Part shown: positions 1 to 64,000 of the stretch, one piece after another | Layout of the letters: each line of letters begins with the position of its first letter | Numbering within the stretch: position 1 is the stretch's first letter | NCBI GenBank assembly: GCA_903813345.2 | Contig: CAIIXF020000001.1 | Coordinates: 7,564,001 to 7,628,000 of the forward strand | Origin: Owenia fusiformis | Lineage: Eukaryota | DNA length: 64,000 bases | Reading direction: 5' to 3' | Notes under the pieces: generated by a model | Databases searched by the model: none | Told to the model about the DNA's origin: nothing | The model's input: the letters and a program-made list of their open reading frames with translations, nothing else | Made by a program: the position numbers and the translations under genes

Positions 1-56
1 TGGCTCCCCTGCACTAATTGTTGCACCTTTAAATGAATATCAAATAAATCATGAAG

Positions 57-262
57 CAGTGGTCTCCCCAGCGTTAAAGCAAGTGGGCGCAGCACCCACC
101 TGAGATTTTGGAAGCAGCTTTGAACACACCTGAAAATCCATTTGAACCCACTTGAAAATTAGAAAAATCATGAAAAATAGGCATATTTTGACCAATTTTG
201 GGCTCAATTGTGAAACTGAAAATTTTGCACCTACTTGAGAAAAAATCATGGGTAGATCACTG
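57..262. mobile_element. Small non-autonomous DNA element (MITE) in a DMAP1 intron
   Basis: Imperfect TIRs CAGTGGTCTCCCCA / TGGGTAGATCACTG and a 5-bp TSD TGAAG (52-56, 263-267). Confidence 0.7.
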
Positions 263-335
263 TGAAGTATTGTACACTTATCTCAAAATTAAAGAACTGT
301 GCCATTCTTTGTGATTGGACTAATAAATTTCTTAC

Positions 336-427
336 TTGTTATCTGTCCATATAAGTCCCCACAGTTCTCTGTGCATCCCCTCAGGTCTCTTGAACTGTAT
401 TCCATCAGCCTTCTTCAGTGGTTTCTT
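336..427 (-). CDS. DMAP1: DMAP1 second coding exon (KKPLKKADGIQFKRPEGMHRELWGLIWTDN); the gene continues beyond the window start
   Basis: CAG acceptor at 430-428 and GTAAG donor at 335. FKRPEGMHRE is the conserved DMAP1/Eaf2 N-terminal motif. Confidence 0.92.
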
Positions 428-658
428 CTGGAAACACCATATACAAAGCATAAATATATTGAAGTTGAATGTACATGCTTGAAATATTATTTCCTAACTT
501 CAATTAAAAGAACACAAGATGTTAAACTTTGAAAGTAATCTCTCCAATTTCATTTAAATTGACTTTTTGTTTTTTCAAAATGCTTAAAAAATAAGCATTA
601 TTGTACTACTTTATGAATGAAACAATCGTCAAGGTTTTCAATGAATATGAATAACTAT

Positions 659-820
659 CAGAGCCGTAGCCAGCTTTCAGTCTGATCGCATTTTTGTGCG
701 ATCACTAAATTTTTTTTTGTGTTTTCAGTCAGGTGGTGTGTGCGATTGTGGCATAAACAAGCAAAAAATAAGAATTATTTTGAATTTTACATCGCACCCC
801 CCCCCCTGGCTACACATATG
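659..820. mobile_element. Small non-autonomous DNA element in a DMAP1 intron
   Basis: Ends CAGAGCCGTAGCCAG / CTGGCTACACATATG, subterminal GCACCCCCC, and a 5-bp TSD ACTAT (654-658, 821-825). Confidence 0.65.
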
Positions 821-870
821 ACTATTTGGGTGAAGAAGTGTCAATAGGATAAAAGTAAATACAATCTTAC

Positions 871-960
871 TGATCTAAGTAAGTTTTCTTTTGTCATGGG
901 AGTTGGTTCATTATTGATATCTAAGATATCCCTGATGTCACTTCCTCCTCCAGCCTCCAT
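871..960 (-). CDS. DMAP1: DNA methyltransferase 1-associated protein 1, first coding exon (MEAGGGSDIRDILDINNEPTPMTKENLLRS)
   Basis: ATG at 960-958 just inside an AG acceptor, GTAAG donor at 870. The D(I/V)RDIL motif matches the DMAP1 N-terminus. Phase 0 joins the next exon in frame. Confidence 0.88.
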
Positions 961-1009
961 GGTTCAGCTGAAAAATAGATTAATATCATGATTACAAAGT
1001 TTGAATTCA

Positions 1010-1060
1010 AACAGCCGCCATTTTGCTCACTCCAGAATTTGAATCGGAAGTGTTGGCCTT
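1010..1060 (-). promoter_or_regulatory. Probable DMAP1 non-coding first exon/TSS region
   Basis: Minus-strand GTGAG donor at 1030-1026, followed by a YY1-type AAAATGGCGGC. An ETS-like CGGAAGT lies at about 1045-1051. Confidence 0.4.
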
Positions 1061-1136
1061 ATTTCCAAATAAAGAAAATTCTAAAACACACAACAAGTGA
1101 TCGAGAATAAAAATGACATTTTTACACATTACAAGA

Positions 1137-1332
1137 GGCAATCTGCGCGAGATTCCATTTTTTGGTTCAGTTTTTAGCGCATGCGCATTAAATCCAGCAA
1201 TTTAATTGGTTCAAATTATTATTACAATTTAAACCGAACCGATGGCAGAAAAGCACTTTGAATCATGGGAATGAAGTACTTCCTTTAATGAAAAACAGAA
1301 CCAATTAAAAACCGAATCTCGCGCAGATTGCC
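1137..1332. mobile_element. MITE-like inverted-repeat element
   Basis: Perfect 19-bp IR GGCAATCTGCGCGAGATTC / GAATCTCGCGCAGATTGCC. No clear TSD. Confidence 0.55.
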
Positions 1333-1359
1333 CCGACTACATTTTTATTGTTGGAAAAA

Positions 1360-1687
1360 CACAGATATTGGCCAGATCGTTTTGTAATATGATCTCATAG
1401 GCTCAAAGAATAATACAGAAGATGCGTCACTAAATTGGAAAATTTCAAAAAAATGTCACTGTTTTGGCCTCTTATCGATGCAGTATTGCTTGAATAACGG
1501 TCATTGGTGATAAAAAAAGTTAAAGAATAACAAGACGCTTCTAATGAGGTATGATTTGTCTCATATTTTTCAGAAATGGCTCCACAATCGTAATTTTAAA
1601 AATTTGAAATTTTCTGAGGTGTCTCATCTTGAGGAATATTTATTGAGCTACTGATCCTACTACAAAATAATCTGGCCGGGATCTATG
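1360..1687. mobile_element. MITE; same family as 59288-60409
   Basis: Termini CACAGATATTGGCCAGAT / ATCTGGCCGGGATCTATG, flanked by TTGGAAAA-like direct repeats. Shares both ends with 59288-60409. Confidence 0.6.
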
Positions 1688-3559
1688 TTGGAAAATATCA
1701 AGTTGCGTCCCTGGGAGCCAATCCTCCTTGTCAAGGAGGATTGGCTCCCAGAATGCAACACCGATATTCTGCAAAACAATCACCTAGCGATAGCTTTGTT
1801 GGAGAGTATCGGGTCATTCTCCATGCAGTCGTACAAATTATACAGACACGAATAGCAAATGACGCATGCGTGGAGATTAAAGAATATCGAGTTGGAACCC
1901 TGGCTTCCAATCCTCCTTGCCTCCTTGATCAAAAAAATGAAAAGGTGTCACTACGGTAAATCATTGAAAAATATTGAAAAAATTCACAAAATTCAAGTTC
2001 TGGGGTACATGTCGCTATTTTCGAACGAACTAGCCCATACAATGACTATATTTCTGCGTTCCCCTATACATAACCTTCATATTGACACTATATTTAACAT
2101 AGGGTTTGCGTCTCGATTTTTAAATATCACTACGCCAACATAGGGACTCATTTTTAGGTAAAATCCCTGCTTCACCGATGAAAATTAACGAATAAAGTAG
2201 TTCCAGTTTACGGGACTATATTCTTGCGATTTTTTTCTTAAAATGGCACATTTAGAAAGTACTTGGCCTCAGCTTTACATACATACCTCAAATGGCCACA
2301 TTGCATACACTTAAACCTACTATACACACCATTGAAGTTGGCATGGCTTCGTTTTTAAAGTATTAAAAAACACTGTCCTACCCGGAAGTGCTATTTACAG
2401 GAGTGACACCTTAATACCCAAAACGGGAAAATTTGACCATGATATTTTTTGCTCATTTAGCATTTTTTCAAACAATTGAGTTATTTCATGCTCGAAACAG
2501 CTGCATTTCCAAACTTTTAACACGTTTTCTACAAAATCTAGCCATATTTGGGGAAATAGGTGAGGGCTGAGTCTCTAAAAACTGGCCAAAATGACCTAAA
2601 ATTGGGTCATCAACTTCAGAGATCTCATGCAAAAATTTTAGACGCAAAATCTCCGAGATTATTTCATTTTGTCAATCACTATAGCAATGCCTTTCAAGTA
2701 TTACACAGAATGAACTGAAATGTAAGTTGCCAAATGCAAATATTTTGAGTCAAATGTGGTCCCCATGTGCAAAATTTGCCCATTTACTCCTAGTTACGCC
2801 AGTTAGGCCGCAGTGTATTGTGACATCATACTCATACCATTGCTACAATGTAGCAATTTACAAATTAATCTTGATTACTCTTCCTGTGATACACCTGGCG
2901 TGTTTATTAAGCCTGTAAAAATGATAATTTGCAACATTGTAGCAATTTAAATGAGGTATGGAACCTTAAAATCATGCAATTTATGGAGAAATGACCAGCA
3001 ATTTTGACGGAATTCCAGTTGATTTGTTCCCATTTATGATCCCTTTGGGCCCCGTTTGGGCCCCCGTTTGGCCATTCTGATAGGCACAGGATGTTTAAAT
3101 GTGAATTAAAAGCATTTTGTGGCCTAGCCTGAATGTAAATATCGACTCTATTGTGAAATTCTACAAATTCTACAACATCCATGGTCTCTGCGCAAATGGC
3201 AGCCAATCTAAGGCGGGGATATTAAGGTGTCACTACGGTAAATCATTGAAAAATATTGAAAAAATTCACAAAATTCAAGTTCTGGGGTACATGTCGCTAT
3301 TTTCGAACGAACTAGCCCATACAATGACTATATTTCTGCGTTCCCCTATACATAACCTTCATATTGACACTATATTTAACATAGGGTTTGCGTCTCGATT
3401 TTTAAATATCACTACGCCAACATAGGGACTCATTTTTAGGTAAAATCCCTGCTTCACCGATGAAAATTAACGAATAAAGTAGTTCCAGTTTACGGGACTA
3501 TATTCTTGCGATTTTTTTCTTAAAATGGCACATTTAGAAAGTACTTGGCCTCAGCTTTA

Positions 3560-5289
3560 GGTATGAGTACCGTAATCCAACACCAAATTTGAAAATTCAT
3601 AACAATACTTTGCACATATGGCGTTCGTGACCAACTATAAAACGCTTACCCCCCATAGTGTTATATATCAAAATGTACCTGTTCATATAGGGGTTCGATT
3701 GATCTACATCATATTATAGGGAGTCAGGTTACTTTTTGAGATATCAGCGTCCATTTATTGTAACTCGCGTTTGCCACCACTTCCTCAATTCTGATATGAC
3801 GAGCAAACGCGTAGTAGACATGCTCACGTCGGAACTATTTTTGACATTCATCGCTATTTTCGTAATTCAAATGAAAGTTGAACTCCTCCTCTTCATTTTG
3901 ATACCAAATAGTGGCATACTAGGTACCCTAGAAGCCAACTATGATGTTATTTAGAACAATACCACAGGTTTTTAAATGGACTATATAGGGGTCATACCTT
4001 TTGGCGGATGGATATGGAACCTCATACCTTAATGTCTTATGACATCACACTGATTTTTGTCTCTGCAACTTTTTTTGGCGGAAAATATCATTTTTAGTTC
4101 AAAAATGCATAAAAACGTCGAAATTGGCTGAATATGTGAAAAATTTATCCATTTAGGCTAGAAAGGGTTAATTTGCCCTACCCCAAATACGTCTAAATAT
4201 GCTAGTCTAACTTTGCCACTGTGACGTCACAAATCTAACCTGACTATCTCCGAGTTTATTGAAGAAAATGATACGTCTGACAAACAGCTTTCATTCCCTA
4301 TATGGCACACCTTCTACTAAGAGTTGCATCATTGACTAAATCTAAGACAAAGGCCCTGTGTCCCGAGGATTTTGACTGAAATTTGGCCATTTTCGCCCAA
4401 ATCTAACTAAATTGCAGTTTCCCTCACACCTGTATTTTGAAATAAATATTGCTACAATGTAGCAATTTAAAAATCATACATGCTTACTGTTTCTGTCGAC
4501 CTGACACGTGTATCTAGCCTGTAAAAATGAAAAATTGCTACATTGTAGCAATTTTACTGAGATATGGGCCCTGAAAATCATGCAATTTTAGCAAAAAATG
4601 AAGAAATAACCTGCAATTTTGACGGAATTTCAGAGGGCTTTCTTTCATTCGTGACCCTCCACGGGCCTCTTATGACCATTCTTATACTCACAGAATGGTT
4701 GAAAGTGATTTCAAATCATTGTTTGCCCTAAGCAGAACGAAAAAAATCGATTCTATCCTCAAATTCTGCTGGAATATTGGTCTCTGGCCAACTAGCAGAC
4801 AATTTTAGGCCTCATATTAAGGTATGAGTACCGTAATCCAACACCAAATTCGAAAATTCATAACAATACTTTGCACATATGGCGTTCGTGACCAACTATA
4901 AAACGCTTACCCCCCATAGTGTTATATATCAAAATGTACCTGTTCATATAGGGGTTCGATTGATCTACATCATATTATAGGGAGTCAGGTTACTTTTTGA
5001 GATATCAGCGTCCATTTATTGTAACTCGCGTTTGCCACCACTTCCTCAATTCTGATATGACGAGCAAACGCGTAGTAGACATGCTCACGTCGGAACTATT
5101 GTTGACATACATCGCTATTTTCGTAATTCAAATGAAAGTTGAACTCCTCCTCTTCATTTTGATACCAAATAGTGGCATACTAGGTACCCTAGAAGCCAAC
5201 TATGATGTTATTTAGAACAATACCACAGGTTTTTAAATGGACTATATAGGGGTCATACCTTTTGGCGGATGGATATGGAACCTCATACC
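3560..5289. mobile_element. Non-autonomous composite DNA transposon with long terminal direct repeats (KolobokP-like), nested inner element
   Basis: 469-bp direct repeats at 3560-4028 and 4821-5289 (about 3 differences), each GGTATGAG...CTCATACC. TTAA-bounded internal region 4029-4820. TTTA TSD at 3556-3559 and 5290-5293; the empty site is visible in LTDR1 of the outer element. Confidence 0.88.
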
Positions 5290-5334
5290 TTTACATACAT
5301 ACCTCAAATGGCCACATTGCATACACTTAAACCT

Positions 5335-5691
5335 TAGACTATATCCTATTTAGTCTGAATTATATTCAGACTATAAGGCACCTATGTTAAAGTTTGGTAA
5401 TTCAAAATATTTATTTACATAGGAAGTGCTATTCAAAATGGCCGATTGGGTAAAATTAATTTGCACATTTTTACTTCAACTAGCTTTATTTCCACTTGAC
5501 AATATGCTGTGTTACTTTATATTGCATTTAATTGTACCTTACTATTTAATTGACATTTTGTAATGTTTATTTTTTTGAAGAAATGGTTCCTCTAATTGAT
5601 AATTTTGTGCAAAAAATTTCACTGCAATTTCCACAGGAAAGTAGTACATCATAACAGACTGACTTCTAGTCAGTCTGTTGGATACATACTA
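5335..5691. mobile_element. 357-bp non-autonomous DNA element with TAG...CTA ends and a 10-bp TSD (Academ- or MULE-like; class uncertain)
   Basis: TSD ACTTAAACCT at 5325-5334 and 5692-5701, with the empty site at about 2308-2317. Imperfect TIR TAGACTATATCC / GGATACATACTA and a subterminal 11-bp-stem hairpin at 5653-5679. Confidence 0.75.
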
Positions 5692-6355
5692 ACTTAAACC
5701 TACTATACACACCATTGAAGTTGGCATGGCTTCGTTTTTAAAGTATTAAAAAACACTGTCCTACCCGGAAGTGCTATTTACATGCGTGGAGATTAAAGAA
5801 TATCGAGTTGGAACCCTGGCTTCCAATCCTCCTTGCCTCCTTGATCAAAAAAATGAAAACATGAAAATTATTCAACTTCCGGTTTTTCAAAATGACTCGT
5901 AAAAATATAAATTACACAAATAATATTGAATTGAAACTCTATATATCTACTTACGTTTGATCTTCACAATTATTTCCTGTGGTTGAACCTTACGACGATG
6001 TTCCTGATCTTTCAAGCAAGAGATGAAGTCAAAAGAAACAAAAATGTAAAAATCAGTTTCTGAGGGCCGCCATATTTTTTGTACTGCAGCCACTAGCAGT
6101 CAAAATAGATCTTGTATGTTTTCTCCAATCAAGACTCTATTTACGATATTATAAACAAAACTTGATTAAATATATAACTTAATTATAAATGAATAGAGTG
6201 ATATAGTAAAGAAAGTAAATATTTGATCAAAATAAGTGCAGAGTTTAGTACCATTTTGTAAAATCTGCAGTTTATTTACACTGTCAACAAGTTTTGGAAT
6301 TTGGACCAAGAGTTTCCAGGTTATAAATGAATAAGTAGCATGCAAATCAATCAAC

Positions 6356-6719
6356 ATGCAAAGACATTATAAACACATCATTTCCAGGTGCTTTAGCCTG
6401 GTAGCCAAAGAGAAGCCAAAGAGGCAAGGTCAAATATTGAGGACTTTGAATGGAGAAGTTGACACTTCTTCAGAACATTTTCAAAACAATTTAGAACATT
6501 CCAAGAGCCTTGCTGAAAAGTACAAACAAGTGTTATCTGTGGCTGAGGCTGGTGGTGGTGAAAAGGGAAAACAGCTTCATGTCGTGCGTAACAAAAAAAT
6601 TCTGATACGAGATCGCTTGAAGCTTTTATTAGATGAAGATTCAGAGTTTCTCGAATTGTCGCCATTAGCGGGTATGGGAATGGAATATGGCGACATCCCA
6701 TGTGCAAGTAATGTAAATG
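6356..6719 (+). CDS. MCCC2-like: MCCC2-like exon 1 (basic, mitochondrial-presequence-like N-terminus to FLELSPLAG...NVNG)
   Basis: ORF-track translation with GGGEKG...RDRLKLLLD..SEFLELS; GTATGT donor at 6720. The start codon is inferred. Confidence 0.85.
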
Positions 6720-6974
6720 GTATGTAGCATTGCCACGGTTATACCAGGCTTTCACGATAACACTACCATGGTCATGGCAGTATCCTGTGAAACTTAAAAA
6801 CTTTAATAACATGGTGACGGTTGTGCCAGGCATAAGTCTTGCAATAGATAGCACTGTTAAAAAGGCATAAAAATTAGATTTAACCCATACTGTAATTTCC
6901 CTGTTCAACTCTGTATCTGTGTTACTTTTTCCAATTAAAGCAAATACATGTTCAATCTTCAAAATTATTTTCAG

Positions 6975-7153
6975 GTATTGGAAAAATCCATGGAAGATGG
7001 TGTATGGTACTGGGAAATGATGCAACCACCAAGGGAGGTACTATCTTCCCTATATCTATCAAGAAGAACCTACGTAGTCAGAAGATAGCAGAGGAGAACA
7101 TGTTACCTTGTGTGTATATAGTTGACAGTGGTGGAGCATTCTTGCCTCTTCAG
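6975..7153 (+). CDS. MCCC2-like: MCCC2-like exon 2 ([22 protein letters not shown]...[11 protein letters not shown])
   Basis: TTTCAG acceptor, GTAAAA donor, conserved carboxyltransferase motifs. Confidence 0.93.
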
Positions 7154-7366
7154 GTAAAAGCATCCTCTGGCCACAGTGCTCCAAGATCCAGAATGAGTTC
7201 TGTAACCCTATATTATACAGAGGATGGGTAAAAAGTTTGAACATCTCATTCATAAACAATCGTTGCTTTAGATTCAAATCATGCTTAAACAATACATTTG
7301 CAGTATAATGATCATTCGGCAACTGAGTATTTTATTATCAAACTATACATTATTTTTTATTTTCAG

Positions 7367-7447
7367 TCGGATATATTCCCTGACAGAGATCATGGGGGAC
7401 AGAATTTTAACAATGAAGCGGTGATGTCATCTAAAGGAATTCCTCAG
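7367..7447 (+). CDS. MCCC2-like: MCCC2-like exon 3 ([27 protein letters not shown])
   Basis: TTTCAG acceptor, GTATAA donor, FPDRDH motif. Confidence 0.92.
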
Positions 7448-8080
7448 GTATAAAAACAAAATGGCCATGTTTACAGTTGGATTGAAACACATTTGCTCCA
7501 AATTCCTTAGATATGGTCATACTTACTTTTGTTGCAATTGTTCTTGCAAAAGAAGTCATGAGAGGGATATTGGATATCCCTACAAGATCTCAGCCAGCTG
7601 ATTTTTGCAATGAGTACATGGACTTTCCTCTCACTTCAAGGATTGCTTCCAAAAGGTGTAACATGAGTGGGTGCATGGTCAAACAGCAGGTCTGCATTAA
7701 TGCTCATTGCTCATGGTGCCTACATGAGCTCATGAGTACCATAAAAAAGTTAGCCTCTAATTGATTTTTGTTCTAGCTACATATTCCCAAAATAAATCCC
7801 TGATATGTGACTGTTACTTTCAACACTCAAAACACTGTCCTAAAGTGATGCCAGAACTTGGGTCAACATTCAGCCATTCTTATATTTGTTGTAACACCAT
7901 ATAGTCTAATAGTTACCATAGCAAGAGTGAAAAGTGATTCAAATTACAGTTGAACTGTTGGAGTCTCTATGTTTTTTTATCAAAAGATGATATTGCCATT
8001 AATTCATATAGGTACATGCACAGGTCGTACATGAGGGACCCATTCCCAAGTGACATTACACATTATTATGTGTGTTTTAG

Positions 8081-8259
8081 GTAGCTATAGTATGTGGCAG
8101 TTGTACAGCAGGGGGCGCCTATGTTCCAACTATGGCTACAGAGGCTGTCATTGTACACAAGATAGGAACTATTTTCCTCGGTGGACCCCCACTTGTTTAT
8201 GCAGCTCTGGGAGAGGTGGTCTCGCAGGAAGATCTTGGGGGTGGAATGATGCATTCTAG
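8081..8259 (+). CDS. MCCC2-like: MCCC2-like exon 4 ([16 protein letters not shown]...IFLGGPPLV...[10 protein letters not shown])
   Basis: TTTTAG acceptor, GTACAC donor, hallmark motifs. Confidence 0.94.
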
Positions 8260-9039
8260 GTACACAATGAAACTTCTGTAAAAATCCTTGTTTTCACTAA
8301 AAAGTGCTCCATTTGGAAGATGTTCCATAATTGGAGGCTCAATTTAATATTCCATGTGTCAATTCAAAGATTCCAATTTCAAGATGTTTCGCTTAAAGTG
8401 CAAAAATAATGTGTAAGAGATATGGCCCTCAAATACCCCTTTTTGATAACTTAAGATCAGAATTATGAAGAGAATGGTTAATATTAGTTTGATTTTTCAA
8501 GCTATATATTTCAAGTTCAATATCGATTATTTAAGGAATAAAGAATTGTGTTTTATTCTCTATTGGAAATTTAAAAGCATGAGTGCATGTACTAATTCAT
8601 ACACATAATGCTCGAAGACGAAGCCTGAGTACATTATGAGGATGGATTAGTACATGCATGCATGCCTTTCAATCCAATGAAGAATGATACAGGGTTCATT
8701 ATGAAACCAAAATGCACTTAAAAATAATGTTTCTGCTCAGTTGACAATATACCTTGAATTAATGCACTGAAATACTATAAACTGATTGGCTGAGACACAC
8801 TTTGCATATTTGATTATCTAGTACAACAGGGAGCACCAGCCCTTCATTCTGTTGCTTCGTTTTTTAACATTTGCATCTAAAATCTTCAATTCAATAGAAT
8901 ATGCAAAGATTGTACGGAAATTCAGATGAAAAATCGTCATACTGTTTAAATGGATTCCTTCATTTTACACTCATTTTCTTTGCTGCCATTTTAAGGTTTA
9001 CACTCAAATATATAGAATTACTACTTGCTCTGTTTCCAG

Positions 9040-9229
9040 TGTGAGTGGTTGCACAGACTACTATGAAAAAACAGAAGAAGATGCATTTCAAACGGGACGT
9101 GATATTATTGCTTGTTTAAACATTGACGAACCTGAGGACCTCATTGACTTCGAAGACCCCTTGTACAACATAAATGACATCCCTGGTATCATTCCAGTGG
9201 ACAATCAGCACAACATGGACATATACAAA
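9040..9229 (+). CDS. MCCC2-like: MCCC2-like exon 5 (VSGCTDYY...MDIYK)
   Basis: TTCCAG acceptor, GTAATT donor, phase consistent with neighbours. Confidence 0.9.
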
Positions 9230-9608
9230 GTAATTTTTATTTTTATGATTTAATCTGATCATGGAATCTGACATGCACCATTAGAGACTACATATTAGAT
9301 GCATTGACTTATATCAGATCCACTTCATATCAAATAAGTAATATACCAATAAAATTAATATATAGTTTGATAGATTTATAGCAACCATTTTCTATTTTGC
9401 AAAAGTAAACACTTATTTATAGGAGTAGCTGGCTTGCTTTAGTTGGTTACGCAGTATTTTTGAACCCTCAAAGACATTGTTCCAAAGTTTAAGTATCCTT
9501 TAGATGTCATTGCCCCATCCCCTGAGTTAAGCATATATCAAGTTTGTGGGTCTGGAAAACAGTAAATGAACTCAGTGACTAATAAGTAAGTTCACCATTA
9601 CATTACAG

Positions 9609-9700
9609 GTATTATCTCGGTTGGTTGATGGCAGTAGATTCCATGAGTATAAGGCACTATATGGGCCAACGCTTGTCACCGGGTTTGCCTTCATACATGG
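9609..9700 (+). CDS. MCCC2-like: MCCC2-like exon 6 ([31 protein letters not shown])
   Basis: CAG acceptor, GTAAGT donor, VDGSRF.E.K.LYG.TLVTGFA motif. Confidence 0.94.
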
Positions 9701-9995
9701 GTAAGTGTTACTAAAACTGTATTTTACTATCATGATATCCCAATTACATGGCCACTGGTTGAAATTTGGAAAGTTGAACCAAAGTACCAAGAGATGCACA
9801 TCTCTGATTTCTAAAGATTTGTCAGTGTAAATGGTATAATATTACATTGCAGATTATCCAAGTACACACCCTTTGAACAAATTGTCATATCTTATATGGA
9901 TCCACATTTGTGTGAACACGAACATGATAAAACATGAATATGTACAATATGAATTATCGAGAGTATATAAAACCTGATCTTGCCTTTATTCCTAG

Positions 9996-10156
9996 GCACC
10001 TTACAGGTATTTTAGGCAACAACCAGGGAAGTATCTCTGAACAGGCAGCGTTAAAAGCCACAAACTTTATACAACTCTGTAGACAGAGGAGATGTCCAAT
10101 TATATTTCTACAGAATACAACTCCTGAACAACACATTGCTCAGACTACAGAGGCAG
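9996..10156 (+). CDS. MCCC2-like: MCCC2-like exon 7 ([11 protein letters not shown]...FIQLC...[10 protein letters not shown]...)
   Basis: CCTAG acceptor, GTATGT donor. Confidence 0.9.
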
Positions 10157-10550
10157 GTATGTGTGCTACTAAGGAATAAAATGTTTCAGAAATTGATGAG
10201 ATTTGAATTAGAATATGCACAACTGACACTGGCAGATCCAGAAGCTAAAAAAAGCCAAAATATTTTTGGGCCATCCTGGGGGGGGGGGCATGCTAAAGTA
10301 AGTTGATGTTACTTATGATAATGTTGTTTTTATTTTGAAGGTTTTAACCCCTTTACATTCCAAAAGTGTTCCTTGACATTTCGTTTTCGCCTTTGAAAAA
10401 TTTCACCTCATAAATTAAACACATTAACTTTACTGCCTAGATCCCCTTGTATAAAACAATCTCACACAACATCGTATAGATGTTATAATTGTTTTTTGGG
10501 AGAAAATCAATGAAGAATATTTCTGTTTGTAATGAATTGTGCTATTTCAG

Positions 10551-10672
10551 CAATTGAATATAGTAAAAGAGTGAAGGCCCAAGCTGCAATGATGTCTGCC
10601 GTAGCCTGTGCAGATGTCCCAAAAATAACTATAATCATTGGAAATAGTTATGGTGCTGAAAATTATGCAATG
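10551..10672 (+). CDS. MCCC2-like: MCCC2-like exon 8 (…[28 protein letters not shown])
   Basis: TTTCAG acceptor, GTAAAT donor, AVACA.VPKIT.IIG.SYGA.NY motif. Confidence 0.92.
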
Positions 10673-11115
10673 GTAAATATATTAAAGGGTGATATCTACA
10701 AGTGGACTATCATACACTAAAAGTCCCTAACCATGGGAATTAAGTACTGTATCTGGTATTATGTTCAGTAATATCCCTTTTTAAAAAATTTTAGATTGAG
10801 AAATGCCTATAATACTTTGGAAATATATTATGTCTGTTGTGAGTAGCTACTCCCATCATGAAATCAGGGGAATAAAAAGGGAATACCTCCATCTTTTTTA
10901 CATTATTTTTTGCATATATCCATCCATCTCTCTGGATGATGACTCGAATGCCAGTGGTATAATTTCATTCAATTATAGGCATGTCCCTTGTTAGACTATC
11001 GTCAAAAGAGTTACAAAATAGTTACCCAGACCTTTTGTGAATGAACTCTGCAATTAATACATTGCATAAGTACCTCATTAGCTAAAACTTTTCTCTTACT
11101 GTGTTTTGTATTCAG

Positions 11116-11211
11116 GCTGGCAGGTCAATGAGCCCAAGCTTTCTGTTTGTGTGGCCCAATGCTAGGACCTGTCTGATGCAAGAAGAGCTTCTTGGCCAAG
11201 AAACTGTCCAG
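11116..11211 (+). CDS. MCCC2-like: MCCC2-like exon 9 (AGRSMSPSFLFVWPNARTCLM...ETVQ)
   Basis: TTCAG acceptor, GTAACA donor, GR...P.FL..WPNAR motif. Confidence 0.92.
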
Positions 11212-11929
11212 GTAACATCCAGATTTAATCCTTTCTATTGTGTTATTTATTTCTTATAAGCTAAAATAAATACTTCACAATGTGGGCCAAAAATGTTTAT
11301 ATTTTTCACTGGGTTAAAACTTTCTAAACCATGTATTTTTAAAGAAAATTGCGGGAGCAAAAATGTCACAAATATATCTTATTGGGTATCTGTTTTAGAA
11401 AAGTTTGCAGACACTGGGGATGATGAGCGTTATGTAGAATGTTTTAAGACTTTAAATTATGTTTCATAAAAATAGGCTCCAAAGTAAATTTAAACATTTA
11501 TCTACTGTAAAAAGTCACCCCTGTACCTCTATTTTATAAAAATCTGTGATAAACATCATCATTACTAATTCAAGAGAAAGTCCATGCTAATTGGTAGAAA
11601 AAACTTATTATGGTATACATTTTTTAATAACAATGTTGCCATACAAAATTGAAAATAAAATCCAGAGATATCAGACAATTCCAGAGTCAAACTGCATATA
11701 TCTTCATGAAAATGTTAGATTTCAAAGCAACAATTTAAATGGACTCCAAACCTACCCTCACAGCCATCCATTTCATACCATTCCTTTTTAATTTGAAACA
11801 TTTAAAACTATACATATCAGAATTTTACCTTATCAGAAGTCCAAAGTTTCATAAAAAATATTGGTTACATGTCATAATAAATACATAATTATACACACAT
11901 CAAAATAACATGTTACACAATTGATAAGA

Positions 11930-12078
11930 ATGAAATGTCCAGGGGGTGAAATGTCCAAGGGATGAAAAGTCCCAGGATGAAATTGAAATATCAAGGGGGG
12001 AAATGTCTAAGGGGTAAACATCTAGGGGATGTAATGTCTAAGGGATGAGCAGTCTAGGGGTGAAATGTCTTGATACCC
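11930..12078. repeat. Degenerate ~15-16-bp minisatellite (GAAATGTCYAGGGGT-like)
   Basis: About 9 imperfect copies visible. Confidence 0.65.
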
Positions 12079-13086
12079 TCTGCTAGTAATGATATAACTA
12101 CATAACTACCATACAAATCAAGACAAATGATTAGATTTAAATGGAGGAAGTCAGTCCAATTTAAATCAATTTGGTGATAGGTCCTTTTAGTAATATGTAT
12201 ATTACTTTTTGAAAAAATATGCATGTATTGGCATGATCATTATTCATACATACTGCATGTGGTTCATAAAATACCCCATGGAAGTGAAAATAGAAGAAGA
12301 TAAAGCGACCAAAAGGATACTTCATTCAATGTATACTGTAAACATTCACTTTTCTGTTTTCTCAGACAATTGTATGCATATGATATGGACCATATAAATA
12401 TTTTAACCTCCCAAAGATGTCACATGTATTTGATCCCTGAAAATCTTTGCTTTTCATTTACACATACAAACATAAATAATGACATATTTGAGTTACCCTG
12501 TATATTGAGCTGGATGTCAAATTGGAGTTGTTGCTCCCATAAGTAGAATGAGCTGTAGCTAATTGAAAAGATTATATTGAACATCTATTTTCACATTCCT
12601 GGCACAAACAAGTCCAAAATGCTTTCTCGGCAAGTGTCACATGATTTCTTGATCGCGCCTTCCTGATGTCCTAATAAACACTTGATTTATATTTTAAATT
12701 ATATTTTCTGCTCCAACCTAGGTGTTTTTTCCTACCTCCCACACAATGTATGTCTGATTTCTTTCAAATTAATTAAATATTTGAATACAACAGTTCCATT
12801 TTTAATTTTCAGTAGTTGCTTCTCGTAATGATTTTATTGGATTACTAAATGTTTTACATAAAAATGTTTATTCTGCTTCATTCAAATATTACTATTTTTG
12901 GCGAAAGGAGTCTGCAAAGGTGCCACAAAAGCAGTGAATGAAGAAATATAATCGGATTAGCTAATTAAGCAAATCCACCTAATTAAGCTAATTAGGCAAC
13001 TTTAATTAGCCTATTATAGCTGATTCCTTAAAGTAAGTCATATAAATGGTAAATTCTTAACATACTTACATAAATTGCTGGTCAGT

Positions 13087-16000
13087 AAGTAAATCCAGTA
13101 AGTAAATCCAGGCCCAAATTATCAAGGAATTAATGTATTATATTGCAACATTAATGGTAAAATTTCTGAAGGTGAAAAAAGTAACCGATTTGTCGAACTT
13201 GGTATAACAGCTAAACTTCAAAATTGCCATATTTTATCAGTTTGTGAAGCAGGGAAAAACCTGGATCTGAATAAACTAGTTATTGAGGGTTTTCATAAAC
13301 CATACCAACCACATAACCCCTTGGGTAGAGGTATACTGCTATATGTTGATGAAAAGCTAGCGTTTAAACCTAGAGAAGATCTTAGCACAATTAATGAGAT
13401 TGGTTGGGTAGAAATAGTAGTTGATCATAAAAAAATCCTAATTGGCACATGTTATAGGTCGCCATCAATGACATTGATTGGGGATATTGAACAATTTAAT
13501 ACTCTTCTAGAGCAAAGCTTAGATACTGCCATTAGGGAGAGGAAGTACGACATGATTCTATTGAATGGGGATTTTAATGCCAAGAGCAAGTTCTTCTATG
13601 ATCATGATATTGATAATTTTGCAGGGACTAAACTGTATGAGACAATGACAACCCTCGGTTTTGAACAATTTATTCATGAGCCAACTAGGATTACAGAAAA
13701 TAGCAAAACTTGCATAGATCTTGTTTTTTCAAATTCTCCAGGCTTTATGCTTGGAAATGAGATTTTAGCACCAATAGGTGGCAGTGACCATAGCACTGTG
13801 GTGTCACATATACAGCTAGCTGCAAATAAACAACAGTCAAAACATATAACTAAGACATGGCAATATAAAGATTGCAACCAGCCTGCTCTGAACAATGAAA
13901 TTAATACTATAAATTGGAATGATATTATTAATATTGGGTCAATTGATGACTCTTGTCTCAATTTTTCATCTAAATTGTCTTCTGTTTTTGACCAATACAT
14001 ACCACACAAATTGAAAGTGAGGAATTCAAATGACATGCCTTGGTTTAATGATGAAATCAAAATGGCAATAAATAGGCGTGACAAATATTATAAGAAATTC
14101 AAAAGAAATAATACTTTTGACTCAAAATTGAAATATAAAAATAAAGTTGAAATCTTAGGAAGACTCATTGATAAGGCCAAGGAGAATTATGAAAATGAAA
14201 TTTGTGAAAATCTTCAGACATATTCTAGCGGAGATCACTTTTACTGGAATGCAATTAAGAAACTACTTGGAAATAAGTTCTCCTCTGGAATTCCAACTTT
14301 GAGTAATCCATCTTTGACCAAGGTTTGTAGCTCTGATGAAGATAAAAGAAATGAATTCTTAAATTTGTTTGTGGGAAAATTTCATTATGATACCTCAAAT
14401 ACAACAATTGATTTACCACTTTTTCCAACTAGAACAAATAAGACACTTACTTGCAATTTGACCACGCCAGCAGAAATACGGAGCCTTATAGTTGACCTTG
14501 ACACTTCAAAAAGTGAGGGACTAGATGGAATCACAAATAAAATGCTTGTAATGAGTGCTTTCTCTATTGATAAACCACTAGCTCTAATTTTCAACAGAAT
14601 TCTTTCTGAAAATATTTTTCCTAGATCTTGGAAGGATGGGATAATTATTCCCATTTATAAAAATAAGGGTGATAAGTCAGACAGCTCTAATTATAGGCCT
14701 GTAACACTTCTTTCTACTATATCTAAATTGTTTGAAAAGGTTTTACAAAAACAGGTAATGAAATTTCTGTTAGACAATAATTTACTATATGAAAATCAGT
14801 CAGGCTTTTTACCTGGTCATAGTACTGACAGTCAACTTCTCAGCATAACAAACTTCATTTTTAGTAATTTCGAAAAACAAACTGATGTGAGAGGAATTTT
14901 TTTGGACCTGGAATCTGCATTTGATAAAGTCAAGCACAATTTACTCATTCACAAGTTAAAATCATATGGTTTTGATGAAAATATCTTGACTCTAATTAAA
15001 TCATACCTAAGTAATAGAAGAGTATGTACGCGCTTAAACGGGACTTTATCTGAATTTTCAGAAGAAAACTACATAAACAGCGGTGTTCCACAGGGTTCCA
15101 TTTTAGGTCCCATCCTGTTTTTGCTTTTCATTAATGACCTACCAGAGGTCATTCAGTCAAAATGTTTCATTTATGCCGACGACACATCCATATATGTGCC
15201 CGTTCAAAAGTCCGAGGATATTGCAGTATCAAACTTATTACTACAGCGTGACTTGGATAATGTTTACGACTGGTCAAGAGTATGGGGCTTAAATTTCAAG
15301 CCCTCTAAAACCAAAGAAATTATTTTCTCCAAATCTGGTCGAGCCCAAAGAAATTACCCTATTTTGACCTTAAGCGACAGAGAAATAGAGAGAGTAAAAC
15401 ACCATAAACACCTTGGCGTTATCTTAGATAACCACCTTGATTTCAAAGAACATATAGACCAGCTTAAATTAAAAATAAACAAAATGCTAAATCCTTTAAT
15501 CGCTTTAAAAAATAGAATCTCATCCAAACATCTTGAAAGAATGTACCTATCTTTTATTTTGCCTAAAATAGAATTCGGCTCTATCTTTTACAACTGCGCA
15601 CCAAACTATGCCTTAATCACACTCGACAGGCTGCATTATAGAGCAGCCTTAGTAGTGACTGGGGCCATAAAGGGTTCCTCCGAGATCAAAGTTCTATCCG
15701 CTTTAAATTGGAAATCTTTAAGTGAAAGAAGACAAGAAAAAATGGCAACTCTTATGTACAAAGTTACCAAAAACAAAGTCCCTCGCTATGTTCATGACAT
15801 ATACAGAAATCTTCAAAATCCTGGGGTAGAGCGTGCTCTTCGTGCCCGACACGAATACAACATTCCTGCTAGATCATCCACAAAATTCACAAATTCACCA
15901 GCCATTGCACCAATAAGAATATGGAAAACTATCTCTTTTGACGTCAAGAACAGTCCCTCAATATCAGCCTTTAAGTCACGTTACAATAAATGGAAATATA

Positions 16001-16658
16001 ACCCCAACCCCCGTTCAGTGCTGACCACAAAACTAAACCTCAAAAGATCTATCGAAATTAAATTGAATCGTATCCGAGTTGACCTGGCATCCAGAGCAGA
16101 TTTTTACAGACACAATTTTAAAGAGTTTACAGATCCCAGTTGCCCCTGTGGCTTTCAACAGCAAACTAAGTCTCATTTACTCCTTGATTGCCCTCTATCG
16201 AATGGAGCCAGAGAAGTTTTTACCCAAAACCTGAAGGAGCTGCCTAGTTTTAATTATAACAACTTTGCCACTTTAACAAAGTCTAGTAAAATCAAGATTA
16301 TGCTTTTTGGAGATTGTAAACTTTCAGATGAATGTAACAAAGAAATTACCAATTTATCAGCAAATCTTATAGACAAAATCATCTGATACTTTATAAAAAT
16401 TCATGATCGTAAGGACAAAGTTCAACCCATCTTTCATCAATCATTATCATTCATTCCTTACATTTCCCATAAGGACTATGTAACTCTTATAAAAGACATG
16501 ACACATGTTTTGAGAACCATTATTAATATATGTTAATTTGCAAATTTTATAAAGGGAGGCCAATAATGTAATGTTTTACCTAGGCCTTCCTAGTATGTTA
16601 ACAAGTGTATAATCTTAATGCAAATAAATAAAACTTAACCTTAAAAAAAAAAAAAAAA
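13087..16658 (+). mobile_element. 5'-truncated non-LTR retrotransposon (APE-RT; CR1/L2-group-like) with intact ORF2
   Basis: 15-bp TSD AAATTGCTGGTCAGT (13072-13086, 16659-16673); AATAAA followed by a poly(A) tail at 16643-16661. Confidence 0.93.
13102..16386 (+). CDS. LINE ORF2: AP endonuclease + reverse transcriptase + C-terminal Cys/His motif (open frame of 1094 aa, no native start)
   Basis: The frame is open from 13102 (VNPGP...YCNING). Motifs GDFN, SDH, GVPQGSILGP, YADD, HLGV and CPCG...HLLLDC; no stops or frameshifts. Confidence 0.92.
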   Translation, partial: VNPGPNYQGINVLYCNINGKISEGEKSNRFVELGITAKLQNCHILSVCEAGKNLDLNKLVIEGFHKPYQPHNPLGRGILLYVDEKLAFKPREDLSTINEIGWVEIVVDHKKILIGTCYRSPSMTLIGDIEQFNTLLEQSLDTAIRERKYDMILLNGDFNAKSKFFYDHDIDNFAGTKLYETMTTLGFEQFIHEPTRITENSKTCIDLVFSNSPGFMLGNEILAPIGGSDHSTVVSHIQLAANKQQSKHITKTWQYKDCNQPALNNEINTINWNDIINIGSIDDSCLNFSSKLSSVFDQYIPHKLKVRNSNDMPWFNDEIKMAINRRDKYYKKFKRNNTFDSKLKYKNKVEILGRLIDKAKENYENEICENLQTYSSGDHFYWNAIKKLLGNKFSSGIPTLSNPSLTKVCSSDEDKRNEFLNLFVGKFHYDTSNTTIDLPLFPTRTNKTLTCNLTTPAEIRSLIVDLDTSKSEGLDGITNKMLVMSAFSIDKPLALIFNRILSENIFPRSWKDGIIIPIYKNKGDKSDSSNYRPVTLLSTISKLFEKVLQKQVMKFLLDNNLLYENQSGFLPGHSTDSQLLSITNFIFSNFEKQTDVRGIFLDLESAFDKVKHNLLIHKLKSYGFDENILTLIKSYLSNRRVCTRLNGTLSEFSEENYINSGVPQGSILGPILFLLFINDLPEVIQSKCFIYADDTSIYVPVQKSEDIAVSNLLLQRDLDNVYDWSRVWGLNFKPSKTKEIIFSKSGRAQRNYPILTLSDREIERVKHHKHLGVILDNHLDFKEHIDQLKLKINKMLNPLIALKNRISSKHLERMYLSFILPKIEFGSIFYNCAPNYALITLDRLHYRAALVVTGAIKGSSEIKVLSALNWKSLSERRQEKMATLMYKVTKNKVPRYVHDIYRNLQNPGVERALRARHEYNIPARSSTKFTNSPAIAPIRIWKTISFDVKNSPSISAFKSRYNKWKYNPNPRSVLTTKLNLKRSIEIKLNRIRVDLASRADFYRHNFKEFTDPSCPCGFQQQTKSHLLLDCPLSNGAREVFTQNLKELPSFNYNNFATLTKSSKIKIMLFGDCKLSDECNKEITNLSANLIDKII

Positions 16659-17042
16659 AAATTGCTGGTCAGTTGTTATTTCATACTAAACCTGATGAGG
16701 TGATAGGGGCTGGGTAGGTGGGTTTTTGCAATGCTGCTGACTGTTTGCTGGCTCTAGCTAGTCTAACTGAAGTTCTAATCATAATTCAGTGCCTCTGTTC
16801 TGATGCCTTCATCACAAATTACCTATAAACCTACATTTTGGCTTCTAATTGGTATACTGCAACATTCAAGCATGAATAAAACTGCATATTGTAAGCTTAT
16901 TAACTAAAGGTCAGCATGGGTAAATAAAACTAAAAGGACCTGTCCAATTTTATATGGAATTTTAAGCAAAACAAGCTTAAGCTTACGGCACCAATTTCAA
17001 ACTCCTTTTCAATGCTTTAAACTTCATTCAGTTCATAAATCA

Positions 17043-20000
17043 AATTATTTCATAATTTTCATTTATTCTGCTTCATTCAAATATTACTATTTTTGGCGAA
17101 AGGAGTCTGCAAAGGTGCCGCAAAAGCAGTGAATGAAGAAATATAATCGGATTAGCTAATTAAGCAAATCCACCTAATTAAGCTAATTAGGCAACTTTAA
17201 TTAGCCTATAATAGCTACTTTTAGGTGCGGGTTCACGAAAAAGGCCATATCAAATTTTATCAAATATAATTCAATTACTTACAACTTTTACATGCAGCTG
17301 CATAAAATTTGATGAACCCCACCAAAAAAGATAATGCATATAAAAAAATTCAAACACCTTCCCCAAGGTTGGTGTCGAACATATGCTGAGGCTCATATTA
17401 ATATTTTCATGTCATAACCTTCTGACTCAACAAATTTACGTACAAAAATTAAATTCAGTGTTCTTATATTAGATTTTCATTTTTCCAATTTGCAAATTGT
17501 TTTGTGTGCTTATTAAATCAGTAAGCCATATCTCATCGGTAACAAGTCAAAAAATGACTTGTTACGCTTCTTTGGCGTAATAGGGGTTGCACCAATGGCA
17601 TGAATGTGGCACATTCACTGGGAACCTTCCTAGCAGACTATTAAGTGTAAATTCTCTAGTCAGATCGGCTGATGGAACATGTTTTTTTGGCATTGCCAGT
17701 TGGCCGAGCAGTCTACAGCGCCAGAATCTCAGCTTGACAAAGACGTCATAACCATCAGGTCGTGAGTTGAAGACGCGTGAGCTTCTTGTATTTATTCAAT
17801 TCTGCATAATAAAATATATCGCATAATTAATAACACGTAGATTGTTACTTTGCTGTGAATAACTTACATTTTCGCTAAAACTTACATGTCCAAAGTGTGA
17901 TGTGCTGTGTATGATATGCCTACAAATCAGCAAGTAAAAACGTTAAGACAGGTAAACATTTATAGATAAACAGTCTCTTGGAATATTTTGCCAACCTTAA
18001 TTTGACCCCTCTAACTAAACCTAACAAGTACAACATGTTATCAATTCCTGACCCTTTGTAATTGAGGAGATAATGGGAAAATCTGGATATAAAGTATCAA
18101 GTAACATCTCATATCATATCTTATAGACATATTGCTCCCCCCCCCCCTCCGTCCTTCCCCCCTCCGTCCTATTTTAATTATTTTCGATTATTTTTTATAC
18201 AACCTATGGAAACATATTTTGTAAAGTCATTAAGGTCATTAATTTTATGATGATAATGTCACTTACAAATATTTATTGCAGGTTGTGTAGACTGTTGATG
18301 CTTGATTTAAAGCAAAAACATTGACTTTTTCACATTGGTGGCGTTGCGCCTTTTTTAATAGATCTTATACCTAAGAAGAGAATCGGCTAAAAAAAATTAG
18401 TAGAATACGCGACATATTTTACCATACCGTGCGCCTTGTCAGTTTCAATGATCTTATAGTATTCTTCAAGCACTGTATGTTCATACACCAATTGCACTGC
18501 TTCATACATGAAGCATACACCACTTGTTTGCTTAGAGATCCGCTGATCTCCCATACATATTTAAATTTTTGTTTCAGATCTGCTGATCTTATCCCTTTAT
18601 TATATAGTGTTTGCTTAGAGATCCGCTGATCTCCCATACATATTTAAATTTTTGTTTCAGATCTGCTAATCTTATCCCTATACAGTATATATACATTATA
18701 TCTACAACAAAAATTATTTTGATATTAATAATATATTGATAGTCTAACGCATTACTTTTGCTGATTTGAATTGCTTTCTTCTTGTACTATAAATTCATAT
18801 GCTAGATGATTTTCTATACAGTTTTGAAATCTCGCTCATTCTCATTTTCAGCCAAATCTCCAATAATGCAGCGCTAAATTTCTTTAAAGCCTTGGTTTAT
18901 TCCTTCAACAACAATTTTTTTTATGATTTATCACAATATGGAGAGTGACAGGAGTATCCCTTAGTATGCTATTCAAGTTTCAAAATAGATTCAACAAACT
19001 CGTTTTGACAAATCTTGAAATTAAGTGACTTTTGAAAGTTTATAACATTGAAGCCTATGGCAGCCTGGCCCAAACAAAACAAATTTGACATTTATCATAT
19101 AAGATTGATGAAGCTGTAAATAACTTCCCAAATACATTGCTTTATTTATCATGGTTTAAAACATATTTTCAGAGTCCTTGGTCTCAAAAATAATATTATC
19201 TATGAACATATAATATTTATTACTATTTGGCTTGTCAAATCTGTTCATTTTGCAACATGTCTTCATATATTACATGCTTAAATTGTTTTAATTTATGAAT
19301 ATGATTTGCTTCATGTTTATTATTTATAAAGTACATTGTTTTCATGAGATCTGCTAATCTCGTATATGTAATATAATTTGTGAACATGATTTTCTCAATT
19401 TTTCATTTCGCAAATTTCAGTTGATTTTAGATTACTTATTCACAGGCTGGTATCGAAATATTTGTCCGCTGTGACGGAGCATGCTATTTTTCACGAAAAC
19501 ACTAAGAATACTTCACGATTTATTTTTTAACTCATATGTTTCGTTATACCATACACAATTACTTACTCCATGCAATGGATATGTCATTTGTGGGTAACTT
19601 TCACTTCTGTTTGAAGTCCAATTACGCTGGGAAGAAAAGCTATTGAAAATGGCGCCGGAGTATCATACTTCAAAATGTACCATTTCTTGTTTAACTTTCT
19701 AATGGCACGATATAGTGACACGATAATATTTACACATGGTTTCGTCATAACTATGAAGGTATAAATGAGAAGTTGATGTAATTATTTCATAATTTTCATT
19801 TATTCTGCTTCATTCAAATATTACTATTTTTGGCGAAAGGAGTCTGCAAAGGTGCCGCAAAAGCAGTGAATGAAGAAATATAATCGGATTAGCTAATTAA
19901 GCAAATCCACCTAATTAAGCTAATTAGGCAACTTTAATTAGCCTATAATAGCTACTTTTAGGTGCGGGTTCACGAAAAAGGCCATATCAAATTTTATCAA

Positions 20001-22518
20001 ATATAATTCAATTACTTACAACTTTTACATGCAGCTGCATAAAATTTGATGAACCCCACCAAAAAAGATAATGCATATAAAAAAATTCAAACACCTTCCC
20101 CAAGGTTGGTGTCGAACATATGCTGAGGCTCATATTAATATTTTCATGTCATAACCTTCTGACTCAACAAATTTACGTACAAAAATTAAATTCAGTGTTC
20201 TTATATTAGATTTTCATTTTTCCAATTTGCAAATTGTTTTGTGTGCTTATTAAATCAGTAAGCCATATCTCATCGGTAACAAGTCAAAAAATGACTTGTT
20301 ACGCTTCTTTGGCGTAATAGGGGTTGCACCAATGGCATGAATGTGGCACATTCACTGGGAACCTTCCTAGCAGACTATTAAGTGTAAATTCTCTAGTCAG
20401 ATCGGCTGATGGAACATGTTTTTTTGGCATTGCCAGTTGGCCGAGCAGTCTACAGCGCCAGAATCTCAGCTTGACAAAGACGTCATAACCATCAGGTCGT
20501 GAGTTGAAGACGCGTGAGCTTCTTGTATTTATTCAATTCTGCATAATAAAATATATCGCATAATTAATAACACGTAGATTGTTACTTTGCTGTGAATAAC
20601 TTACATTTTCGCTAAAACTTACATGTCCAAAGTGTGATGTGCTGTGTATGATATGCCTACAAATCAGCAAGTAAAAACGTTAAGACAGGTAAACATTTAT
20701 AGATAAACAGTCTCTTGGAATATTTTGCCAACCTTAATTTGACCCCTCTAACTAAACCTAACAAGTACAACATGTTATCAATTCCTGACCCTTTGTAATT
20801 GAGGAGATAATGGGAAAATCTGGATATAAAGTATCAAGTAACATCTCATATCATATCTTATAGACATATTGCTCCCCCCCCCCCCTCCGTCCTTCCCCCC
20901 TCCGTCCTATTTTAATTATTTTCGATTATTTTTTATACAACCTATGGAAACATATTTTGTAAAGTCATTAAGGTCATTAATTTTATGATGATAATGTCAC
21001 TTACAAATATTTATTGCAGGTTGTGTAGACTGTTGATGCTTGATTTAAAGCAAAAACATTGACTTTTTCACATTGGTGGCGTTGCGCCTTTTTTAATAGA
21101 TCTTATACCTAAGAAGAGAATCGGCTAAAAAAAATTAGTAGAATACGCGACATATTTTACCATACCGTGCGCCTTGTCAGTTTCAATGATCTTATAGTAT
21201 TCTTCAAGCACTGTATGTTCATACACCAATTGCACTGCTTCATACATGAAGCATACACCACTTGTTTGCTTAGAGATCCGCTGATCTCCCATACATATTT
21301 AAATTTTTGTTTCAGATCTGCTGATCTTATCCCTTTATTATATAGTGTTTGCTTAGAGATCCGCTGATCTCCCATACATATTTAAATTTTTGTTTCAGAT
21401 CTGCTAATCTTATCCCTATACAGTATATATACATTATATCTACAACAAAAATTATTTTGATATTAATAATATATTGATAGTCTAACGCATTACTTTTGCT
21501 GATTTGAATTGCTTTCTTCTTGTACTATAAATTCATATGCTAGATGATTTTCTATACAGTTTTGAAATCTCGCTCATTCTCATTTTCAGCCAAATCTCCA
21601 ATAATGCAGCGCTAAATTTCTTTAAAGCCTTGGTTTATTCCTTCAACAACAATTTTTTTTATGATTTATCACAATATGGAGAGTGACAGGAGTATCCCTT
21701 AGTATGCTATTCAAGTTTCAAAATAGATTCAACAAACTCGTTTTGACAAATCTTGAAATTAAGTGACTTTTGAAAGTTTATAACATTGAAGCCTATGGCA
21801 GCCTGGCCCAAACAAAACAAATTTGACATTTATCATATAAGATTGATGAAGCTGTAAATAACTTCCCAAATACATTGCTTTATTTATCATGGTTTAAAAC
21901 ATATTTTCAGAGTCCTTGGTCTCAAAAATAATATTATCTATGAACATATAATATTTATTACTATTTGGCTTGTCAAATCTGTTCATTTTGCAACATGTCT
22001 TCATATATTACATGCTTAAATTGTTTTAATTTATGAATATGATTTGCTTCATGTTTATTATTTATAAAGTACATTGTTTTCATGAGATCTGCTAATCTCG
22101 TATATGTAATATAATTTGTGAACATGATTTTCTCAATTTTTCATTTCGCAAATTTCAGTTGATTTTAGATTACTTATTCACAGGCTGGTATCGAAATATT
22201 TGTCCGCTGTGACGGAGCATGCTATTTTTCACGAAAACACTAAGAATACTTCACGATTTATTTTTTAACTCATATGTTTCGTTATACCATACACAATTAC
22301 TTACTCCATGCAATGGATATGTCATTTGTGGGTAACTTTCACTTCTGTTTGAAGTCCAATTACGCTGGGAAGAAAAGCTATTGAAAATGGCGCCGGAGTA
22401 TCATACTTCAAAATGTACCATTTCTTGTTTAACTTTCTAATGGCACGATATAGTGACACGATAATATTTACACATGGTTTCGTCATAACTATGAAGGTAT
22501 AAATGAGAAGTTGATGTA
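17043..22518. repeat. Near-identical 2.74-kb tandem duplication (17043-19779 / 19780-22518)
   Basis: The copies match line by line. The only difference I noticed is one extra C in a poly-C run. Identical ORF-track pairs (18419/21157, 18429/21167) confirm it. Confidence 0.95.
17695..17780 (+). other. Possible decayed tRNA-derived (SINE-head-like) sequence; duplicate near 20432-20517
   Basis: A-box-like TGGCCGAGCAGTCTACAGCGC and a degenerate B-box GAGTTGAAGA. Not a foldable tRNA. Confidence 0.25.
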
Positions 22519-23008
22519 TTTGGTCTTTTTAATTCTTTTATAAAAAATAATGTTTAATTTTTTTGTCCGCTCTGGCGGAGCAGTTGCAAATGTTAACTGT
22601 GAAAATGCTCCGTCACAGCGGACAAAAAATATTAATATTGTTTTTTATAAAAGAATTAAAAAGACCCAATGCATTAATATCTCATTAATACATTCAGAGT
22701 TATGCTTAAAACATATGTTAATATTGTCGTGTCACTATATCATGCCATTAAAAAGTTAAAAAAGAAATGGTACATTTTAGAGTTTGATACTCTGGCGCCG
22801 TTTTCAATAGATTTACTCCTAGCGTTATTGGACTTCAAAGAGAAATGAAGGTTACACGCAAATGATATATCCATTGCATGGAGTAAGTAATTATCTTTGA
22901 TATAACGAAACATATGAGTTAAAAAATAAATCGTGGAGCATTCTTAGTGTTTTTATGAAAAATAGCATGCTCCGTCACAGCGGACAAATTTTTCGATACC
23001 AGCCTGTG
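22179..23008. mobile_element. Foldback-type MITE with CAC...GTG ends and a 5-bp TSD; left arm also at 19441-19779
   Basis: CACAGGCTGGTATCGAAA / TTTCGATACCAGCCTGTG, long imperfect arms (>300 bp), TSD TTATT. Confidence 0.85.
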
Positions 23009-24372
23009 TTATTATAGTAGATGTTCATTTCCCAATTGTGTAGCTTATTTATCCGGTGATCTTTTAAGCTTAAGAAAGTAATTAATTTGATTTTAAATTA
23101 TCTTGGCTTAATTTTTATCAAGCATGTGTAAAATTGCTAGTTTGTATGGTATTTCTAATTATTGCACATATCTGAGAATTTCATATACCTTACTAATAAA
23201 CAAATCATTAGCTATTTGAACAATTTTAATCAATATTTGATTCTCATCAATTATGTTGATCTACAGTTGGTAGTTAGCATTGATAAAGCTCATATTCAGT
23301 TTATTTCATTTTAAACTCTATGATATTTATGAAATCATTATTTATGACTTGGGATAAGCTGATTTTTAAACCTGTTTTTTCAAACTGACTCATAACAATA
23401 ATGTCACTTTTTGTTTAATGTATTTTGCCTGTTTTAAATGTTTTGACTACAATCATTGAAATATTTACTCATGTGATAGCTTTTATACATGTTCACAAGT
23501 TGATATCATTACTTGTATTTTCTTACAAGGCAATCTCTGAAGTATAATGAATAAAAGCATAATAATGTGAAAGTACTAGAGCACACATGTGATAAACTGT
23601 AGGAAGTGCCTAAAAGCAGCATTACAGTGCCAATGGTTTTTAACACAGAAATCTACAATTTAGATTCAAGAATAATTTTTTGCAGAAGCTATTAAATTTT
23701 ATTTGCCATAATACTTGGTAATAATCTTGTAATGAACCTTGTTTACTATTGTATAAATGATATCCATCAAACGTTAAGCATAAATCATATTATTAATTGT
23801 TTTGCATATACTGCCATTATATTTGCTTTTTAAAGAGAGAATCAGATATAGCGAGCAGGCTAAACAAAATTTTACAATTTTAGAAAATTGTTAGCTCATG
23901 TCATTCCTAGTCATGTCTATTTTCTAAAAATCACAAAAATGCATACTTTATTTCAGGAAAAATACAGATTTTAACAATAATGTATTATTTTTCTATAAGA
24001 ATGGTTAAACATTTTTCACCAATTTTTTGCACTTTGAATCATTAATAAATTCACCAATTTACAACATATTGTGAATCTTTTGGGAGATATTGTATTTGAT
24101 ATTGTAACAAATAGATTGGTAGGTCAATTATACACATTGCTCAGTTGCTTGTAATTATGTCACCCCTATAGATCAGATTCTGCTTTTAACTTGCATATCG
24201 TACGTTCATAATCATCATATATAGTTTGCAAGGTCAAGATTTGCCATAATATTCATGTTTTTTCCAAAATATTTTAGATCTGCTAATTTTAATAATATAT
24301 GATATAAATGGCAGTTCCTTTGTTCATTTAAATGCATTGCAAATAGTTTCTAACACCAGTTGTAGGCCTATA

Positions 24373-25269
24373 TTTATTTATTTATTTATTTATTTATTTA
24401 TTACAGTGTCACCCGTAATTATACGGCCAGCCTCCAAAGGCTTATGAGACACAATTACAATCATATTATAAGCAGATAAGTCAGAATTAACACTTACTTT
24501 AATCTATCTTTAGCCTCCAAAGACAAAAGCAAAAAATTTGAAACATATTTACAGAGTGATTTAGAATTCAATAAGTTCATTGTTTTCTTTTCATTATCAC
24601 AAGACTCAAATAGATCATATATACCTTTTACTTTACAAAACATTTCCTCTCTTAATTTATGATTAACTTTACACTTGAATAAAAAATGAAACTCATCACC
24701 TATTTCATTCTTACATTGCCTACAATATCTCTCTTGACTTGGTATATTCTGCCACCTACCCGTTTCAATCTCCAAAGGTAAAGTGCCAGATCGAAATTTA
24801 GCTAAAACAGATCTTTGTTTTCTACTCAAAAAATTACAAAATAAATATTCAGACCTTTGAAAAGATAATTTAAAGCTCTTATAAAAAGTCAATTTTCTTT
24901 TTTCCCTAATTGTCTCCAACCATTGAGTTTCATGTAATTTCATTAATTTTCCTTTCATTTGATTCACAAATTTTTTAAAATCTTTACATTTTTTCATATC
25001 ATCATACATATTCAGCATGTCAACACTTTTACATATGCTCTGGATTTCTTCGTTCCAGGTAAAATCACATTTCAATTTGGCTAAGCTTAAATCCCATCTA
25101 AATGCTTTCTTTGCCATATTGGCCTCTTCACAATTAACAACTAATCTATACAATAATCGAATACCTTCTATATAATGTCTTATATAATTTGGGGTCCATC
25201 CACACTCGCCTTCTAAAAAGCTGATAGGGCATTTTTTACTATTATAAGCTTCAAGGACAGGAGAAGATA
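24373..25269 (-). mobile_element. 5'-truncated LINE (3' end of ORF2, 3'UTR and (TAAA)n tail)
   Basis: Minus-strand ORF ending at 24494 with LAKFRSGTLPLEIETGRW...C..C...DEFHFLFKC; (TTTA)n at about 24371-24402. Confidence 0.88.
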
Positions 25270-28184
25270 TTCCTTTGTTCATTTAAATGCATTGCAAATA
25301 TTTTCTAATACCAGTTGTAGGCCTATATTATAAGCTTCAAGGACAGGAGAAGATATTCCTTTGTTCATTTAAATGCATTGCAAATATTTTCTAACACCAG
25401 TAGTAGGCCTATATTATAAGCTTCAAGGATAGGAGAAGATATTCCTTTGTTCAGTTGTTCATTTAAATGCATTGCAAATATTTTCTAACACCAGTAGTAG
25501 GCCTATATTATAAGCTTCAAGGACAGGAGAAGATATTCCTTTGTTCATTTAAATGCATTGCAAATATTTTCTAACACCAGTAGTAGGCCTATATTATAAG
25601 CTTCAAGGACAGGAGAAGATATTCCTTTGTTCATTTAAATGCATTGCAAATATTTTCTAATACCAGTTGTAGGCCTATATTATAAGCTTCAAGGACAGGA
25701 GAAGATATTCCTTTGTTCATTTAAATGCATTGCAAATATTTTCTAACACCAGTAGTAGGCCTATATTATAAGCTTCAAGGATAGGAGAAGATATTCCTTT
25801 GTTCAGTTGTTCATTTAAATGCATTGCAAATATTTTCTAACACCAGTAGTAGGCCTATATTATAAGCTTCAAGGACAGGAGAAGATATTCCTTTGTTCAT
25901 TTAAATGCATTGCAAATATTTTCTAACACCAGTAGTAGGCCTATATTATAAGCTTCAAGGACAGGAGAAGATATTCCTTTGTTCATTTAAATGCATTGCA
26001 AATATTTTCTAACACCAGTAGTAGGCCTATATTATAAGCTTCAACAACAGGAGAAGATATTCCTTTGTTCATTTAAATGCATTGCAAATATTTTCTAATA
26101 CCAGTTGTAGGCCTATATTATAAGCTTCAAGGACGGGAGAAGATATTCCTTTGTTCATTTAAATGCATTGCAAATATTTTCTAACACCAGTAGTAGGCCT
26201 ATATTATATATGGTTGGCCTATTAGTATAAAGAATGCATGCGTTGTTTACGGGTGTGTAGGCGTTAATTACGCTCGTGTAGATGTAAAATTACGCCCGTG
26301 CTGACGAAAAATTACGCCTGTGTAGGCGTAAATTACGCCCGTGAAGAAGTAAATTCTACGGGCGTTCAGAATACATTTACAGGCGTGAACTTACGGCGTT
26401 AAAATTATTAATTACGGGCGTTAAGACTGTTACTTTACACGCGCTGAGAAACATCTTCACGCCCGTCGAGTTCATTTTAGCGCCGTGAATTATGAACCAA
26501 CCAGCATCTTGCTTACATGATGATACGATGCATTATAGCTAAAAGTACAACTCCAAGATCCTTGTGCAAGTTAATAACATACTCATGATTGTGCCAGGAA
26601 CAACTGTTGCAATTGGAGGCATATGAAATATTATTTCTTTTCTGGGTATCTCGGTGCACTATTTGTGCAAATGTGAAAGATTTACATCGTATATTAAATG
26701 AGTTATGTATTCCTGGAAATAACATGTGACATATAAAGACGGCTGCATAAAGATTCCAAAAAGTACACATCTCCCTAACACCAAATTTGAACATATGTTG
26801 GCTAGGTATTTGACATTTTCAGTACATTTTCAAAAAATGCCAGATCTGCAGGATATAGTCTAGAGTCAATTTGCAGTTGATTAGATACTATAATTCTAGT
26901 ATCTGGACACATCCTTTAGAGGGATACATTAGCGATCTGACTGTATAATGAGACCGTAAGCTGCAATGCGTGTGAGCTTAATAAGTCCCTACCTAGCCTA
27001 CCTCTGAAGCCGACGCCTAGATTGGAGAATTATCCAAAAATCATCGTATTTAGAAACCAAACATGTATACCTTCTCAAAATACTCTGCAATTTTGTCGTT
27101 TCTACAATGGGTGTTGATAACTGCCAACACAGTACATGTCTCTTCAATTTGCCTTTTAATATAATTTGCTCTAAAAAAATGAATACTTCTTTGGTTAAAT
27201 CTAGTTCAATCTTGAACGAATATTTAAGGACCTCAATGCAACACACTAAAATGTAAGCAGGCTTCTGATTGTTGTTTACTAGCGCAAGTATCTCGGAGTT
27301 GCTCTTTTAGCAAGGATGCATTAAATCATCATGTAAGTAAGGTTCTGATTGGTTCATAATTTACGGCGCTAAAAATAAACTCCACGGGCGTGAAGATGTT
27401 TCTCAGCGCGTGTAAAATAACAGTCTTAACGCCCGTAATTAATAATTTTAACGCCGTAAGTTCACATGTAAATGTATTCTGCACGCCCGTAGAATTTACT
27501 TCTTCACGGGCGTAATTTACGCCTACACAGGCGTAATTTTTCGTCAGCACGGGCGTAATTTTACATCTACACGAGCGTAATTAACGCCTACACACCCGTA
27601 AACAACGCATGCATTCTTTATACTAATAGGCCAACCATATATTATAAGCTTCAAGGACAGGAGAAGATATTCCTTTGTTCATTTAAATGCATTGCAAATA
27701 TTTTCTAACACCAGTAGTAGGCCTATATTATAAGCTTCAAGGACAGGAGAAGATATTCCTTTGTTCATTTAAATGCATTGCAAATATTTTCTAACACCAG
27801 TAGTAGGCCTATATTATAAGCTTCAAGGACAGGAGAAGATATTCCTTTGTTCATTTAAATGCATTGCAAATATTTTCTAACACCAGTAGTAGGCCTATAT
27901 TATAAGCTTCAACGACAGGAGAAGATATTCCTTTGTTCATTTAAATGCATTGCAAATATTTTCTAATACCAGTTGTAGGCCTATATTATAAGTTTCAAGG
28001 ACGGGAGAAGATATTCCTTTGTTCATTTAAATGCATTGCAAATATTTTCTAACACCAGTAGTAGGCCTATATTATAAGCTTCAACGACAGGAGAAGATAT
28101 TCCTTTGTTCATTTAAATGCATTGCAAATATTTTCTAATACCAGTTGTAGGCCTATATTATAAGCTTCAAGGACAGGAGAAGAT
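25241..28184. repeat. 86-bp tandem satellite, ~17 units, split by a DNA transposon
   Basis: Unit ATTATAAGCTTCAAGGACAGGAGAAGATATTCCTTTG...AGGCCTAT. There are 11 units before 26209 and about 6.3 after 27640, including two 94-bp variants. Confidence 0.95.
26209..27639. mobile_element. 1.43-kb non-autonomous foldback element with ~315-bp internally repetitive TIRs
   Basis: TATGGTTGGCCTATTAG / CTAATAGGCCAACCATA, TTACGCC subrepeats, and a 7-9-bp TSD ((TA)TATTATA). The empty site is given by the neighbouring satellite units. Confidence 0.9.
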
Positions 28185-29040
28185 CATTATAAATTTGACA
28201 TGATATCCTTAGTTTATTTTTGCTTACGCTATTATTCTAGTTGACTAACATTTTTGCAGTTGGATTATTGATTTTGAAGCAAAAAATGATCCTCTTTCTG
28301 ACCTAATTTTCAGTTTGCACCAAAGAAAACATATTTGAACTGAAATTCTTCCATTTCAATTCCACTTTTCCTTTGTTCAGCTTAGACCTAGTAAGTTGTA
28401 TTTATTTTCTATATATAGTGTTAGATACCCACATACATGTAGTTGCTGCAAATCATAATTGATTATTTTAAATAGCAATAATATTTTACATTATTTTTGC
28501 AATGCTGCAGATTGTTTGCTGGCTCTAGCTATCTAACTGAAGTTCTAATCATAATTCAGTGCCTCTGTTCTGATGCCTTCATCACAAATTACCTATAAAC
28601 CTACATTTTAGCTTCTAATTGGTATACTGCAAGAACATTCAAGCATGAATAAAACTCTGCATATTATAAGCTTAATTAACTAAAGGTCAGCATGGGTAAA
28701 CAAAACTAAAAGGACCTGTCCAATTTTATATGCCATTTTAAGCAAAACAAGCTTAAGCTTACTGCACCAATTTCAAACTCCTTTTCTATGCTTTAAACTT
28801 CATTTAGTTCTTACATGTAAATCAAATTATTTCATAATTTTCATTTACAGAACATATAATTGACCGTCACTCGATGCCCAATGCATAGCAAATCATTTGG
28901 TCAGTTGGAGAAATCAGATTTAGATAAGTTTATGGTATCCCCGTGATGGTACATGTAACTTATGAAATGCATTTACATTTCGATTGATTGACTGCAATGA
29001 GACGAGGGAATAGAAATGGTTTCAAATGACAGGTAAACAC

Positions 29041-29075
29041 AACCAACCAACCAGCCAACCAACCAACCAATCAAC
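29041..29075. repeat. (AACC)n microsatellite
   Basis: Seen directly. Confidence 0.8.
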
Positions 29076-29520
29076 TAATATTTAGTTCAGATGAAGGTTC
29101 CTGGCGATAGATATACAAATGAAATTGCATGTACACATAAATTTAAACATCAGACTACATGGTGTCGTAGGAAGCTACAATTCCACTTAGGTGGGTGGCG
29201 GAAACATCAGAGACATGTGCTTATGAATTACATCATATGGTCAAATATTTGGACAAACATAAGTGCCATCTACTTCTTCAACATAAGTACATGTAGTAAT
29301 GATTCAAGCTGACACAAGATCTCTTTTTACCCAGACTTTTCTAAGGATTTTTGCCATAATAGTCATGGTATGACTGCAGAATGGCACACTAAGGTTTCAC
29401 TCAGAACACTCCCAAAAAGTAATTAAACATGTTAACGATTTGTTCTGTATATAGATTCGTTTTGTTTGAAAATCTTTAACTTACAACCTAGACATTAATA
29501 TGCCTCTGGTTTTGCCATAG

Positions 29521-29661
29521 TTGATGCATCCAGAAGATGAGGACCAGGTCTCTACAGTAAAGAGCAAGGTACTGGAGAGAGTAGCTGTTGAGTCTTCCTC
29601 ATTTCATTCTTCTGGTAGAGTTTGGGATGATGGCATTATCTTGCCTCAGGACACCAGAAAG
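29521..29661 (+). CDS. MCCC2-like: MCCC2-like exon 10 (LMHPEDEDQ...SSGRVWDDGIILPQDTRK)
   Basis: CCATAG acceptor, GTAGGG donor, R.WDDGII.P.DTR motif. Lies 18.3 kb after exon 9. Confidence 0.92.
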
Positions 29662-31135
29662 GTAGGGCATCATCGTGTATTTTAATACATGGTAGTCTTT
29701 ATACCTAATCTGTCTGTCAGGAAAAAAGTCAGGAAATTTAAACCGGCAAAATGATAGTTTCTCGGTTGTTAATATATTAGCTGTCTCAAATATGAAAGCT
29801 TGGAAAATTATTTGCCTCTCAAGTGGCATAATAGTTGTAAATATGCACCATTTTTGGAATCACCCATTTCAAAACTGGCGATTGTTTGAATAAATACTGA
29901 CATCCATTTTATGGGGGTCCATACTGATAATTTACACCATTGGGCTAGATCTTTTTCCCATTTTGGAGAAATCAGCTATTTGTTGCAGATGTCACATTTT
30001 TCACATTATTCAAGTCTGTATTTTAGTGTTTCCAAAACAGATAATAATGTAACAAATCTGATTAGTTGACTTAATTTATCCTTTTTTGCAATGTTACTCA
30101 TAATGATTTCATGATGAAATAATTCTATTGAACAACTTCAATTATCCTATTGTATTATACTAGTATAATAGGTTATGCCTATCCATAATATACATGTATA
30201 TATATTTTTTTAAAAAGCTTTTTACTTGCTTCCTAGATAAAGTATTTGAGTACAGGGAATCACCATGTGAGCCCACTGAAGACTGAATGGTGTAATTCTT
30301 CTTGATATAATATTTAGTGTTTTTATGACCCAAGCTTTAGACTGAGCCTTTTTGACTTAAACACTGAAGTTGATTCTTAATATGTGACATCACATCACCC
30401 AGGTCTAATCTAATTTTTCAAAGAAATAAAACTCTTCTTGACTTGATATAAGCCAAAAGATATCAATGCCCCACCACACAAGGCACACAAGGCCATCCTG
30501 TTAACTAGTACAGTGGATGAGTTGGGACAGCCACAACTTGAACATGCCCCATATTCACCCAATTCTTTTACTTACATCAAAATGGAAGCAAAGTGATATC
30601 AAACTTCAAATGATTTAAGAAATGATGTGGGAGCATTCCAAAAATGAGTTATCATGGATTTTGAGATCTGTTTGCTGAGTGGGTACTACATGTCTGATGG
30701 AAAATATGTTTCTACTAAAACAAATAATTTGCCCATAATTTGATGAAACTTTCTTTTATGGTACTATGTATGTTTATTGCCATCTATATAATAGAGATAC
30801 ATGTTTACATATTATGTAACTTCTTAGAAAAAACAATATTTACTAACAAACGACCCTTGTTTCTTGACGAATGCCTAGCTACCACATTGGCACATGCCTC
30901 CAATCTAGATAGTACTTAACACTCTTGACACTAACATTGACAAACACCAATACAAGATATTATGAAACTGTATCTTCCCTATTGTTGGGACAGATTACGG
31001 AGCCAATGAAGCAAAATTGAAAATAGAACATAGCTGATCGTACCCTACTCCAAGGTTGGTACGTTTGGGCTAATAATGTCATATTTAGTGGACAAGGGTG
31101 GCCCCCTGCTAGGTCCATGTTCCTCCCTAAGACTA

Positions 31136-31330
31136 AGCTTGTATTTGTGAATGCAACTTTCAGCTGTTGGTCGGGGGCTGTGGCCTACCGGTTTAACATA
31201 CTATTTTATGACCAACTCATTAGAATATGAGTGGAATAGTGGTACATTAATATTTAAATGAGTTGGCCATAAAATAGTAGGTTATGAACCGGTAACCCAC
31301 AGGCATTAGTTGCATTCGCGAATACAAACT
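31136..31330. mobile_element. Short palindromic MITE-like element
   Basis: AGCTTGTATTTGTGAATGCAACT / AGTTGCATTCGCGAATACAAACT, plus an inner IR. Confidence 0.5.
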
Positions 31331-31631
31331 AACCCTTTCTGCTGAATAAAATTACATTAAGTTAATTTGAACCACATGAGTACTTTCCTCAAGCAGAGAC
31401 ATATAAAACTGCCCCAAGGTTGGTACCACAGTATGGAACCTATGAAATTATGGAATGTTATCATGCGATAGAAATATACAAGATATGTAGATTAAAGGGT
31501 GGTGTTGGTGGTACCTTTATCAGATGTAATTTTAAAATGTATACTGTATATATATAATACAAACATACAACAAGAAAAATTTTCAATAGTTACACAGTTA
31601 GGTATAATTGTTTGTCTTTGTATGCTTTCAG

Positions 31632-31721
31632 GTTCTGGCACAGTGCCTCAGTATTGTGACATTAAACATGGACAAGCAAAATTCATTCAGTAACACTAGA
31701 GACCCAATTTTCAAGATGTGA
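31632..31721 (+). CDS. MCCC2-like: MCCC2-like exon 11, terminal (VLAQCLSIV...DPIFKM*)
   Basis: TTTCAG acceptor and TGA at 31719-31721. The C-terminus resembles the MCC-beta ...IFRM end. Confidence 0.85.
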   Translation, partial: VLAQCLSIVTLNMDKQNSFSNTRDPIFKM

Positions 31722-34027
31722 TGTTTTTATGTTTTTTTTAACGAAAGAGATGTATGTCCAATGTAAAACAAATTCCAGTGACGTAGCCAGGAAGAAAAAA
31801 GCGACGAGGCGAATAATATCCAAAATGGCGGCTATTTGACTCAGTCAGAAATATGAACCTAAAGTTAGGTAAAACACCATAAAAATATGAACTTGGTTCG
31901 ATGGTGACAATCAAAGAACACGAAGATAACCGAGTAATAGAATATGCACAATTGAATAAAACAATTACATGTACCTTGATAGGGGAATATTTCTCAAAGT
32001 AGGGCTTTGCTAGAGAATTCATTGCGACTGAGCAGGAATAATTGAAAAAGTTCAACAATTTGACATTCAGGGAGTCCTATGACTATCATCTTGTTGTCTT
32101 TCCGGGTAACTGAATTCCAGATAAACGGGAACTTCCAATCAGATATCAGTATTACAGCTGTATCTCTTCAGAGAACGTATTGACTATAATGTTTGGTTGT
32201 GTATTAAAAACAGATGAAGCCTACACAAGGGTGATGTTGAAAATATGAAAATCGATGATTTAATGTTATGTTTGAAGATAAATGTGACAATTTGTGTCTA
32301 TAGCCATAAACAATAGATAACATCTCAGATAAGATGCAAGTTTGATACACAAAATTAATAACTATCCTATGTTTGGGTGCAATGTGTACATATTATTTAG
32401 TTTTTACAAGTATACTGTCAATTATATTTTGTTAATTTGAAGTTCACCTCAATTTTAGGATTACCAAAGAATTATTAATGACGTCAAAGAAAATTTCATC
32501 ATTTTATTTTCTGTTTAGTAAATCTTAAGCCTTCAAATCAAATAGCTGCCATTATTCAAGAAATAGCTAAATTGAGTAATATTAAATTAAGATAATTTAC
32601 AGTATACTATATACTTGTATTACGTAACTGTTGAATTCAGAGACTGTGTTATTAACACGTCATGCATTTATAAACTTGTGAATTGGGTAGACATACAACA
32701 CAGTGTACAGGTGTATGACTGCTGGCCATGTCATGAACATGTATATATTAATTATGTATGGAACATCTGTTAGTTTGTCTGCACATCTTGCTCAAAAATA
32801 TTTTCATAAAACTACCCCTTGTTTATCAAATAAAGAGAATGATATGTCATAACAAAAATGCCTATAAATAGTTAAATTATGTTTTTATCCCAAGTGTTCT
32901 GTCTCATAAAAATAACCACCATTAAAAGCAAATTGCAATACAAAAAGACAGTACTGCGCAATTACTGAAAGAAAGTCACCAAAAAGGTCCAAAACTAAGC
33001 ACTCCGGTAATAACTTCTGTCAGGACTTAATAATTCTTTGTCAATGCTTTTGTCATAAGAACACTGCATCCAGCATTGCATATGTCACAATTGTGACGAC
33101 ATTGCTCCTCATATACCAGATTCCTGTTACCATAACAACCATAACCTTTTAATTTTGAAGTTCTATGTCTTGACAGTTGCTGGATGAATTTTTGTAATAT
33201 CATTCTACAATCTTTAGCAATTTCATCTCTGCTTATGGCATCATTTCAAGAAAATAACATTTATGAATAGACTCCCAGGGATTAACTTGGAGTTATGAAA
33301 TGTACAATTTGAACTCTCATTCAGTCTTAAATTGTTTTTTATTTATGTCAAAAGCAATATTATTATTGTAACAACAGAAAAATATCAATTAAGATTAATG
33401 AATGCTTGTTATGTAATGAATTTACTTATGTCCAGGCACATATGTTTTGTTTACTTAAGAACATCATTATGGTGACAAGAAAAAATAAGATTATTATTTT
33501 AAAAAAACCTTAATCAAATGAATGATGTTAATGTTTTATATAAATTACCTTATTTGTAGGCACCTATGTTTTGGTTACATGTAAACATGTGTTTCAACAG
33601 ACTTTTTGGCAATAAACTGCCATGGGAACAAATTGGATGACCTCAACGAGGACATGGGTAACTAAGGCAACAGCATTCCTGTTCCTCTGCTTTAAATATT
33701 GAAAAATAGAAGTTTGATATACATGTACCATTGATGATACTATTATGTATATGGAAGTAATTCAGAAATGACTCGAATAATGGCAACTTTCTGAACAAGC
33801 ATTTTTGATAAATTGATGCAAGAGAAAACTAAGACAAAAAACGTGATTTTTGTCAAAATTCCAGAAGATTCCATTATTGAAAGCGTCTTTCTAAATGAAG
33901 GGATTGCATTTTTGTAAGAAGAAAATCAGACACGTGTGTAATCTGATATCAACCCTGCTGACATATTTAATGTTGCCTATATCACGGTGACTATCCAGGC
34001 CCTGTATATCGCGAGCAAGTTCCCTCT

Positions 34028-34259
34028 GACATCGCAAGCAATGAGCTCATGCTAGAAGTGGGGCCTTGAGAGATATGATATTAAAATATAGTTATAGTTG
34101 AAGAACATCATTGCCCTGCAATTGAAATAGCCATTGTACTATGAAATAAAGTGGTACAGAGTTTCACTAACTAACGTTTCATAGAAAATTTCATAGTTCA
34201 ATTCTATCATATCTCTAAAGGCCCCGCTTCTAACACGAGCTCATCGCTCACAATGTCAG
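34028..34259. mobile_element. Decayed inverted-repeat element
   Basis: CTGACATCGCAAGCAATGAGCTCATGCTAGAAGTGGGGCC is mirrored by GGCCCCGCTTCTAACACGAGCTCATCGCTCACAATGTCAG. Confidence 0.5.
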
Positions 34260-35079
34260 TGGGGCCTGTATAGTCCCTGTGTATATAGTCATCTAGTCGT
34301 ATGTATTCGATATTCATACATAGCTAGGCATGATATAGCACAATCCAGCCAACACAACTTATATAAGATAATAGCCATTCTATATTTTACAACTGATGAA
34401 TGGTTATATTTTAAGACTAGCTAATCCCATCTTTTATCCGAGACCATGCTAAGACGAAAAATGTGATATGGAAGATTCAACCATTGAAAAATTTGTTTTT
34501 TAACTAGGGGGGGGGGGGGCGGGTCATTTTATTTTGAAGAAAATGAGCCAGAAAGAAGTAACATTTATGAAAAGACTCCCAGGGATAAACCCACAGCAAT
34601 GAAATGTAAGATTTTTCACCTGGTCTCTTTCATGATTCATTACAATAAATTGTGTCGGCTATCCATTCTAAATATTGGTTAATTATCTCAACGAAGCAGG
34701 TTTCGTAGGGATATAGTGATGCCCTCTGCTGTACATCTAAAACTTGTGATTTTTTAATAGATACTTTATTACTTGTCATTGACTGTTGACATTTTAGATG
34801 TGGATTGTTTTTGTTGTTTTGTATGTTTTTTGTTATTGTCTTAAATTTTTAGATGTGTTTTTGTGTCGTTGTTTTTGGTTAATTTTCACTGTTGTGTTAA
34901 ATGTTTAAACTTTTGTACTCCATGCTAAATGGGAAATAAAGAAATATGATAATAATATTAAACTGGTTGAAAGCATAAACAATAACATTTGAAAACCAAA
35001 CAACACATCACTCTTTGGATGTCTAATCATGTAATATCTTGTTGAGAACAATTTAGAACTCATATAAATTATAGTTTAA

Positions 35080-35568
35080 AGGCCCACTATGCTTAATTTA
35101 GAAGGAAAAAGATAAAATAATCATTGAAACATGTTATTTACACACTCAATCAAATATGATAGAAAGCTTGATATGCATTGATATTGAACCAAGAAAAAAT
35201 AACTCACATAGAAAACAGCATTTGAAGTTCGGAAATCTTAAATGGTGCATGCACTTTTTTTTACAAAGTGCATGTTTTTGAATAACTCTCGATTTAAAAG
35301 ATGCCGACACTTCTATAAAAGTTAACGAATCATGTACTACAAACAACTTCGCCATCTCTCAGTGACATTTGTAAAAACTTGATATATAACAACTCGACAG
35401 ATCAAAAATATTTTTGATAATTTATTATAAGCTTTGATGTGGTTCTTTTGAGCTGTTTTGATGTCCAATGAAAGATAAAGGTACTTGTCAATCCATTGGG
35501 AAAACTATGAAGTTCAAAAGTAAGTCTTTGTTTTGCCAAAAAATGTTGAAAATATGCATAGTGAGGCT
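35080..35568. mobile_element. Kolobok-type MITE (TTAA TSD), similar in size to a solo LTDR
   Basis: TTAA|AGGCCCACTATGC ... GCATAGTGAGGCT|TTAA. Confidence 0.65.
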
Positions 35569-37287
35569 TTAATATTTTAGATATTATATATTTTGTTCCT
35601 TGGGATTCACTAACCGTGGCGTTGCTGTTTTCTAGTTGAAGTTTTTCTTGGCTAACCAAGTATGTCATATCAATCTTCAGAATGACTTAAAATCTAAGTA
35701 TCTCATGGTTCTTATTCAATAAGTATTGATTCAGTAATCATTTTAAGCAAGTTTTATAGATCAAAAAGATTTATATTAGGATGCCTCCAATTAGAAAAAT
35801 CACTAAATGCTATTTTCATGTTGGTTTCAATAATTGATTTTTCCTTTGCCTTGTACTCATGTTTGCAGATATGCATTCAAGTATTATTTCTTTTATAGCA
35901 CAATCGTAAATTGGATTTTCCAAGTCATTAACGGTGTGTAAAGCTTGCCTAATGCGAGCACTACTCTTATCATGCTAACACGAGAGTTACAACTACGTTC
36001 ACCCCAACCAGTTGATATTTTCCAGTTAAGGAAATGGCCGTGACAACATTTTCTCAATATAATAATAATCTTATTTAATTCAGAATATTTGTGAATCATA
36101 TCTCTGTCATATATATTTATCAAAAATTAAAGAATTATCATTATTCAGGGAAATATGTACATTTTTATGTTTAATTGTTGCTTTTCCGAAAAATGTGAAA
36201 GTGGATTTCTTTTTAAGACAATTTTCACAAAATAATGGTATAATAATCACTATTGAAAATGGTATCTACTTATAAAATAAAAAATGCTCATTCATGGGAG
36301 CTACTGTAATAACTAATATGCACAATAACTTTATGTACAATGTATATGTTGACTTTTTTCATTTTTACTATGCCTATTGTAGATTGATGTGATAGAGTAA
36401 AGTATACTGTAACCTTTAATGTAATGGTACCATTATATTTAAATACAAATGAGTTGTTTTATTGTTGTTTTATTAGCATTGGTTTGAATTGTAAAATAAA
36501 GTGCACGGATCTAAAAAATATATCCAGGAGACATAAATTGGTTGATGCGAGAGACCTATTCATGTACTATTCAGTATCATTTGTGTATGCAACATTAAAC
36601 CATTTGTAACCTATGTTACTTATCATTGCACAATAAGTCAGTTGAGTAGACATGTTTTAAGACACTGTGAACAGTAGGTGAAATAGAGATTTCCCTATGA
36701 TATATGAGAAGTTTGAACAGTTATGAGAGAGTGAAAAGCTGTAGAGCCATCTTGTAATTGCAAAGTGAACACTGACATGCAACCCTCTCTCTCTCTCTCT
36801 TGTACTACTTGCACATACGCCAATGTCAATGTATACACCATCACCACCCGGGGACTACTGTCCCGCTCTCAATACACTTCAAAATGGTGCAGATCCAGCC
36901 AATAAATATCATAGCTTATTTGATTTACCAAAAAGAGGCACGGTTTGGAAAGGTCTATAGTGGAATATTTAATGATTACAAAATCAACTTTTATTTGGAA
37001 ATGGCTGAAAATTTGAATATTATATTTGAAGAGAACCTGTATGTGAGCGTGTGATATTTCGACCGCCGGGGACCACTCTCTTTCGCTCTCAATTCACTTT
37101 CCCAGGGACATAATCAAAAATTATTTTCCGCATACCTTTATTACCTTTATTTACCTTTACCTTTGTTTATACTCAATCGGCCTGTAAACACTACGAATGG
37201 GAGAACTTATCCATAGAGGACCATATAACTCTACACGTTCACGTACAAGTTTTTGATATAACGTGTAACTTATCCTCGCTAATTATA

Positions 37288-38337
37288 CAGGGTGTCAAAT
37301 AAGTCCCGCCCCACCCCCTCTACAGCCAAAACCAAGATATATGGTACCAAGTGTGATATATCATTGGAAAGGTCTTTCAAAGTTACATTGATTGACATAT
37401 ATCTGACTCTTGTCAATCAATCTCACAAATTTTTACATTGTATCAATTGAGGTGACCATAGGCCTAGAAATATGGCAATTTGGCGTATTTTGCAGGATTT
37501 TAAAGATGCATTATGCCATAGGTTTCTCCCCCACACAACCAATGATGTCCTATTGTTATTGCTCATTTAATATCTCACATACCATGGATATATCTTGAGA
37601 ATAACACAATCGATTCCTCGGCTAGCAAGGGGAATCCCCATTGAGTCCCACAAGCGCCCACAAGCGCCTTGCACCAGGCAGCCAATCAGGTTTATGATAA
37701 ACAAATTCAGCGACCAATCAGATAACAGGAGGACTTTCCCGGTATATTCAAACGTCAGATTGAATTAATTTCTTCGAAAATAATTAGATCGGCCAGCACA
37801 ATCGCAAAATTAACACTGAAAGAGGGGGATTTGGGAATTCTTCTTTGGTAAGTAGATGGGTATATATGTGGTGAAACTCAATATGCAAAAAAGTCCAGAG
37901 GGGTCTTGATTGTGCTAGCCTATGGCATAGAGCCTCTTTAAGAATCGGGTATATGAAAAGTCAAAGGACCTAAAGATGACTACATATGTATATGGCAATG
38001 AATTATACCAATTTCTGGATAGGTTTAGATGTGTAAAAAATATAGGTGAAAGGAAAATGGTGAAAACCTTTTTGTAACAAGCGGAATGCGAAAAATATTA
38101 ACTTTTGATATATTTCTGGGGTCATATCCTTCTCATTTTGACGCAAAAAAAGCTGCTTAAGGAGGGTGCACTTACTATAAAGGACATCATGAAAACATAG
38201 GTGAATTTCATCCAAAATACTTGAGATTTGGTGAGTTAACATAACTTTGGATGATCTTTCCAATGGTATATCACACTAGATACCATCTATTAAGGATTTA
38301 GCTGTAGCAGGGGGGGCGGGACTTATTTGACACCCTG
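37288..38337. mobile_element. Non-autonomous Tc1/mariner-type element
   Basis: TA|CAGGGTGTCAAATAAGTCCCGCCCC ... GGGGCGGGACTTATTTGACACCCTG|TA. Confidence 0.85.
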
Positions 38338-38639
38338 TATACTCGTAATGACGCCATAACAGTCTCAATCGGACAAGTAAACACTACAAATGGGAGAACA
38401 AATCCATAGAGGAAATTGTTATGTTGCTATTTTTACTAAATCTAGGCATCTATGTTTTGTTTATACATAAAAATGTTATGATTTCAATAGATTTTTGGCC
38501 ATAAATGTTACCATGGAAATGATAATGAGCGATAATTCGCACTGATGCATATTATTATACTTGTATACCCCATTTGTATTCTAGATGCTCATTGGCTTAT
38601 TCATGGTCCCATAATATGTATTACGCGATACACGATACA

Positions 38640-39250
38640 AAAATATGTCATATTTCGCAACGAATATGGCATATTCACTTGCGGTGTATGACAGATTCAC
38701 CTGCGGTATATGGCATACACATTAACCAATGAAAACATGATACGGAAGTACGCAATTGTCAATTGCATCGATTGAACGAACAAGTAAAACGTTATAAACG
38801 ATTATAATGATTGCTGAATCAACGTTAACAATACTGTGTATCGAATATTTTAACTTAGCAGAAGTATCAGTCACCAATCTCGCGTAATAAACTTACTCAA
38901 TCAATCCAGGATTAATATATTAGTATTCGACGCACTAACTAAATTGGTAATCCAGCGTAGTTTTACATTTAGATTCGATTCTCGCAACCAATCAAATCAA
39001 GACTTTCTGTATCACGTTTTCACCTGCGGTATATGTCATATTCACCTGCGGTATATGGCATATTCCCCAAGTGAGTATGACATATTCCGCAGGTGAGTAT
39101 CGGGTATTCACTGAAATCAATGTATCGCATATTCACTGCGGAATATCACATACTCACCTGCGGAATATGCCATCTACCGCAGGTGAGTATGGCATATTCA
39201 CCCGTATCACAAATACCGCGCAACCATGAATGTATGCCATATACCGCGTA
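38640..39250. repeat. Cluster of ~22-bp ATTCACCTGCGGTATATGGCAT subrepeats in both orientations (probable non-autonomous element)
   Basis: Direct and inverted copies at about 38670-38715 and 39020-39200. Confidence 0.5.
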
Positions 39251-40710
39251 ACAATATAATATGAAATAGATGAGCTAATTCCCTGGAAAGTTCTAAATCC
39301 TTGCACACGCCTAACCATCGACAAGGTACAGTGACAAAATATACCGTAGTACACTTAAATAGATGTACGATGTCAATATTTAACCGATTTGAAGCAAAGA
39401 CAATGATGTAGGTTTGATGTAGGTTTTAAAAAAACAATCTGAGAATGCATTAAAGATTTCATGTTTGATATTTTTGTGTATTCGTTTAGGAAGACATTTA
39501 ACTTTCTTATAACGTTAAAAGATTTTCGAACAGTGCTCGATTTTTTCGTAGTCAATTTACTCATATAATTGGTCAGTTGGAAAATATTGTGTTTTTACAC
39601 ATTTCCTTTGATCATTTCCTCCCCTGTCGTCTAAGAGTGTGGAAGATTTTTATGAGAATATGTTTCTTTAAACAGCACAATTAAGGTCAGTTGAAGATTT
39701 AATAAGTACATGTATTAACATTTTGGCTATAATTTAAAAAATCATAAGTGTATGTTGTCAACTCGAATGTACATTGTCCCATTGAACTTACTCAATTCAC
39801 AGTTAACCCTAATGCAGACAACGTATTTTTCATAACACTAACAGACCTTGGGGTCAGATGCATTTAAAATTGAAACAGAACAATTACAGAATTACTTCAA
39901 TTTGATTGAACTGTTGAAACATTCCAGATATATCATAAACGGGATTTTTAAAAAATCATATCCAATAAGCGAGTATAGATCAGTACATCTATCTATCAAT
40001 GTAACTAACAAAACGTAAGCTACAGACACCAAATAATCGAACAGGCTGGAAGGAGACCCTGTGGCAGTGCTAGTCTTCAACATATTCTATTCCGAGACAT
40101 TGGATGGGAGTTTGGGCTTGAAGCTAACACCAGATGGGCACAAATTAACCACCACCACAACAATACTTTCATAAAATGAAAAAGCAAAAAGGATACTTGA
40201 ACATGTTCGTTAAAGATCACTTGTTGCTCATAAAAACCTTAATGAATTTTGAAATGAAATCATTACATTTGTTTTACGTATATCTCATGAGTTTCAATTA
40301 CAGGGACAGAGTATGTAATAAAACAAATAGTGACTGCAACATTTTCGCGAAATAGTGTAAAAGTTTTCCCCTATGATTTCAGAGGGGGGAATGCTCACTT
40401 TAGAAATACCCTGCGAGTGAGTCTAGCGATAAAACAATGGTATTTTCGGAATAACCATTTACAAACTGGATGGGCATTTCCAGTGGTCAAAATGGCCTGC
40501 CTTTCTGCCTTTGTCGATTCACCATATCCATACTTCAGGTTGGGCGTGGCACAACGACAGCCCTGCTGGCATGGAGTTGCATTCTAATTAGGCCTAGTTT
40601 TATCAAACTGTTGTGGCCCATATATGGAAAGGATTTAAGCAACAGACCCAGTACTTTGTGTGTTATATCACTCGTTAATTGTATGCTAGCAACAATTGAT
40701 ATAACAAACA

Positions 40711-41152
40711 TTATTATATCATTGCTAGAAATTGTGTGATTTGATTGGTCGAGTCAGTACCATGTGATCAAAAATACCATAACGTATTTCACAGCTCCCT
40801 CAATTTTAGGATAATAAAAGACGTATTGCACGGCGTATTGCCCGCCCGGGAATTCTGACAACTACACTGGACGAAAATAAAATGTACCATTCAATGTTAC
40901 TTGTACGTAATTATGTTCACTTATGGATTAATGATATATTAATTGATTAAAATAAATGATCATAGGGAATGTCTAGCAATGATATAATAAAACAAATATT
41001 TCATTCTACGTTCGGGCAATACCTGTTGCACTTTCAATGATTTTTGCATCATGTATTTCCCTCGCCCTACGGGCTGCGGGCAATACATACCGCAAAAATC
41101 ATTGAAAGATGAACAGGTATTGCCCTCCATAGAATGAAATATTTGCTTAATA
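40711..41152. mobile_element. Non-autonomous element with an asymmetric IR and a long 3' hairpin
   Basis: TTATTATATCATTGCTAG / CTAGCAATGATATAATAA, followed by an ~80-bp-arm hairpin centred on CCCTACGGG. Confidence 0.55.
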
Positions 41153-41551
41153 TGTAATTGATACACAGAGCATTGAGTCAGTTGCGTAAATAAACCACTG
41201 AGTAATATTTATTTGACAGAGGGTTGAGTTCTCAAAATGGTGGATTGAAACATAAACCGTTTCCTCTTTATGATATTTTCACATGTTTTATTTTTAGATA
41301 TCCTAGTTGTATTATCAAATCAGATTTTATATGTTTGCCAATAACTTTGGACAGTTTACATTCAAAAGTCCACATTTTGTGAAAAATAAACTTTTCTGGT
41401 GTATTTAAGTTGCCTCGAATTAACTAAATAGTTATTAGTAATTATTTTATTATTAAAGTATATGTCAATAGTATTGATCTTGTAGTCCAAACATTAAACA
41501 AGGCCAAATAATGTTCATTAAGCAATTCAGTGTATTTTAAGAACTTTTGAT

Positions 41552-42039
41552 TTATTGTTCTTCACTCTCATCACGGCCAAATCTAAATGGTACATGAAGT
41601 TTATCGTCTCTTTCAACATGTTTACTTGTTGCGCGCATACTCAGGTCATCTGCTATTTCATTTTCTGTGTTAAAGTCACTATCTCCTGCTCGTTTTCCCC
41701 ATCTCATTAAATTTCCTCGCTTCTCAGCAGTTTCTTCGCTGCGCTTTCCCCAGCGGAAAATTCTTTTTCCGGCAGTGCTTCCCGACGAAGCACGTTTGCC
41801 GAAACGAAAGAGCCCTCCTCTTTTCCCATAACGCATAAAAGACTGTCGTTTGCCGTAACGAAATAGCGCACCGCGTTTGCCATATCTGAGAAGGTTGCCT
41901 CTTATGGATCGCTGAAATGGATCATCATCGGTATCGTATGTTTGTTCGTGGTCTAAAAACAACTGTATGAGTTTGTTTACGAGCGGATCTGTATCATCCA
42001 ATAATAGTTCTAAGTCGTCATTGTCTGATATATCGTCAT
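41552..42039 (-). CDS. LFRFamide/RYamide-type (sNPF family) neuropeptide precursor, peptide-coding exon
   Basis: Repeated G-KR amidation/cleavage sites release GNLLRYa, GALFRYa, QSFMRYa, GGLFRFa, IFRWa, GNLMRWa and a C-terminal HVPFRFa. TTTCAG acceptor at 42042-42040; TAA at 41554-41552. Confidence 0.92.
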
Positions 42040-43651
42040 CTGAAATCAGAAAGGGGTCGGTAAATAACCATATTAGAGGCAATAAGAGATGGAAAAGAAG
42101 CTTTACCAACAGATGGTAGTATCTAAAATGAGACAAAGAGCTCTAAAATGGCCCAATTTTGATAAATGTGAATATCATGAATACTGAGTGAGAAAGATGG
42201 ACAGAGAACCCCAAGAACTGAACGAAATGAACAAGCGTATTGAATGATTTTGAGATCAATGTTTGAGGGTTTCAATAACATTGCATTTTGCACCATGGTA
42301 ATCATTAATACATCAAATAAGATACTGTTCGATGAGGAAACACCATTAAACATATTACTCTCCTAATTAAAAAGGTTAAATTCTTCTTTATGTGATGACA
42401 AAGAAGATAATGTAAAAATAGACATCCGAATTAACTGAGACAATGCCGTTGTGGGCGTTACATCCATCCTTTGGCGTCTGATATAAGACACCAATATTTG
42501 TAGTGGTATTGTATTTGATTTTGATTAAGATATTGTTGTTTAAAGAAGGATAATAGCATAAGAAGAGGAGACAATGTATCTCATAAAATAGACTCAAGAT
42601 ACCAATCATTGATTGCATGGGTATATCTGTACGTTTAGAGATTAAGTGAGGTTATTGCTTAAGGATAAATCAAAATAAAGTAATAGCTTCAATTAAAAAT
42701 CGTCCAATTACATTATTACCCAACTTTACAGGAATCCATAGCAATGAGACCCGGATTAATCCCATAGTATTAATCCCACGGAACAATATACGAAAGAATG
42801 CATTGTAATAAAGAAAGAAACCTTTGTCACGATTCCTTTCGTGATCGACTGTTATAATGATTTCAATATTTGTAAGTATTTTTCTTACATCCTATATAAA
42901 TCAGACAATTAGTCGTAATGGAACGTAACCATTGCTGATTAAATAGGACTCCGTTTTAGAAGTAATTCGAACAATCTTTATTAGTTCTACGAAGAGATGG
43001 TTATGCGTGGAGACAAATTAACGAAGCTATTTGATTCATCTTTAATAGATATTGCAAATTCCGGACTTGGGAGATCAATTCCCGTTTTTCTTGTTGCCCT
43101 GCACTTAGGCTGTTTTCAGGGGAGGTTGCTTAAACAATGAACCATAAAATGAGATAGTTTGAGCAGCTGAATAGACACTTTTAATGTTTGGTATCTTCCC
43201 ACAAGATTCTATTGTCCTTAAGAATACTTTCCCTTCCAAAAGGAAAGCAACGCCAACACACCCATTGATCCATTGGCGATTTTACGATATACATCACATT
43301 TATCGCACGTTTCCGACTAATGATTTTAACTATTTGATCATTTGTGTTCTAACCTGTTATCCAATTGAAAGCCAAGACTGCCAAACTTTTTGGAGAGGAG
43401 TGTACCAGTTTTAGATAATGCATTATTCATAAAAAACCAGTATCAGAATTTCTAACGAAATCTCAGGTTTAATTAAATAAAAACTGAAATATTGCTAATG
43501 TTTTGTATAGATTTTTGCCTCCGGATAATGTTCCACTATCTCGATGGTATCATATTCATATCGAGTAGGAAAACAGATCATTTTCAAGTGTGATTTTCTA
43601 ACCAGTTAGAATGGAGAACGGGGGCCTACGAGGATTATTCAAGATACTTAC

Positions 43652-43736
43652 CTATGTTTTGTATGCCATTTGTTGGCTGTGCAGTGACGATAACGACCAA
43701 TCCTAAAGTGGTAAATGCGATCATCCACCCCATCAT
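43652..43736 (-). CDS. Neuropeptide precursor signal-peptide exon (MMGWMIAFTTLGLVVIVTAQPTNGIQNI)
   Basis: Hydrophobic signal peptide with a VTA-QP cleavage site. CCAG acceptor at 43761-43759 and GTAAGT donor at 43651. Phase 1 joins the downstream exon in frame (190 aa total). Confidence 0.85.
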
Positions 43737-46324
43737 CTTTGTTCTGTAGTCGGTGAGTCTGGAGAAATAAAAACAAAACAAACTACTTGAGATAGGTGAC
43801 ACAGAAATGTTCTTAGTAAGGAACGTCTTCATGGTCATTTCTTTGATCGTGATATCTTTTCTTCATCCTGTGCATTTACGTAGGCAGTGAAGTGCAAGTT
43901 ACCTATATGTGCACTTACAGAACTAACCACAACTCATCTTAGGTGGATGTAGATTGTTTCTTCTGGCATGGGCTAATAGACTTCACAATTATAACTCCCC
44001 CTGTGGATATAATATTAACAAAAACTATTTACACAAAGCAAGGCGATTCACAAGCAAAACCCAAATTCGTTCAAGTAAAACGTTCATACAACCATGGTCC
44101 TATCAGAAAATAAAAATAAAGATGAACATGTCTTCCACGGCGTTTTTTCTAGATCATCTGTCTTCTCTTACAATGAAAGGCTATACGACGTATAGGTAGC
44201 AGATTTTCTGTAAATTTAGTTTTTTATAAACAAGCAGCGATCATAAGTAACAGCACGGGCTTTCAATTAGTTGAAAGCCCATTGTAACAGGTAACGTTAT
44301 ACTTTTTAGTTAACTTGACCATATCATCACGCATCATGAGAAATCATGGCCTTATTAGTTCATATTTCTAATTGAAAAACATTAGGATGAGATGAGTATC
44401 AGAATGATACACTTTTGAACTTTCAAAAGGAGATCCCACAAATAAAAAATAACAAATAAAACAAAACAAATAGTGGCCCTGTTATACCCTGCGTGCAGAG
44501 TCTTTAGAATAAACGAATCTCTCTTGTAGAAGCGAAGTCGAACAAATGCAAAGGGTAGCCCTGTTATTGAATGAAATTACAAACTAATGCCCATGTGATT
44601 CAATTATGAGAGAAATAACAAATATTAAATTCAGGACTTTATGGCAAACAAATCTTGCAATTCCTTTCGTTTTGGTTCGTCATAATTTTGGATTTGAAAT
44701 TGGTTGTACAGGCATAGTCTGGAAGGTTATCTCCTGATGCGGAAAATCTAATATTCTTCTATAGCACGATAATTCCTGTATGTTTTTAAATAATTAAACA
44801 TGAGTTATATTCTTAGTATCGTTTTCATTGACCCGATCCAATTATAATAAAACTTATGAAAGGCTTTTAAATAATAATGAAAAGATAACAGGCACAACAG
44901 ACCCCACTATCTGATAAAACACACTTCCTATGGTGGAAAAATTGCTGATTTACGTTCAAAGGCTCAGAGAGTACCATCGATGTTATTGCAATATTGTGAT
45001 CTCCTCCCTTGTCTTTAATGAGGGAACGAGAATATAGAAAACTGCAAAAACACGGAGGAGGGTTTCGTAATCCTGACTGAGATTCTCCTGATAATGGGAG
45101 AGAGTTCGGGAAAGAGTTAAACGACGTTGTCACCCGTTGTCACCACTTGATGTATCATCTGATCATCAATTGATGGCTATGAATAATTGAAAATCAAATT
45201 GAGTCACAAACAAATGACAAAATCAAGAAAATATACCGGTAGTAATTTGACACATTTCACACATTTTTAATCTTATACATATGAATTCAAGAATTTTGGT
45301 GCACAAATAGAAAACGTGTGTGTTTGGAGAACAACTTTTGTGCAAAACCTGTGAACTATAGCACAGATTATTCTTCATTCGTACAGAAATACCTTGATGG
45401 CTGACGTTATTGAATTAACTACTTTATCACATTCAGTAATGTATATCAAATTGACATTTGAGTAAAAATTCTATCATCATCAGGATTTTTGCACTGTTGG
45501 AAAAGAACGACCAACGTTTCAATTCCTATAGGTTAATATAATCTGAATAATGTTTTAGATGTAATCAGCGTTAAAAGCTGACAAGATGATCAAATACGGG
45601 ATAATTAGTCACTTAAAGAAACTCAATGAATACATGAGATAGTTGGATGAAAATCAATGCACTACTTAAGAAATTGTCTTCGAACAAAAGGATTATTATA
45701 GTGAAGTCCTACTATTGTGTTAGCTGAACTTCTCTCTGAGTCTAACTGATTCGCGATAAGTGGACAGTAAAGGGGTTTGACCAGCCTTGTGCCTGATGTG
45801 AATTTGTGCGTCCGTCTCTATTAAAACCATTGACCTGTCTCCTGAAGGATAAGGCTCTTGGTCAGTCAATCATGTTTGTTTTTCACTCGCGTGATTCAGT
45901 TACTCGAGATTGCACTTGTTGTCCACCCCTGCTCTTTGGGGAGTCTGCGGAGAATATCGTGCATGTCTTGAACTTCGTGTTGTCTTCTGAGCCAGATGGG
46001 TTTCAATTTGTTATGTTCCTTGTTCGTGTTCAGCCCATGGCTATTCAAAAACAATATTTTAACTGGTTGAGAGGGCAAATATTTTACTTTGGCTAAGAGA
46101 TAAGTTACTAGATAGTATCTCAATATTGTGAACCAACTGTAGGATAATACGTAACGTAACTTATTATCGTGGCCCCTGCCTGTACATACATCATTTTACA
46201 AACCTGTTTAATGATCTTCAAACACGTCAAAGTATGAGGGAAATATCGGAAATGATCATTGAAGCACACAAACGATTGTCTCTCAGAAAAATAAATCATG
46301 TACTCTAAAATCAGTATCATTCTG

Positions 46325-46757
46325 GTCAACTCGTACCCAAGACAAGTCGTACCCAAGACAACTCGTACCCAAGACAACTTGTACCAAAGTATATGTTTTG
46401 TTTTGAATCAAGTGTTGGACTGGGAATTGGTATAGATAACATATTATAATGTTACATACTGTTCAGTTTGAAGTATGTATCTAAGACTTTTCGGAAGAAA
46501 TAGATTTAATTTTGTGACATTTTGAGCCCTCCAAATCACTTCTTTTACATAAAAAGGTAATCCAAGTTAAAACAAAATGCTAAATGCTTAATCCATTGAG
46601 AAAAAATGTCTTCAAAATTAAAAAGAAATTTTGAGGCTTATATGATTCACATTAAAACATTATTATACAGACTTGTTTTCCTAATATAAACCCATAACAC
46701 TGACAATAAACTTGGGTGCGAGTTGTATTGGGTACAGTTGTCTTGGGTACGAGTTGC
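46325..46757. mobile_element. MITE with tandem subterminal repeats (CAACTCGTACCCAAGA)
   Basis: Direct repeats on the left, inverted copies (TCTTGGGTACGAGTTG) on the right. Confidence 0.6.
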
Positions 46758-47249
46758 TAGGAAGCATTGGTATGATATCTCTTTTGCACACCGCAGCCTA
46801 GAATTCTATTTCACATTTAATCGCACAAAGACCGATATCTATGGACTATCCATTCTGCCATAAATGTCTATGATTCTGTTTATTCAATTACAATTAGCAA
46901 GGTATTTACATATGTGGGTCACCGTGTGCCTGTTCCATCGGAGGGTGTCTGCCTGTGTTCGATTTCGGTAAGATTTTTTGTTTTTTCGGTTTACTTATTA
47001 TCAAGCTGCAGATTATAAACTGTGTCATTCAGAGAATATAACCTGGTTTAAGAATAAACTCGCGGTTGGAAACTTGGTTTAATTGAAGACGCAATTCATA
47101 CATTTAATCTCATGCTTGTCATCGTCAAAGTAAAATTGATAACATGCTTAACTTTCCTCAATATGAACAAAAGGCGAAGGACAAAATGTATGAATTGCGG
47201 CTTTTTAAAAACCAAATTCCTAAAAGAAAGTATATTCCTATCGGGATTT

Positions 47250-47592
47250 CGCTGCAATCCTCAGCTGAGTCGCATGTTATTTTTGAAATAGGAATCACTC
47301 CTTCTCCACATTGTCTACATCTTTCAGATTTGCACAATGCACTTATGTGCCTAGAAAAGACTATAATGACGATTTTTTGTAAAATGTATAAAAAACGAGG
47401 AAAATTCAGTGAGAAAATTCAATGACTTTTGCTGTAACGAGGAAAATTCAGTTACCTTCTGTCATTGAATTTTCTCGTTTTTTATACATTTTACAAAACA
47501 AATCTTCTCACCAGTCTTTTCTATGTTCATTAGTGCACAAGGAGAAATTCCTATTTGAGAAATAACATGTGACTCAATTGAGGGATGCAGAA
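47250..47592. repeat. Decayed long inverted repeat (MITE-like)
   Basis: TTTTGTAAAATGTATAAAAAACGAG is mirrored by CTCGTTTTTTATACATTTTACAAAA, and the outer arms also pair. Confidence 0.55.
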
Positions 47593-49127
47593 AAATTCCG
47601 AATACGCAGACTTACCTTAAGCCTTAAATCCGACTATGTTTAGCTTTAAATTGAAAAACAATTTTTTTACCTAACTGGCAGTTCAATAATTCGTTGTGGA
47701 ACAGTGAAAAGGCGAAGTTGTATTGATAAATAGAAACAGTTCGAATCTGTTAATGAATGCTAACAATGCAGCCCACCGTCTGTCATTCAATTATTGATTC
47801 AAGATTTATTTTGATCAATGTTAATGATTAGATTTGTTTTATTTCGAGCCAAAGAAGGGACATTTCTCACTTTTTAAACATTTTACAATACAATAATACA
47901 CTAGGTTAGATTACAATACATACATGTAATTACAATACATTACATACATGTACTAATCCCAGGAGACTGATATATTCATTCGGAGATTAGATTACAAAGT
48001 ACTATACAGTGACAGAAATAACATTGTCTTGCCTAATTCCTTACTTATAGCTTTTGACTACTTCCGATTTGATCAAATATATAGGATGTAACTAATACGT
48101 ACATTGCACAAGATCAATTGAAAAATCACTCTCCATCAATCACTTATTATTTTCTTCATCTGACATGGTTTCAATTGATATAATTTAGCTTACTAAAATA
48201 ATGAACAAGGATTTGAGAGGGGGTCACTACATTTGAAAATATAAGTCCATTTTCCAACTGAGGATCATATTCTAAAAAGAGACCTATTTTTGAAATAGGC
48301 CCACTTTCGGATTTCCCCTTTTGTCAACAGATTATCTTGAACAGAATTTAGGAAAACGCAGTTCTCGTGTACCCAACTAAGTGTAGGTATTGATGCTTGG
48401 TTCCCTTAAACAAGATAGAAATACTTTATTTTACTATGATGTGCTGGCCCACTAAATTACGACGATTGTAGTCTCGTCTCGCTAGCACTAACTGTGTAAG
48501 TCTACTTTTTCCACTACATAGTAAAGGCGTCAATAAAAGTCACATTAGGCCTAACTTATTACCAGAATTCAAACATAGATTGTTTTTTCTTTGTTTTGCA
48601 GTTCATTCTGAAGAAGGAAATCGTTTTTATTTTGTTTCATTTCTTTTAAAATTGCAAAAAAGAACGAAAAGTAAAAAATCCAAATGGCAGGTTTTACCTC
48701 GAGTGTTTCGGAATGTCCTAAACGAACATTTAATTTTGAGGCCAAAAAAATGCAAGAACGCAAATGATATCTACTTTAAAATAACTAAAATGGAAATGGC
48801 ATCAATTTTATAAAATAAATGATATCAAAATGATACCATTTGCAACAGTTTGGTTTTGCAACTCTAAAAGAGAGCTTCACGTGCGAAGCCTCTGGCACTC
48901 ATTGGCATCAAAATGCAACATGTGCGTATGTGACAATCTTAGAATCGTATGCTAAAATCTGATAATATAATAAACATCATACTACAGTCATAGCATATGA
49001 TATAACATGCCTATCCGTCTACCTATTTTGCATAAACATTGAATATTACCTGGTGTATTTATCAGTGTGTTAGCAATTCTAAAGAAATGTTTCATGAATA
49101 TTGAAAGTTCTACAAGAGTCGACTTAC

Positions 49128-49245
49128 CTTCTAATGTTCTAGTGATGTGTAAACTTGCAGACTAATTTCTAACGGACATTCTCTTCAGATATAGCAGAAG
49201 GTTTGCCTCCCTCGTATTTGACGTCAGGATCTCCGGACCAATCAT
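49128..49245 (-). promoter_or_regulatory. Candidate non-coding exon 1 and promoter of the neuropeptide gene
   Basis: Perfect AAG|GTAAGT donor at 49127-49122, palindromic CRE TGACGTCA at 49219-49226, and CCAAT at about 49238. Confidence 0.35.
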
Positions 49246-51426
49246 GACAGACCATTTATCTAATATAACATAATGATATTTTTCTGCCAAGTGTGTTACT
49301 CTTAGTTTTTACAAGAATTATGCATGTAGTGCATTATCGATTTAAATGGAGTAGAAGGGAGTGGGGTGAGTTTATCTTTGAGTAGGTTTCGGAAAGACGG
49401 CCACACTATTCCAATCACAAAGGGATTCTGGCTCTAAAAAGTTCCCATAAATCATTATGTTAAATGCTAGAATTGTCTGTGGAGGGAGAGCCTACGACTC
49501 CTCTGAAACAGCCCATTCATATGTGCCCAGTATCTAAATATGGTTATTAAATCTTCTCAAGCGAAGGGGACATTTTCTTGCAACCGCAAAACATAAATGG
49601 ATGGAGGTTCGATCACCCGGTCTTCCCATTGGCAACCCAAACCCTCTAAATGCCAAGAGTGTTAAATAAATCTGACCCTGGGCTCCCACATACACATCAT
49701 GATAAACCATGACATCTCATTTCTTCTCAGCCCTAAGATGTTTCAGGTGAAACAGAAAGATGCTATGAGTATCAGAATGCCACATACAATACATAGGAAA
49801 TTATATATTTCTGAGTAGGCAATTTAAAAACCTGTTAAAAAATATAGCTTTTGACTGTCTCATTTTTATAGTAGACAACATTTTGTAAATTAAGTGGTGG
49901 TGTATGGCATTATTTTTTCTTCTTTATTCATTAAATTAAAATATATTCGATATATGAAATATTTTATTCGCTAAATCATTTTTCCATTCGGTAAAAACGT
50001 TTATTTGTTTGTTACAGCAAATTAAGTTTTCAAAATAGCCAATCACTTAATACTATGTGCATTAAATTACATATTTCATTCGTTAAATGATATTTTTTGC
50101 GTAAATTGTTATGGTATTCCTTAAGAGTAACACATTATATGCACAATATTGAACTTCTATTTGAACCCTACCGAAATAAGTTTGCCTGTATTTACCAAAT
50201 GGTTTATTTTTCTATGACATAGTTGATGCATTTTACCGAAAGCTAATTTGCTATTTACCGAATGCAATAAAGTAATATTCGATAACTTGCGTTGTTGTTC
50301 GATATTTTGTCACGTGACTTCGAGATTTGCAAAATGGCCGCGCAGCTATTCTACATACAGGGGGGGGGGGAGATTTCCCAAAGATGCCCTATCATATTAG
50401 CACGTTCGAAAACAAATTTTATAAACAGGCCTCAAATTGCCATTGAAATGGATCTCCAAATGTTCACTGTAGTTTTATGAGTATTCTCTACAAGTATGGA
50501 TCGAGTAACTTCAATAGTATTACCGTAGGTTTGAAATGATGATGTTGAACTGATGTTAACGCCATTCCCAGGATTTCAAATTTAACTCTGCGCATGCGCA
50601 GCACTGAGAGAGCACGTGCTCATGATTGTTCACGTGATCGAATCCTGCAATTTGATTGGAGATGATGCAAGAGATGATGTAATGGGGAATCCCCGAATAC
50701 GATAGAATATGAAAGAATTATGGGAGCTACTCACTCCTCCTGTCTACATAGTACAAATATATCACGTGACTGAAAGTCTCGTAAATTATCGAAAAATAAC
50801 GAAATTTATCGAATGTGGCATTCGGTATTTACCGAATATAAATAATTTATATACCGAATGTACAAATAATCAATTGAATTATACGTGCGTTAAGGAAAAC
50901 AAATTCGCTGCATCACACAAATACATGTATAAATATCAAATGTGAATTGTCAATACAAAGAACAAGTGAAACTATTTAGCGAATATAAATTGTATAGATT
51001 ATTACATTTGATAAAATAAAAAAACATTCGATAGATTGGGTAAAGGTTTGGTAAATTGTTTGTTACATTTGGTATTTATGGAATATTAGCTTAATGTACC
51101 GAATAAAGAAGCAGTGTGTCTCAGTACCCCATTTGCATGGGTATAGGCGACAATGCATGGCGGTATGGGCGACAATGTTTCGTACAAATAATAGGACTAT
51201 GGCAAGAAGTTCTGTTGTTACAAGTTTGCATCAAACCTATTTGAAAAAGCTGGAACGAAGGCTATTTACCAACAATTAGGTGAAAATGTTAAGATCACAT
51301 TTGGACAGCATTTGGAAGAAAAGTTTATGATTTTATGGAGTCTAATGTACATAAATTGAATCATGTTAACATGTTAGGATTTTTACGTATAGATGTACTG
51401 TTCGTGTAGCTAGTGTCTATTCATAC

Positions 51427-52028
51427 TTGATTAATATTAATCAGATATTTTGATGTCAAACTGAAATGTAACTTTTTATCATGAATTATGCCACCGTTTT
51501 TGTTTGGTCATAATCACTGAGTTTGTGTTCATTTCATCACCTTATTTTTAACTTCAGTTGAGTCACTCAATACTCCAAGCATTATTTTGATACTTAAAAC
51601 ATGGTCAGAATCACTTGCAAATCACAGATATTTAGCTTTAAGCACAAATTTCGATCTTACTTTTTTTTGGCCAAAACTCCACGCATGGACATGACCTCAT
51701 ATATATTTATAGATCGCCGAGAAATGTAAAAGAAAAATTTTCTGACAAGTTACAAAAATATGGAAGTTGAATAAACATAAAATATCACTGATCAAAGCCC
51801 CTGGCATGAGAAAAAAATTATTTAGAATTTTCTTTTTTTCTAAGTTACCGGATTTCATTATGTTATGTTAGATATTAGATAGATGGTGCTGACTATGCAC
51901 CAAACCAATGTCGTTAATGTAGTGAGTTAATAGCTCACTACATTTAACTACATTGGTTTGGTGGCATCATTCATGATAAAAAGTTACATTTCAGTTTGAC
52001 ATCAAAATATTTTATAAATATTAATCAA
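51427..52028. mobile_element. MITE with ~70-bp TIRs
   Basis: TTGATTAATATT...ATTTTGATGTCAAACTGAAATGTAACTTTTTATCATGAAT and its reverse complement at about 51960-52028. Confidence 0.65.
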
Positions 52029-52129
52029 TACGATTTGAGTTTTCACTAATTAGCATAGGCCAAGGGTAAAGTAATAGTCAACTTACGGGGTGCAGAGGTC
52101 ATGGCACCCCCTCTAGTAATGGATATAAG

Positions 52130-55080
52130 TTATATGAGTTTATGCAAAGAAATATCTTAACCGCTGTCGACATGACAGACCTGACAACTGGTCCAAAACA
52201 CACTTTTGAAATGGCTAGAAACAACGTCCTCCATGTTAGTTATATTGACCATGTAATTATATCATACTCTCTGCGCAACACTGTCGTATCATGTTCTATC
52301 TCTGAGGATGAACCAGATAACACATCGGATCATCTTCCCATTCATACAGCATTAAATTTAAATACTCAGATCGAACGATGTCCTGATATTCAAGCTCCAA
52401 GAGGTTTTTCATGGGATAAACTTACAATTGATGAAATCAATGAGTCTTACACAAACTCTGTCTCAATAAAATGTAATGAGATTTTAATTGAATTGAATGC
52501 TATTCTTTCTAATCGGTCTTTAAATGAAGCAGAAATCGACCTCTTTATTAATAAACTAATTGACAGTTTATTGTTGTCGTCAAACAATCATATACCAAAG
52601 AAGAAATTCCTAAAATATGTGAAGCCTTTCTGGAACCCCACGTTAACGTCTTTGGCTAAAGACAAAAAGACAAAATGGCACACATGGGTATCTCAGGGAA
52701 GACCCCGCGATGTTACAGATCCGGTGCGAATCGAATATAAAGAATCCAAGAAAATATTTTCTAAAGCTTATCAAGCTGCACAATTAGAATACGAAAAGGA
52801 TGAACTTGAAAAATTGTATAAATCTGAACATTCTGATCAACGTTTTTATTGGTATCTGGTTAACAAACACCGTAGATCATCAAAGAAATCTGTAAATCCA
52901 ATACTCGCTGATGATGGTCATCTGATTACTGACGCAAATGAGATCAGAGAACAGTGGAAATATCATTTCGAAAAACTTGCAACCCCATTAGATAAACCTA
53001 CGTTTAAGCTCTGAATTCTAAGCGTGCATGTGGTTATGATCAAATCAGCGCGGAACATTTGAAATTCGGAGGGGTTGACATGGTCCAAACAATTGCGATT
53101 ATCTACAATATAATACTCCAGTCAGCATATATTCCAAATAACTTCTGTATTGATACAATGATTCCTCTCGTAAAAAATGGTAAAGATCCACTCGTTAAGG
53201 ACAACTCTAGGGGTATCACGCTGATGACAATGCTACGGAAATTGTTTGACAATATTATTTTAGTCCAAATAAATGCACCTGTTCTAAAAGCTATTCCAAA
53301 ATTACAAGGGGCAGCAGTCGAAAAATGCTCGTCCATTCATACATCACTTCTTGTACAAGAAACTATTTCTGAAAATGTAGAACAGGGTAAAATGGTTGTG
53401 GTAACAGTAACAGATATCCGAAAAGCCTTTGATTCCGTATGGATAGATGGTCTTCTCGTCGAACTCTATAACTGTGGAATTCAAGGTATAATATGGAAAA
53501 TTTTATACATGTTGTACAAACGCTATTGTTGTTCAGTTTTGGTGGGTGGGAAATGTTCTGACTTGTTTCCAGTTTTACAAGGTGTACATCAAGGCGGTGT
53601 CTTGTCCATGCTCTTCTACCAACTCTACATGGCTGATATAATCGATTCCATGATTAAAGGTAACAAGGGAGCCAATGTAGGCTCCTTGAGCTGTGTAAGT
53701 CCATCATATGCTGATGATATGTGCATCTTATCCAACTCCTTCGAAAATATGCAATCACTACTAGATCAACTCTATGCGCACAGTAATCAGTGGCGATATG
53801 AAGTCCATCCAGATAAATGTTTATTTCTTGTCTTTAATAGCAAAATTGAATTAGGTGCCACTCAGAAACTTAAGATCGGAGGCAAATCAATCGTAAAATC
53901 TGACTATGTAAAACATGTTGGAATTCCAATTTCAACAAATAACAATATCTCTGATTATGTACAAGATAAATGCAAGAAGGGCAAATTACAATACAATGCG
54001 CTTCTCGGTATTGGAAGTGGTTGTGGAGGCCTAGTCCCAACATCCGCATGTCAAATATACAAAACGTACTCCATTCCTACAATGACATACGGTGCTCAAA
54101 TTATTAACTACCAACAGAAAGACATAGATGTTTTAGAGAAAACACAGAGAGAAATAGGGCGTAGAATCCAGTCTCTACCTCACTCAGCTAGTATCCCCGT
54201 TTCGACTTTACCCATCGGCCTCATGGATGTTGAATATTATATTGCCTTCCTAAGGATGATGTTTCTTTGGAGTTTATTGCAACTCCCTAGCGCAAACATA
54301 TATAAATGTCTGTTCATCACAAGATTTGTAAAAATGTTGCATATTAATAGGGGAAGTTGTACTTTTTCGCCAATCGAGCGCATGCTACAAACATCACGAA
54401 AATACAACTTGAATAACCATATTTTAAATATGCTATACTGTAACACTATTATTCCCAAAAGTAGGTGGAAGAACATTGTGTTCACTCAAATAACAAAGGT
54501 TCAAATGCAAGCGACATTCTTTAAATCGATCATGTACAAGGGACTAGGCTATTTTAGAATGGGTAATTTCGAGGTACTGAGGCCAGTTATATGGTGGGAT
54601 GTTGCAAGACGTTTTCCTGTTGCTTTTAATGGGTGCAAAATAATGGTGAAACTACTTATGGATGAACATTCGCTTAACTCCAATTATAGGGGTAGCGAGA
54701 ATAAATCACTGTCATGTTTATTGTGCGACACCTACGAAAAAGAAGATGTGGAGCATTTTTTACTTAAATGCCCTTCAAATGAATATGTCATATTCAGAGA
54801 ACAACTTAATACTCATTGTTATGAATGGGATATCCAAATGAATGTTAAAAACCTCCTTGGCATTGGTACGGAAGAATGGCATTTTACAAACGAACAAGCA
54901 CTTGAGTGTCTAAAAGATATTGCATGTATAGTCATGCAACAATATACGTGCCGTCAGCGAAATCTAACAAACGTATACACTTAATGTAACTTCATTCAGT
55001 GGAGGAGGGTGGCCCTCAAGGGAGGTACATGGGCCGACTAGGGGACTATCCTCTCTCTCTGAAATATAATTAATATCTAA
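52130..55080 (+). mobile_element. 5'-truncated, inactivated non-LTR retrotransposon (APE-RT; RTEX-like by inference)
   Basis: EN C-terminus (SYIDH, TSDHLP), RT (QGVHQGGVLS, YADD, HVGI) and a C-terminal CxxC...HFLLKC motif. Boundaries are approximate. Confidence 0.88.
52142..54984 (+). pseudogene. LINE ORF2 broken by a frameshift near 53005
   Basis: Frame A ends LATPLDKPTF and frame B resumes ALNSKRACGYDQISAEHLK. The usual linker between them appears deleted. Confidence 0.85.
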
Positions 55081-55595
55081 CTATTATGGATGAACAGTAC
55101 CAAGCTTGGGGAAGGTACAATGATAAGCAATGCTTTCTTGCTCTTTTTGTTGATTGGTAGTTGCAACGTCAACGCGGCAGCCTGACGTTTTTGCAACAAA
55201 CGATTGTGTCTCTTAAGCAGCCTGTACATTTTTGGTTTTACTCGCATATTTGTATTTATATTTATGTACATTTACTATACATACTAATTTAGAATTGCAC
55301 CATATAGCAACACCACCAACCTTTAATTAACATAAATTGTATATTTATTTTACTAGCCTACAACATATTGAAAGGATCTCATACTTTCATACAGTACTAC
55401 AGTACCGACCTTGGGGAAGGTACGATGATATGCTATGTCTTCTTTTTAATTTTATAGAAAATGCAGCTCCATAATGTCATTTTTTGATTAATCTCAAGAG
55501 TGTTAGGTACAGGTCTATTTAGGCCTACGGCGTTCGTCTACGCGGTAGCTAGGCGTCGTTGTCGGTTCAAAAAAAACCAAAACAAATAACAAAGC

Positions 55596-57356
55596 CAGGC
55601 CCGTAAGACACTTTTCTCCAAGGGGGGTGCGGTTTTTAGCTCACTAAAGAGAATATAAAATTGTCATTTTTTTGCCGCGTAAATCAAATCGCGTAAGACA
55701 GAGGGGGGGGGGGGGGGGTCAGTTACTCCCTATATTGGTTTGGAATTAACAAATGCATGCAACTTCCAATTGTTTTGTGGGGGGGTGAGGAGTGGTCCAC
55801 TCCCCCTAGAAAATTTTACAGTTTTGAGATGCTATTTGGTGCTTTCAAAGTGTAAGTTTCTAAGTAGTACGCCACCACCAAGGGAATAAGAATTGAGTGA
55901 ATAAAAAACCAAGCATTCAGGGGGGGGTCTGGGGGTTCTCCTCCAGGAAAATTTTGAAATTTGGTTGTATTTGGAGCGAATTTGCAACCATCTGGTACGC
56001 CTGTGCGTTATGAGTCAATAAGAAAAATGTGAATTTTTTTCAAATTCTTTTGGGGGTGTCAAAGAGGATGAGAGGGTGAAGTGGGATGGGGTGCCAGTAG
56101 GTGAGCAAGGGGTTGTCCCCCAGAAACATTGACCATAATATCAAGGTGCTATTTGATGATGTCTGGGCACTTAAAAAATGTCTGAGACAATACATGAAAT
56201 TCCGAATATTTTCTTTTGTTTTGTGGGGGATGTGAGGGATGGCTAACTCTCCTAGAAAATTTTACAATTTAAAGATGATATTTGGTGCTTCTGGGCACTT
56301 TTAAAGTGTATTAGTCAATAAAAACATTGAAAAACAATCACAATTTTTTCAAATTTTGAGAGTGTCAAAGGGGGGGGGGGGGGGGGTGGGGGGTGCCAGA
56401 GGGGGAGGTGGGGCTGGGGTGCCAGAGGGGGAGCAAGTGTTTGTCCCCAATAACAAAATTTACAATATCAAGGTGCTATTCGATGAAGTTTGGGCACTTT
56501 AAAAGTGTCTGTGCCTAAAAGTGCCTATTTCCCAAGAAAATTTTACAATTTTAAGATGCTATTTGGTGCTTTCTGGGCACTTTCAAAGGGTATGAATCAA
56601 TAAAAAAAAATTTGAAAATCTCCATTTTGGGGGGGGATGTTAAGGAAGGGGGGCTGCCAGAGGGGGAGGTTGAGTGGGGATGCCAGAGGGCCAGTAAGTG
56701 TTAGTCTTCCAGAATCATTAACTTTATCAAGGAGCTATTTGATGATGTCTGGGCAATTTAAAAGTGTCTGAGACAATACATAAAAAAAATCAGAACTTTT
56801 CCATTGTTTGGGGTGTGAAGGGTGGCCCACTCCCCCTAGAAAATTTTACAATTTTATGACGCTATTTGGTGCTTTCTGGGCACTTTCAAAGTGTATGAGT
56901 CAATTAAAGAATTTGAGAAAATCACAATTTCTTTTTTTTGGGGGGGGGGGGGTCAAGCGGGGCGGGGGGGGGGGCGCCAGAGGGGGGGGGAGGTTATGCA
57001 AGTGCAAGATGCAAGAGGGGGAGTAAATCCCCCAGAAACAATAACTATATCAAGGAGCTATTTGATGATATCTGGGCACTTTAAAAGTGTCTGAGACAAA
57101 ACTCTAAAATAAATTTAGAACTTTTCCATTGTTTTGTGGGGGGTGTGAGGGGTGGCCAATACCCCTAGAAAAAATTTACAATTTTAAGATGCTATTTGGT
57201 GCTTTCTGGGTACTTTCAAAGTGTATGAGTCAATGAAAAAAAAATTACAAAAAAAATATTTTTCAAAAAAAAAAAATTTTTCAAATTTATTTTGGGGGTT
57301 GACAAAGGGGGGTGCGGTCGCACCCATCGCACCCCCCCCCCCATCTGACGGCCCTG
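55596..57356. mobile_element. Non-autonomous element with CAGG...CCTG ends, a 5-bp TSD and an internal G-rich tandem array
   Basis: AAAGC|CAGGCCCGTAAGA ... TCTGACGGCCCTG|AAAGC. Internal repeats of GCTATTTGGTGCTTTCTGGGCACTTT with poly-G runs; subterminal GGGGTGCG...CGCACCCC hairpin. Confidence 0.8.
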
Positions 57357-57471
57357 AAAGCAATGAGCGTTTGAAAATATAGTTACTTAATATTGCGTTA
57401 CAATTAGGTGCTAGGCCAATCTTGGTCTGCGGCGTGCGTCTACGCGGTAGCTAGGCGTCGTCGTCAGTTAA

Positions 57472-58228
57472 GGTGCTATGGAAGTTAACAGGAAATGACA
57501 AAACAGGAAGTGACAATTTTTTTTGCATTTTTAGATATTTTTTGAATAAAGATAACAGAGTTCTGGTTTGACCTCCAGTCAATTTAACTATTTCCACATA
57601 TCATTTACATGACCAGGATCACAATGTGCATGGTCAGAATGACCCTAAACATGATGAAATAACCTTTTTAGCCCTTTGAAAGTGTGACTGAAAAAAAGCT
57701 AAAAGTAGGAGCGTAGGGAAGGTCACTGAACAGAATCTTTTGAATTTTTCAGAAAATGTGCCCAATATATTGCTTTAAATGATACAATCTTTGAAAATTT
57801 GATATCATTCATAGAAAAAGAAAAAAAATGAAAAAACTGATTTGAAAAGCGATCCATTTTCCTTTTTATGACCGCCATTTTTGTTTAGGACAATTTTCTA
57901 AAATTTCAAAGATTGTACTAGTTAGAGCATTATATTGGGCACATTTTCTGAAAAATTCAAAAGATTCTGTTCAGTGACTATCCCTACGCTCCTACTTTTA
58001 GCTTTTTTTCAGTCACACTTTCAAAGGGCTAAAAAGGTTATTTCATCATGTTTAGGGTCATTCTGACCATGCACATTGTGATCCTGGTCATGTAAATGAT
58101 ATGTGGAAATAGTTAAATTGACTGGAGGTCAAACCAAAACTCTGTTATCTTTATTCAAAAAATATCTAAAAATGCAAAAAAAATTGTCACTTCCTGTTTC
58201 GTCATTTTCTGTTAACTTCCATAGCACC
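57472..58228. mobile_element. 757-bp near-perfect foldback MITE, Kolobok-type ends
   Basis: TTAA|GGTGCTATGGAAGTTAAC ... GTTAACTTCCATAGCACC|TTAA; arms of about 330 bp with few mismatches. Confidence 0.9.
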
Positions 58229-59287
58229 TTAAAAAGCAACGACATTGTTTGTTTGTAAATAGTGATTATTTTCAATTTAACATAAATTGTATACATGTAT
58301 CTCCTTTATATAAAGGGCAATAAATATATACATACATACAATAGTAAGCCGTATATAGAAGAGACAGGTGAACAACTCTGACTTAGACCACTTGTTAAGA
58401 TGGAGATTTCAACAATATTTAGTGTATTATTTTCAAAAAGCCATGGGGAGTTGATAGATACAGAAAATTGATAGTTTGTAGCTCTTACCTAAGATTGAAA
58501 CTCGGTCAGATGATATAGAGTGAATAATTCTGTCTAAAAGAGAGAATTTCTGAAAACCTACAAGTTCATTAGTAAACAAGTGATCTGATTGGTCACTGCT
58601 GACCTCCCTGACCTCCACCAGTGACAATCAGTTTCAGCTTGCCAGGCAATTGCAGGTATCCATAGTTGTTGTTTTATATGCAGTATTATATGCTGTTTTT
58701 AGATAAAGATTTGAAAAAAACAATGATATAAGTTTGAAAAACACTTTGAAGAAGATTTTGGAGAGATTTGGGAATACAATTTGATACCAGTAAGGAGAAC
58801 TAGTGCCAAGACTAAAAAAATTTGAAAATTTTTCAATCTTACTTGTGGACCTGTCTCTTTTATATACAGCTTACTATTACTTTTCCCTTGGCCTATGCTA
58901 ATTACAGTATTGGGTCTGCATATGCCGAGACATAGGTATACAATCCCCGGGGATAAGAGCATTTTAACGAACGTTTCGTTCAGTGTTCAAATTATTCCGG
59001 AAGTCTATTTTCCTGAAAAAGGTAAATAATATACTTTTTTACTTATTTACACGATTTATATATCAAATATGTTGAATGCGTAATATATCGTGAAAGAAAA
59101 CAATGCATTCTCGTACGTATTGATATCACGATCCTTAGTAAGGTCCTAATTGCATGGAAATCACAGAATTGGAGGTTAGGTTTCTCAAAATAAAACAAGA
59201 AAATGAAAATTCAATGTTTTTATTAGAAAATCGCTCAGCGCAAAATCGTATCCTCATTCCTCAAGCACAAATAATCTACCGTGAAGC

Positions 59288-60409
59288 CACAGATGTTGGC
59301 CAGATCGTTTTTTAGTAGCATCTCATGTAGTGTAGCAACAATTGACTCGTGGACTCGAATACAACACGCCAAACCCTGTAAATACGATTCATCGATTGGT
59401 AAATTCTGACTCAAATTGAAAAAAATTATGAAGAAAATGTGATTTACCCACCTTTCAACCGCAATTTACGTAAAAAACACATCCAATATACAACATTTCT
59501 GTACAATGTTGAGCAATGATACCTTCCTTAATATGTAGCATTATAGTTTGAGACCTTAAGTTTGGAATAATAAATCAAATACAATAAGCTTTCTCGTGTT
59601 TGTTTTTATTTATTACATCCGGTTGCGCATGTGCAATGCAATGTTTAAGTAGGTCAAACCAATTGGCGTAAATGGCTAAACTTTTTACTTTTCAATGCAA
59701 AACAAGAACATATAAAGTGTATTGAGTTATTCTATTTGAATAATTTGATGAGTATGTTGGAGTTATTCAAGGTAGGTTGAGCTGAGAACACTTTAAAACA
59801 TAGCTACCAGAAGTGAAAGTTTGTAACTTTCCAAAAAAAGTTTTTCTAAACTTTTTTCCAAAATCAGTCATTTTAATCGCGAATAAATCGAGTGTTCAAG
59901 AGCCTCTACATGAGTAGGATAATTCACACGAGTCCCACCACTAATCTCATAGGCTAAAAGAATAATTCAGAAGATATGACACCAAATTGGAAAATTTAAA
60001 AACATCTTTCAAAACATTCCTTATACAAAATGGTTTATCTTGTTTAGAACGTAGAGATAGTCTTGGAACGAGATAACAAAATGGTACCTGCTGCCCAGTG
60101 ACAGATTTGCACTTAATTTATAGCTGAGATCTTCACCTGGGACGGGGGGGGGGGGGGGGGTTATCCGTGACAGGGGTACTGGTCAAATTTTTGTACAGGG
60201 GGGTACGTGCCACTGAGACTCAAAATATCTACCAACATTTAGGGATTTTTTTCTTTAATAATAGACCCACATGTAGGGGTTTTCTTTCAAAAATAGACGC
60301 ACTTCAAGGTTAATTTTTAAAAAGCAAGACCCACTTCTTGGTGTCTCATCTCGAGGAATATTTATTGAGCTACTGATCCTACTACTAAAGAATCTGGCGG
60401 GGATCTATG
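59288..60409. mobile_element. Longer member of the MITE family at 1360-1687
   Basis: Shared CACAGATxTTGGCCAGATCG left end, ATCTCATAGGCT.AAAGAATAAT block and GAGGAATATTTATTGAGCTACTGATCCTAC right end. Confidence 0.6.
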
Positions 60410-63400
60410 GGGCAAGTAATATATTACCTGAACTACGTGCTAGATGCTAGAATTTTTATTATATGTCTATATATATTCAATAAACCAAGTATTCATAATT
60501 TACAAATCAGATATGTGTTTTGCAATTTGAAAGTTTTTTATTTTTCTGGTGATGGGGATCTGAGTTCATAAATTTCATGAGATAGGCTATCCAACTGTCC
60601 TGCAATTTGCATATTTGTCACACATTTGCAGAAGAAACTTAAGTTTTTTTACGTGACAATATGCCACACAAATACGTATTTTTCCTGAGTATTGTGTAGC
60701 AAAAGTATTTCAGGAAAGAACATAAAACACAAACACTGAAAAATGAAAGCCGAACAAATCAAATGCTGTTCGTTCATTATTTTCATGCGAAGTGTGTATA
60801 CGTCAATTGGGAAATCAACCAAACATGACTGTGAAGGCAGTATTCTCAGGAAGAAAAATTGAATCGAACAAATTCAGATTAATAATGAAAACCATATTGG
60901 GTTCAACTTGTTGAACTACAAAACTACATACAGTAAAACCTGTCCGATGGAATGCCTCTCTGTAGGGAAAACCTATGAACAAGGAATGCTTTTCAAAAGA
61001 ACTGAATAATTTTCCATTGACTTACATGTTGATGGACCCTCTCTGTAGGGAAAACCTGTGAACAGGGAACAAGGAACACTTTTTTGGAGCAAATTATGAA
61101 AAATCACCTGTTAACAAGGAATATGGAATATTGGTGACACTGTATATTCCATTATTTTTCAGAGGTGTGAAACTGAAACAGTGAAAGTCTTAAGCCAATA
61201 TCTGATTCTAAAAGGTAAAATGTTTGTTTAAGCAGTGAATAATGATAGGCCCTTAAAAAGGTGAAATTCAGCATGAGTTGCAGGATGTCATACAAAGCAC
61301 GAACCAAGGTTGAGTACATTTGTACTGACATTCTGTTCAACGAGTGTGAAATTTTGAATATTGATATCGCGCCTATCGTAATTTGTTCTGATTCATACAT
61401 AAAAGATGAAGTTACATTCTCTCGTCAATTCGTCATTTGCCATCCCCAGACACAGTCTTAGATATGACGTCACACAATGAAATTCAGATTTCCAGGTGTG
61501 CATGGTGCACAGTCGTTCATATATGGAGAATAAGGGAATGTCTATGCTGCATTTTGATTGGTTGGGAGAGAATCTCAATTAGAGAACGGTAATGTGTAAA
61601 TATGTCACAAATTATGTGAATGAATTTAGAATGGCTAAGTGATATTTAGATTATTTGTTTGTTTACATGTAGTTGTTTATGGGGCAATATGTGTCTGACG
61701 TCAAAGATAATGGTGTCATATTCAAACCATTCATTACCAAGAGTTATTTGATGTCCTGATTTTGTGTATTACACCATTGTACGATTGCGTAATTTTAGCC
61801 AATTTTAGCTCTTTTTGACATGATGTGGAGAACATTAAAAATAAAATAATGTGTCAGTATTTTTTTAAAAGATAATAATGTGTTAATTTAGGTTAGATTC
61901 TATAAATCTAATTGATTAATGTGAAGTGAAATTACAGGAGCAAACCAGATCCATAGATTGAGATCTCCCATCTTAGCAAACTACTTGTGGCTGCCTATGG
62001 CAGAGATCTCAAAAATATTTTGGGGGATTTAGCATTAGAGCTGCTTAGGCCATGATCATGTGGTTTCAAGATAGAGCTAAGATGACACCTACACCACCCA
62101 TGAGATGTTCAATGCAATGTTCTAAAATATCCTAAAGCCATGTTCCAGACACATTTAAAGAACTTGTTTACTTGAAAATTGCTTCAGAATTTGTTAATTT
62201 GTGTCTGACAACTTGGTCTAACTATATCTGAGACCTCCTCAAAGAGGTGCAAATAGTCTCAATATTATATTTGGATGGAGTGTTTCATTACTGAAACTAA
62301 ACAAAAAAATGCTCTAGAGTAGGAGAAATGGTGGGTGGGAATGACGAGCCATCTGACGGTTTTCCAAATAATGGGAATAAGAAGCATGTGTTATTATTTA
62401 TTTCTAGTATACCATTCGATAGGTGTGATATTCATAACATCATCTAATGTAGGCTTAAGCCGGCTTGTTGCACGTGTAGCACCACCAAGTTTGGAAGTTT
62501 AAATTTGCCTAACAAGTACAACACGTTATTAAGAGAGAGATTCGATTCCAAACTCTTCTCTAATAATCTGAAAATAATATTAAAAAAATGGTAAGAGCGT
62601 TTCTAAAATTGTGTCCAAAATTGATGGACTGTTTCAAGGAAAACAAGCGATTTCTCGAGAACAAGTAATGGTTTTGGATTGGGATTTTAGCAAATGAGAA
62701 TATACAAGTTTGTGATCTACTACTTTAACAGAAAGATTGACGTTTTCATATAAATACCAGTTTAATTCGTAATTTGTGGTCAATTCGTCAACTTCAGATT
62801 AGTTCAATCTACACTACGGAGCTTTGATCAAGCAAATAACAATTTACCATCAGAAGTTGAATAAATAAGATCTTTGCTCAGGGTATTGTTCATCAAATGG
62901 TACATAATTTGTCACCATAATGTATGATATGTTAAAGGAACGAGTGAAACAGTATTTACGGTCATATTGGGATCTTCATTAGCCGCCATTTTATTTCATT
63001 GATGAAACGCTCCGTTGTGCATGTAAGAGCGTTTGGGTTGGACAACGTGAATGATATGTTTATTGTTTAAGTAATATGGACTGAAGAGCAGGTATTATAT
63101 CAACAAATAAATACTGCAGGGCTAGGCACAAACGTTTTCTGTACCCGAAGTGTTGAAAGGAGTGAGGGGTTCAAAAGTTTTTGTGCCTTACCCTAAAGTA
63201 TTTATTATTCGATAAAATACCTGATCTGAGGTCTACATTATGATTCGGACATGAAAACTCACAAAATTTTGCAAATTCGTCACTCCATTTTATTTCCGGT
63301 AGAAATATAGCACTGAACGAAACACTTAGTACAGATCAGGTATTGCATCTACTAATAAATACAGTTTATAGAAGGCGTGATTACAGTCATGTTCAAATTT

Positions 63401-63420
63401 TTGTTAAAAACATGTTTAAA

Positions 63421-63630
63421 AGATTCAAATAAGCTTCATTTACTGTGAGTTCTGGATTCCAAATAAGCTTCATTTACTGTGAATTCTGGATTCCAAATAA
63501 GCTTCATTTACTGTGAATTCTGGATTCCAAAAAAGCTTCATTTACTGTGAATTCTGGATTCCAAATAAGCTTCATTTACTGTGAATGCTGGATTCTAAAT
63601 AAGTTTCATTTACTGTGAATTCTGGATCCC
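63421..63630. repeat. 34-bp minisatellite, ~6 copies
   Basis: Unit AAATAAGCTTCATTTACTGTGAATTCTGGATTCC. Confidence 0.9.
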
Positions 63631-64000
63631 CAAAAAATTTAGCATTTTCATTTTCTCTATGTTTTGAAGACACAGATATCCCATTTCATGAAGCAAAAAT
63701 ATAGTCAGGAACCATAGCCAGGAAGAAGAAAGCGAGGAGGCAAAAAATATTTCCAAATCAGTTAAAAAAGTAATGAGTGATGAAATTGTGCACAATTGAA
63801 TAAAAAATTGATGATTTGAATTAATTTACAACTCATCATTGATAAAGGAATATTTCAAAAAGGATGATAAAAAGTGATGAGGCAGGCGCTAGAGATAATT
63901 GAAAAACATGAACATAAACATGAATGAAATCCACATCATTTTTTTCATTACTTTTTTTTGGACTAAGAATAAGAGTTAGTTTGAGAATGAGAGTGACTTT

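Follow-up and report, generated by a model that had tools for sequence, protein, structure and literature searches.

Results

Two nested LTDR-INT-LTDR elements

The window analysed here is a 64,000-nt stretch of Owenia fusiformis DNA (contig CAIIXF020000001.1, positions 7,564,001 to 7,628,000). Its positions 1944-5782 hold two elements, one inserted in the other, whose coordinates and anatomy are as the first-pass annotation described them. Each consists of a non-coding interior (INT) with TTAA at both ends, flanked by long terminal direct repeats (LTDRs); all parts are read here on the plus strand.

The inner element (3560-5289; 1,730 bp) comprises a left LTDR (V1, 3560-4028, 469 bp), an INT of 792 bp (core2, 4029-4820) and a right LTDR (V2, 4821-5289, 469 bp). 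V1 has GG..CC termini and ends in GGTATGAG and CTCATACC, which form terminal inverted repeats (TIRs) of 8 perfect bases with an imperfect continuation to about 19 nt. V1 and V2 lie in direct orientation and agree at 466 of 469 positions (99.36%), differing at positions 31, 281, and 289. The element is flanked by a TTTA duplication (3556-3559 and 5290-5293), and the uninterrupted target, GGCCTCAGCTTTACATAC, is preserved in the left LTDR of the outer element, with its TTTA at 2274-2277. Because this empty site is kept in the outer element's own left repeat, the complete LTDR-INT-LTDR unit moved as one piece, as had been proposed.

The outer element begins with that left LTDR (U1, 1944-2410, 467 bp), which has GG..CC termini and 18-bp imperfect TIRs. 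Its ends, GGTGTCACTACGGTAAAT and ATTTACAGGAGTGACACC, agree at 16/18 inverted-repeat positions (90% over 20 nt in an inverted-repeat search); the TIR sequence for the U and V LTDRs is given as GGTnTnAnTACnGTAA. An INT of 815 bp follows (core1, 2411-3225). The right LTDR (U2) is split into three segments, each without mismatches: 3226-3559 (U1 positions 1-334), with the TTTA target at its end; 5290-5334 (U1 positions 331-375), with the duplicated TTTA at its start; and 5692-5782 (U1 positions 366-456). Segments 2 and 3 are separated by an unrelated 357-bp MITE (5335-5691) with ends TAGACTATATCC and GGATACATACTA and a 10-bp target site duplication (TSD), ACTTAAACCT. If intact, the outer element would measure 1,749 bp.

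The outer right end is damaged

U1 and U2 share direct orientation and show 0 mismatches across all 456 positions retained in U2, so the earlier description of the second repeat as the same unit in direct orientation stands as to identity. It fails as to completeness: U2 stops at U1 position 456 and lacks the final 11 bp (GGAGTGACACC), and with them the right TIR, it carries the 357-bp MITE, and a flanking duplication had been overlooked. No short TSD is present at the ends of the outer element; there is instead a perfect 79-bp direct duplication (1865-1943 and 5781-5859, 100% identical), whose right copy has the dinucleotide CA in common with the truncated LTDR end. The left copy consists of the last 55 bp of W, an unrelated high-copy MITE (1732-1919), followed by 24 bp of other flanking DNA. 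Loose ends of mapped reads place the boundaries of the W family match at 5781 and 5835.

Reads were mapped to 4029-13000, and the nesting itself is known from the assembly. Among the contigs mapped to this interval, none is shown to bridge the 5780/5781 junction. Three X1 contigs are free of the 357-bp MITE (joint 5324 to 5692); U copies in X1 contigs have an empty TTTA site in 4 cases and an intact right TIR in 7. Given the truncation and the 79-bp duplication, the outer copy is uninformative on TSD, and, lacking both a TSD and a right terminus, it does not demonstrate its own transposition.

LTDR divergence does not date the two insertions: the outer pair, which is the older, shows 0 differences and the younger, inner pair shows 3 (P about 0.05 under a simple clock). 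Either the LTDRs were not identical at insertion or they were homogenised later; the counts do not separate the two.

The elements are non-coding

The longest stop-to-stop frame in 1944-5782 spans 104 aa, and 16 frames reach at least 50 aa. Six of these 16 frames were compared with Pfam: 0/6 had a match at E < 0.05, and there was one chance-level match (E = 0.078). By frames and Pfam, neither a transposase, the Kolobok DDD/E type included, nor a His-Me finger nuclease is encoded in these two copies. The 104-aa frame, encoded on the minus strand in core1 at the position that the nuclease gene would have in an autonomous element, is not open in core2. Rfam yielded 0 matches in the whole window. 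LINE reverse transcriptases are encoded in the same window.

Three diverged families share one architecture

Core1 and core2 are clearly homologous, as had been noted: the ~380 bp at their 3' ends align with 71% identity (E = 9e-49). Their 5' halves are weakly similar (z = 4.5) and share the block TCTCCGAG-TTATT. The LTDRs of the two elements, likewise described earlier as near-equal in length and faintly similar, measure 467 and 469 bp and are 45.6% identical; the similarity is real and confined to the direct orientation (z = 6.6 forward versus 0.9 for the reverse complement).

The comparison supports the earlier proposal of two sister families, non-autonomous and sharing a minimal core, and a metagenome contig, L003, adds a third. 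Its order is INT 3' part, TTAA, a 468-bp LTDR (GG..TC), TTAA, INT 5' part. The sequence at the two contig ends recurs at a 1257-bp period (2 mismatches in 49), which indicates a tandem (LTDR-INT)n arrangement. Across U, V, and L003 the LTDRs measure 467, 469, and 468 bp but are just 46-53% identical, each of the six LTDR/INT junctions observed carries TTAA, and the INTs are better conserved than the LTDRs. Inverted repeats are absent from the INT ends in core2 and L003, and core1 has just TACCC/GGGATA. The sequence comparison indicates that the three families descend from a common ancestor and have kept LTDR length, TTAA junctions, and an ~800-bp INT while the LTDRs diverged.

A palindrome occurs twice in each INT

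An invariant 19-bp palindrome, ATTGCTACAATGTAGCAAT, occurs twice per INT in all three families, the copies lying about 85-89 bp apart. In core1 (2839-2946) it is found at 2839-2857, with an imperfect copy at 2928-2946. In core2 (4448-4552) it occupies 4448-4466 and 4534-4552, inside an inverted repeat with 40-nt arms. The INT around the palindromes is just 53-67% identical among families.

A scan of metagenomes with the palindrome pattern returned 12 loci, of which one, L003, is a true relative; the other 11 match over at most 44 nt around the palindrome and were taken as chance. The four loci from prokaryote genomes, each a single palindromic site read on both strands, were treated likewise, and viral contigs gave 0 loci. 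An array of GCAATTT half-sites, present as 4-5 copies in ~200 bp of core1 and core2 and as 1 copy in L003, was dropped as a conserved feature.

Both families are abundant in the genome

In raw WGS reads, the unique flank has a mean depth of 0.60x (run X17) and 0.74x (run X18) over 15 bins. Core2 reaches 427-603x and V2 about 730x, an excess of several-hundred- to about 1000-fold that corresponds to roughly a thousand copy-equivalents per family. This depth reflects a heterogeneous family rather than exact copies, since 10,679 of the 11,835 reads mapped in X17 fit only in part and 8,200 of 11,835 are just 90-95% alike. The V right end is joined to the start of core2 in 202 (X17) and 193 (X18) reads, and LTDR-to-INT junctions also occur in contigs from two other studies. 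Hundreds of V right ends run into an INT start, in 151-nt reads that are too short to separate solo LTDRs, monomers, and multimers. Within the 64-kb window, blastn with all seven parts as queries (E <= 1e-3) detected no further copies outside 1944-5788. Metagenome runs from marine plankton also contain the sequence.

At roughly a thousand copy-equivalents per family, one nested insertion needs no targeting preference. The suggestion that one element has targeted the other, read as a preference, is therefore not borne out: a single nesting is the chance expectation.

Discussion

Probable assignment to KolobokP

KolobokP transposons are defined by an LTDR-INT-LTDR layout in which LTDRs of about 450 or 660 bp carry their own perfect or imperfect TIRs of 11-18 bp (Kojima & Bao 2022, Mob DNA 13:24, PMC9587614). 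Their termini are 5'-RR..YY-3', a Kolobok signature as opposed to piggyBac, and their TSDs of 3-5 bp show no strong target preference (PMC9587614). The structural features tested agree with this published definition, as the first-pass annotation had recognised from the layout: the inner element has every one of them, and the outer element all but the damaged right end. The TTAA-specific 4-bp TSD of the Kolobok superfamily in general is not seen, the inner TSD being TTTA; this does not exclude KolobokP, which has no strong target preference and TSDs of 3-5 bp. By architecture and termini, both elements are probably non-autonomous, non-coding KolobokP-type Kolobok transposons. The architecture, the constrained LTDR length, the non-autonomous forms, and the multimers have been known since 2022.

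The closest known systems are the published non-autonomous KolobokP elements. Common to these and the present ones are the LTDR-INT-LTDR order, LTDRs of ~450-480 bp that carry short TIRs and end in RR..YY, a TSD of a few bases, an INT that is non-coding and has identical 4-base ends, high copy number, and a marine invertebrate host; the related family in L003 adds a tandem arrangement. In one KolobokP family the INT starts and finishes with the same 4 bases, and solo LTDRs and (LTDR-INT)n multimers accompany monomers (PMC9587614). KolobokP-4N1_CorFlu is a 2,637-bp monomer with 473-bp LTDRs, and the ~450 class includes members of 473 and 480 bp (PMC9587614). Non-autonomous families of the Pacific oyster span 1,738-3,261 bp (PMC9587614); at 1,730 and 1,749 bp, the present elements differ in that they match, or fall slightly short of, the lower limit of this range. 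With autonomous KolobokP elements, which measure 4.0-4.7 kb (PMC9587614), they share the terminal architecture and presumably recognition by the same transposase, but they have no frame above 104 aa and no Pfam match. Bacterial composite and IS26-type pseudo-compound transposons resemble them in having a cargo between two copies of a self-sufficient TIR element, which can move as a pair or singly. The present elements, in contrast, are eukaryotic, and their flanking units are non-coding, always direct, and constrained in length.

Alternative explanations

The elements could be pairs of MITE copies with captured DNA between them, moved by another TTAA-associated superfamily (piggyBac, Sola, or PIF) and resembling KolobokP by convergence. 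The copies lack a transposase, as this would have it, and all LTDR/INT junctions carry TTAA, which is the piggyBac target as well. We nevertheless judge this origin unlikely. The GG..CC termini follow the RR..YY pattern of Kolobok, not that of piggyBac, and LTDRs of 467-469 bp fit the constrained ~450-bp KolobokP class (PMC9587614). Moreover, three families have retained this architecture despite the divergence of their LTDRs, which marks it as a property of the lineage rather than a composite formed opportunistically.

Two further explanations are both very improbable. In the first, the INT itself is mobile, a MITE with TTAA as its target that inserted between MITEs already present or caused their duplication, so that the LTDRs are flanking target DNA. 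The TTAA at either end of every INT and the stronger conservation of the INTs relative to the LTDRs are consistent with such an insertion, but the INTs have no TIRs of their own, as a piggyBac-type MITE would need. The inner boundaries and the TTTA duplication, furthermore, fall at the outer LTDR ends rather than at the INT ends, and the LTDRs are homologous and of equal length in three families, which random target DNA would not be. In the second, the locus was mis-assembled or arose by local tandem duplication, with no mobile element involved. A high-copy family with LTDR pairs 99.4-100% identical invites mis-assembly, and the odd 79-bp duplication starts in another high-copy MITE. Exact insertion boundaries with a TSD and an empty site speak against such an origin, as do LTDR-INT junctions in ~200 reads from each independent run, further such junctions in contigs from two separate studies, and the same layout in an unrelated metagenome contig (L003).

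Non-autonomous LTR retrotransposons (TRIM or LARD) are the least credible source: the elements are small and non-coding, with long direct terminal repeats, a short interior, and arrays sharing a repeat, as known for TRIMs (PMC9587614), but the repeats have GG..CC rather than TG..CA termini and TIRs that agree at 16/18 positions, the inner TSD measures 4 bp and not 5, TTAAT.. follows the left repeat where a TGG primer-binding site would be expected, and no conserved polypurine tract precedes the right repeat (core1 AAGGCGGGGATATTAA, core2 TTTAGGCCTCATATTAA).

A model for mobility and damage at the locus

Under the KolobokP assignment, each LTDR may be regarded as a miniature transposon by itself, with GG..CC termini and short TIRs. 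A KolobokP transposase acting in trans and encoded elsewhere in the genome would bring together the two outermost TIRs, the left one of the left LTDR and the right one of the right LTDR, so that the whole 1.73-kb unit moves. In this way the inner unit would have entered the outer right LTDR at TTTA and generated the 4-bp duplication. The outer copy was probably damaged later, losing 11 bp including the right TIR and acquiring 77-79 bp templated from its own left flank. This duplication could have arisen when a break at the transposon end was repaired, or from an aberrant one-ended integration. The truncated end and the templated flank duplicate may together record an excision that failed.

Implications for the family

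A nested transposon pair is expected where about a thousand copy-equivalents per family exist and carries little weight as a discovery; the locus is a clean worked example of the mobility of an LTDR-INT-LTDR unit. Across their divergence, the three families hold the LTDR at 467-469 bp, the TTAA junctions, and a homologous ~800-bp INT with an invariant twin palindrome. The main text of the KolobokP paper contains no description of a conserved INT block or of INT palindromes, and the search for the nuclease target that it reports concerned the LTDR or abutted TIRs, not the INT (PMC9587614). I-PpoI, a relative of the KolobokP His-Cys box homing endonuclease, cuts a semi-palindromic site (PMC9587614). 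We tentatively consider ATTGCTACAATGTAGCAAT a candidate cis-acting target that a dimeric protein, supplied in trans by the autonomous element, would recognise; this is a speculative assignment, for which the His-Cys box homing endonuclease is the most interesting candidate. If it were correct, non-autonomous KolobokP elements would keep an ~800-bp INT, and not decay to solo-LTDR MITEs, because the INT holds the nuclease target, and this target would drive break-induced unequal exchange and multimerisation. The palindrome may offer a candidate cis-acting site through which to approach the role of the KolobokP nuclease.

Structure of the nested elements

The first-pass annotation described two nested elements of one architecture, a layout borne out by direct reading of 1700-6100, a repeat finder, blastn searches of the window with the individual parts and a coordinate check. 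The outer element opens with the long terminal direct repeat (LTDR) U1 (1944-2410, 467 bp), whose ends, GGTGTCACTACGGTAAAT and ATTTACAGGAGTGACACC, match as inverted repeats at 16 of 18 positions. Its internal region (INT), core1 (2411-3225, 815 bp), has TTAA at start and end. The second LTDR, U2, lies in direct orientation and consists of three separate pieces, 3226-3559, 5290-5334 and 5692-5782, which correspond to U1 positions 1-334, 331-375 and 366-456, respectively, with 0 mismatches. The inner element (3560-5289, 1,730 bp) fills the first gap in U2. It comprises V1 (469 bp, ends GGTATGAG..CTCATACC), core2 (4029-4820, 792 bp, again with TTAA at start and end) and V2 (469 bp, differing from V1 at 3 positions). 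TTTA lies on each flank of the inner element, and the undisturbed site, GGCCTCAGCTTTACATAC, is present in U1; therefore, the whole 1,730-bp LTDR-INT-LTDR was inserted in one piece with a 4-bp duplication, as had been proposed. The composite moves as one unit, bounded by the outer terminal inverted repeats (TIRs) of its two LTDRs.

Beyond the first-pass annotation, the other gap in U2 holds an unrelated 357-bp MITE (5335-5691; ends TAGACTATATCC / GGATACATACTA) with a 10-bp target duplication, ACTTAAACCT, and imperfect TIRs, TAG..CTA. By the length of its target site duplication (TSD), it more likely belongs to a Mutator-like family than to a hAT-like one. U copies that lack this MITE are found in 3 contigs of the contig set X1.

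The two elements are related. The 3' ~380 bp of core1 and core2 align at 71% identity (blastn, E = 9e-49), in line with the homology noted at first pass, and the 5' halves are weakly similar (z = 4.5 versus shuffles) and have a TCTCCGAG-TTATT block in common. The likeness of U and V is as faint as first described but significant, in direct orientation only (45.6% identity in a MAFFT alignment; z = 6.6 forward versus 0.9 for the reverse complement). The elements are non-coding: the longest frame between stops within 1944-5782 reaches 104 aa, and of 6 frames scanned against Pfam, 0 had a hit below E = 0.05. Rfam matched nothing in the window, and blastn of the parts found no further copies elsewhere in the 64 kb.

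Comparison with KolobokP

Both elements share the LTDR-INT-LTDR layout of KolobokP, a Kolobok DNA-transposon lineage described by Kojima & Bao 2022 (PMC9587614), on whose main text the following comparison draws. KolobokP LTDRs are constrained to ~450 or ~660 bp; those here measure 467 and 469 bp, and 468 bp in a third family, L003. The TIRs inside each KolobokP LTDR span 11-18 bp; U matches at 16/18 positions, and the V TIR is perfect over 8 bases, then imperfect to ~19 nt. Termini of the form 5'-RR..YY-3' appear here as GG..CC, and as GG..TC in L003. The TTTA duplication of the inner element falls within the reported TSD of 3-5 bp, for which target preference is not strong. Non-autonomous KolobokP families are 1,738-3,261 bp long, compared with 1,730 bp for the inner element and 1,749 bp for the outer one if intact. 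In KolobokP-1_MeMe, the INT has the same four bases, TATA, at both ends; the sequence here is TTAA, at all six junctions seen. Solo LTDRs and (LTDR-INT)n multimers are frequent in KolobokP; L003 is a tandem unit. The lineage is abundant in marine invertebrates, bivalves above all, and the present host is a marine animal with LINEs. Every testable structural feature of KolobokP is present, apart from the damaged right end of the outer copy. At the protein level, KolobokP is defined by autonomous relatives that encode a Kolobok DDD/E transposase together with a His-Cys box nuclease (PMC9587614). The initial KolobokP reading, made here on non-coding copies, is supported by structural features; both families are probably KolobokP-type members. 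In a full-text literature search, KolobokP was named in 2 papers, and among the literature matches listed from 2020 on, there were no further similar LTDR elements.

A third family and a twin palindrome in INT

Each INT contains two sites of a 19-bp perfect palindrome, ATTGCTACAATGTAGCAAT, ~85-89 bp apart: 2839-2857 and 2928-2946 (an imperfect copy) in core1, 4448-4466 and 4534-4552 in core2, and 168-186 and 254-272 in L003. When metagenome contigs were scanned for the palindrome pattern, 12 loci came up, 11 of which share at most 44 nt with the elements. The one true relative, L003 (1,306 bp), reads INT 3' part, TTAA, 468-bp LTDR (GG..TC), TTAA, INT 5' part. Its two ends are repeats of one another at a 1257-bp period (2 mismatches in 49) and therefore mark a tandem (LTDR-INT)n. 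The L003 INT begins with a TGACGTCA palindrome, and a second TGACGTCAC block matches core2 at 4222-4265. Viral contigs yielded no loci with this pattern; four hits in prokaryote genomes, each single-site, were taken as chance.

The first palindrome copy is invariant across all three families, and the INT around it is 53-67% identical. Folding of the region gives a long hairpin (z = -4.2 and -7.7). The palindrome, which the main text of PMC9587614 does not mention, may be bound by a protein, perhaps the nuclease or transposase, although this is speculation.

Copy number and junctions in sequencing reads

Nineteen sequencing runs were listed: part of the stretch occurs in 13 of one organism and 3 marine metagenomes, and the other 3 are raw-read runs of the same organism. 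Reads from two raw-read WGS runs (X17, X18) and two contig sets were placed on 4029-13000 only. Mean depth over the unique flank (15 bins) is 0.60x in X17 and 0.74x in X18. In X17, depth reaches 427-603x over core2 and about 730x over V2, so that the element exceeds its flank several-hundred- to about 1000-fold. Most placed X17 reads fit only in part (10,679/11,835), and 8,200 are just 90-95% alike; depth thus reflects a large and heterogeneous family that includes the window copies as diverged members. Reads that cross from the right end of V into the start of core2 number 202 in X17 and 193 in X18, where a single copy would give <1. In another ~200 reads per run, the V end and a following TT lead into a variant INT start (consensus AATGTTTCATGACATCACAAT, agreement 0.5). 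Upstream of 4430, where the core1/core2 homology starts, many reads diverge; conservation across subfamilies therefore falls on the 3' block of the INT. Among the contigs of X1, 4 have U copies with an empty TTTA site and 7 have U copies whose intact right TIR runs on into other sequence.

Three short stretches of the right flank (6729-7028, 8529-8828 and 11829-12128) show a 40- to 90-fold excess of read depth and therefore represent other repeat families; the third contains a tandem 16-bp repeat (11930-11983).

The right end of the outer element

The first-pass annotation also left out the state of the right end. U2 ends at U1 position 456; the final 11 bp, the right TIR, are missing, and a short TSD is absent at the flanks of the outer element. 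Directly after the cut-off end, 5781-5859 repeats the 79 bp left of the element (1865-1943) with 100% identity, overlapping the LTDR end by the dinucleotide CA only. The first 55 bp of this stretch are the tail of a high-copy MITE, W, as the loose ends of reads indicate: in each run, ~600-680 reads pass into or out of it at 5781 and 5835. The last 24 bp lie outside W, and the duplication is therefore local rather than a pair of W copies. The full 188-bp W copy occupies 1732-1919 (TIR CAAGGAGGATTGG.., also given as CAAGGAGGATTGGCTCCCAG..). The tail of a second W copy ends at 1730 (W stretch 1694-1919) and abuts the full copy as a perfect 20-nt palindrome.

A secondary scar is the best reading of this right end. 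The transposon end could have broken, lost 11 bp and gained a 77-79-bp copy templated on the left flank and joined at the CA microhomology; alternatively, the scar could stem from aberrant one-ended integration. Either route may have produced it, and the junction is read from the assembly.

Other repeats in the window

A LINE-type frame at 13102-16386 (+) is intact (1,094 aa, endonuclease and reverse-transcriptase domains); another, at 52070-54984 (+), is split into frames of 314 aa and 658 aa, which share 53008-53014 in what looks like a frameshift. Downstream, the first LINE is adjoined by a 2.74-kb unit duplicated in tandem (17043-22521, 99.93% identity), whose first ~155 bp match 12867-13021 (98.7%). 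An 86-bp satellite forms two blocks, 25098-26359 and 27498-28313; the ~1.1 kb between them is a nested inverted repeat (arms 26202-26579 / 27270-27646, 82-99% complementary). Another inverted repeat (57457-58243) has 344-nt arms, 95% complementary, and a 99-nt loop. A cluster of 5-7 diverged direct repeats of ~90-108 bp lies at 55774-57246, and about 8 units of a 34-bp tandem repeat at 63392-63663.

Mobilization and nesting

The first-pass annotation also held that one family had targeted the other. This is unsupported: with roughly a thousand copy-equivalents in each family, we estimate that chance should nest a few copies per genome. For mobilization, an autonomous KolobokP transposase would act in trans by recognizing the TIR core GGTnTnAnTACnGTAA common to U, V and L003. 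Every internal LTDR has TTAA on either side, so in a tandem or circular unit the LTDR resembles a MITE at a single INT TTAA. This pattern fits an LTDR-INT circle or unequal exchange giving rise to monomers and multimers, an idea put forward in PMC9587614. The lineage and its architecture are already known, and the elements described here are additional members.
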